Shown one piece after another: positions 1 to 64,000 of a DNA stretch of 64,000 bases. This DNA comes from an uncultured Gammaproteobacteria bacterium (GTDB lineage Bacteria; Patescibacteriota; Microgenomatia; Levybacterales; UBA12049). Within the stretch, counting starts at the first letter, position 1, and the number at the start of each line of letters is the position of its first letter. The position numbers were made by a program, and so were the translations under genes. The notes below the pieces were generated by a model. The model searched no databases. It saw only the letters and a program-made list of their open reading frames with translations, and had not been told where the DNA came from. Where the stretch lies: positions 69,235 to 133,234 of the forward strand of contig CAYOZJ010000002.1 of assembly GCA_964408485.1 (NCBI GenBank). Direction: 5' to 3'.

Positions 1-1324
1 TAATCATTTTGACTGCAGGAATATTAAATGAGTTACCCAATGCTTGTCTCATATCAACAACACCATGAAATTTCCCGTCATAATTAACTGGGCAATAGGC
101 AGGACCAGATGGATTTGGAAAACAAATTGGTTGGTCAGCAAAAGGTGTTGCTGCAGAATACCCTTTAATAAGCCCTTCTGCATAGGTGATTGGTTTAAAA
201 GATGACCCTGGTTGTCTGTGTTGGAGTGTAATATTCACATTACCATCTGTATGAGTTGTATCAAAATAGTCACGACTTCCAACCATTGCCAAGATTTCAC
301 CTGTTGCAGGATCTGTAACAACTGTAGCGCCATTGGTCACATGATACCCAACCAATTTAGCAACCTCACTCGCAACAGTATCTTGGGCAAAATTTTGAAT
401 CGTTAAATCAAGACTTGTTGTTACTCGTAGTCCTCCTGCTGCAACGCGGTCAGCCCCATATTGTTTTTCCAATAAGTCTTTTATGTAGAGGACAAAATGA
501 GGTGCTTTAATATCATCGGCAACATTGGCATAGGTAAGAGTCTCTGTAACTGCTTTGTCGTATTGGTCTTTTGTTATGTATCCTTGGTCGCGCATTGCTA
601 TAAGCACATCTTTCTGACGCTGTCTTGCTAGCTCTGGGTGGGGACCAAATGGGGAATAGGTTGTGGGCGCTTCAGGAAGTCCTGCAAGAAGAGCAGATTG
701 AGCAAGGTCTAAATCCTTTGCATGTTTGCCGAAATAGGTTTGGGATGCAGCCTCAATTCCATATGCTGTCCCGCCGTAAGGGATTTGATTTAAGTACAAC
801 TCTAAAATTCGTGCTTTTGGATAAAGAAGTTCGGTAAAAAATGCTAAGACAATTTCTCTCATTTTTCTTGTAACGGTTTGTTCGGGGGAGAGGAGTGAAT
901 TTTTGACTAATTGTTGGGTAATGGTTGATCCTCCTTGAATTTGTTTATGAAATACAATTACATAGAGCGCTCGAGCAATACCACGAAGGTCAATAGGACC
1001 ATGGTGATAAAAATCTCTATCCTCTATAGCAATCGTTGCATTCTGGACGTTATTGGGAATGGTTGCGAGGGGAATAAAAACTTGATTTTTCTTTTCGTAA
1101 ATGTTGTATAACAACGTACCATTTCGATCATAAATCTGTGTTGACTGAGGAATGTTGCCACTCGTCAGACTAATTGGAGATGGAAGGTCACGAAGGATAA
1201 AATAATAAAAAATGCCTGCAAGTAAAAGTAAAGGAAGAGCAATTCGCCCGTATACTATAAGCGTTTTGCGCGTTGGTTTTTTAAATACTTTTCGCACCGC
1301 TTTTGCAAGCTTCATTACTCTCAT
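1..1324 (-). CDS. Class A penicillin-binding protein (GT51 transglycosylase plus transpeptidase), 3' end beyond window
   Basis: My minus-strand translation from ATG at 1324 gives MRVMKLAKAVRKVFKKPTRKTLIVYGRIALPLLLLAGIF (TM anchor), then GT51 motifs EDRDFYHHGPIDLRGIARAL and GGSTITQQLVKN, then transpeptidase SSFKP (SxxK). There is no stop before position 1, and the frame was absent from the ORF track because it is truncated. Confidence 0.85.
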   Translation of the reverse strand, partial: MRVMKLAKAVRKVFKKPTRKTLIVYGRIALPLLLLAGIFYYFILRDLPSPISLTSGNIPQSTQIYDRNGTLLYNIYEKKNQVFIPLATIPNNVQNATIAIEDRDFYHHGPIDLRGIARALYVIVFHKQIQGGSTITQQLVKNSLLSPEQTVTRKMREIVLAFFTELLYPKARILELYLNQIPYGGTAYGIEAASQTYFGKHAKDLDLAQSALLAGLPEAPTTYSPFGPHPELARQRQKDVLIAMRDQGYITKDQYDKAVTETLTYANVADDIKAPHFVLYIKDLLEKQYGADRVAAGGLRVTTSLDLTIQNFAQDTVASEVAKLVGYHVTNGATVVTDPATGEILAMVGSRDYFDTTHTDGNVNITLQHRQPGSSFKPITYAEGLIKGYSAATPFADQPICFPNPSGPAYCPVNYDGKFHGVVDMRQALGNSFNIPAVKMI

Positions 1325-1356
1325 GATATCATTGAGAAGATTTTCTATCAAGAAAC

Positions 1357-2331
1357 ATGTTGAATTGGATAGACTATGCTATTGTAGCAATACTTCTTTT
1401 CTACGCAGTTGAAGGATATGCGTTAGGTGTAATTCCTGCATTCTTTGACTTGCTGCAGTTTAGTGCATCTTTTCTTTTAGGGCTTAAATTCTATAGTGCA
1501 CTCAATCCGCTTATTATTCACTTTTTTCCTCTTCCCGGAGGGATTGCAAGCGCAATAAGCTTTTTTGTTATTGCCTTCGTGAGCGAGTTTTTATTGCACA
1601 TTTTCTTTCGAATTCTGCTTAAAAGAGCATTTCAAGAAAGCTTTCTTCTAAAGCCTAATTTTCAAATGTTGAACAAAATACTTGGTATATTACCAGGAAG
1701 TATTTCAGGACTAGTCCTCGTGATGTTTATTATCACGGTTATTACCGCAATTCCTACAACTCCATTTCTTAAGCAAGCACTAAATACCTCCCGCATTGGG
1801 GGAGTACTTTTAGCAAAATCTCAGATTTTTGAAAAACAAGTTGGAAACATTTTTGGAAAAGCGGCAAATGACACAATTAACTTCCTGACTGTTGAGCCGG
1901 AAAGTAACTCAAGTGTTTCACTTCACTTTACGTATAGCAAAGGATTGCCAGATATATCAGCAGAACAAGAAATGCTTCAGATGGTAAATATGGAGCGCGG
2001 AAAAGTTGGACTTAAGGATTTAGATATGGATAATCTATTGCAGGTTGTTGCCCGCTCGCATGCGCAGGACATGCTTGTCAGAGGATATTTTTCCCATTAC
2101 ACACCTGAAGGCCTGAGTCCATTTGACCGAATGGATAAAGCAGGCATTGTCTACAGTTATGCAGGAGAGAATTTAGCCTTTGCGCCAAATGTCACTATTG
2201 CTATGCAAGGGCTCATGCAAAGCCCAGGCCACAGAGCAAATATTTTATCAAAAGATTTCGGGAAAGTAGGAGTTGGTGTGATAGATGCTGGTATTTACGG
2301 CGAAATGTTTGTACAGGAGTTCACTAACTAA
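1357..2331 (+). CDS. CvpA-family membrane domain fused to a C-terminal CAP/SCP (YkwD-like) domain
   Basis: N-terminus MLNWIDYAIVAILLFYAVEGYALG plus multiple TM segments are typical of CvpA. The C-terminus (YFSHYTPEGLSPFDRM...GENLAFAP...MQSPGHRANIL) matches the CAP/SCP domain signature. Confidence 0.6.
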   Translation: MLNWIDYAIVAILLFYAVEGYALGVIPAFFDLLQFSASFLLGLKFYSALNPLIIHFFPLPGGIASAISFFVIAFVSEFLLHIFFRILLKRAFQESFLLKPNFQMLNKILGILPGSISGLVLVMFIITVITAIPTTPFLKQALNTSRIGGVLLAKSQIFEKQVGNIFGKAANDTINFLTVEPESNSSVSLHFTYSKGLPDISAEQEMLQMVNMERGKVGLKDLDMDNLLQVVARSHAQDMLVRGYFSHYTPEGLSPFDRMDKAGIVYSYAGENLAFAPNVTIAMQGLMQSPGHRANILSKDFGKVGVGVIDAGIYGEMFVQEFTN

Positions 2332-2336
2332 AACTA

Positions 2337-2567
2337 TTAATTCTCGTCACTTCTTCTCCATGTGTCAGGATCAAGACGAGCGCTGCCTCCATGGGTATGT
2401 CGTTCTCCAGATATCGTATCTAAATTTCGTCGCCACATCTCACCAGGCTGCCATGTTTTAAATGGTCTAAGCCCATTACCACCGGTACTTAGATCTACAT
2501 CATTCTCGATTCTTCTTTTTCTTTGTTCTAGGGGCGTTTGATATTTCTTTTTTTGCTCAGTACCCAT
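2337..2567 (-). CDS. hypothetical small charged protein
   Basis: 76-aa ORF that fills the gap between two + strand genes. No recognisable domain and no clear SD. Confidence 0.25.
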   Translation of the reverse strand: MGTEQKKKYQTPLEQRKRRIENDVDLSTGGNGLRPFKTWQPGEMWRRNLDTISGERHTHGGSARLDPDTWRRSDEN

Positions 2568-2662
2568 ACTATTGGAAAAATTCTACCATCTTGAAAAAAG
2601 CAAGTCAATTCATTCTTCCTTAGCTCCTTGATCAAAAGTAATTTCCATACTATACTCAGTCT

Positions 2663-3700
2663 ATGATTCGTGTTGCAATTAATGGATACGGAAGAATTGG
2701 AAGAGTAGCACACAGAATCATGCTTCTTAAACATCCTGAGCTTGATGTCGTTGCAATCAATGCAGGGACTTCAACAGATTTGAAGGGTTGGATGTATCTT
2801 CTTAAGTATGATTCTAATTATGGAATATTGGATGGTGTTGACTTAGATATACGACTAAATACAGATAAGGCAAATCCCAACCTTCTCGGCAAGCTTCTGG
2901 TAAATAAAAAAGAAATTTCTGTTTTTTCCCAGAAAGACCCGAGTCTTCTTCCATGGGGGGATTTAAAAGTAGATGTTGTTATTGAATCCACGGGACACTT
3001 TCTTACGAAAGAAGATGCAAAAGCCCATATATCTGCAGGAGCAAAAAAGGTTGTTATTTCAGCTCCAGCTAAGGACGACACGCCTCCATACGTTGTATCC
3101 GTGAATGAAAAAGAGTATCGGGGAGAACAGATTGTGAGTAATGAATCATGTACAACCAATTGTATTACACCAGTTGCCAAAATAATGGAGGATGCATTTG
3201 GTGTAGAGAAAGCAATGATGACAACAATTCATGCATACACATCAGACCAGGAGCTTCAAGACGGGGGACACCATGATTATCGTCGGGCACGGGCTGCTGC
3301 AAAAAATATTGTCCCAACAACAAGCGGGGCGACTCTCGCTGCAGCACAAGTAATCCCTTCCCTTAAGGGTATATTCAATGGCCTTGCTCTTCGTGTACCT
3401 GTATCAACAGGATCGCTTTCTGATTTTACTTTCCTAGTAAAGAAAAATACAACAGTTGAGCAGGTAAATACTGCATTTAAAAAAGCAGCAAAAAATCCAA
3501 CATTTAAGGGAATTTTAGAAGCAACAAATGAGCCACTTGTTTCCTCAGATATTATTGGGAATTCTCATTCATCTATTGTTGACTTATCACTGACGCAAGT
3601 TGTGGGAGGGAATATGGTCAAAGTAATTGCGTGGTATGACAATGAATGGGGATATGCGCACAGATTGGTAGAATTAACGAGTGAAATTGGAGGAAAATAA
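2663..3700 (+). CDS. gap: glyceraldehyde-3-phosphate dehydrogenase
   Basis: MIRVAINGYGRIGR NAD-binding N-terminus, catalytic SCTTNC, C-terminal WYDNEWGY. Confidence 0.95.
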   Translation: MIRVAINGYGRIGRVAHRIMLLKHPELDVVAINAGTSTDLKGWMYLLKYDSNYGILDGVDLDIRLNTDKANPNLLGKLLVNKKEISVFSQKDPSLLPWGDLKVDVVIESTGHFLTKEDAKAHISAGAKKVVISAPAKDDTPPYVVSVNEKEYRGEQIVSNESCTTNCITPVAKIMEDAFGVEKAMMTTIHAYTSDQELQDGGHHDYRRARAAAKNIVPTTSGATLAAAQVIPSLKGIFNGLALRVPVSTGSLSDFTFLVKKNTTVEQVNTAFKKAAKNPTFKGILEATNEPLVSSDIIGNSHSSIVDLSLTQVVGGNMVKVIAWYDNEWGYAHRLVELTSEIGGK

Positions 3701-4293
3701 TGGACACAAATCCCGCAGACTTACGATTCCGCTTAATTTCCGTTTCCGGAAGAATTGCCTCAGGGTCAACTACGTTAGCCAAAAAACTCGCTCATGCACT
3801 ACGGTGGCAGCGGATGGAAGGTGGAGATATTTTCTGGGAAGCTGTACGGAGTAAATTAGGTCTTGATGTTAAGGATACAGGACTTCGCCCAGATGAGGAA
3901 GATTTAGCATTTGAAGCAATGCAAAAAGAAATTCTTACCACACGGGACCATATGGTTGTTGAAAGTAAACTTGCGGGGTTTGTTGCAAAGGATTTGAAAG
4001 ACGTGTTTCGGGTATTGGTTATTTGTGTTGATCCAGCAGGTGCAGATCAAACTAATATCCGTATCGATAGGCTTGTAAATCGCGAGCACATGAGTATTGC
4101 AGAGGCAAAAGAAGAAGTATTAGTAAGGGAGCAATCAGACGTTGATAAATGGAGACGTCTCTATGCTCCAACAGAGGCAGATTGGACATTTTGGAATGAG
4201 AAATATTACGACTTAGTTATAAATACGTATGCTCATGATCCAGACGAAGTCTTAGCTCTTGTTTTAGAAGCAGTTGGATATACTACGCAATAA
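3700..4293 (+). CDS. archaeal-type cytidylate (CMP) kinase family protein
   Basis: P-loop ISVSGRIASGSTTLAKKLA. Overall length and layout resemble ~190-aa archaeal CMK. The ATG overlaps the gap stop (ATAATGG). Confidence 0.55.
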   Translation: MDTNPADLRFRLISVSGRIASGSTTLAKKLAHALRWQRMEGGDIFWEAVRSKLGLDVKDTGLRPDEEDLAFEAMQKEILTTRDHMVVESKLAGFVAKDLKDVFRVLVICVDPAGADQTNIRIDRLVNREHMSIAEAKEEVLVREQSDVDKWRRLYAPTEADWTFWNEKYYDLVINTYAHDPDEVLALVLEAVGYTTQ

Positions 4294-4341
4294 AACTTCT
4301 TCTTGCAGAAAATAGCTATTGGTATTAGGATAGGAAAGCGT

Positions 4342-4908
4342 ATGAAGAAAATAATACTTATCTCGCTTCTTCTCTTCTTTTTTGTCTTTCCTAAAAATAG
4401 TATTGTTACGGCAGATGACAGCAGTATGAGCGCAACAGCGTCTCCAACAGCAGTGGTTGTTAATGACTATACACTTCCATACCCAGGTCTCTTACCAGAT
4501 AATCCCTTATATGTTATTAAGACAATTCGAGATAGAATTGTTACTTTTTTTATTTCTGATCCATTGAAGAAATCGTCATTTAACTTGCTTCAATCAGACA
4601 AGCGACTTGAAGCATCGTGGTATCTTTTGAAAAAGGATGTCAAGAATAATAGTCTTGCTCTTTCAACACTCTCTAAATCCACAACGTACTTTTCGCTATC
4701 TATTGACGAGTTACATAAAGCGCAGGGAAGCGGGGAAGACATAAATGCGCAGATAGATAGTATAAAAAATGCCATTGCCAAACATGTTGCTGTTGCCCAT
4801 GAAATGCTTTCTCTTCCAGGACTTGGAAATAAAAATGGATTTGCTCAGGAAGTAAAACGACTTGATAATATTCAGAAAACTGTATCGGGGTTTAGCCCTG
4901 AGGAGTAG
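4342..4908 (+). CDS. secreted protein, DUF5667-like
   Basis: Signal peptide MKKIILISLLLFFFVFP. The motif YTLPYPGLLPDNPLYVIK is, from memory, characteristic of DUF5667 proteins common in CPR genomes. The ORF track starts at 4303, but 4342 follows a better SD-like GGAAAG. Confidence 0.5.
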   Translation: MKKIILISLLLFFFVFPKNSIVTADDSSMSATASPTAVVVNDYTLPYPGLLPDNPLYVIKTIRDRIVTFFISDPLKKSSFNLLQSDKRLEASWYLLKKDVKNNSLALSTLSKSTTYFSLSIDELHKAQGSGEDINAQIDSIKNAIAKHVAVAHEMLSLPGLGNKNGFAQEVKRLDNIQKTVSGFSPEE

Positions 4909-5055
4909 GCTGACTTTAAGAAATTGACTAGAATCTGTTAACGAAGAAGAAGAGAATTTTCCACAAAAAAGAAACTGAGGCTAGAAAAAGGACTGACCCA
5001 ATTTGATACACTAATTGCTAGTTGACGCCACAGATTTAGGGTCCTAATATCGATA

Positions 5056-5082
5056 AGGACACTACATATGGGAAGTACTGTC
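5056..5082 (+). promoter_or_regulatory. candidate NrdR-box-like imperfect palindrome upstream of nrdR-nrdJ
   Basis: GGACACTACATATGGGAAGTACTGTCC partially matches the NrdR box consensus acaCwAtATaTwGtgt and lies ~35 bp upstream of the nrdR ATG. I found only one copy. Confidence 0.25.
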
Positions 5083-5113
5083 CAGGGCAGAAGGAGATCA
5101 TTAACAATTCATT

Positions 5114-5566
5114 ATGAAATGTCCATACTGCGGTAATAACCAAACAGAGGTTGTAGAAACACGAGATAACGAAGAGCTAGAGACAATACGCAGAAGACGC
5201 AGTTGCAGTAATTGTGGCAAACGCTTTACCACATATGAGCGCATAGAAAATGTCGATTTATATGTACGGAAAAAAGATGGAAGGCGTGAGCTTTTTAATA
5301 GGGATAAATTAAGAAAAGGTGTGCTAACATCTACAGAGAAAACAAAAATTTCTGTAGAGACAGCAGAAAAAATCGTTGCAGATATAGAGCAAGAGATTCG
5401 TGCAAAAGGAATACTTGAAATAAAAAGTAAAGAAATAGGGGACATGGTTGCAAAACGCTTGAAAAAATTAGACAAAGTAGCATATATTCGCTTTGCCAGT
5501 GTTTTTAAACGCTTTGTCGATGTAGAAGATTTTGAAAAAGAAGTAAGAAAGTTGGTAATTAAATAA
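5114..5566 (+). CDS. nrdR: transcriptional repressor NrdR
   Basis: MKCPYCGNNQTEVVETRD...CSNCGKRFTTYERIE zinc ribbon plus ATP-cone. Confidence 0.95.
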   Translation: MKCPYCGNNQTEVVETRDNEELETIRRRRSCSNCGKRFTTYERIENVDLYVRKKDGRRELFNRDKLRKGVLTSTEKTKISVETAEKIVADIEQEIRAKGILEIKSKEIGDMVAKRLKKLDKVAYIRFASVFKRFVDVEDFEKEVRKLVIK

Positions 5567-5567
5567 T

Positions 5568-8024
5568 ATGGGTGATACAAAAAAAACATTGGTTCCAAAT
5601 TTTGCAGGGACACTGCGCGAAACTGTCTTTATGGATAGATATGCCTTAAAAGATAAAGATGGTTTGCCAATTGAGCATTCCCCTGAAGAGACATGGAAAA
5701 GAGTTGCATGGGGTATTGCGCAAAATGAAAAGCCAAAAGACCGAAAAGTTTGGGAAAAACGATTCTATGATGCAATGTCTGACTTTAAATTTGTTCCTGG
5801 GGGGAGAATTCTCTCAGGAGCAGGGACAGATTATCAGGTAACCTACTTTAATTGTTTTGTTATTCCATCTCCTAGGGATTCACGAGGTGCAATTTTAGAT
5901 ACGCTTAAGCAAATGGTAGAAATTATGGCAAGAGGCGGCGGCGTTGGATTTAATTTATCTTCACTCAGGCCACGAGGTGCACGAGTAAAAAAAGTAAATG
6001 GAACGTCCTCAGGTCCTACAAATTGGGCAGCACTTTATTCTGTCGCCACAAGAGACATTGTTCAGCAAGCAGGGACAAGACGCGGTGCACTCATGCTTAT
6101 GCTGTGGGATTGGCATCCAGATGTTGAGGAGTTTATTACAGTCAAACAAGATCTTTCTAAAATTAATGGAGCCAACCTTTCTGTTTGTCTGTCAGATGCA
6201 TTTATGGAGGCTGTCAAAGCAGATGGCGACTGGGAATTAAAATATCCTGATTTGGATGATCCAAAGTACGATAAATACTGGGACGGAGAATTGGATAAAT
6301 GGATCGAGCGGGGAGGAAAAGTAAAAGTCTACAAAACAATCAAAGCAAAATACCTCTGGGATCTTATTTGTACTGCTGCATGGAGAAGTGCAGAGCCAGG
6401 TCTTCATTTCTTGGATAGGTCCAATAAAAGAAGCAATACGCACTATTTTGAAAGACTAGTTGCAACAAATCCGTGCGGTGAGCAGCCACTTGGTGCATGG
6501 GCTGTTTGTAATTTAGGCGCAATGAATTTGTCTGCGTACGTGAAAGATTCTGACTTGGCAAAAGATATTCCCGGATGGTTTGATTACGAATCATTTGGAA
6601 AAGACGTTAAAGTTGCGATGCGATTTATGGATAATGTGATTGATAAAACGTATTACTTCTTTAAAGACAATGAAGACTGTGCAAAAGATATTAGACGTAC
6701 TGGGCTTGGTATCATGGGGTTAGGAGATGCACTAATAAAGATGCATTTGCCATATGGGTCTGAAGAGTCGCTTCCTGTTATTGAAAAAATCTTTCAAGTC
6801 CTTAGAGACAATTCCTATCAGGCATCAGTTGAGGTAGCAAAGGAAAAAGGAGCATTTCCGCATTTCCAAAAAGAGGAGTTTCTTAAGGGGTATCACATTA
6901 AAGCATTGCCTCAGGATATAAGGGATGGTATTGCAAAGTATGGTATTCGAAACGGTGTCCTCTTAACGATTGCACCAACTGGGACGACATCTCTTGTTTC
7001 CGGCGTCTCTAGCGGGGTTGAGCCAGTGTATGAATTTGCATTCAAAAGACATGACAGGTTGGGTGAGCATATGATTTATCATCCACTTCTTGAAGAATGG
7101 TTAGCCTCTCATCAGGGGCAGGATAGGCCAAAATATTTTGTCTCAGCAAATGATTTGACACCAATGGAACATGTGAAAGTTCAAGCAATCGCGCAGGAAT
7201 ATATTGATTCCTCAATTTCCAAAACAGTGAATGGTCCAAAAACAGATTCTATTGAAGATGTGAAAGAACTGTATATGGCAGCATATGATTATGGTCTGAA
7301 GGGCGTTACGTATATGCGAGATGGATCAAGGCAAGGAGTTTTGGAAAGAGTAGATGATAAAAAGGAAGAAACAGCGGCAGTAGTTCAACCAACACTTCCA
7401 ATGATGCCTATGCTTTCCAGGCCTCAAAAAATTGAAGGAGTGACCTATCAAACAGAAACCCCAATGGGAAGTACATTTATTACGATTAATCACACAGAAG
7501 ATGGACAACCTTTTGAAGTCTTTATTAATATTGGTAAAAGTGGCAGTGATGTTTTCGGAATGGCAGAGGCACTTGGTCGAATGATTTCAACAAACCTTCG
7601 CCTTAATAGTGTTTTGGCTCCAAGAGAGAGAATCAAGCAAATTGTTGCTCAATTAACTGGTATTGGTGGATCAAGAAGTGTTGGATTTGGAGCGAATAGA
7701 GTTAAAAGTCTCCCCGATGCAATTGCAAAAATATTAGCAACACATTACAACTTGTCAGTAAATGGCAAAGTAGAGGATAGGCAAGTTATTACAAAAGTTA
7801 TGACCGATGGTGTTGTTCCAGCTCCTGAAACACATATCTCAGCAGAAGAACATGCGTCAGCAGAAGAAGCACATCCAGTAGCGCAGTTAACACTTGAAGG
7901 GAAAATGGAAGCAGCATCGACGAATACTTCTTTATATGATATTTGTCCAGAATGTGGCGTGAGCGCGTTTGCATATGAAGACGGATGTAAAAAATGCTAT
8001 AGCTGTGGGCATTCAGAATGCTGA
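5568..8024 (+). CDS. nrdJ: class II (adenosylcobalamin-dependent) ribonucleotide reductase with C-terminal zinc ribbon
   Basis: Active-site TNPCGEQPL plus long RNR large-subunit homology. C-terminal CPECG...CKKCYSCGHSEC zinc ribbon. Immediately follows nrdR. Confidence 0.9.
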   Translation: MGDTKKTLVPNFAGTLRETVFMDRYALKDKDGLPIEHSPEETWKRVAWGIAQNEKPKDRKVWEKRFYDAMSDFKFVPGGRILSGAGTDYQVTYFNCFVIPSPRDSRGAILDTLKQMVEIMARGGGVGFNLSSLRPRGARVKKVNGTSSGPTNWAALYSVATRDIVQQAGTRRGALMLMLWDWHPDVEEFITVKQDLSKINGANLSVCLSDAFMEAVKADGDWELKYPDLDDPKYDKYWDGELDKWIERGGKVKVYKTIKAKYLWDLICTAAWRSAEPGLHFLDRSNKRSNTHYFERLVATNPCGEQPLGAWAVCNLGAMNLSAYVKDSDLAKDIPGWFDYESFGKDVKVAMRFMDNVIDKTYYFFKDNEDCAKDIRRTGLGIMGLGDALIKMHLPYGSEESLPVIEKIFQVLRDNSYQASVEVAKEKGAFPHFQKEEFLKGYHIKALPQDIRDGIAKYGIRNGVLLTIAPTGTTSLVSGVSSGVEPVYEFAFKRHDRLGEHMIYHPLLEEWLASHQGQDRPKYFVSANDLTPMEHVKVQAIAQEYIDSSISKTVNGPKTDSIEDVKELYMAAYDYGLKGVTYMRDGSRQGVLERVDDKKEETAAVVQPTLPMMPMLSRPQKIEGVTYQTETPMGSTFITINHTEDGQPFEVFINIGKSGSDVFGMAEALGRMISTNLRLNSVLAPRERIKQIVAQLTGIGGSRSVGFGANRVKSLPDAIAKILATHYNLSVNGKVEDRQVITKVMTDGVVPAPETHISAEEHASAEEAHPVAQLTLEGKMEAASTNTSLYDICPECGVSAFAYEDGCKKCYSCGHSEC

Positions 8025-8222
8025 TGCATTCATAGCAGTATGCAGTAAGAATTATGGGCATATTGCGTAGAGCATAAAGCATAATTCATATATTTATACA
8101 TTGGGCAAACACCGTGTAATTCGGTGGAAGTGCCGCTACTGTAAATCCAGAAAACCATGTATAAATCATTCTCGAGCAAGAACGTTTTTGGGCACGTCCT
8201 TCTCGAGAGAGAGGGATTTTTT

Positions 8223-8885
8223 ATGGAATTAATCAAAAAAGTAATACAACAATGGAGTAAATCGATTGCTATTATTCTTTTTCTTGTCGTTGCGTTTTTT
8301 GCAGGCAATATTACTGTGTTCTCAAAAAGTGACCACCCGCAAGTTTTAGGAGCAAAAACCCAGATTACTCCTATTCCCACACGTACGCCGATTCCAACAA
8401 CAGTGCCAGTTACGATTGTTAACAATATTATTGTTCCAACATCAGTTCCATTAGCCATATCCCCAACACCTGTTCAGTTACCAATCGTTATCGTTGTTAC
8501 CCCCACGCCAACCCCGATTGAATCGGGGCCAACTATTTCACCCACAGAAATACCTATACCAACTGTTACGCCAACACCAGTTTCTCAAACAATAACCATA
8601 GATGTTGACTATGCCGGTGAGCATGCAGAAAGTATCTATACCACTTCAATTGCTGCAGGGGAAAGTGCATGGCAAGCTGTACAAGATGCAATCGGGTTAG
8701 CAAATATTCACTACACGGATTATGGAGGAAGCCTTGGAATATTCATTACCGGATTCAACGGAACAGACGCTAACTCAAGTCAATACTATGATTTCCAAGT
8801 AAATGGAATCTCGTCTAATGTAGGAGTTTCCTCATATACCGCTCAGGATAAAGACACCTTGAAGTTTGTGTTAACCGGTTTCTAA
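8223..8885 (+). CDS. secreted Pro/Thr-linker protein with C-terminal DUF4430-like (transcobalamin-like B12-binding) domain
   Basis: TM/signal IAIILFLVVAFFAG, a long P/T/V linker, and a C-terminal domain ITIDVDYAGE...WQAVQDA...HYTDYGGSLGIFITGFNG...YYDFQVNG that matches the DUF4430 fold family. Starts at ATG 8223 after GAGAGGGATTTTTT. Confidence 0.5.
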   Translation: MELIKKVIQQWSKSIAIILFLVVAFFAGNITVFSKSDHPQVLGAKTQITPIPTRTPIPTTVPVTIVNNIIVPTSVPLAISPTPVQLPIVIVVTPTPTPIESGPTISPTEIPIPTVTPTPVSQTITIDVDYAGEHAESIYTTSIAAGESAWQAVQDAIGLANIHYTDYGGSLGIFITGFNGTDANSSQYYDFQVNGISSNVGVSSYTAQDKDTLKFVLTGF

Positions 8886-8936
8886 TAGGTTCGACAAGCT
8901 CACTATTTATCCTGAGTTTATCGAAGGATTTCTAAT

Positions 8937-9449
8937 ATGAAAAATATTCTCGCTGTGTCTTTTATTATTCTCTCAGCAGTATTATTAAGGCTTGTTCCGC
9001 ATGTGCCTAACTTTGCGCCGATTGGGGCAATGGCACTTTTTGGAGGAGCCCATCTTCAAAAGCGATATGCATTTTTTCTTCCGTTACTAGTAATGGTTTT
9101 ATCAGATATTTTCTTAGGATTTAGCGCAAGTACGCCTTCGGTATATGTAAGTTTTCTTATTATCGTTGGTATTGGTATGTGGTTGAGAAATCATACCAGC
9201 ATTCAAAATGTAATCGTAGCATCGCTTATATCCTCGACTATCTTTTATCTGCTTACTAATTTTAATTTTTGGTATCCTCAAGCTTTATATCCGCGAACGT
9301 TTTCGGGCATGCTTGATTCCTATATCATGGCCCTTCCATTCTTCAGGCCAACAATATTTGGGGATTTGTTTTATAACGGACTCTTCTTTGGTGGGTATGC
9401 ACTGGTTCAAAAAATTCTTTTCAAACAAGTAAAAGTATATGAGCAGTAA
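8937..9449 (+). CDS. small polytopic membrane protein, possible ECF-type S-component (cobalamin uptake?)
   Basis: 170 aa with ~5-6 hydrophobic helices. Sits between the DUF4430 gene and the PduO-type adenosyltransferase gene. No diagnostic motif. Confidence 0.35.
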   Translation: MKNILAVSFIILSAVLLRLVPHVPNFAPIGAMALFGGAHLQKRYAFFLPLLVMVLSDIFLGFSASTPSVYVSFLIIVGIGMWLRNHTSIQNVIVASLISSTIFYLLTNFNFWYPQALYPRTFSGMLDSYIMALPFFRPTIFGDLFYNGLFFGGYALVQKILFKQVKVYEQ

Positions 9450-9990
9450 GATTTATACTAAAACAGGGGATAAAGGGAAGACATCACTTTTTGATGGGAC
9501 ACGGGTCAGCAAAGATAATATTAGACTTGAAACATATGGCACATTTGATGAGTTGAGTAGTTATCTAGGGGTTGCACAGTCATTTTCGAAAGATAAAAAA
9601 TTAATAAAAGATTTGCAATCTATTCAAAAGGATTTACTTGATATTGGAGCATGCCTTGCAAATCCGCATAACACCCCTAGCAGAACGTTTTTAACGTACC
9701 TTGATGCAAGAGTCATCTCCTTTGAAAAAAGTATTGATGAGCAGACTCAGAAACTTAAACCATTAACTAGCTTTATTCTCTTTACTGGGAATAGTGCTAG
9801 TGCTTTTTTGCAATTGTCTCGTTCTGTTGCAAGACGATCTGAGAGACGACTTACTACTCTTTCTCAGAAAACCCCTATTGCTGCTGAATTTATCCGTTAT
9901 TTTAATAGACTTTCAGATTTACTCTATACCATGGGGCGTTTTGCCAATAGAACAACAAAAAAAGAAGTTATTTGGGAGCCTTTTAAGTAA
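9439..9990 (+). CDS. PduO-type ATP:cob(I)alamin adenosyltransferase
   Basis: N-terminal YTKTGDKGKTSL motif typical of PduO/MMAB family. Confidence 0.85.
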   Translation: MSSKIYTKTGDKGKTSLFDGTRVSKDNIRLETYGTFDELSSYLGVAQSFSKDKKLIKDLQSIQKDLLDIGACLANPHNTPSRTFLTYLDARVISFEKSIDEQTQKLKPLTSFILFTGNSASAFLQLSRSVARRSERRLTTLSQKTPIAAEFIRYFNRLSDLLYTMGRFANRTTKKEVIWEPFK

Positions 9991-9992
9991 AT

Positions 9993-11252
9993 ATGGAGCA
10001 GAGTCCACACATGCAGAAAGTACAGGAAATTCATAGTGCTGTAACAGCAAGAAGAAACAAATTCCTTACCGAATATCAAAATCCACGACAAGGGAAGAGG
10101 GCACTTACTTATGAGCCAGCTCTGGATAGAGAAGTGTATAAGGTACTTAAAAGGTATGAACACGATCCTGAAAAAAATGCCTATGTGCACGTGCAGAATG
10201 AGTTAAATGCCTATACAGAGTTTCAGGTAGAAACATTTATTGGAGAACGGCTCAACGTTGGATTATCTTCATTTCGGTACGATTTGCGAGACGGCGAAAT
10301 GTATGGACAAGGAATGAATGAATCCCTTCTAGACATGATTTCCAGGGGGAGGGCATATCGAGAGCAAAGAGTAAAAGATGTTGATATACCAAGACAGGAA
10401 GCAGAAATTGTTCAATTTACCAAAATTCAAGATGTTATGACTAGCCCTCAGGCTGAGCTAGGTACGACCATTGTATCCATCTCCCCGCCTGGCGGAGAAG
10501 GATCGGTCTACGCGCATAATTTTTATGACGTTTTTGTTTTATCCGAAGATAGTGAAAAAAATCGATACGTTGCTGCACGCAGATATGCATCGGGATTATC
10601 ATTAGACGAGTATAAACAACTTGCTTCTCACCTTTCTGCGGGATATATGAATGATTATCGAGGTGAATCATTGGATAGTTACTTCTTATCCAAGCCATTA
10701 GTACTTGCCCAAAGCTCTTTGCTGTCTGGTGATCCAGAAGCAATTCATAAATTCCTTCATAAGGGTCATGAGTTTTTATCAAGTGAAGACTTTAATTATG
10801 TTAAGCGAGCAATTGCAGGATTAATCACAAGTTACGTTAATACACTTGTTGAGAATCCATCAGACGAGTTGCTGCTCAATAGTACATTGAACGTTATTAT
10901 GAATGAAGCAGATACTGTGGCTGATAATCTCAAGTATCCTTCGCGGCGTATTATAGAAATTCATGACCGATCAGTACGGGGATCACTTACTAGGGAGGAT
11001 ATACTTTCTGAAGGAAAGAAAAAAGTAAGGTCTGTTGCAACCGGATGTGGCGAATCTACCGGATTTGAGGTTGGAGGAGAGAATAGGTTGGGAAGTAATA
11101 TGTCTTCATTTAACAGTATGTACGATTTTGGTACAGATACACTTGGATCGCGAACATTTCATTGTCCAGATTGTGGAGAGATGAATCTGCGTCCATTAGA
11201 TGAGACTCTAAAAGAGTGTCAAAACTGTCATAGTCCAAAAGTTGCATGTTGA
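9993..11252 (+). CDS. hypothetical protein with C-terminal CxxC...CxxC zinc ribbon
   Basis: 419-aa ORF ending HCPDCGEMNLRPLDETLKECQNCHSPKVAC. No other recognisable domain. Confidence 0.5.
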   Translation: MEQSPHMQKVQEIHSAVTARRNKFLTEYQNPRQGKRALTYEPALDREVYKVLKRYEHDPEKNAYVHVQNELNAYTEFQVETFIGERLNVGLSSFRYDLRDGEMYGQGMNESLLDMISRGRAYREQRVKDVDIPRQEAEIVQFTKIQDVMTSPQAELGTTIVSISPPGGEGSVYAHNFYDVFVLSEDSEKNRYVAARRYASGLSLDEYKQLASHLSAGYMNDYRGESLDSYFLSKPLVLAQSSLLSGDPEAIHKFLHKGHEFLSSEDFNYVKRAIAGLITSYVNTLVENPSDELLLNSTLNVIMNEADTVADNLKYPSRRIIEIHDRSVRGSLTREDILSEGKKKVRSVATGCGESTGFEVGGENRLGSNMSSFNSMYDFGTDTLGSRTFHCPDCGEMNLRPLDETLKECQNCHSPKVAC

Positions 11253-11303
11253 CGGAGACAACATGCAATCCTGAGCGTAGTCGAAGGATCTCCTCCTTAT
11301 TTT

Positions 11304-11466
11304 ATGGAAGAATGTGTTGAGTGTTTTAAAATTAAATGTCGCGGATGCGGGTGGGAGCCAAATGAAGAGGAAGTTTTACTGGTTCAGTCTGGGAAATTAA
11401 CAACATGCCCTGAGTGTGGGTGGAGACCAGGAGAAATTCCTAATTATCATAGTCAGGATCTATAGC
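11304..11466 (+). CDS. small zinc-ribbon protein (two CxxC pairs)
   Basis: Not in the ORF track (<60 aa). My translation is MEECVECFKIKCRGCGWEPNEEEVLLVQSGKLTTCPECGWRPGEIPNYHSQDL. Confidence 0.35.
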
Positions 11467-11685
11467 ATCACTCGCTAATTCGAGAATACTACTTCTCATT
11501 TTTCGTCCTATTCGTTTCGGAAAAGTTTCAATCGGAGCTTCTTGAAAATCCGTTATAGACTGACTAAACCAATCTTCAGCGAGACTTCTTCTTTCTTCTA
11601 CCCCCAAACGTCTTACATGAGGTTCTAAGGCAGCCCTTGTTGCACCTCTAAGAAGTTTTCGTACTGGACTTTCATTGTATACCAT
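11440..11685 (-). CDS. hypothetical small protein
   Basis: 81-aa ORF, antisense to nothing else, charged. Confidence 0.3.
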   Translation of the reverse strand: MVYNESPVRKLLRGATRAALEPHVRRLGVEERRSLAEDWFSQSITDFQEAPIETFPKRIGRKMRSSILELASDAIDPDYDN

Positions 11686-11799
11686 GGGGGAATTATATAT
11701 GATTATAGGTTATATGTCAAAAAAGTAAGAAAACAATTGTTGGGTTTTTGAAAGGTTAATTTCATTGCCTCGTTTGTCAATGAATGCTATCATGGAGCT

Positions 11800-12267
11800 A
11801 TGGATCCCAAGACTCAGCAACCAATTCAAAATCCTGTCCCACAACAACCAACGCAACCGCCTATTCAGCAGCCGGTTAGACAACCAGTTGCTCCAATGCC
11901 AGCACAACCAATAAGTGGAGGATCCAAAGAAGCACCTGTCCCACTAGGAGCAGCACAAGAATGGGTTAGTCCGTCTACTCCTGAAGTTGTTATGCCAAAA
12001 GAAGTGTCAGAAGCAGGAGTTGAAGCAACACCGGTAATACAACCTATTCCTCAGCAGGTCCAGCAGCTTGGCGTACAGCATGCAAAAGAAGCAACACCTG
12101 TAGAATCTGTTGTTGCTGAGCCTTTAGGACTAAAAACCTCTCGTTCTGTTTTGGATCAGTTAAAGGCTGCGCATAAGAGCGTAAAGGAGTCTTTTTCTTG
12201 GCTTATTCGTCTTATTCTGAAAGAGCAAGAGAAAAAAGAAAACCATACAACATCAGGATATAATTAA
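11800..12267 (+). CDS. Pro/Gln-rich low-complexity protein upstream of coupling-ATPase gene
   Basis: QPIQNPVPQQPTQPPIQQPVRQPVAPMPAQP repeats. Stop is 4 bp before the next gene. Confidence 0.4.
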   Translation: MDPKTQQPIQNPVPQQPTQPPIQQPVRQPVAPMPAQPISGGSKEAPVPLGAAQEWVSPSTPEVVMPKEVSEAGVEATPVIQPIPQQVQQLGVQHAKEATPVESVVAEPLGLKTSRSVLDQLKAAHKSVKESFSWLIRLILKEQEKKENHTTSGYN

Positions 12268-12270
12268 GTT

Positions 12271-14640
12271 ATGCAAAACCTCGCCCAATTAAATGTATTT
12301 GATCTTTTGTCTTCCTTGGCAGCATCGTTTTTGATGCTTGGCTTACTCGGCGTTATTGGTTACTTTGGCGGTTATGCGCTTTTTCTGTGGTATAAGTGGA
12401 GGGATAGAGAGAAGTCCTCCCTAGACAGTGTTCTTCTACAAGTTTCTATGCCTCGGGATAATGAAATAAAAATCGATGCAGCAGAGCAGTTATTTGCCGG
12501 ATTTGCGTCTTTGCATAAGAGTGGAAGATTTGCATTTCTTCACCCACAACAACATATTTCTTTTGAATTGGTTGGCAAGCCAGGAGATATTCGCTACTAC
12601 ATTCATGTGCCAAAAAAACTTCGAGATTTAGTTGAAAAACAAATTAACGGGTCATATCCAGATGCAGACATAACGGTTGTTGATGAAAATGATGTAAAGC
12701 AAAAAGGTGTTATTGGTAATGAGTACAACATTTTTACGGAAGATGGGAAGGTTGCATTTGCTTCGTGGCGACCAAAAGGATCAGGATATTCACCAATGAA
12801 AATTTATAAAGACATGGCAGTTGATGGAATGAGTCTTCTCACGTCCACTATGGCAAAAATGCAAGAAGGTGAGGGAATGGCATTGCAAATTCTCCTTAGT
12901 CCAGCAGATAGCACGTGGAAAAAAGCAGGACGAGCGCACATTGGGAAAGTGAAAAAAGCAGAAAGTAATCCTGAGAAAGCAAGTTATTCTGCAGATCCAA
13001 AAGAGCTTGAGGCAATAGAAAATAAAATCAGTAAGGCAGGATTTGAGGTTATTATACGGGCTGTTGTGTGTTCATCAACCATGGAGGCGGCAAAAGGACA
13101 TTTAGATAATGTTGGAAGTGCTTTGGCAATGTTTGGCGGAGCAAATTCACTCACAAAAAATAAGCACCGCTTTAAAGGACTTTTTATGCAGGATTTTATT
13201 TATCGGTACTGGCCAATGTATAAAGGGACAGGAATTCTATCTTCAGAAGAATTGGCAACAATCTTCCATTTTCCAAATAAGCAAATAACAACTCCTGGCA
13301 TTTTCTGGCTTACATCCAAGCGTGCCCCCGCGCCAACACAAATTCCAGACACTGGACTCTTTCTTGGAAGAAGTACCTTTCGTGGTCTTTCACGACCTGT
13401 CCATATGCTTCAAGAAGATAGAGCTCGTCATATGTATATCATTGGTAAGACAGGTACGGGAAAATCGCAATTTCTTAAGCAAATGATTGTCCAGGATATA
13501 GAAAATGGTGAAGGTATCTGCGTGATTGATCCTCACGGTGACTTAATCGAGGAAATTCTTCTTCGTGTGCCGCCAAGTAGGGCAGAGGATGTAATTGTTT
13601 TTGATCCATCAGATACCCAGCGACCAATGGGAATCAATATTATGGAGGCATATACAGAGGATGAGAAGCACTACATGGTGTCTAGTATTATTGGCTTGTT
13701 TTACAAACTGTACGATCCAAATAAGACTGGTATTGTCGGTCCTCGACTTGAGCATGGCATTCGAAATGCAATGCTTACAGTTATGGCAGAACCAGGGAAC
13801 ACATTTATTGAAGTGCAACGTGCTATGACCGACAGCAATTTTGTCCAAGAGCTTTTACCAAAAGTGAATGACCCTATTATTAAGAGGTACTGGACTGACC
13901 AGATTGCTCAGACAAGTGATTTCCATAAGTCAGAAGTTTTGGATTACACCGTGTCGAAGTTTGGCCGCTTTATTACCAATAAATTAATGAGAAATATTAT
14001 TGGGCAATCTAAATCAGCATTTGATTTTAGAAAAATCATGGATGAGAAAAAGATTTTTCTTGTTAATTTGTCCAAAGGAAAAGTAGGGGAGGAAAATTCC
14101 CAATTCCTAGGTCTTATTCTTGTACCAAAGCTTTTAACAGCGGCAATGAGTAGACAAGATATTCCATATGATCAGCGTAAGGATTTTTATTTGTATGTTG
14201 ATGAATTTCAGAATTTTGCTACCCCCGACTTTGCTGCAATCCTTTCTGAGGCCCGTAAATACAAGCTTAATCTTATTGTTGCAAATCAGTTTACTGGGCA
14301 GATGGAAGATGATGTGAAGAATGCTATTTTTGGTAATGTGGGTACAATTGCATCTTTCAGAGTTGGTGTTCAGGATGCAAATTTTCTGCAGCATGAGTTT
14401 CAACCAACCTTTGCGGAGACAGACTTAATTAATGTAGACAGATTTAACGCGTATATTCGAACCGTTGTCCACGGTGAGCCTGTTAGCTCTTTTTCAATTG
14501 ATGTTACAAAAGATATGGCAAAGGAAAAAGCATTGGATAATCCAAGAGTTGCTGAGTTGATTAAGGAACTGTCTCGACTTAAGTATGCAAAAGACATTCA
14601 TCAGGTAGAGGCAGAAATTTCAGCGCGCGCGCGTCTGTAA
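12271..14640 (+). CDS. VirD4/TraG/TrwB-like type IV coupling protein family ATPase (membrane-anchored)
   Basis: N-terminal TM helices, Walker A IGKTGTGKSQF, Walker B LYVDEFQNF, then ARKYKLNLIVANQFTGQ typical of the T4CP/DUF87 family. Confidence 0.6.
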   Translation: MQNLAQLNVFDLLSSLAASFLMLGLLGVIGYFGGYALFLWYKWRDREKSSLDSVLLQVSMPRDNEIKIDAAEQLFAGFASLHKSGRFAFLHPQQHISFELVGKPGDIRYYIHVPKKLRDLVEKQINGSYPDADITVVDENDVKQKGVIGNEYNIFTEDGKVAFASWRPKGSGYSPMKIYKDMAVDGMSLLTSTMAKMQEGEGMALQILLSPADSTWKKAGRAHIGKVKKAESNPEKASYSADPKELEAIENKISKAGFEVIIRAVVCSSTMEAAKGHLDNVGSALAMFGGANSLTKNKHRFKGLFMQDFIYRYWPMYKGTGILSSEELATIFHFPNKQITTPGIFWLTSKRAPAPTQIPDTGLFLGRSTFRGLSRPVHMLQEDRARHMYIIGKTGTGKSQFLKQMIVQDIENGEGICVIDPHGDLIEEILLRVPPSRAEDVIVFDPSDTQRPMGINIMEAYTEDEKHYMVSSIIGLFYKLYDPNKTGIVGPRLEHGIRNAMLTVMAEPGNTFIEVQRAMTDSNFVQELLPKVNDPIIKRYWTDQIAQTSDFHKSEVLDYTVSKFGRFITNKLMRNIIGQSKSAFDFRKIMDEKKIFLVNLSKGKVGEENSQFLGLILVPKLLTAAMSRQDIPYDQRKDFYLYVDEFQNFATPDFAAILSEARKYKLNLIVANQFTGQMEDDVKNAIFGNVGTIASFRVGVQDANFLQHEFQPTFAETDLINVDRFNAYIRTVVHGEPVSSFSIDVTKDMAKEKALDNPRVAELIKELSRLKYAKDIHQVEAEISARARL

Positions 14641-14681
14641 GCTTTTCTGAGAGCCTCAAATCTGCTACAATTCACTCACTT

Positions 14682-14754
14682 GGGTCGGTAGCTCAGTTGG
14701 TTAGAGCACTTGTCTTATACACAGGCTGTCGGAGGTTCGAGTCCTCCCCGACCC
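14682..14754 (+). tRNA. tRNA-Ile (anticodon UAU)
   Basis: Cloverleaf folded by hand: acceptor GGGTCGG/CCGACCC, D-arm GCTC..GAGC, anticodon stem CTTGT/ACAGG with loop CTTATAC (U33, anticodon TAT, A37), T-arm GGAGG TTCGAGT CCTCC, discriminator A. No encoded CCA. Confidence 0.75.
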
Positions 14755-14760
14755 ACTGGA

Positions 14761-14795
14761 AAAATCCTTTCCCTTGGGGAGAGGATTTTTTTATT
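14761..14795 (+). terminator. rho-independent terminator after tRNA
   Basis: AATCCTTTCCCTTGGGGAGAGGATT hairpin followed by TTTTTTTATT. Confidence 0.6.
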
Positions 14796-14874
14796 GGTTG
14801 TGGACTCGAATGCCGGACTGAAGCGTAGCTGAAGGAGGCGGGGTCGCGAGGCGACAAAGTTGAACTTGTGACCG

Positions 14875-14899
14875 AGTCCTGCCCGACCCACTAACACCT
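14875..14899 (+). repeat. direct repeat of the tRNA-Ile 3' end (att-like)
   Basis: CGAGTCCTGCCCGACCCACT versus tRNA CGAGTCCTCCCCGACCCACT: about 20 nt with one mismatch, 125 bp downstream of the tRNA. Confidence 0.5.
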
Positions 14900-14942
14900 C
14901 ATTGACTCCTGAGCCTACTAGGTGTATGATTTTTGCTTCTTT

Positions 14943-16184
14943 ATGAAAACCGGCGTTATTGTTGATGCCTATTCGTCAGGGAGCTTACTTGCTCCTGAGT
15001 TTGCCAAGAAAGGTTATCAAATGATTCATGTTAGGAGTAAAGAAATCCCCGATAGGGCATATACTAATGCCCCTTTTCAGAAAAAGGATTTTATCGAAGA
15101 TATTTATGAGCCTGACCCTCAAAAACTTCTTGAAAGACTAAAGCAATACGATATCAGATTTGTCATTCCCGGAATTGAAACATCAGTTGAGCTGGCAGAT
15201 TTTTTAAGTGAAAGCCTTAATCTTCCCACCAATGGAACAGTATTAAGTTTTGCCAGACGAGATAAGTATGAAATGGTTAAACTTATTCGTAAAGCAGGGC
15301 TTCATACGGCAAGACAGATTAAGACAAATTCCCTTGAAGAAATGCTCACATTCGGAAGAAGTCTTTCTCAATTTCATGTTGTTTTAAAAGCATTGCGCAG
15401 TGCAGGCAATGATTTGGTATTTATTGCAAAAAATGAAGAGGAAGCGCGTGTTGGTTTTGAGAAAATCCTTGCAACAAAAACACAATTCATGGAAAACAAC
15501 ACGACTGTTTGTGTTCAGGAATTTCTAGAAGGGGAGGAATATATTGTAGATACTGTATCAGCCAACGGTCACGTTGTCGTAACAGACATATGGCGTCATA
15601 CATTCTCTCCCGCTAATGGATTGCCTGTTTTCTATGACTATGACGAACTTCTCTCACCAAGTGATCCCGATGCTGCAGAACTTTGTGAGTACACAGTAAA
15701 GGCTGTTAAAGCATTGGGAATTAAGTGGGGGCCAGCACATCCTGAAATTATGCTTACGCCGGACGGTCCGGCAGTTATTGAAATTGGTGCACGACTCGCA
15801 GGGGCAGGTATTCCTAAGCTTGCAAGAATAGGTCTTGGAAAAGCGCAAGTTGAATACACTGTTGCAGCATTTACGGATGTAAAAGAATTTGAAAACATGG
15901 TAAAGGAGAAAGTAAAACGTGCTAATTATTGCCTGTGGGTTTTACTCCTCTCGCATAATGAGGGAATATTGCAAAATCTTGAAAAATTTAACGATTTAGA
16001 AAAGCTTCCATCTTTTTATGAAAAGATTCTGGAAGTAAAGGTAGGGGAGAAGATAAAGAAAACACTTGATCTTACTTCAACTCCAGGTTTTGTTTTTTTA
16101 GTACACCCAGACAGGAATGTTGTTATGAATGACTATAAAAAGATTAGAGAACTTGAAGAAAATGGTCTATTTCCAGTAAAGTAA
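14943..16184 (+). CDS. ATP-grasp domain protein (ligase-type)
   Basis: ATP-grasp-like central region (VCVQEFLEGEEYIVDTVSANGHVVVTDIW). ATG 14943 (MKTGVIVDAY) is preferred over the track's GTG at 14922. Confidence 0.5.
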   Translation: MKTGVIVDAYSSGSLLAPEFAKKGYQMIHVRSKEIPDRAYTNAPFQKKDFIEDIYEPDPQKLLERLKQYDIRFVIPGIETSVELADFLSESLNLPTNGTVLSFARRDKYEMVKLIRKAGLHTARQIKTNSLEEMLTFGRSLSQFHVVLKALRSAGNDLVFIAKNEEEARVGFEKILATKTQFMENNTTVCVQEFLEGEEYIVDTVSANGHVVVTDIWRHTFSPANGLPVFYDYDELLSPSDPDAAELCEYTVKAVKALGIKWGPAHPEIMLTPDGPAVIEIGARLAGAGIPKLARIGLGKAQVEYTVAAFTDVKEFENMVKEKVKRANYCLWVLLLSHNEGILQNLEKFNDLEKLPSFYEKILEVKVGEKIKKTLDLTSTPGFVFLVHPDRNVVMNDYKKIRELEENGLFPVK

Positions 16185-18041
16185 CTAGGCTGCAAGCATT
16201 CTCCTATGGGTGTTTTCTTGTTTTCCTAATTCATATTCAATAATCCCATCAATAACTGCTGATTCAAGTGCATCAAAATCTCCCATGGATGCTATCGGAG
16301 CGCGCTCATTTGGTCCATGCTCGCCTTTATACTGGGGGCCGTTACTTGCCGCATGTAAAATAAAATCAGGACCAAAAAGTTCCCACAATTTATCCCGAAG
16401 AATCTTGATTTCAACGCCTGCATGAATTGTCGTTGTTTTGAATTTTTTATCTGATGGCAATGCTTTTGCTGCAGCTTTCTCTTCTATCTCTACAATTGGA
16501 TCAGAAAAGTCCGGTTGCCATGGGTAACCGATAAGCTCTGGGATAAAAGTAGTAGTTGCATCAAATTCATTCAAAACATTTCTAATAGCAGTTGCACGAA
16601 TACCATCATCTCCAAGCTGCTCGTTTTGTGAGCTTCTGGACATGATTGTTATCTGTATGCCTTCATCGGTAGTGTGTATGACAGAAAGATTGGATGACGT
16701 TTCGATTGCTTCTGGATCATTTGGACTCCATTCAATACCGAGTACACCATCTGGATTTAATGTATCTAAAAGCGCAAGTGTTTTATTTGTTGCAGCAGAT
16801 GTCATTGGAGGCATATTTTGTGTTTCTTTTCTTTCCTCAACGCGTCTGACCGTCAGAACATCTACTTCATCATCTTCTGCAATATCAGGATGTTCTTCAG
16901 AAAATCGTTTTAAGTCAACAACAGCTTGTGCATTTTTTACAGTTACCATTTCCTGTATTTGAGAAAGTATCTCATCTTCTTTGCCTTCTGGTACTGCTAA
17001 TACGAGATTTCTCACATCTATAGGAATTCCGTTGTGAGCATGTCCTCCATCCATTGCAACAAGGCGAATATCTTCTAAGCCCTCAATATCTTTTAATTGT
17101 CTAAACATTTCTGTAGCCTCAGTTATCTTATTCCATCTGCCGTTACCAATTCTGTCCCGCTCATCTCCAGAATGTCCACCTTGTGTGCCAAAAAGTCCTA
17201 GTGAAAGATGGGTAAATCCTTCGGGCATGGAAGGTTCTCGTGGTGTTTCAAGTGTTACTTTCGATCCAGTAAGTCCTGCATCACCAACAATACCGTTGAG
17301 TCGAGAATTATCTATATTAAGCAGATACCATTCTTTAGGCAATGGTTTGTCACCAAGTAGCTGTTCTCTTGTAAAAGAAAATGCTTTTGCGCCAAGAAGT
17401 CCAGGTTCTTCATCAGAGGTAGCATCTAAGTTGAGATCGGGATGTGCTTTATTTTCTCGTGAGACATGCTCAAGATATGCCATTCCCCAGGAAAGGGCCC
17501 ATGCGCAGTCAATACCTGATGATGTTTCAATACCTGACATCCAAAGGATAGGTTTGCCTGTTTTTTTATCAGGTATTTCCTTGAGCTGAAGAGCAACTCC
17601 TGCAACTGAAGGCTCGAGAAAGCCTACGTTTGCATCACTTACCATATCGTAATGACCTTGCATGTGAATTGCAGGCATTGCTTCAAATGGTTCTCCGCCA
17701 TAGGCTGCCAGATGCATATTAACATTGCCTGCTTTATCAATGCGGAAAGAAAGTTTTTGTTGCATCTCAGGATTTGTATTAAATTGATCTGTATATGCAG
17801 AGAAATATCCCATCATACCCAACTTATCTCCCGGTCCTCGGGGGATAAGAGAGATTTCTGTTGAGTAAAGTTCCAAGGCTCGAAGCGCAACAGGGGAGAG
17901 ATTCAGACGCTCTGGATTACCTGGTGTGAGTTCGTTTCTTCGTTTTACTTCACCGAAAACGGCGAGATTATTTGCGAGGTATTGCTCGGGTTGTAATCTT
18001 TTTCCGGCCTCTGGTCCTTGTTGTATTCTTAGTCTTTCCAT
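16185..18041 (-). CDS. M20-family (PepD/aminoacyl-histidine dipeptidase-like) metallopeptidase homolog, extended
   Basis: HMQGHYDMV (compare PepD HLDMV), SDEEPGLLGAKAF (metal-binding EE) and GGHSGDE (PepD GGHSG). At 618 aa it is longer than canonical PepD. Confidence 0.4.
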   Translation of the reverse strand: MERLRIQQGPEAGKRLQPEQYLANNLAVFGEVKRRNELTPGNPERLNLSPVALRALELYSTEISLIPRGPGDKLGMMGYFSAYTDQFNTNPEMQQKLSFRIDKAGNVNMHLAAYGGEPFEAMPAIHMQGHYDMVSDANVGFLEPSVAGVALQLKEIPDKKTGKPILWMSGIETSSGIDCAWALSWGMAYLEHVSRENKAHPDLNLDATSDEEPGLLGAKAFSFTREQLLGDKPLPKEWYLLNIDNSRLNGIVGDAGLTGSKVTLETPREPSMPEGFTHLSLGLFGTQGGHSGDERDRIGNGRWNKITEATEMFRQLKDIEGLEDIRLVAMDGGHAHNGIPIDVRNLVLAVPEGKEDEILSQIQEMVTVKNAQAVVDLKRFSEEHPDIAEDDEVDVLTVRRVEERKETQNMPPMTSAATNKTLALLDTLNPDGVLGIEWSPNDPEAIETSSNLSVIHTTDEGIQITIMSRSSQNEQLGDDGIRATAIRNVLNEFDATTTFIPELIGYPWQPDFSDPIVEIEEKAAAKALPSDKKFKTTTIHAGVEIKILRDKLWELFGPDFILHAASNGPQYKGEHGPNERAPIASMGDFDALESAVIDGIIEYELGKQENTHRRMLAA

Positions 18042-18058
18042 AGTGTTTTAATAAAAAA

Positions 18059-18086
18059 ATCTCCCTTTGGACAGGGAGATGTATTT
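18059..18086 (-). terminator. rho-independent terminator (minus strand) after recombinase gene
   Basis: ATCTCCCTGTCCAAAGGGAGAT hairpin followed on the minus strand by TTTTTTTATTA. Confidence 0.55.
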
Positions 18087-18145
18087 GCTTCAACAATCTC
18101 CCTTACTAGGAAAGAATGATTGAACATGCTGCAAAATGGTGCATA

Positions 18146-19015
18146 TTAAAGTTCGGTGAGGTGGGTATTTTCTTTTGCTCGGTCCGGGACAAATTCTAAA
18201 TATCTTTCTGTTGTAGAAAGTCTTTTGTGTCCAACAATTTTGGAAAGAAGGACCAACGATACGCCGTGTTTTAAGTGGTGGGCGATAAATGTGTGTCGAA
18301 GGTCATTAACCTTTGCACCTTTAATTTCGGCTAATCTAAAGTATCTTTCAACTGCTGTTCGGATATTTCGGATTAAGAATGGTCTGCCAGATTTGGTAAC
18401 AAAAATTCGCTCTTCAGCAACTGCAGGCCTGCCTTTTATGTATCTTTCCAATGATTCTTTTGCAGACTTATTAATTGGGACAACTCGTTCTTCATGCTTT
18501 TCAAATGGTCGAATGCGAAGACCTTCTGCAAGGACATCGTCCATACGAAGTTCGGCTAATTCGCCAATTCTAATTCCTGTTTGAAGCAAAAGCTCAATAA
18601 CAGCAAACATTCTCACATCATTTCGAGAGGCATCTCTGAGTGCTCGGTATTCTGTAGGTGTCAAAATGCGAGGTGCTGCGAGTGTGTATTGTGGGTGAGC
18701 AACTTGTAACGATGGGTCTTCTGAGACTAACCCTTTAGATTTTAAGAATCGGTAAAATGTGCGGATGGAATTAATCTTTCGGGAAAGGGACTTTGGTGTA
18801 TAACCAGAGCCTGAAAGTTTTGCTAAAAATGCCTCAATGTCTTCTTTTGTGATTCCTTCAATCTCTTTTTTCCCATTTTCTGCCAGAAAAGTAACCAACT
18901 GATCGATGTCTTTGGTGTATGCTACAATGGTAGCGTTTGATCTGGATTTTTCCTTGAGGAAATCGACAAATTGAGTCTTCGCGACGTCTAAAGTGAGTGT
19001 TGCCATAGTGTACAA
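18146..19015 (-). CDS. tyrosine site-specific recombinase, XerC/XerD-like
   Basis: N-terminal SAM-like domain. Catalytic-domain motifs LRHTFIAHHL and HKRLSTTERY (R-H-R-Y). At 289 aa it is Xer-sized. Confidence 0.85.
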   Translation of the reverse strand: MYTMATLTLDVAKTQFVDFLKEKSRSNATIVAYTKDIDQLVTFLAENGKKEIEGITKEDIEAFLAKLSGSGYTPKSLSRKINSIRTFYRFLKSKGLVSEDPSLQVAHPQYTLAAPRILTPTEYRALRDASRNDVRMFAVIELLLQTGIRIGELAELRMDDVLAEGLRIRPFEKHEERVVPINKSAKESLERYIKGRPAVAEERIFVTKSGRPFLIRNIRTAVERYFRLAEIKGAKVNDLRHTFIAHHLKHGVSLVLLSKIVGHKRLSTTERYLEFVPDRAKENTHLTEL

Positions 19016-19048
19016 AGCCTATAATATCATTTAATTTACCATAAGTCA

Positions 19049-19384
19049 ATGAAAAGAATTATTTACTTTGCAGCCATTGTTTTCCTCCTTACCGTAATTG
19101 CTAACCTATCTTTTTCCATTGTAACCCTTTGGTCAAAGCGAGATGTCTTAACGCAGGCACAATCGCAGTTGATAAAAGAGCAGGAAGAGCAGAGAAATCT
19201 TAAAAAACAGTGGAAACAGGTTAATTCACCTAATTTTGTAGAACAACAGGCACGAGATAAGCTCTTCTTAGGCAAACCAGGGGAGAGTTTGGTGCTTATT
19301 CCAACAGCATCGCCTTCAGCTGTGCAGCAGCAGTCTGCTAGCCAAGAACCTGTGCTTGAGCAGTGGTGGAAGCTATTCTTCTAG
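19049..19384 (+). CDS. ftsB: septum formation initiator (FtsB/DivIC family)
   Basis: N-terminal TM, coiled coil, and FVEQQARDKLFLGKPGE motif. Confidence 0.75.
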   Translation: MKRIIYFAAIVFLLTVIANLSFSIVTLWSKRDVLTQAQSQLIKEQEEQRNLKKQWKQVNSPNFVEQQARDKLFLGKPGESLVLIPTASPSAVQQQSASQEPVLEQWWKLFF

Positions 19385-21517
19385 TTATTTCCACACATCA
19401 CGAATATCTGTTGCGGGATTAATGGGAGAGGCAGGTTTGCTCAGATCAAATACCGCATAACGGGGATTATTTTCTGCGCTCGACCCGTCTTTATATGCAC
19501 TTTCGTCACTTCCAAGTCCAGTTGTATGAATCGTCTCTAGAAGATTTCCCATAGGGTCGGGTCTGCCACCCCAAACCTCGTCAGATACCTGATGTGCTCG
19601 AAGCATACCAACTGCTCCTACTTTATCGAGTTCATTTTGAACAGCAACGCGTGCATAATAATACGGTCCGTTGATTGCAGCACCTGTATAATTGGGTTTG
19701 CTAGATCGTCTCATGTTGGGATAAAAGCCTTCCGTGGAGGAGAGGAATTGATATGCTTTTCGTAAATCGCCCAAGCTTCGTTTCGTGGGGATCATCTCTA
19801 AGGTTCCCAAGCGAAAGATACGATCTTGAAAAAGAACTTCCGCATCATCACGATTGCTTGCATCAGTGGAGTCTGTATGAAGCGCTAAGATTTTTTGCAG
19901 ATCATCAAGGATTTGTTTTTTTTGCTGTTCCATTTCTTGTACACGGTTATCTGGAATAGGATCATTCCATGTTATTTGTCCGTCCATAAGCGTAGTTACT
20001 TGTTCTGGAGATAAGTGTGCATATTGATCCATCGTTAATGCTTGTGTTGCAGGTCCTCCATGAACTATAGATTTTCCATCTGCTGTAAATACCATTCGTG
20101 GTAATTGGTTAAAAAGAGAGACGTACTGCATGTTTAATGCCTGTCCTTTTTCTTGGCCAAAGGTTTGAATCAAATGTTGTGGAAATTCATGTGGTTTTAT
20201 TCCACCCGCGGTTTCATGATCTGCTTTCATAATCGTAATATGATCAGGGAAGAGATATTTAAGAGAAAGAATAGCTTCCATTACCTCAGTGTCTTTTGTC
20301 CCACGATCAATCAGATCACCCATAAATACTACTTGGACAGGTTTGCCAGCTGTCAAATCCTCTAAAACATGTTCTTTTTCCAGGACTTGTTTTACTGTCT
20401 TAAGATCACCATGAATATCTCCCAGTGCAACAACTCTTCCGGCATTCTTGGGAAGGAAAATAACGTTGCCCTCATGCGTTGGTATTTCCTGACTTATTCC
20501 GGATGCATCATTCATTTCCTGAATTGTTGCCTTCATCTTGCCTTGTCCAACCCACTTTTCTTTTGTCATTTGGTCAGTGATTGATTCAATAAGTTTGGCA
20601 TTGACCTTACTTCGTTCTTCAGATGGGAGTAGTTGAACCTGTTCAAAAACAAAACGTTTTGCTTTATCAGAGTCTTTTTGTGCTTCTTCCATGTTTATAA
20701 ATGCTCCTTGTGGCTTCTGTTCTGTAATTGACTCTAGTGGCTGTTGGATGGTTTGTTTATTTTTCATTTCTAATCCTTCTTGATAATAAGTAAGAATCTT
20801 TTTGTCTCGTTCTGACCAATCAGAGGTTGGAGTTTGGGAGAATTTAGTCATGTTTGCCCTTGCATCAGGGGATTTCAGATCATCCATTGTTTGGCGAAGG
20901 ACAATAAGCGCGTCAAATGCTTCATCAGATCCAAGCATCCATTTGGTAAGGAAGGTTTTAAGGTGTCTCATTTCATCAACAGTAAGTGCGTTAGCGAGAT
21001 TTTCATTCATATTGCCAGTACAGAATTTTTTATAAAACGCTCCTTCAGTATGCGTATCTCTGTCATAGAATTGCTTTTGTAGTTCTACTATTTCGTCACT
21101 TCCCATATTTCCTTGCATGATGTGTTGTTGAGTGGTGGTATCCAAGTCGAGAAGTTTTAAAAAAACAGCAGCACCTTTTTGTTGCTTAGAATTTACTATA
21201 TTTCCCATCTCTCTCCAGGCCTCAAAGCCCCAAAGTTGCATCTGTTCGTGCCTAATATCCTCCGGGGAAAGGGGATGATCGGGATTATTAATTTTTTTTG
21301 CAAATGCATCTGCATCTTGTTGTCTTTTGGCAACATTTCTATTATGGAGTGCATCAAAGGTTTTTCTACTTACTTCTGTGGGTGGGGTAGTATCCACGGG
21401 TTGAGTTAGATCAAATGCGCCTAATGCAATTCTATGCTTTAGGGCAGGGCTTGCTGGTTGCTTTTCTAAGTCTACAGATTTTTCTTGTGTTGGAATTCCT
21501 TCGGGAGCTTGTAGCAT
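19385..21517 (-). CDS. large protein with central PPP-family (calcineurin-like) metallophosphoesterase domain
   Basis: GDIHGD ... GDLIDRG ... ADHE (variant of GNHE) motifs in the middle of a 710-aa protein. No signal peptide seen. Confidence 0.55.
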   Translation of the reverse strand: MLQAPEGIPTQEKSVDLEKQPASPALKHRIALGAFDLTQPVDTTPPTEVSRKTFDALHNRNVAKRQQDADAFAKKINNPDHPLSPEDIRHEQMQLWGFEAWREMGNIVNSKQQKGAAVFLKLLDLDTTTQQHIMQGNMGSDEIVELQKQFYDRDTHTEGAFYKKFCTGNMNENLANALTVDEMRHLKTFLTKWMLGSDEAFDALIVLRQTMDDLKSPDARANMTKFSQTPTSDWSERDKKILTYYQEGLEMKNKQTIQQPLESITEQKPQGAFINMEEAQKDSDKAKRFVFEQVQLLPSEERSKVNAKLIESITDQMTKEKWVGQGKMKATIQEMNDASGISQEIPTHEGNVIFLPKNAGRVVALGDIHGDLKTVKQVLEKEHVLEDLTAGKPVQVVFMGDLIDRGTKDTEVMEAILSLKYLFPDHITIMKADHETAGGIKPHEFPQHLIQTFGQEKGQALNMQYVSLFNQLPRMVFTADGKSIVHGGPATQALTMDQYAHLSPEQVTTLMDGQITWNDPIPDNRVQEMEQQKKQILDDLQKILALHTDSTDASNRDDAEVLFQDRIFRLGTLEMIPTKRSLGDLRKAYQFLSSTEGFYPNMRRSSKPNYTGAAINGPYYYARVAVQNELDKVGAVGMLRAHQVSDEVWGGRPDPMGNLLETIHTTGLGSDESAYKDGSSAENNPRYAVFDLSKPASPINPATDIRDVWK

Positions 21518-21649
21518 ACAAAAATTGTACTGCAGGGGGAAGGAAAAGAGAAGGTGGGATAATCCTTTTTCTTAAAAAGGGTTTAATCTACTGGGTAGGT
21601 TTAAAAAAAACAATAACTCAGAAGATGTAGGAGAAAGGTTAGAAGAGAA

Positions 21650-21835
21650 TTATTTTTCTGGTGGAGTTCCAGTAATAATTCCTCTAATCCAATCTGGTAC
21701 GCGTCCATCTGAAGTTACTGGGTTTACGGGTGGGTTAGGTAATGAAATACGTTGGATTCCAAATGGATGTCTACCTCCTTCTGGAGTTGTAGATTTTGGT
21801 GCTTCTCTTTTTGATTGTCTTCTTGAATCGGTCAT
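21650..21835 (-). CDS. hypothetical small protein
   Basis: 61-aa Pro/Arg-rich ORF. Confidence 0.2.
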   Translation of the reverse strand: MTDSRRQSKREAPKSTTPEGGRHPFGIQRISLPNPPVNPVTSDGRVPDWIRGIITGTPPEK

Positions 21836-22347
21836 AATTATATTATACTATAAGTTTTAAAGTTGTCAATAAGGGAGTAAAAGGAGCTTGTTTATAACTT
21901 GTGTTGCGGGGCTAGGAGTTGCGCCTAGCCTGTGAGATTATGCATCTGTAATCTCTGATTACTCAGAGTGTCGGACTATATCTTCCAGCCAGTGGCTGGT
22001 TCAGCGTATAGTCTCTACGGGTTCTCACCAAGTGGCGAGTCTTCCCTCGGTATTGTCCTCCGTCAACTGACAGATAGGAGTCCACCGATATAGCTGAATT
22101 CAATTCTCATTATTGCTAATAAGATGGCCCATTATGTTAAGCCTCACGTGCACTGTACACTACCCCGCGTATGAGCATAGTATAGCATTATTTCATTGAT
22201 TTAGCCAGCCTCAATTGGTATACTTAGGGTACTTTCTAGTCACCTGAACTTGATTCAGGATCTCATTTTAAGAATGAGATCCTTCGTTTTACTCAGAATG
22301 ACAGGAGAAGATTGCCACGGAACATTCGTTCCTCGCAATGACGATAC
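21836..22347. other. ~500-bp ORF-free, hairpin-rich region (candidate structured RNA and/or repeat array)
   Basis: No ORF of 60 aa or more on either strand. Several perfect hairpins: GGCTAGGAGTTGCGCCTAGCC, CCAGCCAGTGGCTGG, GATTATGCATCTGTAATC, GATCTCATTTTAAGAATGAGATC. The 3' end carries family repeats (CTCAGAATGACAGG, GATTGCCACG...CCTCGCAATGACG) abutting tRNA. Confidence 0.3.
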
Positions 22348-22420
22348 GCCAGGGTAGCTCAGTGGTTAGAGCACCACATTCATAACGTGGCGGTCGGCAG
22401 TCCGACTCTGCCCCCTGGTA
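22348..22420 (+). tRNA. tRNA with CAU anticodon (Met, or Ile2 if lysidinylated)
   Basis: GCCAGGGTAGCTCAGTGGTTAGAGCACCAC... anticodon loop TTCATAA (CAT). The acceptor has a G1-U72 wobble and the T-loop TCCGACT is atypical (C55), so I am less certain it is functional. Confidence 0.55.
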
Positions 22421-22441
22421 CTAAGGAATTCTCAATTTTTT

Positions 22442-23236
22442 ATGGATGATAGACCAATTGGAGTACTCGATAGCGGAGTAGGGGGCTTGACCATCTGGAA
22501 AGAAATCCTTCGCGAACTTCCTCAGGAATCAACGATTTATATTGGTGACAGTAAACATGCACCGTATGGAGATAAATCACCAGATGAAATCTTTCAATTA
22601 GCTTCAGTTCTTATTCGTTTTCTTCTGAAAAAACGAGTCAAGCTTATTGTCATTGCATGTAATGTTATTACAACAAATGCTCTTGCTAGCCTGAGAAATG
22701 AATTTAAGCAAATTGCTATTGTTGGGACAGTCCCAGTTATTAAAAAGGCAGTAGAAGTCACAAAAACAGGGAAAATAGGAGTTTTATCAACTAACGGGAC
22801 AGCAAAAAGTCATTACCAGAAGCATCTTATTGAGCAGTTTGCTTTAGGGAAAGAAATAGTAAGTGTTGGTAATAATACTCTTGTCCCTTTTATTGAAAAA
22901 GGAATAACATCAGGTCCAAAGATTGATAATGCGCTGCGCACTGTATTGAAGCCATTCCAAAAGAAAAACATAGATGTTATCGCTTTAGGGTGTACTCATT
23001 TCCCATTTCTAAAAAATGAAATACAAAAAATCCTTGGACCAGGCGTTCTTCTTTTGGATTCTGGTCCTGCGATTGCAAGGCAAGTAAAGCGAATTTTACA
23101 GAAAAATGACGAGTTGAATAAGAAAAAGAAAGTTATCCATACTGTCTATACAACAGGGAATGCTGATATATTTGATGACATGATTGCAAAGCTAGGAATT
23201 GTAGGTGCAGGGAGGGCAAAACGACAAAACCTATAA
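22442..23236 (+). CDS. murI: glutamate racemase
   Basis: IGVLDSGVGGLT, IACNVITTNAL and GCTHFPFL motifs. Confidence 0.9.
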   Translation: MDDRPIGVLDSGVGGLTIWKEILRELPQESTIYIGDSKHAPYGDKSPDEIFQLASVLIRFLLKKRVKLIVIACNVITTNALASLRNEFKQIAIVGTVPVIKKAVEVTKTGKIGVLSTNGTAKSHYQKHLIEQFALGKEIVSVGNNTLVPFIEKGITSGPKIDNALRTVLKPFQKKNIDVIALGCTHFPFLKNEIQKILGPGVLLLDSGPAIARQVKRILQKNDELNKKKKVIHTVYTTGNADIFDDMIAKLGIVGAGRAKRQNL

Positions 23237-23253
23237 CCTGATACAATTGCCAT

Positions 23254-24657
23254 ATGAAGATAAGCGAATTACATACAAAACGAATTGCTATTTTGGGTCT
23301 TGGTGTAGAGGGATTAGCAACGGCACAATATTTTTTAGAACATAAGATTGCCTTTTCCATTATTGATGAAAAGTCATTTACCGAACTTTCTGAAGGAGGG
23401 GATTTAAAGAATGCTTTAGAAAAACTTAAAGAGAATACTATTCCACTCGTTTTGGGAGAAGTTCCCACAAAAGAGCAGCTAGCTCAGTACGATGTACTTG
23501 TAAGAGCACCTGGAATCTCTCTGAAGAAAGATTATCTGCGAGGATTTAGCGGTAGCATTACTTCTGCAACTAAGCTCTTTTTTGACAATTGCCCTGGGAA
23601 AATTATTGGTGTAACAGGGACAAAAGGAAAGGGAACAACCAGCACATTGATCTATGAAATGCTTAAAAGTGCAGGAATCGACGCATATCTTGGCGGCAAC
23701 ATAGGACTGCCTCCATTATCATTTTTGGATACAGTAGATGATCAATCTATTGTTGTTCTGGAGCTTTCTAGTTTTCAATTAGAAGACCTTCAAAAAAGTC
23801 CCCACATTAGTGTCATGCTTATGGTAACGCAGGAACACTTAGACGGTTTTGGAAATCAAAATTATCACAGCTCAATTCGTGAGTATGTTGATGCAAAAAG
23901 AAATATTGTCAGATTCCAAACAGCAGATGATATGGCAATTCTTAATACAGACTATCCTGCCACTACAGAATCAGCTGGTGTTACCTCGGCTCAGGTTGCG
24001 TGGGTGAGTAGATACAAGCCTGTTGGAACAGGGTGCTTTGTGAGAGACAATGAGGTAATTCTTCGCAGCAATAATCAGGAGACCAAAGTAATTGACGCAG
24101 CTGATATTTTTCTTCCTGGAGGACATAATTTAGAAAATATCTGTGCAGCAACTATGGCTGCGTATTTTGCAGGCGTTGATGTTGCTGAAATTGCATCAGT
24201 TCTCAAGACCTTTAAAGGCTTAGAACACCGGTTGGAGTTGGTTAGGGAGTTGGATGGTGTTAGATATTATGACGATTCTTTCTCAACGGTTCCTGAGACT
24301 GCTATTGCTGCAATTCAAGCATTTAGTAATCCAGAAATTTTAATCTTGGGGGGGTCAAGCAAGAAATCAGATTTTACTCAGCTTGGAAAGCTTATTAGCG
24401 AAACACCAAATATAAAAGCAATTATTGGGATTGGAGTAGAATGGCCAGTCATAGAATCAAGAATCAAGAATCAAGAATCAAGAATAAAAATAGTGACAGG
24501 GTTAACAACCATGAAAGATATTGTTGAGACAGTCAGGAAATTAAGTGAGCCAGGAGATGTTGTGCTTCTTTCTCCAGCCTGCGCATCATTTGGGATGTTT
24601 AAGAATTACAAAGACAGAGGCAATCAGTTTAAAGAGCAAGTAAACAAATTAACCTAA
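23254..24657 (+). CDS. murD: UDP-N-acetylmuramoylalanine--D-glutamate ligase (carries in-frame repeat insertion)
   Basis: ILGLGVEGLATAQYF plus GVTGTKGKGTTSTLIYEML. Contains an inserted ESRIKNQESRIKI peptide from a GAATCAA tandem repeat. Confidence 0.9.
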   Translation: MKISELHTKRIAILGLGVEGLATAQYFLEHKIAFSIIDEKSFTELSEGGDLKNALEKLKENTIPLVLGEVPTKEQLAQYDVLVRAPGISLKKDYLRGFSGSITSATKLFFDNCPGKIIGVTGTKGKGTTSTLIYEMLKSAGIDAYLGGNIGLPPLSFLDTVDDQSIVVLELSSFQLEDLQKSPHISVMLMVTQEHLDGFGNQNYHSSIREYVDAKRNIVRFQTADDMAILNTDYPATTESAGVTSAQVAWVSRYKPVGTGCFVRDNEVILRSNNQETKVIDAADIFLPGGHNLENICAATMAAYFAGVDVAEIASVLKTFKGLEHRLELVRELDGVRYYDDSFSTVPETAIAAIQAFSNPEILILGGSSKKSDFTQLGKLISETPNIKAIIGIGVEWPVIESRIKNQESRIKIVTGLTTMKDIVETVRKLSEPGDVVLLSPACASFGMFKNYKDRGNQFKEQVNKLT

Positions 24658-24756
24658 TTGACCTAATTTACCTAATTTCTAAAGAAATCCCAATTTCAAA
24701 ATTAGTTATTGGGTATTTTTTAGGTTAATTAGAAATTAGTAATTAGAAATTTTTGT

Positions 24757-26022
24757 ATGACTAGCAAAATTAAGTTCACTATTGAAAAGCGAGATAAAGC
24801 AAGTAAAGCAAGAGCTGGTAGACTTACCACTCCTCATGGAGTAGTCCATACACCAATGTTTATTCCTGTTGGAACACAAGCAACTGTTAAGACGCTTAGT
24901 CCGCATGAGCTGCAGGCTATGGGTGCTGAAATAGTTATGACAAATACCTATCATTTGCATCTTCGTCCGGGGGAGGAAGTAATAGAAAAAATGGGAGGGA
25001 TTGGAAAATTTATGTCTTGGAAGGGCCCTACTATGACAGATAGTGGGGGTTACCAGGTATTTTCTTTGGGTGCAGCTCAGAAAAAGATTACTTATAGAGG
25101 ACATAATGGTCAAAAGCTTAGCAAATTTAATAAGTCGGTTTTTCTCTCCCCTGAGAATATTGGATTACAATTGCCAGCTGTTACCAAAACTCGGGAAGAA
25201 AAAGAACTGAGTAAATTAAAATCAGCAAAAGTTACAGAGGAAGGGGTAAAGTTTTATTCCCATATTGATGGTCACATGGAGTGGTTTGATAGTGAAAAAT
25301 CAATTGCCATTCAGGAAAAATTAGGAGCGGATTTGATTGTTGCCTTTGATGATCATGAGTCGCCACTGTGGGATTACGAGTTAACAAAGATTTCATTAGA
25401 CAGAACTCATCAATGGGGGCTTCGAAGTCTTGCTGCGCAAACGAGGGATGACCAGCTTATGTATGGGATTGTCCATGGAGGTCATTTTCCAGATCTTCGA
25501 ATAGAGTCAGCAAAATTTGTGAATAAATATTTTGACGCAGTGTCCATTGGCGGATCATACAGTAGTAAAGAAATTCTCTACAGTATGGTTGAGGCATGTG
25601 TTAAAGAATTTGATGATGCAAAGCCCAGGCATTTGCTTGGAATTGCCGAAGTACAAGATCTTTTTGAAGCAGTGGAAAGAGGAATGGATTTTTTTGATTG
25701 TGTTGCAGCAACCAGAAGAGGAAGGCATGGAAGTGTATATATCAGTCCAGAAGAAGGCGGAACAACAAAAAACAATTACATTTTGGCTATTAAGCACAAC
25801 AAATACAGTTTGGATTCTGGCCCAATAGACAAAAACTGCACCTGTTATACATGCCAGAACTTTACCAGATCGTATATCTGTCATTTATTCCGTGCAGATG
25901 AAATCTTGGGTCAGCGGCTTGGTGCTTTGCATAATGTCCATTTTATTATTAATCTTGCCAAAAAAATCAGAGAAGCAATTTTGGAAGATAGATTTTTGGA
26001 GCTTAAGCATGAATGGATTTAG
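24757..26022 (+). CDS. tgt: queuine tRNA-ribosyltransferase
   Basis: TPHGVVHTPMFIPVGTQATVK, LGIAEVQDLF and zinc site CTCYTCQNFTRSYICHLF. Confidence 0.9.
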   Translation: MTSKIKFTIEKRDKASKARAGRLTTPHGVVHTPMFIPVGTQATVKTLSPHELQAMGAEIVMTNTYHLHLRPGEEVIEKMGGIGKFMSWKGPTMTDSGGYQVFSLGAAQKKITYRGHNGQKLSKFNKSVFLSPENIGLQLPAVTKTREEKELSKLKSAKVTEEGVKFYSHIDGHMEWFDSEKSIAIQEKLGADLIVAFDDHESPLWDYELTKISLDRTHQWGLRSLAAQTRDDQLMYGIVHGGHFPDLRIESAKFVNKYFDAVSIGGSYSSKEILYSMVEACVKEFDDAKPRHLLGIAEVQDLFEAVERGMDFFDCVAATRRGRHGSVYISPEEGGTTKNNYILAIKHNKYSLDSGPIDKNCTCYTCQNFTRSYICHLFRADEILGQRLGALHNVHFIINLAKKIREAILEDRFLELKHEWI

Positions 26023-27338
26023 TCAGTAGGATGTCCAATTTCTTCTAATGCCTGCTTTACGCTCCGGCCTCCTTGTTCTTCTGGAGTCAGAATGGGACTG
26101 TAACGCTTGGGTCTTCCTCGGAATTCATCTAGTATTGCCCCAGCCTGTCTTCGCGTCTGTCTTGCTTCTCGTACTTTTTCTCTATTAACAACATTAAATG
26201 TTTGGACGAATTCGCTACCTATTGCTTTTCTTCGCGCTTGTCTTGCCTCTCGGATTTTTCGTCTTCGATATTCTTTTATTCCTGCATTTCTTTCTGTCCG
26301 ACGCTTGGCAAGTTGCTCATCAACTCTTTCCATCCATGCTTCAGCTTGTCTATTTGCATCTTGAGGAGAAAAATCCTGATTAAGATAGCGCTCCAAAACT
26401 AACATTTTACCAACTGCAAGAAGTGCTTTATCTGCATTTCCATCCCAAAATGCATTATTTTGCGTGAGAAACTGCTCGACACGCTCAGGAGTTTTGTCTA
26501 GAAAAATAAGATGTCCAGCCATTGGGTCGTTAGTGTTGTGGCCGTTCTGTTTTTCAGCTGTTAAATATTCTTTTAATCTTGTTTGAGTAATTTCCTGGGG
26601 AAGCTGCACCATCCACAATAAATCCCAGTGTCTTTTTTGGTTATCTTCGGCAATGCCAACAAGCGTTGTTTTTGTTGCGTCAGATGTAAGATACGAAAGA
26701 GGAATACCTGTTTCTTCATGAAATTCTGCTTGCATTTGCTCAAGCGCACTTTTAGGCGTAGGGGGAATAAGTTGAGGCAATTCTTCATATCGCGTTGCGC
26801 CATTTGCATTCTTCTTAATGGGAGTTTGGGGTTGTCCTTCCCAGGATCCGCTTGCGGTAGTTGTTAGCGTGCGTGGATACAGGTTAACATTATCAGGTCT
26901 TGTACTTAAAACGATTTTATCGTCGCCAGTTATACCGATTGCCATAACACCACTGTGGCTGAGTTTGCGAGCTGTTTCATAAGGTGTATGTTCGTCTATG
27001 CCTGCACGGTGCTGAAAATAAGTTGCCGGAGCTGTTGTGTATTGGATAGCTTGCTGCTCTCCATGGTCTGTAAAGGAGGTAACAACATCGGCGGACGTTA
27101 TGTTAACTTTTAACGCGTCCCACGCTCCTTTACCGTTTTGTGTTTCCCTAAATGTGTCAATTTTTTGTTGAGATGCATGAAGTTCTTGAGGAGTAAGACG
27201 AGAAGGAGAATTGCCAATGAGTTGTAGGTGGTATCCGCTGAGAGAGGAGGGAGGAGGAATAACAAAACGGGAAGGATAAGGCTGCTTTCTCTCTAAAGAG
27301 AGATGTTTTTCAATCCTCATGAGTGGTTTTTCCCTCAT
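26019..27338 (-). CDS. hypothetical protein with Nudix-like box and Arg-rich C-terminus
   Basis: ALEQMQAEFHEETGI resembles the Nudix REx2EExG box. The C-terminus has repeated REARQARRKA / REARQTRRQA. Confidence 0.35.
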   Translation of the reverse strand: MREKPLMRIEKHLSLERKQPYPSRFVIPPPSSLSGYHLQLIGNSPSRLTPQELHASQQKIDTFRETQNGKGAWDALKVNITSADVVTSFTDHGEQQAIQYTTAPATYFQHRAGIDEHTPYETARKLSHSGVMAIGITGDDKIVLSTRPDNVNLYPRTLTTTASGSWEGQPQTPIKKNANGATRYEELPQLIPPTPKSALEQMQAEFHEETGIPLSYLTSDATKTTLVGIAEDNQKRHWDLLWMVQLPQEITQTRLKEYLTAEKQNGHNTNDPMAGHLIFLDKTPERVEQFLTQNNAFWDGNADKALLAVGKMLVLERYLNQDFSPQDANRQAEAWMERVDEQLAKRRTERNAGIKEYRRRKIREARQARRKAIGSEFVQTFNVVNREKVREARQTRRQAGAILDEFRGRPKRYSPILTPEEQGGRSVKQALEEIGHPTD

Positions 27339-27438
27339 AACCTGGAAGGATTATAAGGAAATGTTGTAGTAATAACAAGAGAGCAACAGGTAAAATTGGG
27401 GCTTGACAAAATACTAGCGTACTAGTATAATAGTACAC

Positions 27439-27690
27439 ATGCAATCTGAAGATCTCTGGTTGTTAGTAGGAGAGTTTACTAAAGCAAATTCAAAAGAAAA
27501 GCTTGAGAATCTGCTTAAAGGACTTCTGACACTAAGCGAAATTCAGGAATTAGCAGAGCGGTTTCGCATAGTGCAGCTTCTTAAAAAGGGAGTTGCTCAG
27601 CACGAGATAGCCAAAAAACTTGGAATTGGAGTGGCAACAGTCACAAGAGGTTCTAAGGAAATAAAACAAGGAAATTTTAAATATGTATAA
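27439..27690 (+). CDS. TrpR-like / YerC-YecD family DNA-binding protein
   Basis: 83 aa. LLKKGVAQHEIAKKLGIGVATVTRGSKE HTH typical of the TrpR/YerC family. Confidence 0.7.
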   Translation: MQSEDLWLLVGEFTKANSKEKLENLLKGLLTLSEIQELAERFRIVQLLKKGVAQHEIAKKLGIGVATVTRGSKEIKQGNFKYV

Positions 27691-27761
27691 CAAAAATAAC
27701 AAAGCAAATTGGCAGGACAACCTTTCTTTGAGGGGTTAAGTTCTGTTGTGGAATTTTTATA

Positions 27762-27790
27762 GCCTCTCGCATAGAGAGGTTTTTTTGTGG
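27762..27790 (+). terminator. rho-independent terminator
   Basis: AGCCTCTCGCATAGAGAGGTTTTTTTGTGG. Confidence 0.6.
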
Positions 27791-27800
27791 AAAGGAATAT

Positions 27801-28016
27801 ATGACAGAACAATTTAGAGAAGTTTTAAGAACAGTTAAGGGAGCAGGGGGATTGATAAGAAATCTTGTAGAAGATGCAGTAGAGGATCTAAGTGGTAGAA
27901 GAGCAAGAGAATACAAAAAACACATTGCTCGAAGACAGCAAGAGGATCCAACATTTGATCCAGGTAAGAGAGATTCGGATTCATATGATACGTCTAAAAG
28001 CTGTGGAAACGTATAG
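27801..28016 (+). CDS. small charged hypothetical protein (operon member 1)
   Basis: 71 aa, SD-like GGAAAGG upstream, follows terminator. Confidence 0.45.
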   Translation: MTEQFREVLRTVKGAGGLIRNLVEDAVEDLSGRRAREYKKHIARRQQEDPTFDPGKRDSDSYDTSKSCGNV

Positions 28017-28026
28017 ATGAAAGGAG

Positions 28027-28497
28027 ATGAGCAATATGAAAGGTGAAGTAAAAAGATTTTTTGAGAAAAGAAAAGACCAAGTGGTACGCCGTGCTTTATT
28101 AGAGCAGAGAGGTGAGGTATTAAAGGCCTCTGGATACCCTGATGTTGCACTTCACCCAATTGAAAGGGAGGGGCAGTATGTGTCCGAACGAAATAGAAGT
28201 CTCGTTCATAGAGTTTCTCTTGCTGAGGAGGATCGACAATACGTCCCATTTGCAGAAAGAAAATCCGAAAATACCACCTCTATGGAAGAATCTCGTGAAA
28301 GAACGTTTCGCGTTGGTGATTCTGTATATGCTCAATCATTTTATGTTGTTAGACCAGGTGGGTATGTGGTGCCTTATTATGAGTCAACGGTTGTTGAAAC
28401 TGAAGGACCTTTTAAAGGGGAGAGATATAAACATTCATTTCGAGGGAAAGATGAGATTGCACTTGCAGAGAGGTTAGAACGTGACGAAAGGAGGTGA
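28027..28497 (+). CDS. small charged hypothetical protein (operon member 2)
   Basis: 156 aa. Strong SD AAGGAGATGAGCAATATG. Arg/Glu-rich. Confidence 0.5.
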   Translation: MSNMKGEVKRFFEKRKDQVVRRALLEQRGEVLKASGYPDVALHPIEREGQYVSERNRSLVHRVSLAEEDRQYVPFAERKSENTTSMEESRERTFRVGDSVYAQSFYVVRPGGYVVPYYESTVVETEGPFKGERYKHSFRGKDEIALAERLERDERR

Positions 28498-28504
28498 ATA
28501 AAAT

Positions 28505-28822
28505 ATGAGTGGAAAACACAATAATGGAAGAAAGCATAAAGCTAAAGGACTAGGTCCTACGCTTTCAAGAAGGGAAAGAGTTGATCTATTGCAACTTTTT
28601 GCCCCAGAAGGAACAGTAGCAGTCAATTCGCACGGTGAAGCTACTCTTGTTACTGCGCGACAGAATGGGGAGGCTATTTTGCCAGGAACAGGAGGACTTA
28701 CGGAGCTACAACTTAATGAGAGCTCTCAGCATGGAACTGAAGTAATGAGAAGAAGAGAAGCGGAAGAAAGTATACGTAGACAAATGACAATGGGAGAGTT
28801 TCTTAGAGGAGGAAGAAAGTAA
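28505..28822 (+). CDS. small charged hypothetical protein (operon member 3)
   Basis: 105 aa. SD GAAAGGAGGTGAATAAAATATG. Confidence 0.5.
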   Translation: MSGKHNNGRKHKAKGLGPTLSRRERVDLLQLFAPEGTVAVNSHGEATLVTARQNGEAILPGTGGLTELQLNESSQHGTEVMRRREAEESIRRQMTMGEFLRGGRK

Positions 28823-28835
28823 TTTTTGAAAGGAG

Positions 28836-29039
28836 GTGATAGGTATGAAAAGACTAGAAATAGGAAGAATCTTGGATAGGGTGATTCCGAGAAGAGTGGA
28901 AAGACGACGCATAGCGCGAGAAGAGGCAGAAAAAGTTAGTATTGCAAGGGAGGTAATCAATAGGCGCAATACAGAGCTTGTCAGCCAAGGGAAAAGACCG
29001 GTTATTCTTGGAGAGTTTGGTGATTACGGATTCTTCTAA
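28836..29039 (+). CDS. small charged hypothetical protein (operon member 4)
   Basis: 67 aa. SD AAAGGAGGTGATAGGTATG. C-terminal GKRPVILGEFGDYGFF. Confidence 0.5.
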   Translation: MIGMKRLEIGRILDRVIPRRVERRRIAREEAEKVSIAREVINRRNTELVSQGKRPVILGEFGDYGFF

Positions 29040-29081
29040 GGTATCGGCAGGAGTGCACTCCTGCCACAAAGAAAGGAAAAT

Positions 29082-29777
29082 ATGAAAAATAAACAAATGA
29101 TAGGTATTTTAGGAGGTATGGGACCAAGTGCATCAGGCTATTTATATAATCTAATGAATAGTTTGGCTGTTAAAGAATATGGTGTAAAAAGAAATGATGA
29201 ATTTCCAGAGACCATTCTGTATTCTGTTCCTGTTCCTGATTTTATCTCTTCAAATAGAAATAAGGAAAAAGCATTACAGATGCTTGAAGGGCGGGTAAAA
29301 AGCCTTAATACATTTCCTGTAAAAGTGATCGGTATTGCTTGTAATACAGCACATATTCTATTACCTAATTTGGCTAAGCAGTCAAAATCACGATTCGTTT
29401 CTATGATTGATGAGGTTGTTGATAGAGTTTCACAGGAGGGTTTTAAAAATGTTGGTATTCTTGCTACTTCATCAACAATAAAGGCAAAACTCTATCAGAA
29501 GGGTTTAAAAATTAAAAACATACATACTATTATTCCTTCTTTGAAAGATCAGAAAGATCTTGATGAGATTATTAAAAGCATGGTGGGGGAAAGAGTTAGT
29601 ATGAAGCAGAGAAAAACAGTACTTTCAATCGTAGATAAATTCAAAAGCAAAGGTGCAGAAGCAATTATTTTGGGATGTACTGAGTTACCATTAATTTTTC
29701 CAAAACAATATTCTTTGCCTGTTTTTAATTCAGTAGAAATCTTAGCACGGGCACTTTTGAGAGAAACAATGATATAA
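29082..29777 (+). CDS. aspartate/glutamate racemase family protein
   Basis: MIGILGGMGPSAS, IGIACNTAHILL and ILGCTELPLIF motifs. Confidence 0.85.
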   Translation: MKNKQMIGILGGMGPSASGYLYNLMNSLAVKEYGVKRNDEFPETILYSVPVPDFISSNRNKEKALQMLEGRVKSLNTFPVKVIGIACNTAHILLPNLAKQSKSRFVSMIDEVVDRVSQEGFKNVGILATSSTIKAKLYQKGLKIKNIHTIIPSLKDQKDLDEIIKSMVGERVSMKQRKTVLSIVDKFKSKGAEAIILGCTELPLIFPKQYSLPVFNSVEILARALLRETMI

Positions 29778-29778
29778 T

Positions 29779-30117
29779 ATGAACAATATGGATAAAATAA
29801 CATTTGATGATTTCGCAAAATTAGAAATTCGCATTGGGACAATTCTCTCAGCAGAAAAAGTTCCAGATGGAGACAAGTTACTTAAATTACAAGTAGACTT
29901 TGGTGATGAAAAACGTCAAATCATGGCTGCAATTGCACTTTTTTATCCAGATCCAGAAGTTTTGATTGGTAAGCAAACACCTGTTGTTACTAATTTGGAG
30001 CCAAGAAAATTTAAAGGACATGAAAGCCAGGGTATGATAATTGCAACTGATAACGAAGAAGGAATAGTATTATTAACGCCGGAGAAAAAAGTTCCATCTG
30101 GAGCACGCGTACATTAA
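29779..30117 (+). CDS. tRNA-binding domain protein (CsaA/Trbp111-like)
   Basis: FAKLEIRIGTILSAEKVPDGDKLLKLQVDFGDE...QGMIIA OB-fold tRNA-binding signature. Confidence 0.75.
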   Translation: MNNMDKITFDDFAKLEIRIGTILSAEKVPDGDKLLKLQVDFGDEKRQIMAAIALFYPDPEVLIGKQTPVVTNLEPRKFKGHESQGMIIATDNEEGIVLLTPEKKVPSGARVH

Positions 30118-30119
30118 CT

Positions 30120-30842
30120 ATGAAAACGAAATTACTCTATTTAGAAGATTCTTATCTAAAGGAAATGGATGCAATAATTCTAGAAGTGTATCCAGATGCA
30201 AATGGTGCATATAAGGTAATTCTTGACCAGACTGTTTTTTATCCTGTTGGTGGAGGGCAATCGACGGATCAAGGAACACTAACGAGCGATTCATGGATTG
30301 GTAAGGTTATTGAAGTAGTCATAAAAGAAGGAGAAGTATGCCACTTTGTGAAGACCCAAGTTGCACCAGTTGTTGGGATGAAAGTGCATGGCGTTATTGA
30401 TTGGGATAGACGATATAAGAATATGCGATATCATTCAGCAGGGCACATTGTTGACTTTGCATTATTTGTGCTTGGATACTCGCCAAATACGCTCAAGCCT
30501 CTTAAAGCCGATCACGGAAAAAAGCCTTGGATTATGTATGGAGGAGAGGTTAAAGAGGACATTCGAGAGCAATTAGAGGAGAAAGCGAATGAATTAGTTG
30601 AGAAAGATTTGAAATTCACATGGCTTTTCCAACCCCTAGAAGACTTACAAAAAGAGGCAATCTATTTGCAGCCTGGTCTTCCAACAAATAAGCCACTGCG
30701 AACTTTGCGGCTTGAAACAGTAGGAGCAGTAGCAGATGGGGGAACACAGGTACATTCAACGAAAGAAGTAGGAAAAATTACCATTCCCGAAATAACGTTT
30801 GATGGACAAGATACAGTAGTACACTACACAGTAGAAGGATAA
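30120..30842 (+). CDS. AlaX-like alanyl-tRNA editing protein (SAD domain)
   Basis: HSAGHIV (HxxxH) and DGGTQVHST (CxxxH-like) zinc motifs of the AlaX / ThrRS-AlaRS second additional domain. Confidence 0.7.
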   Translation: MKTKLLYLEDSYLKEMDAIILEVYPDANGAYKVILDQTVFYPVGGGQSTDQGTLTSDSWIGKVIEVVIKEGEVCHFVKTQVAPVVGMKVHGVIDWDRRYKNMRYHSAGHIVDFALFVLGYSPNTLKPLKADHGKKPWIMYGGEVKEDIREQLEEKANELVEKDLKFTWLFQPLEDLQKEAIYLQPGLPTNKPLRTLRLETVGAVADGGTQVHSTKEVGKITIPEITFDGQDTVVHYTVEG

Positions 30843-30845
30843 AAT

Positions 30846-31841
30846 ATGGATAAAAAGAAAAAAGTATATAGCGGCATGCGGGCAACAGGGACAGGAAGAC
30901 TTCATCTTGGTAATTATTTAGGTGGAGCAAAAGGAATGCTTGCCTTGCAAGATGAGTATGACTGCACATTTTCTGTTGTAGATGCCCATGCAGTAACCAC
31001 TCCGTACGATCCAAAAATGCTTCGTGAGCAGGTACGAAATGTTATCTTGGATTATTTGGCAGTGGGACTTGATCCTGAGAAGTGTCGGATAGAAATTCAA
31101 TCTCAAATTCCCCAACACACAGAGCTGGGGTATTATCTTTCCAGCGTCTATCCATTAGCGCCATTAGAAGATTTACCAACATTTAAAGAGAAAAAAGCGC
31201 AATATCCTAAAAATGTAACCGCAGCTTTACTTAACTATCCTATCCTTATGGCAGCAGATATTCTTTTGTATAAAAGCGAATTAGTACCTGTTGGTATTGA
31301 TCAGGAGCCCCATTTGGAAGTTGCCAGAGAGATTGCTAGAAAATTTAACGCCGCGTATGGACAGACTTTCCCAGAGCCTGTGAGATTTAAAACAAAAGGA
31401 GAATATGTGCCATCACTTTTGGGACATGGGAAAATGAGTAAAACAGTCGAGGGAAGCTCAATTTACTTGGCAGATGATTTGGAAACAATTAAGAAAAAAT
31501 TAGCAAAAGTTACGACAGATTCTGGTACAAAAGGGGGACCAATTCCAAAAGAGGGAAGCGTTACGAATCTTTTTGCACTTTTTGCCCTTTTTAATAAAGA
31601 TGATATGCATAAAAAGTTTAAGAATGACTACGAAAAAGGCGTTATTCGCTACGGCGATATGAAGAATTTCTTGGCAGAGGCAATATATGAAGAGTTAAAA
31701 CCGATCCAAGAAAAGAGGAAATATTTCGAAGAAAATCCAGCGCTTGTTGATGAGATTTTGGCAGAAAGTCACGAAAAATGTCTTGCAATTGCCCGGGAAA
31801 CAATGCTTGAGGTGAAAGAAAAAATGGGACTACCTCTCTAG
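30846..31841 (+). CDS. trpS: tryptophan--tRNA ligase
   Basis: SGMRATGTGRLHLGNYLG (HIGH-class) and KMSKT (KMSKS) motifs. Confidence 0.9.
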   Translation: MDKKKKVYSGMRATGTGRLHLGNYLGGAKGMLALQDEYDCTFSVVDAHAVTTPYDPKMLREQVRNVILDYLAVGLDPEKCRIEIQSQIPQHTELGYYLSSVYPLAPLEDLPTFKEKKAQYPKNVTAALLNYPILMAADILLYKSELVPVGIDQEPHLEVAREIARKFNAAYGQTFPEPVRFKTKGEYVPSLLGHGKMSKTVEGSSIYLADDLETIKKKLAKVTTDSGTKGGPIPKEGSVTNLFALFALFNKDDMHKKFKNDYEKGVIRYGDMKNFLAEAIYEELKPIQEKRKYFEENPALVDEILAESHEKCLAIARETMLEVKEKMGLPL

Positions 31842-31906
31842 ACGAGTATTAAGGGGTTAGTATTAAGTATAAAGCAAAATTTCCTTAATACTTTATACTA
31901 AATTCT

Positions 31907-32686
31907 TTATACTTCTATTGTTGCAATTAGCCCGTAATGGTCTGATAAATGCTCATTGTCCAGTGCCTTAAAATCTCTAACTTTTATATCAGGACTTGCG
32001 AATATGTAGTCCACAGGAAAGCCAGGATTAATATCATGCCAATTGCGATGATTCAGAGGATCAATGGTATTTTTTATTCCAAATTCTTTAGTAAGATCTT
32101 TGGCATATTTCTCTAAATCCAGAATAGTTGGTTGGTCATCCTGAATATTAAAGTCTCCAGAGAGGATAAATGGTGATTCAAGCTTACTCACGTAATCAAT
32201 AAACTTTACGTTTTGTTCTCGTTGATGGGGTTGTTCGAGGGAAGTCTTGGCCCAAGCTAAATGTGCATTAACAACATCTAATCTTTTTCCATCAATCGAG
32301 AAAGTAAGGTGATATGCATTTCTAGCAAAATCCTCAAACGTTGTTCGGCCAACGGGGAAGGGCGTGTCTCTTTTATAGAGCCAAAGTGTATCCTCATGCA
32401 GAAGAGTAAATGATTTTTTGTAGAAAATTGCATTAGATTGACTAATAAAAATTGATTCCGGAACAAACGTACTGTGGATTGATTCTTTCCCAACATATTC
32501 ATCTCCCAAGACTTCCTGTAGCGCACTAAAGCAATCAGTAATAGGATGCATATCAGACTTTTCTGGTTTTAGTTTGCCGACTTCTTGAAAGCAGAGAATA
32601 TCAAAGGTATTTTTCTCTAAGTACGATTTGATAGCAGGAAAGTGCATACCGGTAAGCATATTTAATTGGAGGATTTTTAATTTCAT
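31907..32686 (-). CDS. endonuclease/exonuclease/phosphatase (EEP) family protein
   Basis: LKILQLNMLTGMHFP...FDILCFQEV N-terminus and C-terminal SDHYGL. Confidence 0.7.
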   Translation of the reverse strand: MKLKILQLNMLTGMHFPAIKSYLEKNTFDILCFQEVGKLKPEKSDMHPITDCFSALQEVLGDEYVGKESIHSTFVPESIFISQSNAIFYKKSFTLLHEDTLWLYKRDTPFPVGRTTFEDFARNAYHLTFSIDGKRLDVVNAHLAWAKTSLEQPHQREQNVKFIDYVSKLESPFILSGDFNIQDDQPTILDLEKYAKDLTKEFGIKNTIDPLNHRNWHDINPGFPVDYIFASPDIKVRDFKALDNEHLSDHYGLIATIEV

Positions 32687-32752
32687 AGGGATTTAGTGTA
32701 TCAAAAATAGCAGAGAAAAGGGACTGGAGAGCATGTGGTAGAATGAAACACG

Positions 32753-33658
32753 ATGCGAAAATTACAGCCTGAAAGAGTAAGAGAATTCCGCAGAAAAATA
32801 CTTTCCTGGTATAAAAAGAATAAGCGTGATTTACCTTGGCGCCATCCTTCGCTAAAGCTTCGGAATGGTAAAGGACGTGATCCTTATGCAATTCTTGTTT
32901 CAGAAGTAATGCTTCAACAAACACAAGTGAGTCGAGTCATTGAAAAATATAATGAGTGGATAAAAGCATTTCCAACAATTAGGAAATTGGCAAAAGCATC
33001 TTTTAGAGATATCTTGTCTCGTTGGTCAGGGCTTGGATACAACAGGCGTGCTTTATATCTGCAGCAGCTTGCCCAGGATATTGTGAAAAATCACCATGGA
33101 AAGTTTCCGCAGAATGAAAAAGAGCTACAAAAGCTTCCTGGCATTGGGGAATATACAGCTAGAGCAATTCTTTGTTTTGCATTTAATGAGCAAGTTGCTG
33201 TAGTGGATACAAATATCAGAAAAGTCATACTTACAAATTTTTTCTCTGAGCGAGCGAGGCGAGTCGAAGAGCCTTCGACAGGCTCAGGCAAAAAAGGTTC
33301 TGGGCAAGCCAGAATGACAGATAAAGAAATCCAAGAAATTGCAAATCAGCTTCTTCCAAAAGGAAAGGCCTATGAGTGGAATCAGGCGCTTATGGACTAT
33401 GCATCGAGTGAGTTAAAGCAGGAAAAAATACCAATTCCTAAGCAGTCAAAATTTAAAGATTCAGATAGGTATTATCGTGGAGAGATTTTGCGTATGCTTC
33501 TTACTAATCCTGCCTATTCATTTGAAGAGGTACAAAAACATTTTGTAGAAATCAAAAAAGAAATTTCTTCGCAGCGCCTTGAGAGAATAGTTCAAACATT
33601 ATATAAGGATAGATTTATTGAATATACAAAATCCGTTATAGTTCTGAGAAAGAATTAA
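32753..33658 (+). CDS. HhH-GPD DNA glycosylase (MutY/Nth family) with in-frame repeat insertion
   Basis: WYKKNKRDLPWR, PYAILVSEVMLQQTQV and LPGIGEYTARAILCFAFNEQVAVVDTNIRKV (HhH-GPD). Contains inserted FFSERARRVEEPSTGSGKKGSGQARMTDK. Confidence 0.8.
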   Translation: MRKLQPERVREFRRKILSWYKKNKRDLPWRHPSLKLRNGKGRDPYAILVSEVMLQQTQVSRVIEKYNEWIKAFPTIRKLAKASFRDILSRWSGLGYNRRALYLQQLAQDIVKNHHGKFPQNEKELQKLPGIGEYTARAILCFAFNEQVAVVDTNIRKVILTNFFSERARRVEEPSTGSGKKGSGQARMTDKEIQEIANQLLPKGKAYEWNQALMDYASSELKQEKIPIPKQSKFKDSDRYYRGEILRMLLTNPAYSFEEVQKHFVEIKKEISSQRLERIVQTLYKDRFIEYTKSVIVLRKN

Positions 33659-33885
33659 ATAAAAGGAAGTAGTCGCCATCTTCTTTTTCTTTCGGGCTGA
33701 GGTTGGAAAAGAGGCTGGGAAGCTTCTTGTTGTTGTCGATGGGCAAGTGCAGCATCTTCGAGATCGACAAAAACTCTCGTGACATCAACAATATTACCAA
33801 GCCTATCTCTTTCGAAAACTAAGTGGGTGGGGCGATACTCCAGTGACACAGATATAGGTATACGTTTTGAGTAGTAAAAAATCAA
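33655..33885 (-). CDS. hypothetical small protein
   Basis: 76-aa ORF in an otherwise empty 540-bp spacer. Confidence 0.2.
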   Translation of the reverse strand: MIFYYSKRIPISVSLEYRPTHLVFERDRLGNIVDVTRVFVDLEDAALAHRQQQEASQPLFQPQPERKRRWRLLPFI

Positions 33886-33931
33886 ATAAAAAATCTGCAG
33901 ATTTATGTAAGGAATTTGTCAGGGATAAGAG

Positions 33932-34114
33932 TTAACGGGTTCGTTCGTTTTCAGGATGTAGTTTATGAATGTCTCGTTCCATGTTTATGTCTCTTGTAGT
34001 CCATAGCCTTAAGCCTCGTGGAATTCTTGTTGCTCCAAAAGGGACTGCATGATATCTTGATGCTTCATCTCTGTCTGAAAGATCTCTCAAAAAATAACTA
34101 TCAATTTGTGTCAT
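33932..34114 (-). CDS. hypothetical small protein
   Basis: 60-aa ORF in the same spacer. Confidence 0.2.
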   Translation of the reverse strand: MTQIDSYFLRDLSDRDEASRYHAVPFGATRIPRGLRLWTTRDINMERDIHKLHPENERTR

Positions 34115-34207
34115 AGTCCTATAATATCTAGATCGTAGTACAATGTTAGTTCATTGTCAACTATTTGTCAGATTTTTAGCATTATTAATGCACTATTTTG
34201 TATTCTA

Positions 34208-34217
34208 TGGTATACTC
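34208..34217 (+). promoter_or_regulatory. extended -10 promoter element (TGGTATACT) upstream of ftsH
   Basis: TGnTATACT about 10 bp before the ATG at 34228. Confidence 0.35.
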
Positions 34218-34227
34218 AAAATCACGC

Positions 34228-36099
34228 ATGCCTCAGCCAAAGAAAACTCAGCGAAAAATAGTAAAATTCAAAGTTAATTTTTCCTGGAAAAACCTCTTTT
34301 TGTATGGATTCCTTCTCCTTATGCTCCTTCTTCTTTTTGCTGGATTTACCAGTGAAAATCCAACACAAAAAAGTGTCGCACTTTCTCAAATTGTTAATGA
34401 CGTAAAGAGTGGGAAGGTAAAAGAGTTAACAGTCTCGGATACAAAAATTGTTGCAACCGAACAAAATGGAAGTGTACAAAGTACAAAAGAAGCAGGGAGC
34501 AGCGTCTATACACTTTTTAAAGACGCAGGAGGAAGTCTGGACAAGACAAAAGTAACCATTAAAGATGATAGCAGTCTGACTAACTGGGTCAATATTTTAT
34601 CTGGTGTTTTGCCAATTGTCCTTATGATTGCATTCTTTTACTTCCTCTTTAGACAAGCGAGAGGTGCGCAGGAAAATATATTTTCCTTTGGACAGAGTAG
34701 AGCAAAGCAATTTAGTAAAGATACGCCTAAAACAACCTTTGCTGATGTTGCAGGAGTAGATGATGCAAAACAAGAATTATCTGAAATCGTTGATTTCCTC
34801 AAAAATCCTGGTAAATATAAAGCAATGGGAGCGCGTACTCCAAAAGGAGTACTCATGATTGGTCCAAGTGGCACTGGTAAGACGCTTTTAGCCCGCGCAA
34901 CAGCAGGAGAAGCAGGCGTTGCATTCTTCTCTATGGCAGGATCTGAATTTATGGAAATGCTTGTTGGTGTTGGGGCTTCAAGAGTGAGAGATCTGTTTAA
35001 CACAGCTAAAAAAGCACAACCTGCAATTATCTTTATTGATGAAGTTGATGCAATTGGGAGACAACGGGGAAGTGGACTTATGGGCGGACATGATGAGCGT
35101 GAGCAGACGCTTAATCAAATTTTGGTTGAGATGGATGGATTTACTCAAAATGAGCAAATCGTTGTTATGGCAGCAACCAATAGACCAGATGTCTTGGATC
35201 CTGCATTAGTACGTCCTGGAAGATTTGACAGACGCGTAAGTCTGGATATGCCCGATTTGGAAGGCAGAAAAGCAATTCTTCTTATTCATTCTAAAGGCAA
35301 ACCAATGGAGAAAAATGTTGACTGGGAGAAAGTTGCCAAGAGGACTGTTGGATTTAGTGGTGCAGATTTGGAAAACATGCTTAATGAAGCAGCGATTGGC
35401 GCAGCAAGAAGTGGAAAGACAGCAATAGATATGGCAGAGCTGGAAGAGTCTGCAACAAAAGTAAAATTAGGACCTGAGAAAAAAAGGTTACAGTCAGAGG
35501 AAGATAAGAAAATGACTGCATATCACGAAGGAGGTCACGCATTGGTGAGTTGGTTTATGCCTCATTTAGAGCCAATTCATAGAATTTCTATTGTGAGTCG
35601 TGGTATGAGTCTGGGACACACGATGGCAGAGTCAGATGATCATTTGCACGAAACCAAGACATATCTCCTTGAACAAATCGCTATGATGCTTGGTGGGAGA
35701 GCAGCAGAGCAGGTGGTATTTGGAGAAATAACAACTGGAGCCTCTAACGATATAGAAAAAGCAACGTCAGTTGCAAGACAGATGGTCTTAGAGCTTGGAA
35801 TGAGCGATTTAGGACCGGTTAATTTGGCGCCTGACAAGAGATTTATCTATGAGGGATATGAAGTATCTCCTGAAATGAAATCTCATGTAGATAGTGAAGT
35901 AAAAAAGATTTTAGATGAAGGGTATAGAATTGCAATGAAAGTCCTTAAAGACTTACGCAAAGACTTAGATAAATTGGCAGAAGCATTACTGAAGAAGGAG
36001 ACAATGGAATCAGAAGAATTTGTCTTGCTTCTTGGAGCAAAGCCAAAGGGTGTTAGTCCATTTCTTCCTAGAATTGCTGCAGCTAAGGTAAGAAGTTAA
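34228..36099 (+). CDS. ftsH: ATP-dependent zinc metalloprotease FtsH
   Basis: Two TM segments, AAA Walker [12 protein letters not shown], and HEGGHA zinc motif. The track start of 34198 is also possible. Confidence 0.95.
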
Positions 36100-36294
36100 G
36101 CAGCTTTTCTCGCAGGTGATTGTGATCGTGTTCTTCCTCTTGCAGCTCTTACTCCTCTAAAAAGAAGTTCAACAGGTTTTTGTAGAATCCTTCTAGGAAT
36201 TTCCGGTTGAGCAAGAAGAGGTCCAACCACTTGTATTGCTTGCTCCGCTAGTTGTTCGAGTATCATATAGTAATTATATCATGGAGGTAGAATA

Positions 36295-37320
36295 TTGTCA
36301 TGGTATACTACAAAGTACATGAAAAAGTTACTTCTGATTGATGGAAATGCCATTTTACACCGTGCATTTCATGCCTATCCACCAGTATTTTCTGACAAAG
36401 AGGGTAATCCTACAAATGCTATTTATGGCTTTTATGCAATGCTTTTAAAAGTTATGGAGGAGGTAAAACCAGATTTACTCACCATTTGCTTTGATCAAGG
36501 TGCGCCGACTTTTCGCATGAATATGTATGCTGGGTATCATGCCAATAGGCCAAAAATGCAGGACACATTGGGAGTACAGGTCGAGCCCTTGCGTGAGTCT
36601 TTGCGTAAAATAGGAATTCCCGTTGAAGCAATCGATGGATATGAAGCAGATGATTTAATTGGGACATTATCTCATCAAGCGTCAAGCGTAAGGCGTAAAG
36701 GGGAAAGTTTGGAAACAATAATCCTAACAGGTGACAGGGATCTTTTGCAGTTAATTAACGAGCATACCAAAGTTCTTATGCCAATAACAGGAATTACGAA
36801 GTCTGTCTTAATGGATGAAGGAGCAGTTGAGGCAAAATACGGCATAAAGGCAAGTCAGGTAATTGATTACAAAGCCTTAGTTGGCGACCCGTCTGATAAC
36901 TATCCAGGTGTTGGGGGAATAGGTCCTAAAACAGCGGCAACACTTCTTAAAGAGTGGGAAACATTGGAGAATTTGTATACCCATTTGGGAGATATAAAAC
37001 CTGAGTTGAGTCAAAAATTAGCTCAAGATGCAGAGCAGGCAATGCTATGCAAGAAGTTGGCAACCATTCAGCTAGACGTACCTGTTCATTTAGATATAAA
37101 GAAAGCAGATGTAGACAATTTTTCTCTGGAAAAGTTTTTGGATATTTTCGAGCACTTCAATATTCACTCATTGGTTAAGAGGCTTAGTCTAGCGCTAGGA
37201 AGTGAAGCACCTATAACACGAAGCGAGACGAAGCAATCTAGTTTAAAGAAAGATTCTGGACAAGCCAGAATGACGAAAGAAGAAAAGAAGAAAGAGGATA
37301 GTCAACTAGAGCTACTTTAG
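36295..37320 (+). CDS. 5'-3' exonuclease (stand-alone Pol I 5'-nuclease/FEN domain) with repeat-derived C-terminal tail
   Basis: LLLIDGNAILHRAFHA and GDRDLLQL, H3TH region. The C-terminal ~40 aa (SETKQSSLKKDSGQARMTKEEKKKED) derive from repeat DNA. Confidence 0.85.
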   Translation: MSWYTTKYMKKLLLIDGNAILHRAFHAYPPVFSDKEGNPTNAIYGFYAMLLKVMEEVKPDLLTICFDQGAPTFRMNMYAGYHANRPKMQDTLGVQVEPLRESLRKIGIPVEAIDGYEADDLIGTLSHQASSVRRKGESLETIILTGDRDLLQLINEHTKVLMPITGITKSVLMDEGAVEAKYGIKASQVIDYKALVGDPSDNYPGVGGIGPKTAATLLKEWETLENLYTHLGDIKPELSQKLAQDAEQAMLCKKLATIQLDVPVHLDIKKADVDNFSLEKFLDIFEHFNIHSLVKRLSLALGSEAPITRSETKQSSLKKDSGQARMTKEEKKKEDSQLELL

Positions 37321-37502
37321 TGTGGTCTGTGTGAGATTTTTCTTGCATGTAATTCTCTAAAAATTGCTTCCATGCCTCCTCGTTCTCTCGTAGCGACTGT
37401 TTCTATTGGTGACCTTGTTTCACCAGCTAACATTTTTTGAGCAGTCCTTCTTTTTGCTCGGGTAATCTTTGCTTCTTGGGTTTTACTTCGCAATTCGGTC
37501 AT
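37317..37502 (-). CDS. hypothetical small basic protein
   Basis: 61 aa, Arg/Lys-rich. Confidence 0.25.
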   Translation of the reverse strand: MTELRSKTQEAKITRAKRRTAQKMLAGETRSPIETVATRERGGMEAIFRELHARKISHRPH

Positions 37503-37556
37503 CTGTCTGAGTATGAAGCAATAGAATGTCCTGTCAATGTGTCAATAAAAAGATAG

Positions 37557-38300
37557 CTATTCTGATTTCTTCTTCCAATTTACGGCCTTAATAAGTGGAG
37601 CAAAAAGATCTTTATCCGGAGGATAAGTAACTGACTCTCGCTCTTCCTTTGTGGGTTTTCTTTCAACAAAAGTAATATCAGGAATATCAATAATAACAGC
37701 TAAAGGTTGTTGTTCTTTACCTTCACCCATGGTAAAGCCTGCTGCAATAGACAAGCCATCAACGAAATTTGTCTGTGTATATTTCATTTCTTTTCCAAAA
37801 ATATCTTTTGTCCCAATGTAATTTTTTATAGGCATAAATCCACACCAGCCAAGTCCAACACTTACAGAGCCATTGCGAAGGGGAAGATAGGTGCTGTCTG
37901 CAATAATTACGCCAACATGGTTTAGGCCGTACGTTTTACGCAGGAATTTCCATATTCTTTCAGCAGAGACAAAAGAATCTTTTGGAAGAAGGACATAAAC
38001 CCTATCTGCATTAGACTCATCAATGCCAGCCCAATACATAACAATATTGTCCTTGATGGTGAGTATACTTTGCCATTCTTTTGGCCAATCAGGATTACTC
38101 AGATATCTATCTGCTTCTTGATGGATTAGTTTTTCTTTATCTTCTGTAAGTGGTGCAACGCGGCCTTCTGTAATGCTGACAATCTTAGATGTAATGACAA
38201 CAATAGTGTTTTCTTGAAGTTGAGGAAGAGAGTCGTTAAGAATTTCCTCAAGCTTATCTCCTATAACGATCTTTTTTGTTTTAATTGGTGTTATTAGCAT
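37557..38300 (-). CDS. CofE-like (F420-0:gamma-glutamyl ligase family) protein
   Basis: IKTKKIVIGDKLEEI...VVITSKIVSITEGRVAPL resembles the CofE N-terminal signature (AQKIVSKAEGRVV). Confidence 0.45.
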   Translation of the reverse strand: MLITPIKTKKIVIGDKLEEILNDSLPQLQENTIVVITSKIVSITEGRVAPLTEDKEKLIHQEADRYLSNPDWPKEWQSILTIKDNIVMYWAGIDESNADRVYVLLPKDSFVSAERIWKFLRKTYGLNHVGVIIADSTYLPLRNGSVSVGLGWCGFMPIKNYIGTKDIFGKEMKYTQTNFVDGLSIAAGFTMGEGKEQQPLAVIIDIPDITFVERKPTKEERESVTYPPDKDLFAPLIKAVNWKKKSE

Positions 38301-38393
38301 AGAAGAAAATTGCTCTATTGCTGAATTACTAAATTGTTCTAGAAAAACAATATAACAATTTAAGAATTTAACAATTAGTATAGTGAGATTGCT

Positions 38394-39101
38394 TCACTTC
38401 GTTCGCAATGACGAATCACTTTTTAACCAGCGGACGCCGAGATACACTAGTGGTGTTTCAATAATAGACATAAAGCAGCGAAGAAGCCAATAGGGAAGAG
38501 CTATGCCTGCAATAAAGGAAATATTTGCTCCAAAGGATACATTGAGGGCCCAGAATGCTAGCGTCATAAAGATTGCTGTATCAAAAAACTCAGAGACAAA
38601 ATTACTTACATTTGTCCTGAGCCAGAGGTTTTTCTTGCCTAATTTTTGCCTCATTTTCGCAAAAATAAATACGTCAGAGAATTCAGAAATCGCAAATGCA
38701 ATAAGGGATGCTGCAGAAAAACGAATGGATATACCAAAGATTGTGTTGTACGCATTATTTGTTGAAAGAAATCTGGTGCTTGGAGGAAGGGAGGTCGCTA
38801 ATATAGAGAAAAGAAGTAAGAAAAAAATCATAAAAAGACTACTTCTGACAATGCTTTGTGCGCGGGCCTTGCCATAGACCTCTACAATAATGTCATTTGC
38901 TGCGTAAATGAATGGCAAAATAAAAATAACAACAGTTGCATTAAGGTGAAATGTACCAAGAGTTGCGATAGGAAATGTTTTAGCACCCATGACTTCGGAA
39001 ATAATTACGCAGGTAATATAAAATGCTGCAAGGAGGTCAAATTTCTGGATATTTATCATGATGTAGAGCATGATACGGGAAGTATATGAGGCTGTCAACA
39101 T
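38394..39101 (-). CDS. YhhQ/DUF165 family queuosine-precursor transporter-like membrane protein
   Basis: Polytopic. PFIYAANDIIVEVYGKARA resembles the YhhQ/VUT family core. The last 10 codons and the stop derive from a repeat element. Confidence 0.5.
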   Translation of the reverse strand: MLTASYTSRIMLYIMINIQKFDLLAAFYITCVIISEVMGAKTFPIATLGTFHLNATVVIFILPFIYAANDIIVEVYGKARAQSIVRSSLFMIFFLLLFSILATSLPPSTRFLSTNNAYNTIFGISIRFSAASLIAFAISEFSDVFIFAKMRQKLGKKNLWLRTNVSNFVSEFFDTAIFMTLAFWALNVSFGANISFIAGIALPYWLLRCFMSIIETPLVYLGVRWLKSDSSLRTK

Positions 39102-39183
39102 GGTAAATTACTATACAAAGTGGGTCAGATTGATACATTGTATTTTAATAAGCGGGTCGTATAATTCAACTTGTTGAAAGGGG

Positions 39184-39405
39184 GTGAAAAATATGGCAAC
39201 ATCAGAAGGAGATTCATATCTTGTTTACGATCTTAAGCGAGGGGGTGAAATGGTAACTGTTTGGAGACCAACAGCTCCTAAAAACGGCCCAGGATATTCT
39301 GCGCAAGAAGCAGGTGTGCAGATTGCAGCTGCAATTCATCAAGGGAAAAGAAATGCGAGAATAGAGGTTGTTCGCCCAGCAGATACAAGACGTTTAAGGG
39401 TATAA
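39184..39405 (+). CDS. small hypothetical protein (dispersed small-protein family candidate)
   Basis: 73 aa, SD AAAGGGGGTGAAAAATATG. Motif EMVTVWRPTAPKNGPGYS. Confidence 0.45.
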   Translation: MKNMATSEGDSYLVYDLKRGGEMVTVWRPTAPKNGPGYSAQEAGVQIAAAIHQGKRNARIEVVRPADTRRLRV

Positions 39406-39446
39406 GTCCAATTGTTTTGAACTAACGAACAGGTTATACTTGTTTC

Positions 39447-40727
39447 ATGCCTAGAATAGCCCTGGTTCACGATTATATTAAAGAATACGGTGGAGCGGAA
39501 AGGGTACTAGAGACTTTGCATGAAATGTATCCCAATGCACCTGTATTTACCCTAGTATATTGTCCAAAATTCTTAGGACCACATAAAGATAGATTTAAGA
39601 ATTGGGATATCCGCACATCATTTCTTCAGTCTATCCCTTTTAAAGAAAAATTTATTAGCATCTTTCGGCTTTTTGCCCCATTTATTTTTCCATTTTTCAA
39701 CTTTGCTGGGTACGATGTAATCATTGTAAGCGCAACAGGGGCATATAGTCCCAACGTAGTTGGGACAAGAGGTAAGAAGGAAGAGGTAAGAAGTAAGGAA
39801 AGTGACCATACGCCATACGCCATACGCCATACGCCGTATCACATCTGCTACTGCCACACGCCGCCCAGATATTTGTATGGATACGCAACAGCTAGAGAAC
39901 TAAAAAAGAATTCTCTTATTCGATTATTGGCAGAATGGATGAATAAATGGCTTGTGCGAGTAGACAAAAAGTCCAGTAAAAATGTGGATTTGTATATTGC
40001 CAATTCAGAAGAAGTACGAGCACGAATTAAGAAATTTTATAACAAAGATGCAATTGTTGTGTATCCACCAGTTGATGTTCCTTCAGTGTCATTCCTGCGA
40101 AGGCAGGAATCCAGGAAAGGAACTGGATCCCGGATCGGAGTCCGGGATGACAATTTTTATCTAGCAGGCGGGCGTCTTGCCAGGCCAAAGCATTTCGATT
40201 TAATCATCAAGGTAGCAAATGAATTAAAGTTGTCCCTCAAGATTTTTGGGAAAGGATTTGCAGGGTATGGAGAAGAGCTGTATGATTTGGCAAATAGACT
40301 ACAGCAAGCAGACTACAGTAAAGAAGCTGTAGTCGGTAGTCCGAAAGCTGTAAGCGTTATTACGTTTTTGGGAGAAGTAACAGATGAAGAAAAAATACAT
40401 CTTATGTCCGGTGCTAAAGCATTTATTATGAGTAGTGAAGATGAGGATTTTGGCATAACACCAGTTGAGGCAATGGGGGTTGGGACACCGGTGATTGCAT
40501 ATAAGAGTGGTGGACTTAAAGAAACAGTTATTGATGGCAAGACAGGAGTATTTTTTGACATGTTATCTGCAGAAAGTCTAATTGGGGCAATAAAGAAGTT
40601 TGAAGCCCTTCGACAAGCTCAGGGTAAAAGACTGTCTGAGAATTGTATTGCGCAAGCGCAAAAATTTAGCAAAGAGAACTTTGAAAAAGGAATTCGTTCT
40701 GTCATCTCTAAAATCTTGTCATCCTGA
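39447..40727 (+). CDS. glycosyltransferase family 4 (GT1-fold) with multiple in-frame repeat insertions
   Basis: MPRIALVHDYIKEYGGAERV N-terminus and C-terminal EDFGITPVEAMGVGTPVIA (E-x7-E region). Inserted peptides EEVRSKESDHTPYAIRHTPYH and SFLRRQESRKGTGSRIGVRDD. The stop lies inside a GTCATCCTGAG repeat. Confidence 0.8.
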   Translation: MPRIALVHDYIKEYGGAERVLETLHEMYPNAPVFTLVYCPKFLGPHKDRFKNWDIRTSFLQSIPFKEKFISIFRLFAPFIFPFFNFAGYDVIIVSATGAYSPNVVGTRGKKEEVRSKESDHTPYAIRHTPYHICYCHTPPRYLYGYATARELKKNSLIRLLAEWMNKWLVRVDKKSSKNVDLYIANSEEVRARIKKFYNKDAIVVYPPVDVPSVSFLRRQESRKGTGSRIGVRDDNFYLAGGRLARPKHFDLIIKVANELKLSLKIFGKGFAGYGEELYDLANRLQQADYSKEAVVGSPKAVSVITFLGEVTDEEKIHLMSGAKAFIMSSEDEDFGITPVEAMGVGTPVIAYKSGGLKETVIDGKTGVFFDMLSAESLIGAIKKFEALRQAQGKRLSENCIAQAQKFSKENFEKGIRSVISKILSS

Positions 40728-40942
40728 GCTTGCGAAGGATATATTCTTCACTTTGTTTAGAATGACAAAGGAAAAAGATTTCTCACTTCGTTCGAAATGA
40801 CACTCTTCTTACTTATTTCTAACCTCCTCTTACACAATATTAATTGTAATTTCATTTAAGAGTTCTATCCTGTCAGGAAGCTGTTGGGGAATCGTTGGCC
40901 ATAGGTCAAGTTAAAGATTCTCTGCAGGAATATAATTAGCTT

Positions 40943-41143
40943 ATGGCAGAAGATTTATTTTTCACCCCAGACATGGTATTTGATCCTAAAGCACTCGACA
41001 TACTTCTTCCTCCTCAGCCTTATACTGCTGAGTCTTCCCCAATTGTAAAAGTACAAAACGTAGCGCCTATTGGGCAGGAAAAACAAAGAAGAAAACCTCG
41101 CGAAAGATCCAAGCCAGCGAAGCGCCTGCGAATGGCAACCTAA
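40943..41143 (+). CDS. hypothetical small protein
   Basis: 66-aa ORF, weak support. Confidence 0.2.
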   Translation: MAEDLFFTPDMVFDPKALDILLPPQPYTAESSPIVKVQNVAPIGQEKQRRKPRERSKPAKRLRMAT

Positions 41144-41328
41144 GGCTGACAAAAAACTGACAAAATAGTTTAAAAATAGATAAATTTAGCCTCAGAAGTC
41201 CTCTTGACATCCCGTAGTAAAGGGAGTACTATTTCTTCTATTGTTATTGTTTTGGACGATAAAGTTGAAGCAAGGTACTGCCTACTCCTAATTTCTTCGT
41301 CAAAACTCTGAGGAGGTGAATTTATTTT

Positions 41329-41514
41329 ATGTCAGAAAGAAAAGATGGATATGACTACGGAGCAGATAGCGGAGATGATAATCTTGCTCGTGTACAAAGA
41401 CAGGTAGAAGAGGGCAGACGCCCAGTTATATTAAGAAGTCCACGAGATGGAAGTGTAACTGTAGTAACAAGAGTTATTCACGATTTACCAGGTCAGTCAA
41501 AGAAAAAAATCTAG
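41329..41514 (+). CDS. small hypothetical protein (dispersed small-protein family candidate)
   Basis: 61 aa, strong SD GAGGAGGTGAATTTATTTTATG, followed by terminator. Motif GRRPVILRSPRDGSVTVV. Confidence 0.5.
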   Translation: MSERKDGYDYGADSGDDNLARVQRQVEEGRRPVILRSPRDGSVTVVTRVIHDLPGQSKKKI

Positions 41515-41538
41515 TTAAAACCTGAAGAATTTTATCTT

Positions 41539-41575
41539 ACAACCTCTGATTGAACTCAGAGGTTGTATTTTTATG
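41539..41575 (+). terminator. rho-independent terminator
   Basis: ACAACCTCTGATTGAACTCAGAGGTTGT hairpin followed by ATTTTTAT. Confidence 0.7.
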
Positions 41576-41644
41576 TCTCTTCTTGCTATCTTACTCATTC
41601 TTTGCTATTATTTTCAATTGGAACTAGTAAAATAGTTTCACTGT

Positions 41645-42349
41645 ATGGGATCGAATTATTTAGATAAAATAGTCATATCTATTGGTGGATCCCTTATCGT
41701 TCCTAATGGAGGAATTGATACACAATTTTTGAAGCAACTTAATGACTTCATAAGACAGCAACTGGCAAGTCACCCCGACCGCCAGTTTTTTTTGGTAATA
41801 GGGGGTGGAGGGACAGCCAGACAGTATCGTGATGCAGGAAAAGATTCAGTAAAGAATATTACTGAAGAAGATTTGGACTGGCTTGGTATCCATGCGACTC
41901 GCCTTAATGCTCATTTAGTCCGTACTCTTTTTGCAGATATAGCCCACCCAACCATTATTGAGCATTATGATGTCATACGAAAAGTGGAAGAGCCAGTCGT
42001 TGTTGCGTCAGGTTGGAAGCCTGGTTGGTCAACTGACTTTGATTCAGTCCTTCTCTGCGAAGACTACAGCGTAAAAACAGTCCTCAACCTCTCCAACATC
42101 AAACAAGTTTACACAGCAGATCCTAAAAAAGACCCAAATGCCAAACCAATTGACCATATTTCCTGGGCAGATTACAGGAAAATGGTTGGAGACGTGTGGA
42201 CACCTGGGCTTAATGCGCCATTTGATCCTATTGCTTCAAGAAAAGCAGAAGAACTTGGAGTAAAAACAGTTGTTATGGATGGATTAGACTTTGCAAATAT
42301 AGAAAAGTATTTTGATGGAAAACCCTTTTTAGGGACAGTGATTGAGTGA
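41645..42349 (+). CDS. pyrH: uridylate (UMP) kinase, archaeal-like amino-acid-kinase fold
   Basis: IVISIGGSLIVPNGG and FFLVIGGGGTARQY. Confidence 0.7.
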   Translation: MGSNYLDKIVISIGGSLIVPNGGIDTQFLKQLNDFIRQQLASHPDRQFFLVIGGGGTARQYRDAGKDSVKNITEEDLDWLGIHATRLNAHLVRTLFADIAHPTIIEHYDVIRKVEEPVVVASGWKPGWSTDFDSVLLCEDYSVKTVLNLSNIKQVYTADPKKDPNAKPIDHISWADYRKMVGDVWTPGLNAPFDPIASRKAEELGVKTVVMDGLDFANIEKYFDGKPFLGTVIE

Positions 42350-42510
42350 GCTACAGGCTCACAATTCTTCGAGTGAGGCTAAAGCCGAATCGAGAAGTTC
42401 TCGACTTCGCTAGCGCTACGCTCGAACAATAATAGTCTACTTCCTCTTGCATTTTTGATTTTTCGTACTATAATTGCTTTTTGTTGAGTCGGAATCAGCA
42501 GAAAGAAGAA

Positions 42511-42764
42511 TTATGCCATTTCTAACAAAATCGCACTGTGAATATTTAAGAGAAGATTTAAAAAATGAACAGAACGTTTATGATTCTTGTGCCAACAATG
42601 ATGGAGTTCGCTGGGTACAAGGGAGCTATAAAGATGAAATATCGGGTTGTCAAAGAAGAATACTTGAAAATAATATTATCCCCCTCATAGGAGGACTTAA
42701 TACAAATGGCTGTAATTATGATTTACGAAGAAGTGTGCAAAAAGGCCTTGAAAAGCTTAAATGA
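42511..42764 (+). CDS. small Cys-containing hypothetical protein
   Basis: MPFLTKSHCEYLRE... with 5 Cys. The track ORF is 42474..42764. Confidence 0.3.
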
Positions 42765-42776
42765 TATAATCACTCC

Positions 42777-43997
42777 ATGATCCTCAGGTCAATTCTTCTT
42801 CAGCATTTTCGCAATTATACCCAGGAAAAGTTTGATTTTTCAGAAACTCTCACTCTTATTATTGGAGTAAATACTGCCGGTAAAACCAATCTTTCTGAGG
42901 CAATATATTTACTTGCAACAGGGAAGAGTTTTAAGGCAGGTAATGATACATTTATGATTGCTTTTGGACAAGAGATTGCAAGGGTGGGAGGATTGCTGGA
43001 AGATGTCATCCCCGACCAGATCGGGGATCCAGGAAAAGAACTGGATTCCCGCTTTCGCGGGAATGACAGTAAAAAAAAGGATGACGGTTTGGACAAGACT
43101 AAAATAGAAGTAGTTATCGCCAGTCCTCAGGCAACTGGAGGGAGATTTAGCAAGAAATTTCTTATAAATGGTGTTGGAAAATCGCGGAATAGTTTGCGAG
43201 GTATGCTCCCAATTGTCCTTTTCCGGCCTGAAGAATTGGACATTATTATTGATGGACCAAGTCTCAGGCGCGCATTTCTTAATGAAGTACTTGAGCAGGC
43301 AGATAAAGAATATGCCCAAGCATTATCTGTCTTCGAACGGTCTCTTAGGCAGCGCAATGCGCTTCTTCGTATAGCTCAGGAGACTGGAAAACGAAATAGT
43401 GAGCAATTTGATTATTGGGACGAGCTTCTTATTGAGAGTGGGCAGACAATTACACAAAAGCGTGAAGAATTTTTGGTATTTATCAATTCATCCACTCATG
43501 ATATTTTTCCTTTACAGACTTTTTTCGATAAGAGTATTATTTCTCGCGAACGGTTAGATGGATATGAGATGGCAGAAGTCGGGGCAGGGGTGACCCTTGT
43601 AGGGCCTCACAGAGATGATTTCTTTGTGAACATGGAATATCCTGGTTTTAATCCCAACCCTCATCCCAGCTCGCCGAGGCAAGCTGACCTTCTCCCAAAA
43701 GGAGAAGGAGAACAAGGTGATATCCACTACGTGGATATACGATTTTTCGGTTCGAGGGGGCAGCAGAGACTTGCAGTGCTCCAGTTAAAAATGCTCCAAA
43801 TACAGTATTTGGAAAAGAAACTAGGAGTATTGCCACTTCTTATCTTGGATGATATTTTTTCTGAATTAGATAGTAACCATATTCAGCTTGTTTTGGATAA
43901 CGTGAAAGGATGCCAAATCATTCTAACCACAACGCATAGGGAGTTTATTCCACAAAAGGTATTACGTGAGGCTAGTGTGGTAGAATTAGAGCGATAA
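42777..43997 (+). CDS. recF: DNA replication and repair protein RecF with in-frame palindromic-element insertions
   Basis: MILRSILLQHFRNY, Walker A GVNTAGKTNLSEAIY and C-terminal LILDDIFSELD. Inserted VIPDQIGDPGKELDSRFRGNDSKKKDDG. Confidence 0.85.
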   Translation: MILRSILLQHFRNYTQEKFDFSETLTLIIGVNTAGKTNLSEAIYLLATGKSFKAGNDTFMIAFGQEIARVGGLLEDVIPDQIGDPGKELDSRFRGNDSKKKDDGLDKTKIEVVIASPQATGGRFSKKFLINGVGKSRNSLRGMLPIVLFRPEELDIIIDGPSLRRAFLNEVLEQADKEYAQALSVFERSLRQRNALLRIAQETGKRNSEQFDYWDELLIESGQTITQKREEFLVFINSSTHDIFPLQTFFDKSIISRERLDGYEMAEVGAGVTLVGPHRDDFFVNMEYPGFNPNPHPSSPRQADLLPKGEGEQGDIHYVDIRFFGSRGQQRLAVLQLKMLQIQYLEKKLGVLPLLILDDIFSELDSNHIQLVLDNVKGCQIILTTTHREFIPQKVLREASVVELER

Positions 43998-44093
43998 TTG
44001 TTATATTGTTATCGCTCGCAATGCTCGCTTATTGTTACATGGTTAACAATTTAGCCATATAGCAATTTAGCAATTTTTTAACGCAGTTAGTCT

Positions 44094-44972
44094 ATGCAAC
44101 AATTTGACATAAAACAACTGAAACAGCTTTACATTCCACCAGCTGGATCTCATAAAGGGGACAATGGAAAGGTTATGGTTATTGGCGGAAGTCAGCTTTT
44201 TCATGCTGCATCACTTTGGTCTTTGGAAATTGCATCAAAAATTGTAGATATGGTTTTTTACTCATCAGTTGATGCAAACAATGCACTCGTTGAAAAAGAA
44301 AAGGAAGCATTTAGAAATGGGATTATTGTTCCAAGAAATAAAATTGAAGATTACATTGCAGAGGCAGATAGCGTACTTATTGGGCCAGGATTACCAAGAG
44401 AGAATGGCTACGAGGCAGGCGATGACGATACAAAAATTCTCACCGAAAAACTTCTTAAAAAATATCCCAATAAGCGATGGGTAATTGATGGTGGTAGTTT
44501 GCAGGTGATTAACCCTGACCTTATTCCACAAAATGCTATTCTTACGCCACATCATCAAGAATTTGAAAGACTGTTTGGAAAGCGTCAAGCGTCAAGCGTC
44601 AAGCGTAAAGGAGAGAAAGAGATTGCCGCGGTCGCTAAAGACTCCCTCGCAATGACGGTTGGGGAGATGGCAAAGAAATATCACTGTATTGTTTTACTGA
44701 AAGGTCCAGAAGATGTTGTTTGTTCGGAAAATGAATGTGTAAGAGTTCCGGGAGGTAATGCAGGTATGACAAAAGGTGGAACAGGAGATGTGCTTGCAGG
44801 GCTTACAGCAGCTTTATATTCCCAAAACGCTGACGCATTCTTAGTAGCAACTTCTGCAAGCTATATCAATAAAAAAACAGGTGAGTCTCTTTTTGAAAAA
44901 CAAGGCTATTACTTTAACTCAAGTGATTTAGTGAAGGAAATCCCAGGAGTCATGAAAGAATTACTGCTCTAA
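44094..44972 (+). CDS. ADP-dependent NAD(P)H-hydrate dehydratase / YjeF C-terminal carbohydrate-kinase-like domain protein
   Basis: GDNGKVMVIGGSQLFHAASL and GGTGDVLAG. Carries the insertion KRQASSVKRKGEKEIAAVAKDSLAMTVGE. Confidence 0.75.
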   Translation: MQQFDIKQLKQLYIPPAGSHKGDNGKVMVIGGSQLFHAASLWSLEIASKIVDMVFYSSVDANNALVEKEKEAFRNGIIVPRNKIEDYIAEADSVLIGPGLPRENGYEAGDDDTKILTEKLLKKYPNKRWVIDGGSLQVINPDLIPQNAILTPHHQEFERLFGKRQASSVKRKGEKEIAAVAKDSLAMTVGEMAKKYHCIVLLKGPEDVVCSENECVRVPGGNAGMTKGGTGDVLAGLTAALYSQNADAFLVATSASYINKKTGESLFEKQGYYFNSSDLVKEIPGVMKELLL

Positions 44973-45266
44973 TTTTTCTTTTATTTTGCTTAAATTTATT
45001 GTTATAAGTACTGCAAGAATCGTAATAATCACTGCGTAGATAAGAAGAGAGAAGATGCCGTAGTTTGCGGGGAAGAATTTTTTAATGTAGTCATTCACAA
45101 CGCTTTGAATAACGTTATTCCATGCGAGTGCAGCAACTAATCCAAATCCGCTTGTTGCAAGGGTGATCATTTGCGTAACAATAGCAATTTGCAATTCCTT
45201 TTTTTGTGACTTTGTTGGGATTGGTTTGTCCGATTTTTCAGCCATGCTATAATTGTACCATAACAA
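44961..45266 (-). CDS. small two-TM membrane protein
   Basis: 101 aa with two hydrophobic helices. Confidence 0.4.
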   Translation of the reverse strand: MLWYNYSMAEKSDKPIPTKSQKKELQIAIVTQMITLATSGFGLVAALAWNNVIQSVVNDYIKKFFPANYGIFSLLIYAVIITILAVLITINLSKIKEKLEQ

Positions 45267-45354
45267 ATTATTTGTTTATTTCGAGTTAATGCGTTAACGG
45301 GTTAGATTTCTTAACTCGTGAACTCGTTAGCCCGTTAATATTTTAATAAAAATT

Positions 45355-46407
45355 ATGTATACCCCAACCTACACAATAAGCAATACAATCCTTCGTAATA
45401 TTGGTCTTATTGAGGCTGCAAAACAGGTAATTGATAGCGCTCCACTTCTTCCGTACTATGAAAAGAAATTTCGCGACGATGCTATGGTAAGAGCTGTCCA
45501 TTATGGCACGCATATTGAAGGAAACGAACTGTCACTCAATCAGGCAGAAAAAGTTTTGTCTGGTCAGATTGTTGACGCACGCGACCGAGATATTCAAGAG
45601 GTCTTAAATTATCGAAAGGTTATGGAGATGATCGGTTCATCGGAAATCGGGAATCGGGAATCGGGAATTGACGAAGAACTTATTTTTAAACTCCATAAGC
45701 TTACAGTCACTAAAGTTTTACCCGAAGAGCAGTCTGGTAATTATCGAAAAACAAAGGTAGTTATTCGCAATAGCCGCAGTGCAGAAGTAGTATTTACGCC
45801 GCCTTCTCCTGAGGAAGTAGCTGGACAAATGAGTGATTTTATTGCATTTATACAAACTCAGTCAGGTCAAGATATTCATCCAATATTGAAATCTGGAATT
45901 GTTCATTATGAATTCGTGAGAATTCATCCGTTTGTCGATGGAAATGGTCGGGTAGCACGGGCACTCTCGACTCTTATTCTTTTTTTGGAAGGGTATGACA
46001 TTCGACAGTTTTTCTCTTTGGAAGAATACTTTGATAAAGATGCTCTCAGCTATTACGAGGCACTGCAAAGTGTTGGGAAAAATAATGGAGACGTGACAAA
46101 TTGGCTTGAGTATTTTACTCATGGTCTTGCCTATGAGTTGGGAAGAATCCGGGAAAGAGTAGAGCATGTATCTGTAGATAATAGGCTTAAGCAGCGACTT
46201 GGTGGCAAGCCAATGATGCTGACAGACAGGCAGTTGAGGATTGTTGAATATATTCAAGAAACAGGTTTTCTGCAAAATCAAGCATTTAAAGAATTATTTC
46301 CAATGATTTCTGAAGACGCAGTGCTTTTGGATTTAAAAGAACTAGTTAAAGCTGGTCTTATTAAGAAATCAGGTGTCACTAAGGGCGCAAGGTATGTGAT
46401 GAGCTAA
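45355..46407 (+). CDS. Fic family protein (AMPylase-type) with C-terminal wHTH
   Basis: Fic motif HPFVDGNGRVARAL. Contains inserted IGNRESGI repeats from GAATCGG heptamers. Confidence 0.85.
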   Translation: MYTPTYTISNTILRNIGLIEAAKQVIDSAPLLPYYEKKFRDDAMVRAVHYGTHIEGNELSLNQAEKVLSGQIVDARDRDIQEVLNYRKVMEMIGSSEIGNRESGIDEELIFKLHKLTVTKVLPEEQSGNYRKTKVVIRNSRSAEVVFTPPSPEEVAGQMSDFIAFIQTQSGQDIHPILKSGIVHYEFVRIHPFVDGNGRVARALSTLILFLEGYDIRQFFSLEEYFDKDALSYYEALQSVGKNNGDVTNWLEYFTHGLAYELGRIRERVEHVSVDNRLKQRLGGKPMMLTDRQLRIVEYIQETGFLQNQAFKELFPMISEDAVLLDLKELVKAGLIKKSGVTKGARYVMS

Positions 46408-46450
46408 ATAATATTTGAGTTTTTAGCATTTTAGGTATAAACTTTTCGTT

Positions 46451-47302
46451 ATGACAAATGGACCAGTACCCGAAGCAAATAGAGGAAAAGAGGCTGCAAG
46501 AAGCTCAACAAGAATTCATTTTGGTTTCCAAGGAGAGCAGACTCCATTTGCAGATCCTCGAATAAATGCACATCAATTAAGAATACTTGGTAATGGAGTA
46601 ACAGGATTCATGAATAAATGTGTCCAAGATGGGATTACAACTGCAGTCTTTTTTGACACAAAGTCCCGTCCAGCTGCCCTTATTTTTAGAGATGTCTGGA
46701 GAAAGACATTGGGAAAACAAGGAATTCCCATGCCAAAAATACGCTTTGTTAATAATGGGAGAAGGGAAATGGATCCTGATGGAGATGCAGCAAATGCTGC
46801 AAGAGTAAAAGAAGCTCCACAAGTACTACCTAAGCGATTTGGAACATTAGCAGACGAACGTGTTTGCCTTGTCGATGACACTTCTGTTTCAGGACAAACA
46901 ATGCGAAATGGTAAGGCAGCATTTGATGCGGCATTTCCTCAAGCTGAGCAGATTTCGCAGCACATCCTCTTTACAGGACTGCCATTTTGGGATTCTAATG
47001 GAACAAATGATCCTGACTCTCTTGGAGTTGGAAGACTATTTCATGCCTCTTATGAAGAGGGCAAACCAAGCGTGAGTGATTGGACAGCAGCATCCTTTCT
47101 TAAACGTCTTGATCAGGCTCGGAAGAACACAATACCAGAAGATACATATGTTGAAGGAGACCCAACAGGTCCCATTAGTGCTCAGCAACATCGTGAGCTT
47201 CGTGCGGCAACTCTACAGCGTATGAGAGCGCTGAGAAGTCAGTTGCACGATGTATCAGATGTAATTGTTGCAAATTCTCAAATAATTACACCCCATAAGT
47301 GA
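46451..47302 (+). CDS. phosphoribosyltransferase (type I PRTase)-like domain protein
   Basis: RVCLVDDTSVSGQTM matches the PRPP-binding motif. The rest of the protein is unrecognised. Confidence 0.45.
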   Translation: MTNGPVPEANRGKEAARSSTRIHFGFQGEQTPFADPRINAHQLRILGNGVTGFMNKCVQDGITTAVFFDTKSRPAALIFRDVWRKTLGKQGIPMPKIRFVNNGRREMDPDGDAANAARVKEAPQVLPKRFGTLADERVCLVDDTSVSGQTMRNGKAAFDAAFPQAEQISQHILFTGLPFWDSNGTNDPDSLGVGRLFHASYEEGKPSVSDWTAASFLKRLDQARKNTIPEDTYVEGDPTGPISAQQHRELRAATLQRMRALRSQLHDVSDVIVANSQIITPHK

Positions 47303-47424
47303 GTGTGCTCTAATGAAAAGACACAGCAAATGTGCTAGGATTGGTCTATGACTTTTACTCATTTAGCTTCATTTCTTCATGTAATTAATAGACAAAAATG
47401 GGACAGTAAGGTATACTATAAGTT

Positions 47425-47703
47425 ATGAATACAGATAGATGTAGTTATGGAGGTAGAGCATGCGGACGTGATGGAATTCGTTGTGTTCTTCGCGAAGGAG
47501 TGAAGAGCCAAGGGAAAATGGGGGCTCCAGATGCAAACGACCCAACAGTTGGGGGGCCAAACTGGCCTTCAGAAACATGGGATACCTATACCCGTGATGT
47601 TCAGCAACAGGCAGATACGAGAGGGTGTCGAAAACCAGATGGCGTAAGACGAACAATACAAAGAGTTACGAGTGCAAAAAAGAAGCGAGGAGAGTTTAAA
47701 TAG
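47425..47703 (+). CDS. small hypothetical protein
   Basis: 92 aa, Gly/Arg-rich. Confidence 0.3.
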   Translation: MNTDRCSYGGRACGRDGIRCVLREGVKSQGKMGAPDANDPTVGGPNWPSETWDTYTRDVQQQADTRGCRKPDGVRRTIQRVTSAKKKRGEFK

Positions 47704-47730
47704 AATTTCTTTTCATGATATACTCGTGTT

Positions 47731-49521
47731 ATGACCTTTGCGAAATTAGCCTCGTATTTTGAAAAATTAGAAGCAACTTCCTCCCGTTTAGAGCTTATCC
47801 GTATTCTCTCAGAACTCTTCAAAGAAATAAAAACTCCAGATGAAATAGAAAAGGTATGTTATTTGGTTCAGGGTCGTATTGCGCCATTTTTTGAAGCAAC
47901 AGAAATCGGAATGGCAGAACGGACTGTGGCACAGTCCGTTGCTACAGCATTTAATGTCGAAAAAGAGAAAGTCTTAAAAGAATATAGTAAGCGTGGAGAT
48001 TTAGGGTTGGTTACGTATGAGCTTGCGCAAGAAGTAAGAAGTAAGAATTATGAATCAAGAATAACCATAGATGAGGTGTTTGAAACTTTAATAAAAATAG
48101 CAAAGACTAGTGGGGAAGGAACTGTTGAAAAACGACTAACATTATTAACAGATCTTTTGCAAAAAGTAGACGCACTTTCAGCAAAGTTTCTTGTACGCAT
48201 TCCACTAGGTAATCTTCGTTTGGGAATTGGTGACCCAACTGTTTTAGATGCACTCGCGACAGTAAAATTGGGAGATAAAACCCAGCGACATTATTTAGAA
48301 GATGCATACAATAGGACATCTGACTTAGGACTTATTGCAAAAACTCTTTGGTCAGAAAAAAGCGCAATGAAAGCATTGGGTGCAGTCGAAAAATTAGAAG
48401 TAACAGTTGGTAAGCCAATTCGAAGCGAATTGTGCGAGCGTCTTCCTAGTCCTGAAAAAACAATAGAAAAAATGGGGACAGTGGATTCACAGTTTAAATA
48501 CGATGGATTTCGCGTACAAATTCATAAAAATGGAAATGAAATCTCGCTTTTTTCTCGTAATTTAGAAAATATGACCCATATGTTTCCAGAGCTTATAGAG
48601 GGAGCCAAGAGACAAATTAAAGCGCGTAGCGCAATTCTGGATAGCGAAGCATTAGCATACATACCTGAGTCTGAAGAATTTTTGCCTTTCCAGGAGACAA
48701 CAAAACGAAGACGTAAGCATAATATAGAAGAAACAATGGCCAAGCTTCCACTTAAGTCATTTGTTTTTGACATTTTGTATAAAGATGGCAAGTCACTTAT
48801 TGGCGAACCTTTAGAAAAGCGTTTGGAGATTTTGTCAAAAACCCTTCGGCCAGCTCAGGGCAAGCAGTTTAACGATAGTGTTCTTTTTCCAGCAGATACT
48901 AAAAAGATTTCTGATGCAAAGGTGTTATCTCTTATGCTTGATGACGCAATTTCTAAAGGCTTAGAGGGAATAGTAGTAAAGAAATTGAATAGTCTTTACG
49001 AAGCAGGCGCGCGCAATTTTAACTGGGTAAAGCTAAAGCGTAACCAGTCTGGTGAGTTAACAGATACGGTTGACTGTGTGATTTTAGGATACATTTTTGG
49101 CAAAGGAAAGCGAACAGCATTTGGCGCAGGAGCATTATTGGTTGGTGTGTATGATAAAGCATCAGATAGCTTTGTAACAGTAAGTAAGATTGGAACAGGA
49201 TTAACTGATGAGGAGTGGAAAAGTATTAAGGAAAGGACAAAAGGATTAGAACTTTCTCATAAGCCAGCTCGGGTGAGCTCTATTATAGAACCAAGTGTTT
49301 GGGTAAAGCCTGAGATTGTTATAGAGGTCTTGGCAGATGAGATTACAAGAAGTCCTATTCATACAGCAGGAGCTACTTTGGAGAACGGAAAAGTCGTTGA
49401 GCCAGGATATGCTCTCAGATTTCCACGGTTAGTTAACTTTCGGGATAAAGATAAAAAATCAGAAGATGCAACGGATGTGAAAGAGTTGATTGAAATGTAT
49501 AAGAGTCAAGGAAAGAAGTAG
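47731..49521 (+). CDS. ATP-dependent DNA ligase
   Basis: Adenylation motif KYDGFRVQIH (KxDG), OB domain. Inserted heptamer-derived QEVRSKNYESRI. Confidence 0.85.
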   Translation: MTFAKLASYFEKLEATSSRLELIRILSELFKEIKTPDEIEKVCYLVQGRIAPFFEATEIGMAERTVAQSVATAFNVEKEKVLKEYSKRGDLGLVTYELAQEVRSKNYESRITIDEVFETLIKIAKTSGEGTVEKRLTLLTDLLQKVDALSAKFLVRIPLGNLRLGIGDPTVLDALATVKLGDKTQRHYLEDAYNRTSDLGLIAKTLWSEKSAMKALGAVEKLEVTVGKPIRSELCERLPSPEKTIEKMGTVDSQFKYDGFRVQIHKNGNEISLFSRNLENMTHMFPELIEGAKRQIKARSAILDSEALAYIPESEEFLPFQETTKRRRKHNIEETMAKLPLKSFVFDILYKDGKSLIGEPLEKRLEILSKTLRPAQGKQFNDSVLFPADTKKISDAKVLSLMLDDAISKGLEGIVVKKLNSLYEAGARNFNWVKLKRNQSGELTDTVDCVILGYIFGKGKRTAFGAGALLVGVYDKASDSFVTVSKIGTGLTDEEWKSIKERTKGLELSHKPARVSSIIEPSVWVKPEIVIEVLADEITRSPIHTAGATLENGKVVEPGYALRFPRLVNFRDKDKKSEDATDVKELIEMYKSQGKK

Positions 49522-49541
49522 ATTTGTAATCTATAGTATAT

Positions 49542-49819
49542 TCTTGCTTATGGTTGATAGGAAATGCGGATTAGATACTACCAAGGATTGCAAAGATTGT
49601 GGGGGACAGTTTGGTGCAGATAGATTGAGAGAGTTACGCGAACGAGAAAAAGATCTTCAAATAGACACAGAAGTTGATACTGATAGTAAAAGAAAAACCA
49701 TAGCAGATATAGGGAGAAGAAAAAGAATGGTTAACGAATGGCTTAGAAATGGGCGATGTCGTGTTGCTACAGGACATATTGCTGATCTCCTTAAAACCTT
49801 AGAAAAACCACAAGTATGA
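49542..49819 (+). CDS. small Cys-containing hypothetical protein
   Basis: MVDRKCGLDTTKDCKDCGG...RNGRCRVATGH. The track ORF 49490..49819 overlaps the ligase end, so ATG 49542 is preferred. Confidence 0.3.
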
Positions 49820-49874
49820 TATGTATCACGATTTTTCTTTCGCTCAATTAATTAGTCTATGTTAGAATAACTTC

Positions 49875-51374
49875 ATGGTTGATGTTGTTGCAGATTTACA
49901 TCTGCATTCTCGTTTCTCCAGAGCGGTTAGTCCTCAAATGACTCCTCCCACAATGGCACAATTTGGAGACCAGAAAGGGATAGATCTTTTGGCAACAGGA
50001 GACTGGACACATCCGGTATGGTTTCGGGAAATCAGCAACTTTCTCACAGAAGCAGAAGAAGGACTGTATAAAATCAAGAATCCAACTCCCCAAAATGAAA
50101 AGACACGATTTCTTCTTTCTGTAGAAATTGCCTCTATTTATTCCCAAGGAGGGAAGGGAAGAAGGATTCACAACTTAGTATTTGTTCCATCCTTCGAAGT
50201 GGCAGCAAAAGTAAATAAAGAGCTGATAAAACGCGGATTTAATTTATCTTCTGACGGGAGGCCAATCATAGGATTTTCCTCAAAGAATTTACTTTCACTT
50301 CTCCTTGAAGTAGATGAGCGGTGTCTTCTTATTCCCGCTCATGTCTGGACGCCATGGTTTGGCATTTACGGACAGATGTCTGGGTTTCAAAGTCTTGCGG
50401 AAGCATTTGAAGAATTAGCACCAAAGATTTATGGAATAGAGACAGGTCTTTCAAGTGATCCGGAGATGAATTGGCAAGTTGATGAGCTAAAGACAAGGTC
50501 AATTCTTAGCTTTTCTGATGCACATTCTCCTGCGAAAATGGGGCGAGAAGCAACGGTTTTTCGCTTGGACAGCTTGTCTTATGAGAATATTCGTCAAGCA
50601 ATAATGGCGCCAAGCCTTCGTTCCGTCATTGCGAGCAAAGCGAAGCAATCTAATATAAATAAGGAGAAGATTGCCACGTCGCAAGCTCCTCGCAATGACA
50701 ATGTTAATAAAGTACTCTACACCATAGAATTTTATCCAGAAGAGGGGAAGTACCATTATTCAGGCCATAGAAATTGCGGAATTACCATGACGCCACAAGA
50801 GCAAGCAGCAGCGCATAATATTTGTCCTGTATGTAAAAGGTCTCTTACCGATGGGGTTATGAGACGTGTTCAGGAACTCGTAGAAAAGGACCCTTCGGCA
50901 TCGGTTCGGCAAGCTCACGACGAGGGCTCAGGGCAAGGTCCCTTTGGAAGTCATACGCCTAATAAAAGTGGCCTTGTCTGGATAACAGACCCTAAAGAAA
51001 ATCGTCCACCATTTGTCAAAATAGTACCGCTCCAGGAAATAATTAGTGAGGCAATTGGGAGTCCTTTTGCAAGCCCGAAGGTAAAAGTAATCTTCGATAT
51101 GCTCTGTAAAGACGGACTCTCTGAATTTAATGTACTCCTTAAATTGCCCTTACCAGATATTGAGCGAATAAGTCTTAGTATTACTTCAAAAGAATTTGCT
51201 GAAAAAATTACTGATGGAATAAAGAAAGTACGTGCAGAGCAAATTGTGATTAAGCCAGGATACGACGGTGTATTTGGGGTAGTAAAGATTTGGAGTGATG
51301 AGAATGACAGTGAAAACCCTTCGACTTCGCTCAGGGAAAAAGATACTGAAGAGCAGATTGGATTAGAGTTTTAG
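49875..51374 (+). CDS. Endonuclease Q (EndoQ)-like PHP-domain nuclease with zinc finger
   Basis: DLHLHSRFSRAVSPQMT PHP N-terminus, LIPAHVWTPWFGIYG, SFSDAHSPAKMGREAT, KYHYSGHRNCGI and CPVCKRSL zinc finger, RPPFVKIVPLQEII. All are collinear with archaeal EndoQ as I recall it. Confidence 0.7.
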   Translation: MVDVVADLHLHSRFSRAVSPQMTPPTMAQFGDQKGIDLLATGDWTHPVWFREISNFLTEAEEGLYKIKNPTPQNEKTRFLLSVEIASIYSQGGKGRRIHNLVFVPSFEVAAKVNKELIKRGFNLSSDGRPIIGFSSKNLLSLLLEVDERCLLIPAHVWTPWFGIYGQMSGFQSLAEAFEELAPKIYGIETGLSSDPEMNWQVDELKTRSILSFSDAHSPAKMGREATVFRLDSLSYENIRQAIMAPSLRSVIASKAKQSNINKEKIATSQAPRNDNVNKVLYTIEFYPEEGKYHYSGHRNCGITMTPQEQAAAHNICPVCKRSLTDGVMRRVQELVEKDPSASVRQAHDEGSGQGPFGSHTPNKSGLVWITDPKENRPPFVKIVPLQEIISEAIGSPFASPKVKVIFDMLCKDGLSEFNVLLKLPLPDIERISLSITSKEFAEKITDGIKKVRAEQIVIKPGYDGVFGVVKIWSDENDSENPSTSLREKDTEEQIGLEF

Positions 51375-51512
51375 GCTTCTTGACTTTTGATTGCAAATTT
51401 CTCCATACTAAATATGTAGTAAGTATTAGGTATTACGTATTAAGTATATTAAGGAACTTTATTTATACATACTACTTACTACTTAATACAAAACGGGAGG
51501 GGGGTGAAATAT

Positions 51513-51950
51513 ATGGCACAAAGTAAAAATTGGCAAGATATGATGGAAGAATGGTTTGGCAAATTGCCAATGCTTCCAAAAGGAGGACGGGATGTCTTGG
51601 TAAAAGTTGCTCCATGGGTCGCATTAATTTTTGGAGTCTTAGGTGTTTTGGTTGGCCTTGGAGGACTTGGTTTGTTATCAGTTTTGTCTCCAATGATGCT
51701 TCTTGGATCTGGAATGAGTAATACAGCAGGATCACTTTTGAGTGTTGCTGTTTCTTTAGTAAGTTCAGTATTATTACTGCTTGCTTTCCCAGGTCTTAAA
51801 AAGCGAAAGATGCAAGGATGGAACATGCTTTTCTGGAGTGAAGTTGCAGCATTTGTTTCGTCGTTAGTTGCATTATCTATCGTTGGCGGCGTAATAGGCG
51901 CAGCTATTGGATTTTATCTGTTATATCAGATTAAGAGTTATTACAAGTGA
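51513..51950 (+). CDS. small polytopic membrane protein
   Basis: SD GGGAGGGGGGTGAAATATATG. Gly/Leu-rich TM helices. Confidence 0.5.
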   Translation: MAQSKNWQDMMEEWFGKLPMLPKGGRDVLVKVAPWVALIFGVLGVLVGLGGLGLLSVLSPMMLLGSGMSNTAGSLLSVAVSLVSSVLLLLAFPGLKKRKMQGWNMLFWSEVAAFVSSLVALSIVGGVIGAAIGFYLLYQIKSYYK

Positions 51951-52002
51951 TTTGTTTATAAACAAATAAAAAAAGGATACGGTGAAAACCTGTGTCCTTT
52001 TT

Positions 52003-52235
52003 TGTCATTTCGAACAAAGCGAGAAATCTCATTCAAGTATTTTTCTTCTTCTGTACTTTTGTGCCGACAAAAGATACCAAAAACTCTCGCCAAGGTCTTG
52101 TTCGAGCTTTCAAAAAAGAGCTCCAAAGCTAAAAGTACGCAGTTCGCTTTCACTTTCTTTACGCTTTTATGCCCTTTTTCTTATGCACTCACTGCAAATT
52201 GGCGAATAAGAACCATTTACATGAGGAGTATAATA
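52003..52235 (+). repeat. ~200-bp dispersed repeat copy A (upstream of pth)
   Basis: Near-identical core to 63530..63745 (..CTCTCGCCA.G..CTTGTT..AGCTTTCAAAAAAGAGCT.CAAAGCTAAAAGTACGCAGTTCGCTTTCACTTTCTT.ACGCTTTT..). Confidence 0.7.
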
Positions 52236-52241
52236 AGACAT

Positions 52242-52856
52242 ATGAAATTAATAGTGGGACTCGGTAATCCAGGCGAAAAGTATGAGAAAACAAGACATAA
52301 CATAGGATTTATGGCATTGGATAGTTTCCTCAAAGATTTTGAGTCTACAAAAGATACGGTTTGGACAGATAGTAAAAAATTCAAATCAGATATTGCAGAA
52401 ATTGCGTGGCAACGACAAACTGATGGTGACAAATCTCATGACCCTGAAAAAGTTATTTTAGCCAAGCCTAAAACATATATGAATGATTCAGGTCTAGCTG
52501 TTAAATTACTGATAGATTTTTACAAGGTACAGCCAGAAGATCTGTGGATACTGCATGACGATGTGGATTTTCCTGCAGGATCTATGCGAATTCGATTAGG
52601 AGGAGCATCAGCAGGGCACAGAGGGATCATGTCTATTATTGAGCATTTGGGTACAGACCAATTTTATCGCTTTCGCTTAGGCATTGGGAGGCCGGGGGAA
52701 AGTGAACACAGTGGAGTAAGTCATTATGTACTGGATACCTTTAACCATGAAGACCACAGTAATGTAAGGGAACTTCTTAAGCGGACAAGCAAGGCTATTG
52801 AGCTAGGACTAGAAAAAGATTTAACCGCTGCAATGAACAAATATAACTCCAAATAG
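52242..52856 (+). CDS. pth: peptidyl-tRNA hydrolase
   Basis: MKLIVGLGNPGEKYEKTRHNIGF N-terminus. The track ORF extends upstream through the repeat, so 52242 is preferred. Confidence 0.85.
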   Translation: MKLIVGLGNPGEKYEKTRHNIGFMALDSFLKDFESTKDTVWTDSKKFKSDIAEIAWQRQTDGDKSHDPEKVILAKPKTYMNDSGLAVKLLIDFYKVQPEDLWILHDDVDFPAGSMRIRLGGASAGHRGIMSIIEHLGTDQFYRFRLGIGRPGESEHSGVSHYVLDTFNHEDHSNVRELLKRTSKAIELGLEKDLTAAMNKYNSK

Positions 52857-53002
52857 GCTTTGTCCTTTCAGGACACCAGGAAAGACGGCACGTATATGTT
52901 TTTGCCTCCGCTCAAACTATGTAATAAGTTCCTTACGGAATTACAGTAAGCCTATCAGGATTCAGTCAAGCAGGAAAGAAAAAAGACGATATAATACTCC
53001 TT

Positions 53003-53527
53003 ATGGTAGAAGGTAGAACACGATATCAACGAGTCCGAACATCTAAGGCAACCCTTCCTGAGTTACTTGCCGATCCAGATGCAAGAGTAGTTGTAGTTAC
53101 GGAAAAATCTGGTGTTTCTGAGCGTCAACGACATACAAAAGCAAGTCTTGTTACTGGAAGAGAGCTTGATGCATATGACGTTGCTGGTGGGCAAGAAGGC
53201 GCTTCGTTAGTAGTTGCGAAGCGACGTAGAGGGCCACGAATAAACTCGGATGGAAACGTTGGTCTTGCAAGAAGGAGTTACTATGATGACATGGATGTTC
53301 AGGGATTGAATACTTCCAATGTAGACCTAACAGATCCTAAAGCAACGCTTTCTGTAGGATGGGGTCAAAATAGAAAAGAAACAGGGGCAGTGGTAGGGAT
53401 ATTTGTGAAAAACGTATTAGAAGATGAAGACGATTATCAGTCGAGTTGGCGAGAGAGAAGGGCAAGGGTTGAGAGTGACAGTAAATGGATGCTACATGGT
53501 CTTGGTATGGGAACATGGGATAGCTAA
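53003..53527 (+). CDS. hypothetical protein (dispersed small-protein family candidate)
   Basis: 174 aa, Arg/Gly/Asp-rich. N-terminal EGRTRYQRVRTS...ARVVVV. Confidence 0.4.
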   Translation: MVEGRTRYQRVRTSKATLPELLADPDARVVVVTEKSGVSERQRHTKASLVTGRELDAYDVAGGQEGASLVVAKRRRGPRINSDGNVGLARRSYYDDMDVQGLNTSNVDLTDPKATLSVGWGQNRKETGAVVGIFVKNVLEDEDDYQSSWRERRARVESDSKWMLHGLGMGTWDS

Positions 53528-53577
53528 TTTTTCCTCCAAGGGTCTTTAGTTATTGTTTGTCTGCTATACTATCCTCA

Positions 53578-53858
53578 TGCAATCCATCAAGCAGGTTTTA
53601 GATAAATTCAATCCCACAACAGATAAATATATTTCCCGTGAATTTCAGAGCTTTGGCGTCCATTTAGCAGAGGCGCTTGATGACATGAAACATAAGTCAC
53701 TCTATATAAAAATGGCCAAAACAATTCATAGATCTATTCTTGAAAAAGCGCTTTCATTTTGTGTTGATAGTAATGCCAAAAGCAAAGGCGCTCTTTTTAT
53801 GTGGAAAGTGACACAATTACGCAAAGATTATAGCGCGAAGCTCAAAGAACAAAAGTAA
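53578..53858 (+). CDS. hypothetical small helical protein
   Basis: MQSIKQVLDKF... The track start 53553 is a TTG. Confidence 0.35.
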
Positions 53859-53930
53859 TTGGGTCATCCTGGCTTGTCCAGGATCTAGATTCTGGATGCG
53901 CTTTGCTTACCAGAATGACAGGAGAATTTT

Positions 53931-54494
53931 ATGTCTAAGATTAAGCAGCAAAAACAGAAAAAAACATCTTTTTTTACCTCTCCCAGGTGGGCGTATGTTG
54001 GGTCATTTGTTTTATCTGTTGTCCTTATTTGGCTTGCGTTTCATTTTCGTACTCGACTCGAACACTTTAGGTCTTTAGGACTTTTGGGAATCTTTTTAAT
54101 TAACCTTTTTGCTTCGGCAACTATTTTTCTTCCTGCACCTGGTATTGCCAGTGTTGTTGCTGGGGGAGCATTGTACCCACCACTTCTTGTAGGGCTTGTC
54201 GCGGCACTAGGGGCGTCTTTCGGAGACATGCTGTCTTATTTTCTGGGAAGGGCAGGGACACATGTTGTCCTTAACCATACGCAGTATAAATTTTATGAAA
54301 AGTTTAAAAAGTTCTTTTCGCGCTTCGCAGGACCATTAATTTTCCTTTTTGCTTTTATTCCTAATCCTGTTTTTGATGCCATTGGTATTTTGGCAGGAGC
54401 AACAGAATACCCACCAATACGCTATTTCTTGATTATGTTTGGAGGAAGGTTTGCAAGAAATATACTCTTGGCATTGTTGGGGGCAAGACTTTAG
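53931..54494 (+). CDS. DedA/VTT-domain family membrane protein
   Basis: FLPAPGIASVVAGGALYPP...GASFGDMLSYFLGR typical of DedA/YqaA. Confidence 0.6.
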   Translation: MSKIKQQKQKKTSFFTSPRWAYVGSFVLSVVLIWLAFHFRTRLEHFRSLGLLGIFLINLFASATIFLPAPGIASVVAGGALYPPLLVGLVAALGASFGDMLSYFLGRAGTHVVLNHTQYKFYEKFKKFFSRFAGPLIFLFAFIPNPVFDAIGILAGATEYPPIRYFLIMFGGRFARNILLALLGARL

Positions 54495-54576
54495 CAGCAG
54501 TATGCGATATGAATAATGCAATAAAAATAAAATACACCGTAGGCCTACTGCTTAATTCATATTGCTTTTTGCACAA

Positions 54577-54858
54577 ATGAAAATAACGCATCTTCTTATT
54601 TTTGGCAAAGTTCATGGGGTAGGGTTTCGCAAATATATAAAACATAACGGGACCAAGCTTGGATTAAAAGGATGGGTTAGGAATCTTCCCGAAGGGACGG
54701 TAGAAGCAGAAGTATCGGGATCAGAAGAACAAGTTGGAAGGCTTATCTCCTTAGCAAAAAAAGGCCCATTCTTGGCAGAGGTAACTAATGTTGAAATTCA
54801 AGAACATGAAAAAGATTTTCCGTATGAAGAATTTCTTCTTAGGCACGATATTGACTAA
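54577..54858 (+). CDS. acylphosphatase
   Basis: FGKVHGVGFRKY, GLKGWVRNLPEGTVE. Confidence 0.8.
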   Translation: MKITHLLIFGKVHGVGFRKYIKHNGTKLGLKGWVRNLPEGTVEAEVSGSEEQVGRLISLAKKGPFLAEVTNVEIQEHEKDFPYEEFLLRHDID

Positions 54859-54895
54859 TTATTAGTTGATTAACGGGTTAATGTGTTAACGAGTT

Positions 54896-55285
54896 ATGAA
54901 AATAACCAAATTTGAAGACCTCGATGTTTGGAAATTAAGTTTAGAGATAACAAAGTTAATATACGATCTAACATCTAAGAAATTATTTTCTCAAGATTAC
55001 GGTTTAAAGGATCAAATAAGAAGGGCAATTGTATCTGTTAGTTCTAATATTGTTGAGGGGTTTGAAAAAAACAATAATAATGAATTTATTAGGTATCTTC
55101 TGATTGCGAAGGGATCTGTTGGGGAGGTAAGGAATCAATTGTATGTGGCTTTAACAGTACAATACATTTCTCGAGATGAGTTTGAACAAATTAATCCAAA
55201 GCTTTTTATATTAGCAGATCAAATTGGTAGGTTTGTTATTTATTTAAAGACGAAACGAAATAACAAAGAATTCCAAACCCGTTAA
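54896..55285 (+). CDS. four-helix-bundle protein (TIGR02436 / 23S rRNA IVS protein / Avd-like)
   Basis: FEDLDVWKLSLEITKLIY...SNIVEGF...LLIAKGSVGEVRNQL signature of the family. Start and stop codons lie inside flanking palindromic repeat arms. Confidence 0.8.
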   Translation: MKITKFEDLDVWKLSLEITKLIYDLTSKKLFSQDYGLKDQIRRAIVSVSSNIVEGFEKNNNNEFIRYLLIAKGSVGEVRNQLYVALTVQYISRDEFEQINPKLFILADQIGRFVIYLKTKRNNKEFQTR

Positions 55286-55304
55286 CCCGTGAACTCGTTA
55301 ATTA

Positions 55305-56459
55305 TCAAATCCTCTTAATAATCCTGGAGACAAAATACGCCCCTAGGATTGTTGCTATTGGGACTGAGAGCATAAGGCCAATACTTCCGGCAAGTGTACG
55401 CACAATTTCCTCCCCAAATTGCTGATTATTAATAATTACCCACAGTGGTAAATGGCTGGGGTTAAGAAGTAAGAAGATAAAAATAGGAAGAGAAGTGCCT
55501 GCATATGCCAGGACTAGTGTATTAATGAGTGAGGCAATATGCTCTTTGCCAATATTCATGCCATGCTCAATAAGGTGTAAAAATGATTGATCTTTATTTG
55601 CTTTAAAAAGGGCAAAAATGCTAGCAACTTGGGTGGTGGTAATGTCATTAAGTGCACCTAATGTACCAATAATAATGCCACCAAGGAGGATTCCTTGCGG
55701 GTTAATACTTATATTTGGTGCAATCTCCAGCAAATAACTGTCTTCTGTGCCAAGGCCTGTTAGGTGAGCAATATTTACAAATAAAACAGACAAGAAATAG
55801 GTTGCAATAAGCGCAAGAAAAGTAGATGCAACAGCAATGGTCGTTTGCTTGGAAAAGCCGTGGGCAAGAAATGTTGTGACAAATAAAATAACAAATGATC
55901 CAAGAAGAGAAGTGGTGAGAGGGTCTGCGTTGTGGAAAAGAATTTGCGGAACAATGTAGCCAATAATAACAAAAAGACTTACTCCAAGGCCAAGGAGTGC
56001 CCCAAGCCCCTTCTTACCGGCAATAAGAAAGATACAGAGAGCAAAGGCAATAAAAAGGCCAATAAGTTCTGGAATTCGGTAAACATCGGTAATAGTGTAG
56101 CGGGTTTGTCCATCAGGTCCGACATTTTTATCTACAACAACTGTTTGACCGTCGTGATATTTAACAAACGCAGCAAGTCTTGCATCAGAGCCTTGATCGA
56201 GAGTAATCTCTTTACCGTTGTCAGCTCCATCTAAAATTTTCAGTCGCAATGTTTGGGTAATAGTTGTGTATCCGCCATCGGTAATAAGCGTAGATTCTTT
56301 TAAAACGCGCTCAACAACTGCTTTTTCATAAATTTCCTTATTGGTCATTGCTTGTCCCGAAGAAGGTGGGGTTTGGGCAAGTGCTTTAGGTGCAGCATAT
56401 GGCAAATAGCATATGGCACATAGGAGGAAACCAAAAAGAAAAGAGAAGACTTGTTTCAT
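55305..56459 (-). CDS. YibE/F family membrane protein
   Basis: Signal/TM N-terminus, then many TM helices. LVLAYAGTSLPIFIFLLLN typical of YibE/F. Confidence 0.6.
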   Translation of the reverse strand: MKQVFSFLFGFLLCAICYLPYAAPKALAQTPPSSGQAMTNKEIYEKAVVERVLKESTLITDGGYTTITQTLRLKILDGADNGKEITLDQGSDARLAAFVKYHDGQTVVVDKNVGPDGQTRYTITDVYRIPELIGLFIAFALCIFLIAGKKGLGALLGLGVSLFVIIGYIVPQILFHNADPLTTSLLGSFVILFVTTFLAHGFSKQTTIAVASTFLALIATYFLSVLFVNIAHLTGLGTEDSYLLEIAPNISINPQGILLGGIIIGTLGALNDITTTQVASIFALFKANKDQSFLHLIEHGMNIGKEHIASLINTLVLAYAGTSLPIFIFLLLNPSHLPLWVIINNQQFGEEIVRTLAGSIGLMLSVPIATILGAYFVSRIIKRI

Positions 56460-56533
56460 GAGTTAGAGTATAGCAAATGAAGATGAACAAACCCAATCCT
56501 TGACGCCCAGAGAATATATACTATAATACCTTT

Positions 56534-57103
56534 ATGTCAGAAAATGAAGCACTACTTTTAGTAAATAAAGGCAAAGTGACTCGAGCAAACCGCGTAAGAA
56601 GCAGAATCAGAGGAATTATCGAAGGAGCAGATGAGGTTTTAGAAGTAGATTCTCGTAATAATCCAACCCACGAGCTTGAAGGAGTACTATTTGCTAGGTC
56701 TTTAAGACTACCTGGCGCAACAACAAAAGAGGTTCAGAGAGTAGCAGGACCATGGTTAAAAAGATTGGCAGCAATGCGAAACGTAGCAGGACAACTATAT
56801 GCAGGTGAGTCTGTTTTGCTAAAGACAGCAGAAGAAGGAGATTATCAGGTAGCGGGAGGAGTGTCCAAGGGCGAGTTATTAGCAACAAATTCTCATCTCT
56901 TAATTAGAGAGCTTGATACAAATGAAGAGCTGAGGATTTCACAAAGAAGAGGATGGGAAGGTGGTCTATTTTGGGGACCTGTGACAAAAACGACATTTGA
57001 AGCGGGTGGTAGAAAATATACAGTTAGATCTCAGAGAGATGGAGCTGAGCAAGTGGTCGTTGGTTTTAAATCATCAAAAAAAGGAAAATCAAGAACTTCA
57101 TAA
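56534..57103 (+). CDS. hypothetical protein (dispersed small-protein family candidate)
   Basis: 189 aa. C-terminal GRKYTVRSQRDGAEQVVVGF closely resembles GRRPVILRSPRDGSVTVV of the 41329 ORF. Confidence 0.4.
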   Translation: MSENEALLLVNKGKVTRANRVRSRIRGIIEGADEVLEVDSRNNPTHELEGVLFARSLRLPGATTKEVQRVAGPWLKRLAAMRNVAGQLYAGESVLLKTAEEGDYQVAGGVSKGELLATNSHLLIRELDTNEELRISQRRGWEGGLFWGPVTKTTFEAGGRKYTVRSQRDGAEQVVVGFKSSKKGKSRTS

Positions 57104-57222
57104 CTCCTCTTGGTCCTTTCGACAAACTCCGGGTCAATGCAGAGTAAAAATTACAGTCTTGACAAATGCAACTGAGTTGCATATACTAACAATGTTTGAT
57201 CTTGTATAACTAAGGCAATACA

Positions 57223-57687
57223 TTGATTACATTTGAGAATCTGTCTGCAGCAGGTTTTCAAAATAACTTTATGAATATGCAACACGATTGTTCTATTGAA
57301 TTAAGAGAAGCAGATTTGGCAGCAACACCTGCCAGGATTGCAGCGCTACGATTGTTTGAATCGCATGAATCACCACTAGACGCTGTTCATCTTATCGATC
57401 ATTTGCAAAAAGAATTGGGAATAGACAGAGTAACTGTTTTTCGCATACTTAATGCATTTGTAGAAAAAGGACTTATTACAAAACTAGAATTCGGGGAAGG
57501 GAAGGCACGGTACGAATTAGCAAAGGAAGATCACCATCATATTATTTGTGAAAATTGTGGAGCTGTGGAAGATGTTGCAGATACTGTTTTGCCAGCTTTG
57601 GAGAAACAAATTAGTAAGAAAACAGGGTTTTTAGTAAAACGCCACTCACTTGAATTCTTTGGATTATGTAAAAATTGTCAAGCGTAA
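57223..57687 (+). CDS. Fur family transcriptional regulator (Zur-like)
   Basis: HHHIICENCGAVEDV...CKNCQ metal-binding motifs. Precedes the znuACB-type genes. Confidence 0.8.
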   Translation: MITFENLSAAGFQNNFMNMQHDCSIELREADLAATPARIAALRLFESHESPLDAVHLIDHLQKELGIDRVTVFRILNAFVEKGLITKLEFGEGKARYELAKEDHHHIICENCGAVEDVADTVLPALEKQISKKTGFLVKRHSLEFFGLCKNCQA

Positions 57688-57817
57688 GTGTCATCCTGAG
57701 CAAGCTAGAGGATATATTCTTTCCCGACTCGGGACTAGGTTCGCAGAACCGTTGCACACGTTCAGAATGACAATAGGACTGGATCCCGGATCGGAGTCCG
57801 GGATGACAAATTAATAT

Positions 57818-58732
57818 ATGAAAAAAATATTTATCATTATTTTACTTATTATCCTAGGAGTAGGGGGATTTATTGTTCTAAACAATACACAAAAAGTTAC
57901 GCAAAATTCTAATAAGCTCCAGATTGCCGCATCTTTCTATCCAATGTACTTTTTTGCTTCCCAAATTGCAGGAGATAAGGCGGATGTTTTTAACATTACT
58001 CCCGCATCTGCTGAACCCCATGATTACGAGCCAACCACACAGGATGTTGCAAAAATAACAACAAGCAAGATGCTTATCCTCAATGGTGGCCAGCTCGAAC
58101 CGTGGGGAGACAAAATACAAGATCAATTGAAAGGATCGGACGTTTTGATCGTTACGGCAGGTCAGGGTCTTGCAGATAAGACACTTAATGAGGATGGGAA
58201 GACAATTCAGGATCCACATATTTGGCAAAATCCAGAACTTGCCAAACAACAAGCAGCTGTTATTGAAAAGGGTTTTGAGAAAATTGACTCTAAGAATTCC
58301 AACTATTATAGTGAGAACTTGAAAAAACTAGAAGATGAGCTAGATCAATTAGACAAAGAGTATAAAAATGGTTTAGCAAGCTGCACATTAAAAGATTTTG
58401 TCACTTCTCATGCGGCATTTGGCTATATGGCAGCACAATATGGTATTAACCAAGTAGCAATTAGTGGCGTAAGTCCTGATGAAGAACCATCTTCTCAGAA
58501 GCTTGCAGAGGTAGCAGACTTGGTGAAAAAAGAGCATATTGGTGTGGTCTTTTTTGAAAGTTTGGTCAGTCCAAAATTATCAGAAACAATTGCCCAGGAA
58601 ACAGGAGCAAAGGCTTTAGTGCTTGACCCACTTGAAGGAATTCCACAGGAGGAGGCCCAGAAAGGCGCTAATTATTTTTCTATCATGAGACAAAATTTAG
58701 CTAATCTTCGTACCGCTTTGCAATGTAAGTAG
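57818..58732 (+). CDS. metal (zinc) ABC transporter substrate-binding protein, ZnuA/TroA family
   Basis: Signal peptide. Cluster 9 SBP homology (QIAASFYPMYFFASQIAGDKADV, DPHIWQNP). Confidence 0.8.
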   Translation: MKKIFIIILLIILGVGGFIVLNNTQKVTQNSNKLQIAASFYPMYFFASQIAGDKADVFNITPASAEPHDYEPTTQDVAKITTSKMLILNGGQLEPWGDKIQDQLKGSDVLIVTAGQGLADKTLNEDGKTIQDPHIWQNPELAKQQAAVIEKGFEKIDSKNSNYYSENLKKLEDELDQLDKEYKNGLASCTLKDFVTSHAAFGYMAAQYGINQVAISGVSPDEEPSSQKLAEVADLVKKEHIGVVFFESLVSPKLSETIAQETGAKALVLDPLEGIPQEEAQKGANYFSIMRQNLANLRTALQCK

Positions 58733-58890
58733 GCTTTGTCCTTCGGACACCGGGAAAGCCTGCCGCAAAAGTATTGGCCACCGCCAATATTATTAATAAT
58801 TGCCTGTCGGCATTGCGGTAATTTTTGAGCAAAGCGAGAAGTTCTCACTTTCGTTCGGACAATAGAACCAATATACTAAAGTTAATCCTT

Positions 58891-59637
58891 ATGCATAACG
58901 AAAATATCATTGAGTTAAAAAATGTTTCTTTTTCGTATGGGGAAGAGGCAGTAATAGATAACATTAATTTGTCTGTCCATAAAGGTGATTACTTGGGCAT
59001 TATTGGGCCAAATGGAGGAGGGAAATCAACGCTTCTGCGTCTTATGCTTGGACTTTTAAAGCCAACTCATGGAGAGGTTTTGCTGTATGGGAAAAAGATT
59101 ACGGAATTTAAAGATTGGTCAAAGATAGGCTATGTCAGCCAACATGTAACGCATATTGATCCACATTTCCCTATGACAGTTGAAGAAGTGGTAAGTATGG
59201 GAAGGTATCCAAAAGTAGGGCTTTTTAGAATGCTCTCTCAAAAAGACAAAGATATTGTTAAAGAAGCAATTTGTCAGGTAGAAATGCTGCCATTTCGTAA
59301 CCGTCTGGTAGGAGACCTATCTGGTGGACAACAGCAACGAGTTTTTATTGCCAGAGCGCTGTCTGGTCAACCAGAAGTAATTCTTCTTGATGAACCAACG
59401 GTTGGTGTTGATGAAAAAACCCAAAAGCAATTTTATTCACTTCTTCAAAAATTGAATGTGGAGCTTAATTTAACTCTTATCTTAGTGTCTCACGAATTGG
59501 ATATTGTTGCTCATGAGGCAACAGAGATTGCATATATTAACCGCGAACTTGTCTATCATGGAATTCCTAAGAAATTTCTTCATAGTGAATATTTTGAAAA
59601 ACTAACAGGGAAGGGAGAACACGAGCATAGCTCGTGA
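58891..59637 (+). CDS. metal ABC transporter ATP-binding protein (ZnuC-like)
   Basis: Walker A GPNGGGKST, signature LSGGQQQRV, Walker B ILLDEP. The track ORF starts 58825 inside a repeat, so ATG 58891 is preferred. Confidence 0.85.
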   Translation: MHNENIIELKNVSFSYGEEAVIDNINLSVHKGDYLGIIGPNGGGKSTLLRLMLGLLKPTHGEVLLYGKKITEFKDWSKIGYVSQHVTHIDPHFPMTVEEVVSMGRYPKVGLFRMLSQKDKDIVKEAICQVEMLPFRNRLVGDLSGGQQQRVFIARALSGQPEVILLDEPTVGVDEKTQKQFYSLLQKLNVELNLTLILVSHELDIVAHEATEIAYINRELVYHGIPKKFLHSEYFEKLTGKGEHEHSS

Positions 59638-59735
59638 GAAGCAAGAATCATGAATTAAGAATTATGCAGAGGGTTTATTAAAAATAAAGTACCTTATATC
59701 CATAATTCATACTTCTTGATTCATAATTCATATTT

Positions 59736-60533
59736 ATGCTAGATATATTTCAATACTCATTCATGATAAGAGCTTTAGAGGTGGGACTCCTTATTGGTGC
59801 GATCGCACCGCTTATTGGTATTTTCTTAGTGCTTCGGAGATATTCACTTATTGCCGATACATTGTCTCATGTCTCTTTAGCAGGTGTTGCTGTAGGCTTA
59901 CTTATAAATGTTAATCCACTCCTTACTGCAATTGGTGCAGCAGCTATTTCGTCGGTCATTATCGAGCGTCTTAGGCTTTCTAAAAGGGTATATGGTGAGT
60001 CTGCCTTGTCTATTTTCCTTTCAGGAAGTCTTGCAGTTGCAATTATTCTTATTAGTCTTGCACATGGATTTCGTGTTGATTTGTTTAACTATCTTTTTGG
60101 AAGTATTGTTACGGTTAAGCAATCTGATGTGTATATTATTCTGGGTGCTGGAATAATTGTTTTTTTAACTATTCTTGCTTTCTATAAAGAGCTTGTCTAT
60201 GTAACATTCGATGAAGAGGCAGCGCAAGTTGGGGGAATTCCAACGAGATTTATTAATATTCTCCTTATTATTCTAGCTGCAATTACTGTAGCGCTTTCTA
60301 TTCCTATTGTTGGTGTCCTTCTTATATCAGCTCTTATTGTTATTCCTGTCGTGACAAGTCTTCAGCTTCAAAAAAGCTTCTTGCAGACTATTTTGTATGC
60401 GGAAGGGATTTCTCTTTTCTCCGTTATTGCAGGTATTATCGGGTCATTTTACTTAAATATTCCAGCAGGTGGAGCCATTGTGGTGATTAATTTAGTTTTG
60501 TTCTGTTTGTCTTTATTGATAAAACAAAAGTAA
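59736..60533 (+). CDS. metal ABC transporter permease (ZnuB-like)
   Basis: Polytopic. Typical ABC-3 family layout. Confidence 0.8.
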   Translation: MLDIFQYSFMIRALEVGLLIGAIAPLIGIFLVLRRYSLIADTLSHVSLAGVAVGLLINVNPLLTAIGAAAISSVIIERLRLSKRVYGESALSIFLSGSLAVAIILISLAHGFRVDLFNYLFGSIVTVKQSDVYIILGAGIIVFLTILAFYKELVYVTFDEEAAQVGGIPTRFINILLIILAAITVALSIPIVGVLLISALIVIPVVTSLQLQKSFLQTILYAEGISLFSVIAGIIGSFYLNIPAGGAIVVINLVLFCLSLLIKQK

Positions 60534-60574
60534 GAGTAGTTTGTCTGGGAAGTGAGTAGGAGTATACCTACTCT

Positions 60575-60814
60575 TTACCTTTCTGTGCTTCCGCCAGAAC
60601 GAATTGCTCTTATGAGGGTTCCTCCGAGGTCTCTTTTGGTAGCTTCATCTGCTACGGCAAATATTGTCCTAAGACCAACCTCTCTTGCGTAAAATTTGAG
60701 CCCATCCTGAAGTAATTCTCTCATTTCTTGAACTGCCTCTCTGCGTACCCGTTCATTTTTTGCAATACGTCGTTGATTCCAAGATATAGCTGCATCAACA
60801 GGTTTAATTCTCAT
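60575..60814 (-). CDS. hypothetical small basic protein
   Basis: 79 aa, Arg-rich, no domain recognised. Confidence 0.3.
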   Translation of the reverse strand: MRIKPVDAAISWNQRRIAKNERVRREAVQEMRELLQDGLKFYAREVGLRTIFAVADEATKRDLGGTLIRAIRSGGSTER

Positions 60815-60911
60815 ATAGCAATACTATATCACGTTTAAAATAAACCGCTTGACTGAATCCTGACAATTATTATAGGTTGACATTTTTAATAGAACGCTGT
60901 ATTATCCCTTC

Positions 60912-61448
60912 ATGGTATTTGGAAGAGCAGCAGAAAGAGTAGAAGCCATTGATAGGATGGTTGGTCGTCTTAACGCAGCGTTTCTTTCTTCTCGCACGCG
61001 AAAACCTTCAGAATCTTCTGCAAAAGGATTACCATCTATTCCTTCCAAGCAATTAGCTATTATCGAGCAAGGGTTACGAAGAGTGGCAAAGAAGAGACCT
61101 TTGTTACCTAGACCTCGCTTTTTTCCTCAAGTTGAAAACACAGAAACCACATTAGCAAGACCAGGCAATGTTGCCGCAGATGTCTATACAGAGACGCAAG
61201 GTTTGGGTGTAGTAGGGGGAGCGGTAAAAGTAGATGCTACTTTGAGACCTCATACTTTTGCTGCATCAATTCCAGGCGTTCCGTATGAAGTAAAAGCTAC
61301 CTATAAAGCGCATGGTCCTCATGACATATTTAGACCCGGTCAAAGCGCAGAACTTGACGTAACGTATTTTGAGTACGATGGGATAGGGCCTGACGGGCGA
61401 ATAAAAGTTAAAGCTGTTGCACATTCCAATAAACCACTTCATCCATAA
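60912..61448 (+). CDS. hypothetical protein
   Basis: 178 aa, Arg/Pro/Gly-rich, no domain recognised. Confidence 0.4.
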   Translation: MVFGRAAERVEAIDRMVGRLNAAFLSSRTRKPSESSAKGLPSIPSKQLAIIEQGLRRVAKKRPLLPRPRFFPQVENTETTLARPGNVAADVYTETQGLGVVGGAVKVDATLRPHTFAASIPGVPYEVKATYKAHGPHDIFRPGQSAELDVTYFEYDGIGPDGRIKVKAVAHSNKPLHP

Positions 61449-61526
61449 GATCTAATCCAACGCTCCAGAAGTAGTTGTTCCACATGAAGAGATTCTTTAA
61501 AGTAGAGAAGATTTTTTGATTTAACC

Positions 61527-62327
61527 TTATTTTGCTAGTGCGGCATCGATTGCGGCTTTGAATTGTGCGTAAGGTACTGCACCGGAGATAAGAACACCGT
61601 TAACAAATGTTGCTGGTGTTCCATTAACACCTGCTTTTTGTCCGTCATTATAATCCGCAGTTGCTTTACTGTCTTCTTTTTTAGTATCTAGACAGGTCTT
61701 GAAGTCATCACCATTCATACCCAGGCTGACAGCTGTTTTCGTAAGATTATCGGTAGTGTACATGGATGTATCAGACTCATCTGGTTGATTCTTGTATAGC
61801 CAGTCATGATAATCCCAGAATTTTCCTTGATCATTTGCGCATTCTGCTGCATCTGCTGCAACATTACTTGCTGGTCCAAGGAAGGGGAATTGTCTAAATG
61901 CAAACTTTACTTTGCCCGTATCCACATAGTCTTTAATCAACTGAGGCTCAACTTTTGTAAAGAATTGTTCACAGTATGGGCATCTAAAATCTGCAAATTC
62001 TATAATAGTTACTTTTGCATCTTTATTTCCTAAGACTGGAAAATGACCAACAGATACATCAACTGGAGCTCCTTGTGCAGCAGCGGGAGCTGTACCTGCA
62101 TCTTGTGTTCCGGCTGTTTGAGCGGGTGCATATGCGCTACCACTAACCCAGAAAACTTTTGTTAATAATGATCCTAGAAGAAAGGACGCAACAAGAAGAA
62201 GAGCCATAAGGACTGGTGTCCAAGACGAGGGAAGTGGAACTCTAGATGGAATTGTAAAAGAGACTGTTCGTTTTTTAGATTCTGCTGGAGTGGATTCTGT
62301 ATGCTCTGAGGTTTTTCGTGTTGGCAT
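61527..62327 (-). CDS. DsbA-family thiol:disulfide oxidoreductase, membrane-anchored
   Basis: N-terminal TM, CPYC active site in FADFRCPYCEQFF. Confidence 0.8.
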   Translation of the reverse strand: MPTRKTSEHTESTPAESKKRTVSFTIPSRVPLPSSWTPVLMALLLVASFLLGSLLTKVFWVSGSAYAPAQTAGTQDAGTAPAAAQGAPVDVSVGHFPVLGNKDAKVTIIEFADFRCPYCEQFFTKVEPQLIKDYVDTGKVKFAFRQFPFLGPASNVAADAAECANDQGKFWDYHDWLYKNQPDESDTSMYTTDNLTKTAVSLGMNGDDFKTCLDTKKEDSKATADYNDGQKAGVNGTPATFVNGVLISGAVPYAQFKAAIDAALAK

Positions 62328-62484
62328 AATAAAGAGTATACCGAGTTCTTAACAAATATGTCAAGAAACAAAAGCATATTTCTATTGCTAAATTACTATA
62401 TTGCTAAATTGTTATTAACAATATAAGAATTTGTTAATTTAACAATTTCGTTTTACTCAATGTGACAGTTGTTTGTAATACTAC

Positions 62485-63504
62485 ATGTATAGTAATGTAA
62501 AAGGTATGAGTAAAATAATCTTCTTTGAAGTACAAGAGTGGGAAAAGGAATTTTTAGAAAAAGCATTTGGGGAAAGGGCAGTGTTAACCGATAAAACATT
62601 AGATGCAACAAATGTTTTGGAATATAAAGACATAGAAATTGCTTCTTGTTTTCGAAATTCAACTTTTAATAAACAAGTTTTAGACCAGCTTCCTCATTTA
62701 AAATATATTACAGCTCGCGCAACAGGATTTGACCAGATAGATATTGCGTATTGCACAGAAAAGGGAATCGTTGTGAGTAATGTGCCAGCATATGGAGTGC
62801 ATACTGTTGCCGAGCATGCTTTTACGCTTATGCTTGCTTTAGCAAAAAAACTTATTCCCTCAATTGAGCGTACACGAAAAGGGGATTTCAGCCTGAAAGA
62901 TCTCATGGGAATAGATTTAAATACTAAAACACTTGGTATTGTTGGTGCGGGGAAGATTGGAACAGCGGTTATTCATATTGCCAGATGTTTTGGTATGCAT
63001 ATACTCATTCTTAAGCATCACGATGAAATAAGTGAAAATAGTAACATAGAATATGTTGATTTACCCACACTTCTGAAAAGATCTGATTTTGTTACACTCC
63101 ATTTGCCCCTTACCCAACAGACAAAACATATTATTAATAAGCAAAATATTAAAGAGTTTAAAAAGGGGTCGTACCTTATTAATACAGCTCGGGGAGGACT
63201 TATTGAAACAGAGGCAATTTTGGATGGACTGGAGAGTGGAATTTTGGCAGGAGTAGGACTTGATGTATTGGAAGATGAGAAAATGATTAGTGAAGAAGGG
63301 GAATTATTATCTAACAAGCCGCTACATGAGCATCCATCGGGGACAGAAAGAATTGAAATGGAGCTTCTTAAAAGAGACGATGTGCTCATAACTCCCCATA
63401 AAGCTTTTTATACACAGGAAGCAGTACACGAGCTTTTGGAAGTAACGAAAGAAAATATAGAGAAGTTTGAAAAAGGCGAGCCACAGAATGTTGTAGAAAG
63501 TTAA
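62485..63504 (+). CDS. D-isomer-specific 2-hydroxyacid dehydrogenase family protein
   Basis: NAD-binding GIVGAGKIGTAV and catalytic region ...TLHLPLT...NTARGGL. Confidence 0.85.
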   Translation: MYSNVKGMSKIIFFEVQEWEKEFLEKAFGERAVLTDKTLDATNVLEYKDIEIASCFRNSTFNKQVLDQLPHLKYITARATGFDQIDIAYCTEKGIVVSNVPAYGVHTVAEHAFTLMLALAKKLIPSIERTRKGDFSLKDLMGIDLNTKTLGIVGAGKIGTAVIHIARCFGMHILILKHHDEISENSNIEYVDLPTLLKRSDFVTLHLPLTQQTKHIINKQNIKEFKKGSYLINTARGGLIETEAILDGLESGILAGVGLDVLEDEKMISEEGELLSNKPLHEHPSGTERIEMELLKRDDVLITPHKAFYTQEAVHELLEVTKENIEKFEKGEPQNVVES

Positions 63505-63529
63505 CAGAAGCTTGATTCAGTCTCCTTTC

Positions 63530-63745
63530 ATTGTCATTTCGAACAAAATGAGAAATCTTTTCTTTTTAACTTCTCTTGTACCGACAAGAGAAGCAGAAGC
63601 TCTCGCCAGGCCTTGTTCCAGCTTTCAAAAAAGAGCTTCAAAGCTAAAAGTACGCAGTTCGCTTTCACTTTCTTAACGCTTTTCCGCTCTTTTTCTCTCG
63701 CAGTCACAGCGGATTGGCGAATAAAGACCGCGGAAAATTTACCTC
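63530..63745 (+). repeat. ~200-bp dispersed repeat copy B (upstream of partial ORF at 63780)
   Basis: See copy A at 52003..52235. Confidence 0.7.
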
Positions 63746-63779
63746 ATAGTTGTTGACTTTTTTCAAAAAGAGAGTAGAA

Positions 63780-64000
63780 TGCAAACCAGTATGGTAGTTG
63801 ATAGAGCAGAACAAGCAGCAGCAATAGAGGAAGCACATCAAGCGGCAGAAAGTTTATTAAGAGAAGTTACCCCCAACGAACAACGCAGAACTAGAGATGA
63901 GAATGGTGTCTACAGCGGATACTTTGGAGTAAATGGTACATCTATTGATGTTTTTCAAGATTCAACAGGACACGTAAAAAGCATACGTGTAAGATATCCT
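63780..64000 (+). CDS. hypothetical protein, 3' end beyond window
   Basis: ATG at 63780 (MQTSMVVDRAEQ...) continues to the window edge. Confidence 0.35.

Follow-up and report, generated by a model that had tools for sequence, protein, structure and literature searches.

An inverted pair of SRM/NTS/dRS3-class hairpin repeats, probably a tolerated passenger, in a RecF loop of a Patescibacteria genome

Among the described systems closest to the element reported here, REP, BIME and REPIN elements are mobilised by RAYT (IS200/IS605-like) transposases. Rickettsia palindromic elements (RPEs) are about 100–150 bp long and form Rickettsia-specific consensus families (PMC10969869), and NIMEs are 50–150-bp repeat units that are bracketed by dRS3 and organized in intergenic arrays (PMC1797815). 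The targets of SsnA, a GIY-YIG single-strand nuclease, are SRM/NTS repeats (Chenal et al. 2025, PMC11893778), and this repeat class is the recognition site of small GIY-YIG ssDNA nucleases (Ssn) in Neisseria and Wolbachia (PMC11893778). Within the SRM unit, GTC is important for cleavage and the C after the palindrome is the top base for binding; SsnA binds single-stranded DNA and not RNA, and Ssn nucleases are single-domain GIY-YIG proteins (cd10448) that are often flanked by repeats (PMC11893778). How SRM repeats spread was left open in that study, and Patescibacteria are absent from its main text (PMC11893778).

We analysed an inverted doublet of hairpin repeat units that lies within recF of a Patescibacteria-type MAG, in a contiguous stretch of 64 kb (the window). 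The best database homologues of the 406-aa host ORF carry the name RecF. The features of the locus are:

42777..43997, + strand: recF host gene, 406 aa (Pfam SMC_N, 6.8e-18, residues 3–391)
42998..43078, + strand: extra 81 nt (27 codons) relative to the empty site of L111/P0002, as placed by MAFFT
43004..43068, no strand assigned: inverted doublet of two hairpin repeat units, TGTCAT...ATGACA, 65 nt
43004..43032, + strand: left unit, T-GTC-ATCCCCGA-CCAGA-TCGGGGAT-C-CAG, SRM pattern match, covariance model 37.1 bits
43033..43040, no strand assigned: 8-nt spacer GAAAAGAA separating the CCAG/CTGG tails
43041..43068, − strand: right unit, T-GTC-ATTCCCGC-GAAA-GCGGGAAT-C-CAG, SRM pattern match, 36.5 bits

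The element is symmetric, and the 66-nt string at 43004–43069 on the + strand has a single exact occurrence (shuffles expect 0); the span of 43004–43070 given in the preliminary description starts correctly and overshoots the end by 1 base. GTCAT...ATGAC occupies 43005–43067, which is 63 nt or 21 codons, and these correspond to RecF codons 77–97, encoding the peptide VIPDQIGDPGKELDSRFRGND in the context ...LLED-VIPDQIGDPGKELDSRFRGND-SKKK... The two arm palindromes are indeed different and, by sequence, both are perfect: the left one (43008–43028) pairs ATCCCCGA with TCGGGGAT around a 5-nt loop, the right one (43045–43064) pairs ATTCCCGC with GCGGGAAT around a 4-nt loop, and a 16-nt intragenic junction separates them. 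As single-stranded DNA the doublet has a predicted folding energy of −20.2 kcal/mol (z = −5.8 vs shuffles). A cloverleaf or tRNA-like reading was rejected, as the three-hairpin fold with its closing stem consists of the two units plus pairing of the CCAG tails. Translation of the minus strand yields VIPAKAGIQ, in agreement with the earlier observation of an artefact peptide of this type, and its source is the right arm.

The doublet had been described without reference to a known class; its unit is the already described SRM/NTS/dRS3 repeat. Both arms fit the published SRM pattern, HGTCWYN(0-2)YYVSBRHN(0-5)WNVSBRGN(0-2)RNCYNB (43004–43032 on the + strand and 43041–68 on the − strand), which matched four times in the window, while 100 dinucleotide shuffles averaged 0.16 matches. 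The left arm is of the SRM and not of the NTS type. The right arm, tGTCATTCCCGCGAAAGCGGGAATCCAG, differs from the NTS consensus CGTCATTCCCGCGMAVGCGGGAATCYRG by one mismatch at the first base, is identical over 30/30 nt to NTS copies of N. gonorrhoeae, and has near-identical copies in Legionella, Azospirillum and sphingomonad replicons. It also fits dRS3, ATTCCC-N8-GGGAAT, exactly (43045–43064, ATTCCC GCTTTCGC GGGAAT); the left arm (ATCCCC...) does not. Judged by these matches, the doublet consists of two inverted copies of an SRM/NTS/dRS3-class unit.

The units resemble SRM/NTS in their 5' GTC, their AT...AT palindrome with a C directly after it, and their multi-copy, clustered occurrence. They are unlike SRM/NTS in that different units are paired in inverted orientation across a 16-nt junction, in frame in housekeeping genes of a Patescibacteria-type MAG. 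In contrast to the intergenic NIME, the two units oppose one another over 16 nt and lie within a gene, so that the NIME definition does not apply. Compared by description, the doublet shares with RPEs that it is a small palindromic repeat found in frame in unrelated housekeeping genes, at a fold-compatible site, where it adds a peptide and leaves the gene unbroken; however, it measures 65 nt, below the RPE size, and is made of two SRM units. Like REP and REPIN elements, it comprises short hairpins with a conserved 5' motif, occurring solo and as inverted doublets, with no target-site duplication found, and is presumed to act as ssDNA. Here, however, the 5' motif is (T)GTC-AT and not GTAG, the arms differ and form two separate hairpins instead of the one long hairpin of a REPIN, and the enzyme class linked to SRM in the literature is GIY-YIG and not HUH/Y1. 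It is also unlike a MITE, as the GTC flanks of its two units make up the 6-nt inverted termini and no target-site duplication was found. The doublet adds a member to an already known repeat class and is not a system of a new kind.

Further copies in the window are:

37249..37275, − strand: solo unit, ATTCTGG stem, within the C-terminal tail of a 5'-3' exonuclease ORF
40087..40152, no strand assigned: sister doublet, arms ATTCCTGC and ATCCCGGA, in frame in a GT4 glycosyltransferase gene, peptide SFLRRQESRKGTGSRIGVRDD
50624..50700, no strand assigned: doublet of the ATTGCGAG...GCAAT subfamily, which also occurs in the RecF loop of P0009 (L083)
53862..53920, no strand assigned: intergenic doublet, ATCCTGG and ATTCTGG arms, 59 nt, with a different and shorter spacer
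57779..57808, − strand: intergenic solo unit, identical to the right arm of 40087

In total, 7–8 clear units were found in the window vs 0.03 expected by chance (7 vs 0.03 with a looser hairpin finder). Several copies of the repeat class exist in this Patescibacteria (CPR) genome, and the class is found in many bacterial phyla. The doublets in recF and at 40087–40152 had been assigned to the same family, and they have in common both termini and core (TCCAGGAAAGGAACTGGAT in the latter vs TCCAGGAAAAGAACTGGAT in RecF) while the two arm palindromes are others; TGTCAT...ATGACA measures 66 nt in the glycosyltransferase gene vs 65 nt in recF. At 53862–53920, the termini and the unit design are those of the RecF doublet, but the spacer differs, so that the proposed sharing of termini and core extends fully to 40087 and only in its first part to 53862. 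A copy reported at 57774 belongs to the family, but it is the single unit 57779–57808 and not a double hairpin; it adjoins a different GTCAT...ATGACA element at 57689–57770.

The proposal of a modular family was borne out with regard to different stems between conserved flanks, but not with regard to ends, core and arms as the module. The modular piece is one hairpin unit, namely GTC followed by AT-stem-loop-stem-AT and C, often then CAG; solo units occur at 57779–57808 and 37249–37275. Either end of a doublet corresponds to the 5' GTC of one of its units, and the supposed core is formed by the CCAG tails of two units facing across the 8-nt spacer. The exact core, ATCCAGGAAANGAACTGGAT, is rare, with 16 matches in 596 Gb of species-representative genomes, a collection without the source genome; one of them is a true doublet (L090), and the 15 without flanking arms are probably due to chance. 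Other spacers were found in other doublets (53862, L013, L012, L110), and the two arms were heterologous in all eight doublets examined. Across 15 distinct units, which had been preselected by a filter demanding GTC, hairpin and C, the GTC, the AT...AT and the 3' C were invariant. Six of the eight stem pairs change on both sides, and 97.5% of the stem positions are paired, a percentage inflated by the choice of units with a hairpin filter. A covariance model built from these 15 units also recovered units outside the training set, at 53885–53920, in L110 and L090, and the left arm of L001.

We assign a probability of roughly 0.8 to the reading that the doublet is an SRM/NTS/dRS3-class hairpin pair carried in the RecF loop as a tolerated, RPE-like passenger and not a feature of RecF itself. 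According to this reading, one doublet with ~16 further bases (81 nt in total) would have been inserted at the tip of the RecF loop and would be translated as ~27 extra residues, probably disordered, leaving the RecF fold intact. Copies may spread via a single-strand-DNA process in which either an Ssn-type nuclease takes part or copies recombine with each other, and the inserted peptide would be without function. Translation of the insert is suggested by its net length, a multiple of three, together with the absence of stop codons from four of the six frames of the doublet. The frame would be kept by the insertion of 81 nt as a whole, as the 65 nt of the element do not keep it. An insert that is read through while the fold stays intact is best regarded as a tolerated passenger, comparable to the Rickettsia palindromic elements.

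Alternatively, the element might act as RNA: as a structured stretch of the mRNA or an embedded small RNA, with an effect on translation or stability, or as a segment skipped by the ribosome. Two Rfam families that contain the same units gave sub-threshold matches. The consensus of WsnRNA46 (RF02625, Wolbachia sRNA 46) agrees with the element in ends and junctions, GUCAUCC...GGGAUCCAGAAAA ... CUGGAUUCC...GGAUGAC, and in a GUCAUCC...GGGAUCCAG / CUGGAUUCC...GGAUGAC layout; FtrB (RF02748, Francisella sRNA B) includes an NTS-like unit. The predicted fold is, in addition, strong. However, the WsnRNA46 match scored 27.9 bits (E about 6e-4) vs a gathering threshold of 65.3, with ~47 more central nucleotides in the Wolbachia family, and the FtrB match 19 bits vs a gathering threshold of 66. 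Copies were found between genes and, relative to genes, in either orientation, a kept frame and avoided stops are expected of a translated segment, and the binding of SsnA to single-stranded DNA rather than RNA (PMC11893778) also speaks against action as RNA, which we regard as improbable.

The consequences of the insertion for the protein were assessed with an AF2 model of RecF (pLDDT 86.4 overall, TM 0.83 to RecF 5z67). The model maps the insert to a low-confidence loop between two strands, 67–75 and 107–115, as would be expected of the surface loop that had been suggested, and the HMMER alignment to 5z67 is interrupted at residues 75/128. According to the model, the doublet sits at the end of a beta-hairpin loop in the ATPase head of RecF, and the RecF fold is kept despite the insert. 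This loop probably tolerates 20–40 extra residues. Loop length was compared among 120 RecF orthologues. The loop is short (≤11 residues) in 78 of them, including the closest one (P0002), and shows varied expansions in 34, of which at least five are, at the DNA level, GTCAT...ATGAC doublets with different arms and junctions. The RecF insert is lineage-specific.

The frequency of expanded loops, together with intact hairpins and a kept frame, could be taken as a sign that the insert was co-opted for a lineage-specific function of RecF, such as a new interaction surface. We consider this still less probable than action as RNA, as the inserted sequences are unrelated between orthologues and the modelled insert has a pLDDT of ~50, with a three-residue turn (residues 79–81) as its sole helical feature. 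It is the DNA palindrome that is conserved and not the peptide, since a 30-nt nested insert in the L001 copy alters the peptide.

The claim that the element lies in frame between conserved RecF segments held for both the reading frame and the flanks. The boundaries of the 81 nt obtained by MAFFT are ambiguous by a few bases, as the closest orthologue available for comparison is 67–77% identical, and for the same reason the absence of a target duplication at this copy is provisional. Presence of the segment in RecF of distant relatives had been named as evidence against insertion. Such a case occurred once, in L001/P0072 (~54% identity), which has the same arms in the same loop as the RecF of the window; among the matches listed, 71 orthologues closer than P0072 lack the peptide. 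This shared loop, and an N-D at the right loop edge of many orthologues as a possible remnant of the element, would be in line with an ancestral RecF segment that was lost in most lineages. However, the element is 88% identical between the window and L001 while the flanking gene DNA is 57–64% identical, which points to separate acquisition or constraint on the element sequence rather than to ancestry. The predominance of short loops, junction positions that vary by 0–7 codons among five DNA-verified RecF loci, and the occurrence of the same DNA in unrelated genes, intergenic DNA and Neisseria likewise make ancestry very improbable. The sharing of arms and loop with L001 would, alternatively, fit an ancient insertion that selection has maintained. 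A repeat-induced chimeric join, conceivable for a multi-copy repeat in a MAG, is a very improbable explanation, as the RecF sequence runs on correctly to either side of the element, as does the local gene order, and comparable in-frame doublets exist in independent assemblies from several projects (L001, L082–L084, L090, L110).

Insertion of a tolerated passenger, the reading we prefer, is accompanied by recurrence at this loop and elsewhere. The RecF proteins P0009 and P0018 are 85% identical, with a doublet present in one and absent from the other, and such presence/absence between close recF genes provides a practical system for studying SRM spread. In-frame doublets were also found in the GT4 gene of the window, in secA of MAG L090 and in Sphingopyxis ileS. 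Direct repeats flanking any copy were not found, nor did comparisons of filled and empty sites yield any. The empty sites already hold AATGAC or TGAC, which may reflect a preferred target or traces left by earlier elements, and two RecF orthologues with different arms have a GA|TGTCAT junction in common. Together with the nested insertion in L001, these junctions and empty sites are consistent with targeting rather than selection alone. One may speculate that SRM doublets are a pan-bacterial mobile module that has entered the same permissive loops (RecF, SecA, IleRS, glycosyltransferases) time and again in Patescibacteria and Proteobacteria and is moved as ssDNA by Ssn-type GIY-YIG nucleases, a doubtful proposition to which we give little credence. 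If true, Ssn would be the enzyme behind a transposition-like system that has so far gone unrecognised, and would more generally supply reduced genomes with variation in protein loops.

The RecF doublet connects the VIPAKAGIQ, SFPRKRES and RFRGND "junk peptides" familiar from CPR and other genomes with a defined class of repeats whose enzyme partner is known. It also shows that this class occurs in Patescibacteria, where it would lengthen essential proteins without breaking them. This is relevant to annotation, to the alignment of orthologues and to length-based quality checks of MAG proteins. A literature search for VIPAKAGIQ and other artefact peptides returned nothing relevant, and in the literature searched we found no description of an RPE-like phenomenon in Patescibacteria. 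A 42-aa composite of two doublet peptides matched 12 short hypothetical ORFs and missed RecF itself, the word index being unsuited.

A GIY-YIG/Ssn gene was not found in the 64-kb window, which was the part of this genome covered, or in ~570 kb of related CPR loci (phmmer with two probes, and a regular expression). The link to Ssn is therefore drawn from the sequence class of the repeats and, with no Ssn gene in the 64 kb, the mode of movement is one that we infer. GIY-YIG genes of the UPF0213 type from N. gonorrhoeae and Legionella, retrieved from PLSDB with a YhbQ probe, lack SRM flanks and were set aside as probably not ssnA. A Novosphingobium GIY-YIG gene looks like a member of the right family, too distant to reach CPR homologues; it is flanked by inverted GTC-hairpins, the layout expected for Ssn.

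The 66-nt string singled out in the preliminary description as an in-frame hairpin element in recF occurs exactly once in the window, at 43004-43069 on the + strand, and its in-frame position was borne out by codon mapping. The element and the other features discussed here are located as follows.

43004-43068, symmetric element TGTCAT…ATGACA in recF
43005-43067, GTCAT…ATGAC, exactly codons 77-97 of the 406-aa ORF 42777..43997 (+)
43641-43727, second in-frame insertion in recF, about 26 aa (NPNPHPSSPRQADLLPKGEGEQGD), low pLDDT
57779-57808 and 37249-37275, solo units
33293-33319, weak unit (ATTCTGG stem, 17.6 bits) in the endonuclease III-like (HhH-GPD) frame, past the Pfam domain
22238-22343, three clustered GTCA-/-ATGAC units (one with a CTGAA stem, one of ATTGC type), directly upstream of the tRNA at 22348-22420
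40717-40802 and 57689-57770, GTCATCCTGAGC…GAAGGAT … AGAATGACA elements with imperfect stems, VILSEAKDL / LRMT peptide type
40774-40802, 52003-52031 and 63532-63560, further subfamily GTCATTTCGAAC(A/G)AA(GC/AT/GT)GAGAAATCT with weak stems

ORF 42777..43997 encodes RecF, as indicated by a Pfam SMC_N match over residues 3-391, RecF-named homologues and a Foldseek TM of 0.83 to 5z67; the closest of these homologues originate from Patescibacteria, Levybacteria and Saccharimonadales MAGs. The element is translated as VIPDQIGDPGKELDSRFRGND. Both of its arms are perfect palindromes with 8-bp stems, and as single-stranded DNA it is predicted to fold with -20.2 kcal/mol (z = -5.8). The G+C content of the units is 57-63%, compared to 39% for the window.

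The element had been interpreted as an insertion from a modular family with conserved ends, a conserved core and exchangeable arms. Insertion, family membership and varied arms between fixed flanks all held, but the core had to be reinterpreted and the identity with a known repeat had been missed. What repeats is a single hairpin unit, of which there are also solo copies. The window contains eight units of the same design, (T)GTC – AT-stem – loop – stem-AT – C, in most cases with CAG after it. Doublets consist of two units facing each other; the GTC found 5' in each unit accounts for the termini TGTCAT/ATGACA, and the "core" is no more than both CCAG tails plus an 8-nt spacer. The exact core recurs in the sister doublet at 40087-40152 and, in diverged form, in the RecF copy of comparison locus L001. 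In 596 Gb of species-representative genomes it was found in one doublet (L090), the other 15 matches being without arms, and the doublets at 53862-53920 and in L013, L012 and L110 have different spacers. The two arms differed in stem sequence in all eight doublets examined; therefore each arm folds separately and not as part of one long hairpin.

Chenal et al. 2025 (PMC11893778) describe the 28-nt Neisseria Transformation Sequence (NTS), CGTCATTCCCGCGMAVGCGGGAATCYRG, which contains the repeat dRS3 (ATTCCC-N8-GGGAAT), and define a degenerate Ssn-related motif (SRM). SsnA, a GIY-YIG protein of 94 aa, binds the hairpin in single-stranded DNA only and cleaves a few nucleotides upstream of it; cleavage depends most on the three bases preceding the palindrome, binding on the C directly 3' of it (PMC11893778). 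The two arms in RecF each conform to the SRM pattern. The right arm fits dRS3 exactly, differs from the NTS consensus solely in the first base and is identical to N. gonorrhoeae copies at 30 of 30 positions, with near-identical copies in Legionella, Azospirillum, Cupriavidus and sphingomonad replicons. The NTS copies could be found in PLSDB because two N. gonorrhoeae chromosomes (NZ_CP119142.1 and NZ_CP119140.1, 2.17 Mb each) are filed there as plasmids. In Rfam, the element scored below threshold against WsnRNA46 (27.9 bits, threshold 65.3) and FtrB, both small-RNA families built on SRM-type units; the WsnRNA46 consensus (GUCAUCC…GGGAUCCAG / CUGGAUUCC…GGAUGAC) is laid out in the same way. Judged by its sequence-defined features, the unit belongs to the SRM/NTS/dRS3 class. 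The class is already known, and the intragenic doublets of the candidate phyla radiation (CPR) are classified as an addition to it; the main text of PMC11893778 mentions neither Patescibacteria nor intragenic copies.

When GTCA[CT], a stem of 7 bp or more and a 3' C were all demanded, a hairpin finder yielded seven unit matches in the window, compared to 0.03 in 200 dinucleotide shuffles. The hairpin is conserved: in 15 distinct units drawn from the window and from related loci, 97.5% of the cells in the stems were paired, a value that is partly circular since the units were chosen with a hairpin filter, and both partners had changed in six of eight pairs. No variation was seen in GTC, in the terminal AT…AT or in the 3' C. 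A covariance model built from these 15 units recovered units outside the training set, namely 53885-53920, the left arm of L001 despite its 30-nt loop insertion, both arms of a Sphingopyxis doublet and four L090 units.

Comparison of RecF orthologues indicated that the element was inserted and is not part of an ancestral loop. Among the best 120 RecF homologues, the loop between the ARVxG and K(L/I)EVV strands comprises at most 11 residues in 78 and at least 17 in 34. The closest orthologue among the matches listed, P0002 (67-77% identity), has a short loop, and at the DNA level the window recF contains 81 extra nucleotides relative to the P0002 gene. The compared loci agree in their gene order around recF (Vut_1–GT4–…–AA_kinase–RecF–Carb_kinase–DUF5654–Fic), and the recF genes are therefore orthologous. 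The loop expansions are mutually unrelated, and ten show V-I…N-D (or …AMT), as a translated GTCAT…ATGAC would. Doublets were verified at the DNA level in five cases (window, L001, L082, L083 and L084); they differ in their arms (ATCCCCGA/ATTCCCGC, ATTGCGAG-type, ATCTCGAG-type), with left junctions 0-7 codons apart. Presence of the element is thus lineage-specific and recurrent. The orthologues P0009 (L083 5001-6122) and P0018 (L086 1378-2466) share 85% identity over the alignment including gaps and are nearly identical except for two indels, each carrying one insertion absent from the other: in P0009 this is a GTCAT…ATGAC doublet, in P0018 an insertion of PLRQGYEGQAG type in a helix-loop region. 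These reciprocal insertions indicate recent gain or loss. In L001, whose RecF is ~54% identical to that of the window, the corresponding loop bears the same pair of arms, and a palindrome of 30 nt is nested within the loop of the left one; 71 closer orthologues among the matches listed lack the element. The element is 88% identical between L001 and the window, compared to 57-64% for the flanking recF DNA. This pattern speaks for the two genes having acquired the element separately, or for its sequence being strongly constrained; such constraint exists, given the cross-phylum identity with the Neisseria copies.

An AlphaFold2 model of the window RecF, built on a 40-sequence alignment (mean pLDDT 86.4, pTM 0.83), superposes on the RecF crystal structures 5z67 (TM 0.83) and 2o5v (TM 0.77). 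In the model, the inserted peptide maps to a loop of pLDDT ~50 between strands 67-75 and 107-115, and the HMMER alignment to 5z67 is interrupted exactly at residues 75/128. A second low-confidence loop (~residues 289-316) corresponds to the different insertion at 43641-43727, which consists of two other hairpins, CAGCTCGCC..GGCAAGCTG and CCTTCTCC-CAAAA-GGAGAAGG. Only three of 120 orthologues are expanded at this site, and P0020 has a similar PHPNPLLRGEG peptide; the second hairpin recurs in diverged form at 33350-33368 and 23443-23461.

Further copies lie within other genes. The sister doublet 40087-40152 lies in-frame in a variable loop of the GT4 glycosyltransferase (39447-40727), which has 426 aa, compared to 366-388 aa in syntenic orthologues, and contains additional lineage-specific in-frame inserts (…EVRSKESDHTPYAIRHTPY…, …QQADYSKEAVVGSPKAVS…, …LRQAQGKR…). 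Single units occur within a 5'-3' exonuclease ORF and the endonuclease III-like ORF, C-terminal to the Pfam domains. In L090, from an uncultured-bacterium MAG whose gene content is CPR-like, SecA (252-2600) carries a same-core doublet in-frame near the C-terminus, reading VIPAKAGIQEKNWIPGQARND and preceding the C-terminal zinc motif, and the 492-aa GT4 homologue (6442-7920) contains several inserts of SRM type and of other repeats (…ELDSRFRGNDREIASAQTSRND…, …LRQGYGGQAG…). Intragenic doublets are not limited to CPR, since annotated ileS (isoleucine-tRNA ligase) on Sphingopyxis indica plasmid pMC4 (L110) contains an in-frame inverted SRM doublet with a 23-nt spacer (RHPRESGDP…LDSRFRGND). The RecF element is open in four of six frames and closes a frame only by the TGA within ATGACA. 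Doublet length is 65 nt in RecF and 66 nt in GT4; as the element by itself does not span a whole number of codons, frame retention is a property of the surviving insertion events rather than of the element.

Copies may spread via single-stranded DNA, with an Ssn-type nuclease or by recombination between copies. An IS-like NTS–ssnA–NTS layout was raised only as a hypothesis by the Ssn authors (PMC11893778). No GIY-YIG gene was found in the 64-kb window or in ~570 kb of related CPR loci. On Novosphingobium aromaticivorans pNL2 (L109 1050-1665), a 108-aa GIY-YIG gene lies between inverted GTC-GCCCCGTG-CTTGA-CACGGGGC hairpins, an IS-like hairpin–nuclease–hairpin layout whose GTCGC start escapes the published SRM pattern. 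Comparison of filled and empty sites at the RecF loci revealed no target-site duplication, and a MITE in the TIR + TSD sense was rejected on this ground. The empty sites already have AATGAC or TGAC at the position of the right terminus, in P0018 AATGACA where the right terminus of P0009 sits. A second GATGAC (43079-43084) follows 11 nt downstream of the window doublet; its aligned counterpart in the closest empty site is TTGAC. These motifs may reflect target preference or scars of earlier elements.

Like Rickettsia palindromic elements (PMC10969869), the RecF element is a small palindromic repeat translated in-frame within a housekeeping protein; by its size, however, it is not one of them. 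SRM units resemble REP/BIME/REPIN in having solo and doublet forms without duplication, but differ in their 5' motif, heterologous arms and associated enzyme class. In the literature searched, we found no description of SRM doublets inside CPR genes or of a recurrent hot spot in the RecF loop.

The elements at 40717-40802 and 57689-57770 share the doublet termini; scoring 12-15 bits under the unit model, neither is a clear SRM, and the GT4 stop codon falls within the former. The Pth domain of ORF 51951-52853 is preceded by the subfamily copy at 52003, and the weak unit at 33293-33319 adjoins other short G+C-rich repeats. Besides the tRNA at 22348-22420, the window contains one at 14682-14755 and an AdoCbl-II riboswitch at 8093-8165 (44.3 bits, above the Rfam gathering threshold).

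Follow-up and report, generated by a model that had tools for sequence, protein, structure and literature searches.

The closest described relatives of the repeats examined here belong to a system made known only in 2025, in which Ssn, a small GIY-YIG single-strand nuclease, recognises NTS/SRM repeats as hairpins (Chenal et al., Nat Commun 2025; PMC11893778). The NTS is defined as CGTCATTCCCGCGMAVGCGGGAATCYRG; cleavage by SsnA depends on the nucleotide triplet that lies upstream of the palindrome, and its binding depends on the C directly after the palindrome, the most crucial base (PMC11893778). The repeats include dRS3 of Neisseria, a known phage recombinase target, and in N. meningitidis NTS and SsnA modulate transformation (PMC11893778). 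The only activities demonstrated for Ssn are cleavage of single-stranded DNA and modulation of transformation in Neisseria, neither transposition nor copying being among them, and the role of the repeats outside Neisseria and the mobility of NTS-ssn-NTS were left as questions (PMC11893778). The same paper makes no mention of CPR, of in-frame or intragenic copies, or of tandem arrays.

The repeats in the window, by which we mean the whole 64-kb stretch of DNA analysed, and at orthologous loci resemble this system in their directional unit (GTC, palindrome, C), in small single-domain GIY-YIG genes bracketed by units, and in their many copies spread across phyla. They differ in that gene-less inverted pairs lie in frame in CPR housekeeping genes, in forming recurrent hot spots mixed with heptamer arrays, in that the ATTGC subtype, including the copy in the YjeF-type gene studied here, lies outside the published SRM pattern, and in that no ssn gene is present in the window. 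The literature searched, which covered CPR palindromic and in-frame repeats, literal unit sequences, heptamer/STRR repeats and Ssn follow-ups, yielded no account of in-frame copies in CPR, of hot spots or of heptamer arrays.

The RPEs of Rickettsia are palindromic elements found in frame in unrelated metabolic and housekeeping genes and compatible with the fold, as summarised in PMC10969869 (Ogata et al. 2000, via PMC10969869). Hot-spot turnover and heptamer arrays are absent from the RPE description as summarised there. In-frame insertion is likewise seen here, in genes for YjeF, EndoQ, RecF, GT4 and a 5'-3' exonuclease, and the host is again a reduced-genome, host-dependent bacterium; compared by description only, however, RPEs measure ~100-150 bp and carry family-specific conserved peptides, whereas the present elements measure ~60-110 bp, with variable stems and different reading frames. 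Rickettsia is also among the listed SRM-rich genera.

REP, BIME and REPIN sequences with their RAYT partners are reportedly the subject of Nunvar 2010, Ton-Hoang 2012 and Bertels & Rainey 2011, and heptanucleotide STRR arrays and small dispersed repeats of cyanobacteria are said to be treated in Mazel 1990 and Elhai et al. 2008. REPs are almost always extragenic. They share with the present units short imperfect palindromes, a conserved orienting 5' motif, inverted doublets forming long hairpins, mosaic clusters and a single-copy gene bracketed by repeats, but differ in the motif (GTCAT here, GTAG/GGAG in REPs) and in the gene (GIY-YIG here, a Y1 (HUH) transposase in REPs); Pfam gave no Y1_Tnp match among the window ORFs of at least 90 aa. 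The cyanobacterial arrays are alike, by description only, in their tandem heptamers with lineage-specific units and in ~15-27 nt hairpins nested within arrays (here at loci L013, L020 and L059 and in proteins P0018, P0072, P0076 and P0120); they differ in phylum, and the present arrays, which share their sites with GTCAT-bounded modules, are in frame within coding sequence.

Against this background, we consider it about 65% probable that the stretch studied here is the decaying, in-frame remainder of a small repeat element without a gene, tied to the NTS/SRM-Ssn family, and that it persists in a disordered surface loop of an NAD(P)HX dehydratase of an ultra-small Levybacteria bacterium as a passenger that is tolerated.

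The YjeF insert and its host gene

The host gene product is predicted to be an NAD(P)HX dehydratase of the YjeF C-terminal type, since its profile scores exceed the curated cut-offs of both Carb_kinase (PF01256; E=4e-37, 128.4 bits, cut-off 27) and TIGR00196 yjeF_cterm (159.7 bits, cut-off 129.85); homologues in Levybacteria/Patescibacteria are annotated as NAD(P)H-hydrate dehydratase, and relatives in the PDB are 2ax3, 3bgk and 1kyh. An earlier, sequence-only reading of this DNA had called the gene YjeF-like, in agreement with both profiles, and had placed an in-frame insertion at 44581-44660; the sequence it quoted is present at 44581-44658, the end at 44660 adding 'TT'. The insert encodes the peptide KRQASSVKRKGEKEIAAVAKDSLAMTVGE, which is charged (KRQASSVKRKGEKE), and the zero reading frame is open throughout. 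Residues 164-181 have a pLDDT below 50 in the AlphaFold2 model, between helices 154-161 and 176-195, and the insert is a low-confidence surface loop predicted to be disordered. Two independent Logan assemblies and one NCBI contig encode an identical protein.

At the DNA level, the insert consists of 76 bases of repeat DNA in which an arm of a hairpin element is joined to a run of 7-base repeats (Table 1). Tandem Repeats Finder reports period 7 with 4.4 copies of AAGCGTC and 95% matches; read as GTCAAGC, the array comprises three perfect units (44584-44604), the number given by the sequence-only reading, and a degenerate GTAAAGG, and each heptamer unit includes CGTCA, the terminal motif of the element. 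The linker resembles both AAGGAGAAG, which precedes the other two GATTGCC copies in the window, and the tail of the array-element paralogue at 36672-36710. The hairpin-repeat unit reads GTC-ATTGC-GAGGGAGTCTTTAGCGACCGCG-GCAAT-CT on the minus strand, with only a 5-bp outer stem remaining. As in NTS/SRM, a GTC triplet lies directly 5' of the palindrome and a C directly 3' of it (GCAAT followed by C and T, 44621-44620).

The unit folded alone as DNA reaches -3.8 kcal/mol (z=+0.62), the composite of array and unit does not fold (z=+0.08), and folding both strands gave no significant RNA or DNA structure in the YjeF stretch. Since no significant fold is present, the reading as a terminator, attenuator or frameshift signal was dropped. 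A programmed -1 frameshift signal does not fit either, as GTCAAGC is not slippery (X XXY YYZ being needed), no stable structure lies downstream and the zero frame is open. At gathering thresholds, Rfam identified two tRNAs and an AdoCbl-II riboswitch and gave no match on the modules.

Table 1. Coordinates of the insert, its parts and related features in the window.
Feature	Position	Strand	Evidence or remarks
Host gene, 292 aa	44094..44972	+	predicted ADP/ATP-dependent NAD(P)HX dehydratase (YjeF C-terminal / Carb_kinase)
Entire insert, in frame (codons K163-T188)	44580..44656	+	~19 residues longer than empty orthologues (alignments, AlphaFold2)
Heptamer array, AAGCGTC x4.4	44580..44610	+	TRF; no fold of its own
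Linker TAAAGGAGAGAAAG	44606..44619	+	sequence and alignment comparison
ATTGC-type hairpin-repeat unit, right arm of former double module	44620..44656	-	pattern search, L003 orthology
Array-element paralogue, CAAGCGT CAAGCGT AAGGCGT AAAGGGGAAAG	36672..36710	+	in frame in 5'-3' exonuclease gene 36295..37320
Full double module of ATTGC type (units: left 50625-50651; right 50668-50699)	50625..50699	+	in frame in endonuclease Q gene 49875..51374
ATTGC-type unit lying 5 nt upstream of tRNA-Met, two-tier hairpin intact	22309..22342	-	DNA fold z=-2.25
Second unit near tRNA-Met copy	22270-22300		
Double module in recF	43004..43068	+	in frame; both units match published SRM pattern; z=-2.6 and z=-5.8
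Double module in GT4 glycosyltransferase gene	40087..40152	+	in frame; pattern match, folds
Intergenic double module, ATCCTGG / ATTCTGG stems	53863..53919	+	
Intergenic single unit matching SRM pattern	57779..57808	-	97% identical to 40122-40156 over 35 nt

Relatives of the insert in the window

The bipartite pattern GATTGCC-N(8-30)-CGCAATGAC occurs three times in the window (22310, 44621 and 50669), always on the plus strand, where none is expected. That the insert pairs a heptamer array with a palindromic module that recurs elsewhere, and that its right half is homologous to copies in an EndoQ gene and upstream of tRNA-Met, had both been proposed earlier, with identity below 60% among the three copies as the point at which the homology would fall. 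Over the coordinates then given, pairwise identity is 65-69%, above all 300 shuffles (maximum 59-61%), and a three-way MAFFT alignment of the module copies gives a mean column identity of 76%; both proposals hold. The EndoQ label is also supported (the ORF has a match to TIGR00375, and 'endonuclease Q family protein' is the NCBI name of homologues). The coordinates were off by one, the copy lying at 50661-50701.

Identity among the three copies sits at their ends (AGATTGCC.CG and CCTCGCAATGAC) and their interior is variable. This variability, and the low-complexity nature of heptamer repeats, might suggest chance similarity, simple slippage or low-complexity expansion, or an assembly artefact, but such an explanation is effectively refuted by the three occurrences against none expected, by identities exceeding every shuffle, by the recovery of the same protein from the independent assemblies and the NCBI contig, and by an orthologous copy in another genome (L003, below).

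The array element also has a paralogue, over ~38 nt, in a gene that matches Pfam 5_3_exonuc_N (Table 1), where it is read in the same frame as in YjeF (QASSVRRKGE). The published SRM pattern, HGTCWYN(0-2)YYVSBRHN(0-5)WNVSBRGN(0-2)RNCYNB, matches four units in the window (both in recF, one in GT4 and that at 57779-57808), with 0.08 expected; in the same scan, the YjeF unit and all other ATTGC-type units remained unmatched. The right unit in recF equals the NTS consensus with one mismatch. The GT4 module shares the AGGAAARGAACT spacer with the recF module, although stems and reading frame differ, and the intergenic unit at 57779..57808 is identical to 40122-40156 across the 27-nt unit. Modules are translated in different frames in different genes, the same unit sequences also occur between genes, and units are frequent at gene ends and in intergenic DNA. 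A cluster of mixed units lies at 40690-40830.

Heptamer arrays are a feature of the window in their own right: eight arrays of period 7 and three of period 14 score at least 40, compared with none in 20 second-order Markov simulations. In coordinates read by eye, two of 13 arrays in the window adjoin a unit, a weakly suggestive observation that is not relied upon here. The array element CAAGCGTCAAGCGTNANGCGTAAAGG gave no match in the metagenome-contig scan. By contrast, (GTCAAGC)x3 is present in 13 IMG/VR contigs, but there it forms long intergenic arrays without GTCAT modules, and these are therefore treated as unrelated simple repeats rather than as relatives of the YjeF array. We infer that heptamer arrays arise by tandem amplification of a unit terminus or of a 7-nt half-stem. 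The sequence-only reading had gone further in taking the insert to show recombination between arrays and palindromic modules; such recombination is plausible, but it is not demonstrated by the insert, and amplification in place of the element's own CGTCA terminus is equally possible.

A recurrent insertion nest at the YjeF site

For comparison across orthologues, 120 homologues were aligned and 80 orthologous loci were examined, and the site could be located in 61 of the loci. Empty orthologues read LFG-VEGTEESC-EMAKKY and the window protein is 19 residues longer, which confirms the in-frame insertion. At 24 of the 61 loci the site is empty, and at the remaining ones it contains unrelated sequences; over half of the orthologues retain 12-19 additional residues there. 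About ten different V-I-... module types start at the same position, where GTCAT follows F-x-x. Arrays are found at that position as well, as are small palindromes lying inside arrays. In the tree, empty and filled alleles are intermixed, also among the nearest neighbours of the window. Across orthologues, the YjeF site is thus a recurrent insertion nest, occupied by different units and arrays. The EndoQ loop follows the same pattern, with different occupants in different orthologues. In two of six loci, a second copy of the same 12-mer terminus lies nearby, and tandem arrays of mixed units occur in L119 and L094. This nest, the lost palindrome of the YjeF copy and the link to Ssn-tied repeats all lie beyond what had been read from the sequence earlier.

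One may argue that the insert is an adaptive protein feature, that is, a selected, fast-evolving surface loop serving as an interaction or localisation tag, for which repeat DNA is mere raw material. The many orthologues with an insert of similar length leave room for weak selection for a longer loop, the peptide is charged, and for Rickettsia it has been proposed that new protein segments arise from palindromic elements inserted in frame (PMC10969869). However, the occupant peptides are unrelated, disorder is predicted for the loop, the same DNA units recur in intergenic DNA and, in other genes, are read in different frames, and empty alleles are scattered among filled ones even next to the window's own lineage, so an adaptive loop is improbable.

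The closest orthologue, L003, carries at the same codon a complete gene-less GTCAT...ATGAC double hairpin, which folds at -23 kcal/mol (z=-5.4). Its right arm (2019-2054) is identical to window positions 44620..44656 at 31 of 36 positions, with 71% identity over the whole yjeF gene, and the left 44 nt are of equal length in the two genomes and unrelated in sequence. This combination of equal length and unrelated sequence indicates that the left arm was replaced by the array element. A 20-50 nt inverted repeat forming a single-stranded DNA hairpin is a mark of the NTS/SRM repeats that the YjeF copy lacks (5-bp stem, z=+0.62); compared with the folded paralogues and the L003 module, this lack is read as decay of that one copy. 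As the long palindrome is lost, the YjeF copy is probably inert.

The conservation of the right arm lies in the top 7% of 36-nt windows, somewhat above the gene average, and so some constraint is possible. It could be taken to mean that the insert is kept for a role as nucleic acid, either as an Ssn site that limits recombination of incoming single-stranded DNA, as the NTS does in Neisseria, or as an mRNA hairpin for stability or translation. The effect of NTS and SsnA on meningococcal transformation and the frequent position of units at gene ends and between genes would fit such a role. Nevertheless, the ordinary coding sequence flanking it is conserved still more (34 of 36 nt), the YjeF copy has no significant DNA or RNA fold and no Rfam family match, and the site is empty or filled with unrelated sequence at other loci, which makes retention for such a role unlikely. 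Passenger DNA thus remains the preferred reading of the insert, which is presumably neutral for the enzyme.

GIY-YIG genes and the origin of the insert

Units of the same types bracket predicted GIY-YIG genes in CPR genomes. In Jacksonbacteria (L354/L355), a 98-aa GIY-YIG gene lies between ATTGC-type GTCATTGCGAG...GAAGCAATCT and GATTGCTTCG...CTCGCAATGAC; in L353 and L356 (both CPR), L277 and L085, the gene is likewise bracketed by units, with other stems. In L004, a Levybacteria locus whose YjeF is 68% identical, a 92-aa GIY-YIG gene (PF01541, 2.6e-18) lies between recF and yjeF, bounded by GTCAT...ATGAC. PF01541 was matched by both proteins scanned (L004 and L277), and no close PDB relative of the CPR GIY-YIG protein was found. 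At all GIY-YIG loci examined (L004, L085, L277, L353, L354/355 and L356), the outer end on the left is GTCAT and that on the right is ATGAC. A full cassette between recF and yjeF is present in only one of the 80 related loci, and searches of the window by tblastn and HMM, and by Pfam on all ORFs of at least 90 aa, found no GIY-YIG gene. The units themselves appear to be drawn from a shared pool rather than evolved in place: exact 25-mers of the recF unit are found in 95 IMG/VR contigs and those of the unit at the L055 YjeF site in 42, and the pattern GATTGCC...CTCGCAATGAC occurs in at least 120 contigs. By its sequence signature, the YjeF insert is assigned to the GTC-hairpin-C (NTS/SRM-like) repeats tied to candidate Ssn GIY-YIG genes.

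Alternatively, the units may be REP/REPIN-like or MITE/PATE-like and moved by a RAYT, an IS200/IS605 Y1 transposase, or an IS110-type or Xer recombinase, with an incidental GIY-YIG association in which, for example, hairpins are targets rather than element ends. Inverted doublets with a conserved 5' motif do resemble REPINs and BIMEs, mixed-unit clusters and the tandem arrays in L119 and L094 are in keeping with such elements, dRS3 is a known target for a phage recombinase, the ATTGC type fails the SRM pattern, and the window contains a XerC/D-like integrase gene (18146..19015). On the other hand, the 5' motif is GTCAT rather than the GTAG/GGAG of REPs, and every GIY-YIG locus examined is bracketed by units with the same GTCAT/ATGAC boundary as the gene-less modules. 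Moreover, Pfam searches of all window ORFs of at least 90 aa revealed no transposase, whether Y1 (Y1_Tnp) or DDE, the integrase being the sole such find. This alternative therefore has a small probability, if the largest among the rivals weighed here. A relation to integron attC sites (R''/R' cores) or to dif/Xer sites was also rejected, since the cores of such sites do not match GTCAT...ATGAC.

Returning to the preferred reading, the intact element would consist of two inverted hairpin units, with (T)GTCAT...ATGAC(A) as its bounds; a single unit comprises GTC, a palindrome that starts and ends in AT, and C, which is the directional NTS/SRM signature. Such a double module may represent the two ends of an SRM-ssn-SRM cassette minus the gene, much as a MITE relates to an insertion sequence. 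The common ancestor shared with L003 would have acquired a complete ATTGC-type double module at the YjeF codon, and the lineage of the window would have kept the right arm and swapped the left arm for a heptamer-array element without change in length. An Ssn-type nuclease acting in trans would generate or spread the copies. More tentatively, and with less than even odds, SRM-ssn-SRM cassettes might be genuine mobile elements whose driver is a GIY-YIG single-strand nuclease, and they would be accompanied by MITE-like gene-less derivatives; in CPR, these derivatives would insert or convert at pre-existing element ends and so create long-lived nests in housekeeping coding loops whose occupants are exchanged, and the arrays would be by-products that form when, following a nick at the foot of the hairpin, a 7-nt half-stem or a terminus is amplified in tandem.

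The YjeF copy itself is probably a dead remnant, ordinary within this wider picture. The comparison of Levybacteria orthologues nevertheless bears directly on both questions left by the description of the Ssn/NTS system: one cassette in 80 loci, gene-less versions at identical codons with different stems, and interspersed empty alleles make mobility and turnover directly testable. It also extends the RPE phenomenon of Rickettsia to another reduced-genome lineage. In housekeeping proteins of CPR, a noticeable share of the variation in length and of the 'low-complexity loops' would be repeat DNA read through by the ribosome, affecting YjeF, EndoQ, RecF, GT4, the 5'-3' exonuclease, a MurD-like ligase, DNA ligase and Fic, with consequences for CPR annotation, alignment, structure prediction and phylogenomics. 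If the more tentative proposal were true, these repeats would constitute a new class of single-stranded-DNA-based mobile element that reshapes CPR proteins.

An array and a hairpin unit in a NAD(P)HX dehydratase gene

The sequence quoted in the sequence-only reading was located at 44581-44658, within a 292-aa ORF (44094..44972) which that reading had called YjeF-like. Its matches to Pfam PF01256 (E=4e-37) and to TIGR00196 (above the curated cut-off) identify it as a YjeF C-terminal-type NAD(P)HX dehydratase. Homologues occur in Candidatus Levybacteria and other Patescibacteria, and an identical protein is encoded by two independent Logan assemblies, which makes an assembly artefact an unlikely source of the insert. 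When 120 homologues and 80 orthologous loci from a species-representative genome set were aligned, a frequent form among the orthologues was ...EFExLFG-VEGTEESC-EMAKKY..., in which two anchors are 34 residues apart; the window protein has 19 more here, as expected of the in-frame insertion that had been proposed. The insert comprises codons K163-T188. In an AlphaFold2 model based on the orthologue alignment (pTM 0.84), pLDDT falls below 50 exactly at residues 164-181, in a loop between helices 154-161 and 176-195 that is distant from the conserved GGTGD motif; the insert occupies a permissive loop.

The left part of the insert (44580-44610) consists of 4.4 copies of the heptamer AAGCGTC (95% matches, Tandem Repeats Finder), seen as a perfect GTCAAGC x3 followed by a degenerate GTAAAGG. 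The right part follows the pattern GATTGCC-N(8-30)-CGCAATGAC, which occurs three times in the window (22310, 44621 and 50669) with 0 expected from dinucleotide-preserving shuffles. A MAFFT alignment of these copies gave a mean column identity of 76%. Over the coordinates given in the sequence-only reading, pairwise identity is 65-69%, higher than in all 300 shuffles and above the 60% below which that reading would have been refuted. The copies are conserved at their ends (AGATTGCC.CG and CCTCGCAATGAC), and their interiors are unlike in sequence and length. The observation as a whole, a heptamer array plus a GATTGCC module in frame in a YjeF-like gene, is confirmed, and the sequence-only reading of it is partly right; recombination between arrays and palindromic modules is plausible. 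The composite of array and unit no longer folds (z=+0.08), and of the unit that survives a 5-bp outer stem is all that can still pair (z=+0.62). The YjeF copy looks like a fossil.

The closest orthologue, from a Patescibacteria MAG (L003; 73% identical in protein, 71% in DNA), carries at the same codon a complete palindromic module, GTCATTGCGAGCGAAAGCGAAGCAATC-ttccccgatgg-GATTGCCACGGTCGCTGATCGCTCCCTCGCAATGAC, bounded by GTCAT...ATGAC and with an ssDNA fold of -23 kcal/mol (z=-5.4). An ungapped alignment pairs its right arm with 44621-44656 of the window (31/36 identical), and the 44 nt to the left are equal in length and unrelated in sequence. The right arm thus goes back to a common ancestor, and one lineage has exchanged its left arm; what stands there in the window is the heptamer array with a short A/G-rich linker. 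In conservation between the two loci, the right arm is among the best 7% of 36-nt windows, which leaves room for a residual role; the ordinary coding sequence directly upstream of the insert is more conserved still. In addition, the 5'-3' exonuclease gene contains an in-frame near-copy of the array element (CAAGCGTCAAGCGTAAGGCGTAAAGGGGAAAG, 36672-36710), read in the frame used in YjeF (QASSVRRKGE), and this paralogue shows that array-bearing variants, too, can be copied.

Insertion loops and a shared pool of units

The YjeF loop has been occupied repeatedly. At least 10 module types, encoding VIAS.., VILSEAKNP, VIPNSFRDL, VILRQSRRIP, VILRPKAEES, VILSPSTPLRV.., VIPSPAKQGEE, VIPAPRPSEAL.., VILGTQSEAW.. 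and VILNSFQDL, start at one position, two codons after a conserved LF, and where DNA was available the start nucleotide is exactly the same in five of six. That unrelated modules start at an identical position suggests that the ends of resident elements are where new ones enter or take over. Other orthologues hold heptamer arrays (AATTTCA, GAATCAA, AAAGTCA, AAAATTA and others), inverted array pairs that fold (locus L060, z=-5.1), or small G+C-rich palindromes nested inside arrays (loci L013, L020 and L059). The site is empty in 24 of the 61 loci where it could be located, and a neighbour-joining tree built without the insert columns intersperses empty and filled alleles, the window's nearest neighbours being empty. 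The endonuclease Q loop between AIMAPS and NKVLYTIEFYPEEGK behaves in the same way. Selection for permissive loops explains the survival of inserts at the YjeF site.

The exact 25-mer of the window's recF unit is found in 95 IMG/VR contigs, one from the YjeF-site unit of orthologous locus L055 in 42, and the pattern GATTGCC...CTCGCAATGAC in at least 120, some in tandem arrays. In-place drift cannot give such identity in unrelated contigs; the units come from a shared pool. Among 152 distinct GATTGCC-unit copies the ends are fixed and the interior (8-29 nt) often holds an extra G+C hairpin, with a stem of at least 4 bp in 44% of copies versus 14% of shuffles. Of six orthologous loci with full modules, two also contain their 12-mer terminus a second time, as an exact match no more than 3.8 kb away. 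Two G+C-rich IMG/VR contigs (L119, 2670-2860; L094, 11383-11520) carry three to five tandem GGATTGCCACGGGCTTCGCCCTCGCAATGAC units, 37-54 nt from start to start, and the L119 array directly precedes a ribosome-binding site and start codon.

Units, modules and arrays across the window

A count over the window gave about 18 units built as GTC + AT-palindrome-AT + C(Y), 10 or 11 of them inside ORFs, with stem types ATTGCGAG, ATTCCCGC, ATCCCCGA, ATTCCTGC, ATCCCGGA, ATTCTGG, ATCCTGG and ATTTCGAAC. Three genes contain a complete in-frame inverted pair bounded by TGTCAT...ATGACA. The modules of recF and GT4 differ in their stems but have the spacer AGGAAARGAACT in common. They are read in different frames (VIPDQIGDPGKELDSRFRGND versus VSFLRRQESRKGTGSRIGVRDD), which argues that the conserved entity is the DNA and not the peptide.

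In-frame modules and heptamer arrays in genes of the window
Feature	Position	Gene	Array sequence
Complete module	43004-43068	recF	
Complete module	40087-40152	GT4 glycosyltransferase	
Complete module	50625-50699	endonuclease Q	
Heptamer array	24448-24500	MurD-like ligase	GTCAT(AGAATCA)x4.7...GTGACAGG
Heptamer array	39767-39845	GT4 glycosyltransferase	GTGAC(CATACGC)x4 CGTATCAC (39801-39845)
Heptamer array	45639-45672	Fic	(ATCGGGA)x4.3, end GGGAATTGAC
Heptamer array	48029-48062	ATP-dependent DNA ligase	

With eight arrays of period 7 at a TRF score of at least 40 and three more of period 14, versus none in 20 Markov simulations, heptamer arrays are a real feature of this genome; 8 of 13 listed arrays fall within genes, those for the MurD-like ligase, 5'-3' exonuclease, GT4, YjeF, Fic and DNA ligase. 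Several resemble a 7-nt half-stem or unit terminus amplified in tandem, and in the YjeF array each heptamer contains CGTCA, the terminal motif of the element. Such amplification would explain the period of 7-8, which equals the stem length. GTCAT/GTGAC-like or GGGAAT-TGAC motifs border the MurD-like, GT4 and Fic arrays, as though these had grown from the half-stem of a hairpin; no motif of this kind borders the DNA ligase array.

The window holds further repeats. An octamer-array family (TTAGCAAT / AACAATTT) is dispersed in intergenic DNA (38306-38376, 44043-44076 and 62376-62448), and the second array directly precedes the yjeF start. The stretch 44044-44074 is 94% complementary to 62384-62414. 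Inverted octamer arrays (left TTAACGGG TTAATGTG TTAACGAG, right AACCCGTT AACCCGTG AACTCGTT) also flank a gene of the 23S-rRNA-intervening-sequence-protein family (PF05635, 54896..55285), and the whole (54868-55303) looks like a small cassette. Four tandem GTCAT/ATGAC units of mixed stem types, clustered directly downstream of the GT4 gene (40690-40830), resemble a BIME- or NIME-like mosaic. A repeat of about 230 nt occurs twice (52000-52240 and 63530-63760; 122-nt core 87% identical, 52093-52214 versus 63608-63729), each copy starting with a TGTCATTTCGAAC hairpin unit. The first fills an apparent N-terminal extension of a peptidyl-tRNA hydrolase ORF whose Pfam domain begins only at residue 83. 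A Logan contig of the same organism (L359) breaks off 6 nt past the stop codon of the 2-hydroxyacid dehydrogenase gene, which leaves about 22 nt to the unit at 63532 (window 63504-63532). Contigs of the same organism ending beside units are consistent with hairpin units breaking short-read assemblies.

The window also holds an AdoCbl-II (cobalamin) riboswitch (8093-8165, Rfam 44.3 bits) upstream of DUF4430, DUF6580 and cobalamin adenosyltransferase ORFs (8157-9990), and a tRNA-Ile gene with anticodon TAT (14682-14756). For AUA codons, the usual bacterial solution is a CAT anticodon modified to lysidine.

Relation to Ssn and GIY-YIG genes

The recF unit resembles the Neisseria dRS3 repeat, whose literature led to the nuclease SsnA, a small single-domain GIY-YIG protein, and its 28-nt hairpin target, the NTS, defined as CGTCATTCCCGCGMAVGCGGGAATCYRG and generalised as the Ssn-related motif, SRM (Chenal et al. 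2025, PMC11893778). Binding by SsnA requires the hairpin to be ssDNA, and the cut falls upstream of the hairpin; the 3 nt 5' of the palindrome mainly determine cleavage, and the C just 3' matters most for binding. GTC before and C after the palindrome are likewise the two invariant features of the window units. The demonstrated activities of Ssn are ssDNA cutting and modulation of transformation, and the NTS-ssnA-NTS gene architecture "is identical to" that of insertion sequences (PMC11893778). Four window units match the published SRM pattern (0.08 expected), and the recF right unit is the NTS consensus with one mismatch. The ATTGC-type window units, that of YjeF included, do not match the pattern, and their SRM membership is thus not established by the published definition.

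Nevertheless, the tie between units and GIY-YIG genes can be shown directly. In two Jacksonbacteria loci (L354, L355), GTCATTGCGAG...GAAGCAATCT stands to the left of a 98-aa GIY-YIG gene and GATTGCTTCG...CTCGCAATGAC to its right, and other stems bracket such genes in the same way in two more CPR loci (L353, L356) and two IMG/VR contigs (L277, L085). A Levybacteria relative (L004; YjeF 68% identical to the window's), alone among the 80 loci, has a 92-aa GIY-YIG gene (PF01541, 2.6e-18) between recF and yjeF, bounded by GTCATTCTGG...AGAATCTC and GATCCT...CCAGGATGAC. The gene-less double modules therefore share the outer boundary of the GIY-YIG cassette and relate to it as a MITE does to an insertion sequence. 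At a further locus (L256, 835-945), three tandem units, each with a different stem (ATTTCGAAC, ATTCCGAAC and ATGCTGAAC), come after a GIY-YIG gene; a single nuclease gene can therefore adjoin several unit families. Neither a GIY-YIG gene nor a transposase was found within the 64-kb window. Genes for a TraG/VirD4-like coupling ATPase (12271-14640) and a XerC/D-like tyrosine recombinase (18146-19015) are present.

In summary, the best explanation of the YjeF stretch is that a gene-less double-hairpin element of Ssn/SRM type has decayed to one in-frame half, which is joined to a heptamer-array element and sits in a housekeeping enzyme, in a loop that serves as a nest. Our literature search found no paper on such repeats in CPR, in frame or with heptamer arrays. 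The YjeF copy itself is ordinary within its genome, and the phenomenon that it exemplifies is a variation on a recently described kind of repeat.

Follow-up and report, generated by a model that had tools for sequence, protein, structure and literature searches.

Does an ATP-dependent DNA ligase gene followed by a gene for endonuclease Q (EndoQ) form a dedicated repair module, or are the two genes neighbours that have been inherited together? A sequence-only reading of the window (the whole stretch of DNA analysed, 64,000 nucleotides) proposed a compact, archaeal-flavoured nick-and-seal module, with a small Cys-rich open reading frame (ORF) between the pair. Its ORF coordinates are exact, and its gene identities are borne out by Pfam, TIGR and structure matches:

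47731..49521 (+), ATP-dependent DNA ligase, Lig1-type, 596 aa (Pfam, TIGR00574, PDB 2hiv, motif alignment)
49550..49819 (+), orphan ORF, 89 aa from ATG (codon usage; own -10-like box 7 nt upstream)
49875..51374 (+), EndoQ, 499 aa (5zb8 sequence match, fold match, conserved residues)

The downstream gene is a true EndoQ homologue with an intact frame. Pyrococcus furiosus EndoQ (5zb8) matches its product with an E value of 1.7e-40 in three HMMER stretches, which correspond to the PHP, Zn-binding and C-terminal helical domains. The AlphaFold model (pLDDT 88.4, pTM 0.88) retrieves 5zb8 and 7k30 first in Foldseek (E 1e-34, target TM 0.86-0.89); the nearest non-EndoQ PHP protein reaches only E 5e-7 and TM 0.58. 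Both sequence and fold thus match EndoQ best, and not another PHP family. The family model TIGR00375 does match (E 1.6e-36), but at 126.5 bits it stays under the equivalog cutoff of 326.6. The parts of the protein are as follows:

49875..50624 (+), PHP catalytic domain, aa 1-250 (HMMER alignment to 5zb8, conservation, pLDDT mostly >90)
50709..50888 (+), Zn-binding domain, aa 279-338, site H298-C301-C317-C320 (alignment to P. furiosus C249/C252/C268/C271)
50994..51290 (+), C-terminal helical domain, aa 374-472 (third HMMER stretch, to 5zb8 residues 293-382)
51354..51371 (+), C-terminal hexapeptide QIGLEF (resembles the beta-sliding-clamp binding motif)

All residues with known roles in metal binding, the lesion pocket and the wedge (PMC5961232) are present: the metal ligands H9, H11, E84, H99, H156 and D215 together with R129 and H217, the pocket residues T159, E189, G191 and L192, and the wedge W161. 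Loss of PHP metal ligands, which would have spoken against EndoQ, is thus not seen in the alignment. Across the window protein, P. furiosus EndoQ and 80 related loci, the metal, pocket and wedge residues are invariant with two exceptions, H9 (His in 76/82) and W161 (Trp in 76/82). The zinc site keeps three of the P. furiosus cysteines (C301, C317 and C320) but not the first; this position is His in the window and in all 80 related loci (one locus is short there), and Cys in P. furiosus only. P. furiosus K276 pairs with Thr. Because of the His ligand and this Thr, DNA binding may differ in detail. The helical domain is modelled with pLDDT 90-98, and Pfam PF27218 (MJ0043_C) is precomputed on EndoQ homologues.

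The EndoQ tail is disordered in the AlphaFold model and ends in QIGLEF. The pattern Q[ILVMST]x[ILMF]x[FLIMYW] forms the C-terminal end of 95 of 120 EndoQ homologues, and most of the others terminate in QLGLF- or QMSLL-type pentapeptides. A beta-clamp motif at the C-termini of bacterial EndoQ has already been remarked on, and archaeal EndoQ offers a precedent for clamp tethering through PCNA (PMC4858679). With its H-C-C-C zinc site and beta-clamp-like motif, the window protein belongs to a bacterial EndoQ type, and the archaeal label suits it less well than the ligase. Nor is this type restricted to a few bacteria, as had been supposed: it is already named by NCBI and is very common in Patescibacteria, with >8000 protein clusters and at least 600 species loci. 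No description of the Patescibacteria clade was found in the literature searched. EndoQ enzymes of Bacillus pumilus and B. subtilis have been reported active; Desulfovibrio-type homologues are also bacterial.

The ligase is complete in its DNA-binding, adenylation and OB domains. Pfam matches to DNA_ligase_A_N, A_M and A_C have E values of 1e-18 to 1e-53, TIGR00574 scores 422.7 bits (cutoff 217.8), and the top solved structure is the Sulfolobus solfataricus ligase 2hiv (E 1.6e-119). Motifs I-VI are all intact; the motif I lysine is K256 (DNA 48496-48498), and K256/D258/G259/R261, E412/G413/K417, K434/K436 and R563/F564/P565/R566 show no variation in a 15-sequence alignment. The highest scores are to archaeal Lig1-type enzymes, which fits an archaeal flavour for this gene. 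Scores to accessory bacterial families are far lower and fall short of their cutoffs: PRK03180 gives 246 bits (cutoff 641), TIGR04120 151 (cutoff 400) and the LigD models 85-136.

The small ORF exists as described, with four cysteines in 89 aa (C6, C14, C17 and a fourth close to the C-terminus) and a charged middle. A start at the ATG at 49550 is likelier than the longer reading from TTG (49490-49819, 109 aa). Codon-usage log-odds in frame are 0.318, close to the mean for real genes (0.35, sd 0.10), and are negative in the other frames. Among 1.84 billion cluster representatives the ORF matches only itself, and it has no match in Pfam, PADLOC or PHROG. It is not found in the ligase-EndoQ gap of relatives (139 nt in locus L082, 66 nt in L013). 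The ORF is lineage-specific, with coding-like codon usage, and conservation of the pair does not extend to it.

Repeat insertions in both genes, also claimed in the sequence-only reading, are real at four places (48844-48864, 50625-50700, 50895-50945 and 51319-51335). A fifth stretch is listed with them:

48030..48070 (+), repeat-like stretch EVRSKNYESRITI in a variable ligase loop (family D2, 80% identity over 41 nt)
48844..48864 (+), in-frame 7-aa ligase insert (within LRPAQGKQF), copy of the dispersed repeat CTTCG-N4-5-GCTCAGG
50625..50700 (+), in-frame hairpin element GTCATTGCGAG...CTCGCAATGAC, 76 nt, encoding VIASKAKQSNINKEKIATSQAPRNDN, EndoQ aa 251-276
50895..50945 (+), second in-frame EndoQ insert SASVRQAHDEGSGQGPF, repeat-like, 3' of the Zn domain, aa 341-357
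51319..51335 (+), CTTCG-N5-GCTCAGG copy in the disordered EndoQ tail (PSTSLREK)

The hairpin element occupies the hypervariable PHP-Zn linker (pLDDT 55-75) and folds as DNA at -16.6 kcal/mol (z = -3.9). Its end motif CGCAATGAC occurs five times in the window against 0.3 expected, with an inverted repeat partner of the element at 38386-38413 and similar pieces at 22303-22342; the closest EndoQ homologue (P0002) does not have the element. The second EndoQ insert is missing from 21/21 aligned homologues, has pLDDT <50 at residues 343-350, and has 10-12-nt pieces in common with the ligase insert. In the 15-sequence alignment, only the two closest homologues share the latter with the window ligase. 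The dispersed repeat has six copies against none expected. The 48030-48070 stretch bears a weak resemblance to heptamer-type repeats elsewhere in the window; homologues have RIKNHESRI at this loop, whose length in the window does not exceed that in relatives. The EndoQ insert sites are tolerated hot spots, with other inserts there in many homologues, and their low predicted confidence is consistent with loops.

Promoter-like sites are found in front of both repair genes:

47695..47724 (+), ligase promoter-like site: TTTAAA, 18 nt, TG-extended TATACT (consensus scan)
49860..49868 (+), extended -10 box of EndoQ, TGtTAGAAT, ending 6 nt before the ATG

Between the end of the ligase -10 hexamer and the ATG lie 6 nt, a spacing that suggests a leaderless transcript and recurs in 19 of the 46 genes of the window (~3 expected by a rough estimate). 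The EndoQ box keeps its position in most related EndoQ loci, with or without an upstream ligase, and its flanking sequence is conserved with L082. EndoQ is probably transcribed from a promoter of its own, without a leader. Since all three genes, the small ORF included, have a -10 box 6-7 nt before the ATG, co-transcription is not required. A scan of the locus found no terminator between the three genes, which leaves room for read-through.

These features are best explained by two intact, separately transcribed repair genes in a vertically inherited Patescibacteria block (Microgenomates/Levybacteria type), in which EndoQ is functional and clamp-tethered and the ligase is a plausible sealer; this account is probably correct. 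By homology, EndoQ would flip deaminated bases (dU, dI, dX) or abasic sites into its pocket beside the two-zinc PHP site and cleave the phosphodiester bond directly 5' of the lesion to give a nick with 3'-OH and 5'-P ends. The QIGLEF tail probably tethers the enzyme to the beta sliding clamp, by analogy with the PIP box and PCNA in archaeal EndoQ. Ligase reseals an EndoQ nick with the lesion in place (PMC4357722), so a two-step nick-and-seal would be futile; repair also calls for a polymerase and a 5' nuclease. The published route is strand-displacement synthesis, flap/5' nuclease action and then ligation (Pol -> Fen1 -> Lig; PMC4858679). Here, the cut would presumably be followed by synthesis (strand displacement or nick translation) and by excision of the 5' end that bears the lesion, and a ligase would seal last; the adjoining Lig1-type ligase may be that sealer, though not necessarily a dedicated partner. 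The window also has a stand-alone 5'-3' exonuclease gene at 36295-37320, 13 kb upstream, an HhH-GPD gene, and an ExoIII-like gene which the earlier reading did not list. More than 30 contigs (matched on size; some just 4-8 kb) are common to the EndoQ and ligase homologue lists.

A dedicated, co-regulated module, with or without the small ORF, in which the ligase closes EndoQ-initiated repair is unlikely, although part of the gene order speaks for it. The ligase lies upstream of EndoQ and co-oriented in 21/80 related loci, all among the closest relatives and spanning several Microgenomates lineages, with gaps as small as 66-173 nt (L013, L044). No other repair gene family recurs widely beside EndoQ, and no terminator-like site separates the genes. 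Repair is the usual role of accessory ATP-dependent ligases in bacteria. However, the conserved block is larger (Fic-ligase-EndoQ-membrane protein-Pth), and simple inheritance of gene order may account for the linkage; more distant members have 1-4 kb of unrelated genes (glycosyltransferase, transporters) between the two; and no ligase lies within 8 kb of EndoQ in Roizmanbacteria-named, Parcubacteria and Saccharibacteria loci at the same divergence. Together with the religatable nick, the separate -10 boxes and the unconserved small ORF, this weakens the nick-and-seal proposal, and the earlier interpretation as a whole is partly supported. The pair look like neighbours inherited together, not a proven two-gene repair machine.

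It is improbable that these reduced genomes instead took the ligase from archaea to replace NAD-dependent LigA and use it as their main or sole (replicative) enzyme, with the EndoQ adjacency incidental. Its identity among relatives (67-88%, against 50-77% for EndoQ) is as expected of an essential gene and its best scores are to archaeal replicative ligases. LigA is unseen in the window and in 21 ATP-ligase loci, and one Paceibacterota locus without an ATP ligase has it; however, ~1.1 Mb of scattered sequence was covered, so this absence means little. LigA loss in Patescibacteria is not reported in the literature searched. LigA is regarded as universal in bacteria. Very improbable is an EndoQ decaying or altered by its two repeat insertions, or acting in defence against foreign uracil-containing DNA. 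Two in-frame insertions and a tail repeat, an upstream Fic gene matching PADLOC SoFic at 176 bits, and a variable Fic-to-ligase region would suit such a role. Against it, the frame is intact with every catalytic residue kept, the insert sites are the tolerant, low-pLDDT ones described above, neither EndoQ nor the ligase matches a PADLOC or PHROG defence model, and the Fic, ligase and EndoQ genes belong to a stably syntenic core rather than to an island.

The window EndoQ has the same PHP, Zn-binding and C-terminal helical architecture as the P. furiosus and Thermococcus kodakarensis enzymes (5zb8, 7k30; PMC4357722, PMC5961232, PMC4858679) and, at ~25% identity, preserves the metal ligands, R114 and H195 equivalents, lesion pocket and wedge Trp. 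Both types end in a disordered tail with a sliding-clamp motif, which is a PIP box in archaea and the beta-clamp-type QIGLEF here. The archaeal zinc site is C4 whereas that of the window is H-C-C-C; the in-frame repeat inserts are extra in the window protein, and the host has a reduced bacterial genome of mesophile type, whereas the archaeal hosts are hyperthermophiles. Bacillus/Desulfovibrio-type EndoQ shares the bacterial lineage and the C-terminal beta-clamp consensus (PMC4858679), Bacillus being likened by description. Homologues from non-Patescibacteria MAGs share the H-C-C-C site and a QxxLF tail. In Maridesulfovibrio and Bacteroidales, EndoQ homologues are fused to a UvrD helicase, whereas the window EndoQ stands alone.

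The window ligase has full-length DNA-binding, adenylation and OB domains and motifs I-VI in common with Lig1-type ligases (S. solfataricus 2hiv, P. furiosus 2cfm, human LIG1), scoring 403 bits to the S. solfataricus enzyme and 240 bits to human LIG1. Unlike the archaeal and eukaryotic enzymes, it is bacterial, without their PCNA partner, and has a small insert derived from a repeat; a clamp motif was not identified in it. It shares ATP dependence with the accessory bacterial ligases (LigB, LigC, LigD, 'DNA_lig_bact' TIGR04120), which are generally assigned to repair, and neither a Ku nor a polymerase-domain partner is present. The insertions resemble the MITE-like Rickettsia palindromic elements, short palindromes which lie in frame in surface loops of unrelated housekeeping genes and keep the frame; those are ~150 nt long (PMC10969869), whereas the elements here are ~20-76 nt, fall into several families and occur in Patescibacteria.

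The three open reading frames (ORFs) of the ligase-EndoQ region lie exactly where the sequence-only reading had put them, and its gene calls are correct:

47731-49521 (+): ATP-dependent DNA ligase, 596 aa
49490-49819 (+): small ORF, 109 aa if started at a TTG that overlaps the end of the ligase gene; more probably the gene begins with the ATG at 49550 and has 89 aa
49875-51374 (+): Endonuclease Q (EndoQ), 499 aa

G+C content is ~39% across the whole window, which carries ordinary bacterial housekeeping genes (Pth, FtsH, MurD-like, TGT, TrpRS/TyrRS-type, RecF and an RNR). Homologues are overwhelmingly from Patescibacteria; the nearest named ones are Levybacteria/Levyibacteriota. A tRNA-Ile with anticodon TAT is found at 14682-14756. 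An AdoCbl-II riboswitch (8093-8165) follows directly after the class II-like ribonucleotide reductase gene (5568-8024) and also precedes DUF4430 and cobalamin-related genes. The base-excision parts present outnumber those first listed for this DNA:

31907-32686 (-): ExoIII-like nuclease, forming a divergent pair with the next gene
32753-33658 (+): HhH-GPD glycosylase
36295-37320 (+): stand-alone 5'-3' exonuclease

EndoQ of Pyrococcus furiosus (Pfu) is the sole PDB match to the window EndoQ by phmmer (E 1.7e-40). The match falls into three stretches on structure 5zb8, which represent the PHP, Zn-binding and C-terminal helical domains; the third is aligned to residues 293-382 (HMMER). A model made with AlphaFold2 from 97 sequences (pLDDT 88.4, pTM 0.88) finds the EndoQ structures 5zb8 and 7k30 as its best Foldseek matches (E ~1e-34, target TM 0.86-0.89). 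The possibility that another PHP family is the better match was rejected: the next PHP protein reaches E 5e-7 and TM 0.58, against 1e-34 and 0.87 for EndoQ.

Residue roles were taken from the 2018 structure paper (PMC5961232) and mapped onto the window EndoQ through alignments. Conservation was counted over 82 sequences: the window EndoQ, Pfu EndoQ and the best 80 of at least 600 related loci.

Table. Residues of Pfu EndoQ and their counterparts in the window EndoQ
Metal ligands: Pfu H8, H10, E76, H84, H139, D193; window H9, H11, E84, H99, H156, D215
Essential residues: Pfu R114, H195; window R129, H217
Lesion pocket (in Pfu also lined by H139 and D193): Pfu T142, E167, G169, L170; window T159, E189, G191, L192
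Intercalating wedge: Pfu W144; window W161
Main-chain atoms only: Pfu L168, N191; window T190, F213
Zinc site (predicted in the window): Pfu C249, C252, C268, C271; window H298, C301, C317, C320

All of the mapped metal, essential, pocket and wedge residues are present, and all are invariant save H9 (H in 76/82), W161 (W in 76/82) and L192 (L in 80/82). Since the PHP ligands are kept and the best matches by sequence and fold are to EndoQ, the window protein is an EndoQ, as had been claimed. The NCBIfam model suggested for checking this, TIGR00375 (a hypothetical equivalog), does match in three stretches (E 1.6e-36), but the 126.5 bits fall short of its cutoff of 326.6; the protein is thus a divergent relative of TIGR00375 members and not an equivalog by the NCBI threshold. 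Close homologues are nevertheless named 'endonuclease Q family protein' in public NCBI records.

The predicted zinc site keeps all four ligand positions, but not as the four Cys residues of Pfu EndoQ: the first is His298. This His is found in all of the best 80 of at least 600 related loci, and Cys only in Pfu EndoQ. The window EndoQ ends in EEQIGLEF, on a tail that is disordered in the AlphaFold2 model. An end of the form Q[ILVMST]x[ILMF]x[FLIMYW] is shared by 95 of 120 homologues; most of the other 25 end in QLGLF- or QMSLL-type pentapeptides. As a motif, QIGLEF fits the bacterial beta-clamp-binding consensus and not the PIP type. Beta-clamp motifs in bacterial EndoQ homologues have already been remarked by Shiraishi et al. 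(PMC4858679); the tail is therefore a family trait and not a discovery.

The ligase contains DNA-binding, adenylation and OB domains (Pfam PF04675, PF01068 and PF04679) and scores 422.7 bits against TIGR00574 (dnl1 superfamily), above the cutoff of 217.8. It aligns end to end with the Sulfolobus solfataricus ligase structure 2hiv (E 1.6e-119) and also aligns with other archaeal ligases; human LIG1 is a weaker match (240 bits). With models of the common bacterial ATP ligases it reaches much lower scores, all under the cutoffs of those models, so the description of the gene pair as 'archaeal-flavoured' is fair for the ligase. It suits EndoQ less well, whose zinc site, with His first, and beta-clamp-type tail are unlike those of the archaeal enzyme.

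Nucleotidyltransferase motifs I-VI are intact in the ligase and invariant among 15 homologues of 71-88% identity (K256-Y-D258-G259-F-R261, in which K256 is the adenylation lysine of KxDG; E412-G413-x-V-x-K417; W432-x-K434-x-K436; R563-F-P-R566). Family membership suggests that the enzyme uses ATP, not NAD+, and seals nicks. More than 7600 related proteins were found, many of them under the NCBI name 'ATP-dependent DNA ligase [Patescibacteria group bacterium]'. One close homologue, P0192 (930 aa), carries an intein (PF14890) inside its adenylation region. Probing with an approximate E. coli LigA query gave no match in the window or the 21 related EndoQ loci with an ATP ligase, which offer little sequence and too small a sample; one copy was found, in a Paceibacterota locus (L036:5-1078(-)). 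There the NAD-type LigA lies ~7 kb from EndoQ, and no ATP ligase is nearby.

The ligase and EndoQ were proposed to form, with the small Cys-rich ORF between them, a compact nick-and-seal module. A co-oriented ligase homologue does lie upstream of EndoQ in 21 of the best 80 of at least 600 loci (18 of the 54 that extend 6 kb or more upstream), and every one of the 21 is among the closest relatives. More than 30 contig sizes, some of only 4-8 kb, are common to the EndoQ and ligase match lists, so that in the near clade the two genes are as a rule adjacent. The pair is part of a larger conserved unit, Fic-ligase-EndoQ-membrane protein-Pth, and in one related locus (L082) the window gene order is kept over 17 kb, from RecF to 2-hydroxyacid dehydrogenase. 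Ligase and EndoQ may be as little as 66 nt or as much as 4.2 kb apart; in more distant members the gap holds a glycosyltransferase, a transporter and other genes. No ligase was found within 8 kb of similarly diverged EndoQ genes in Roizmanbacteria-named loci, Parcubacteria and Saccharibacteria. The larger block, the variable gap and the EndoQ loci lacking a ligase argue against a tight module; synteny bears out a neighbourhood with a Lig1-type ligase in Microgenomates that is recurrent but loose. Clustering of neighbours within 4.5 kb of EndoQ revealed no other repair gene recurring widely; an MGMT/ATL-like gene is near EndoQ in a few loci.

The conserved Fic gene (45355-46407) scores 176 bits with SoFic, a PADLOC defence model. 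The Fic-ligase stretch varies among relatives; here it contains two ORFs, 46451-47302 and 47425-47703, with coding-like codon usage and no family, the former giving no tblastn match in 80 related loci. PADLOC and PHROGs placed none of EndoQ, the small ORFs and ORF283 among defence or phage proteins, and a defence-island reading of the region was rejected on these grounds.

The small ORF between ligase and EndoQ matches no Pfam, PADLOC or PHROG family. Against 1.84 billion cluster representatives it finds itself only, plus one spurious match at E 6e-4, and it has no tblastn match in 80 related loci. None of the 21 ligase loci has an equivalent small Cys-rich ORF among its intergenic ORFs; spacers of relatives are shorter or contain different genes. 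Its in-frame codon-usage log-odds is 0.318 (gene mean 0.35, sd 0.10; off-frame mean -0.59). The ORF is probably genuine, an orphan gene specific to its lineage, and it lies outside any conserved ligase-EndoQ unit. In an Rfam scan of 47250-52300 no match reached E <= 1; the spacers thus do not correspond to known RNAs.

Transcription signals also bear on the module. An extended -10 box (TGtTAGAAT) precedes EndoQ, its end 6 nt from the ATG, and such a box occurs at the same place in most related EndoQ loci, whether a ligase is upstream or not. The ligase has a TG-TATACT box 6 nt before its start, and the small ORF has TATATT at 7 nt. A single ligase-EndoQ transcription unit would have no internal promoter; with predicted -10 boxes before all three genes, the result is against it. 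Across the window, 19 of 46 genes have a -10-like hexamer, in many cases TG-extended, that ends 5-12 nt ahead of the start codon (e.g. starts 2663, 12271, 23254, 32753, 42777, 47731, 49875, 53003 and 55305-56459(-)), where a rough estimate from base composition gives ~3 of 46. This suggests that leaderless, individually promoted genes are common in this genome and its relatives, which weakens the inference of an operon. A sequence scan detected no terminator-like site between ligase, small ORF and EndoQ, so read-through may still occur.

Both genes were said to carry repeat insertions, and these are real. EndoQ aa 251-276 are encoded by a 76-nt hairpin element, GTCATTGCGAG...CTCGCAATGAC (50625-50700, z = -3.9), which is absent from the closest EndoQ homologue. 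It sits in the PHP-to-Zn linker, where other homologues carry quite different repeat-type peptides. A second EndoQ insert, aa 341-357, is lacking in all 21 aligned homologues and so peculiar to the window; the EndoQ inserts coincide with low-confidence segments of the AlphaFold2 model. Two repeat types, with short and diverged copies, are dispersed in the window:

22303-22342, 38386-38413 (both pieces related to the 76-nt element), 44648-44656, 50625-50700: hairpin elements with GTCATTGCG / CGCAATGAC-type ends (5 in the window, 0.3 expected)
11270-11286 (-), 33273-33288, 40608-40623, 43365-43380, 48844-48859, 51319-51335: CTTCG-N4-5-GCTCAGG (6 copies, 0 expected)

Five copies of the latter are in frame within unrelated genes: the HhH-GPD gene ('PSTGSGKKGSGQARMTD'), a glycosyltransferase ('LRQAQGK'), RecF, the ligase ('LRPAQGK') and the EndoQ tail. 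The ligase copy is a 7-aa insert common to the window and the two nearest relatives. The 76-nt hairpin type was sought by exact pattern in 82 related loci, with no match. Other Patescibacteria EndoQ homologues (P0002-P0120) show different repeat-type peptides (HPDPLLKGEG, SGMT, FDFAQGK, RIKNQE, VIPAKAGIQ and others) at three EndoQ loops (window aa ~68-80, ~250-278 and ~340-357); by sequence comparison, these loops are hot spots of independent in-frame insertions. One hairpin element is directly upstream of tRNA-Met and one is inside a Carb_kinase gene. A separate 35-nt hairpin is present in two copies 97% identical (40122-40156 and 57778-57812), and a 122-nt direct repeat, 87% identical, is found at 52093-52214 and 63608-63729, one of the two lying shortly before the Pth coding sequence.

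The literature treats EndoQ as an archaeal enzyme that has 'a limited number' of homologues in bacteria (PMC5961232, PMC4357722), and the sequence-only reading likewise called it best known from Thermococcales and a few bacteria. This view is out of date: at least 8000 scored protein relatives and, in a scan with one genome per species, at least 600 loci were found. EndoQ is abundant in Patescibacteria (Microgenomates groups, Parcubacteria, Saccharibacteria and Magasanikbacteria), and the best 80 of the at least 600 loci also include metagenome-assembled genomes (MAGs) named Maridesulfovibrio, Thermodesulfobacteriota, Omnitrophota, Planctomycetota and Armatimonadota, as well as some labelled DPANN archaea. 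In a Maridesulfovibrio MAG (L062:8001-11144) and a Bacteroidales MAG (L068), EndoQ is fused to a C-terminal UvrD-type helicase (ORFs of 1047 and 1073 aa); the L068 fusion still ends in a QxxLF-like motif. Our literature search found no paper linking EndoQ with Patescibacteria, nor anything relevant that joined EndoQ or ATP-dependent ligases to Patescibacteria/CPR.

Going by its conserved residues and homology, the window EndoQ would flip dU, dI, dX or an AP site into its pocket and cut immediately 5' of it, leaving 3'-OH and 5'-P ends. Ends of this kind produced by EndoQ are rejoined by T4 ligase (PMC4357722). Because they can be religated, immediate sealing of the nick would restore the damaged strand. 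In the published order, incision is followed by strand-displacement synthesis, flap removal and ligation, all organised on the sliding clamp (PMC4858679). The beta-clamp-like tail would fit such clamp-organised repair in this bacterium; candidates for the pathway in the window may be the stand-alone 5'-3' exonuclease (36295-37320) and the ExoIII-like and HhH-GPD pair. The neighbouring ATP ligase would be a reasonable final enzyme, with nothing that ties it specifically to EndoQ. The proposed nick-and-seal module is thus only partly supported: both genes are intact and neighbouring, but direct sealing that restores the lesion, predicted promoters for each gene and loose synteny weaken the functional reading.

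It is conceivable, if rather improbable, that within one large Microgenomates clade a beta-clamp-tethered EndoQ and an archaeal-type Lig1 are the core of a streamlined alternative-excision repair of deaminated and abasic DNA, replacing or acting alongside the glycosylase-initiated route, with the ATP ligase perhaps as principal ligase. If so, EndoQ would be a major, overlooked bacterial repair enzyme and not an archaeal curiosity. In very small genomes, one enzyme that incises at dU, dI and AP sites could take the place of several glycosylases, and the recurring Lig1-type neighbour offers a concrete pair for biochemistry.

Both proteins belong to known families, public annotation already gives them their names, and the logic of the pathway is that of models in the literature; the advance lies in distribution and detail, not in a new kind of system. 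What is added is the H-C-C-C, beta-clamp-type EndoQ widespread in Patescibacteria, the loose Lig1 neighbourhood in Microgenomates and the in-frame repeats. Archaeal EndoQ has a PCNA-binding PIP box in the place where the window EndoQ has its beta-clamp-type QIGLEF. The more unusual aspect may be the in-frame repeat insertions, which are pervasive in these genes; they resemble Rickettsia palindromic elements (PMC10969869) in being dispersed repeats within coding frames, here with the ORF preserved.
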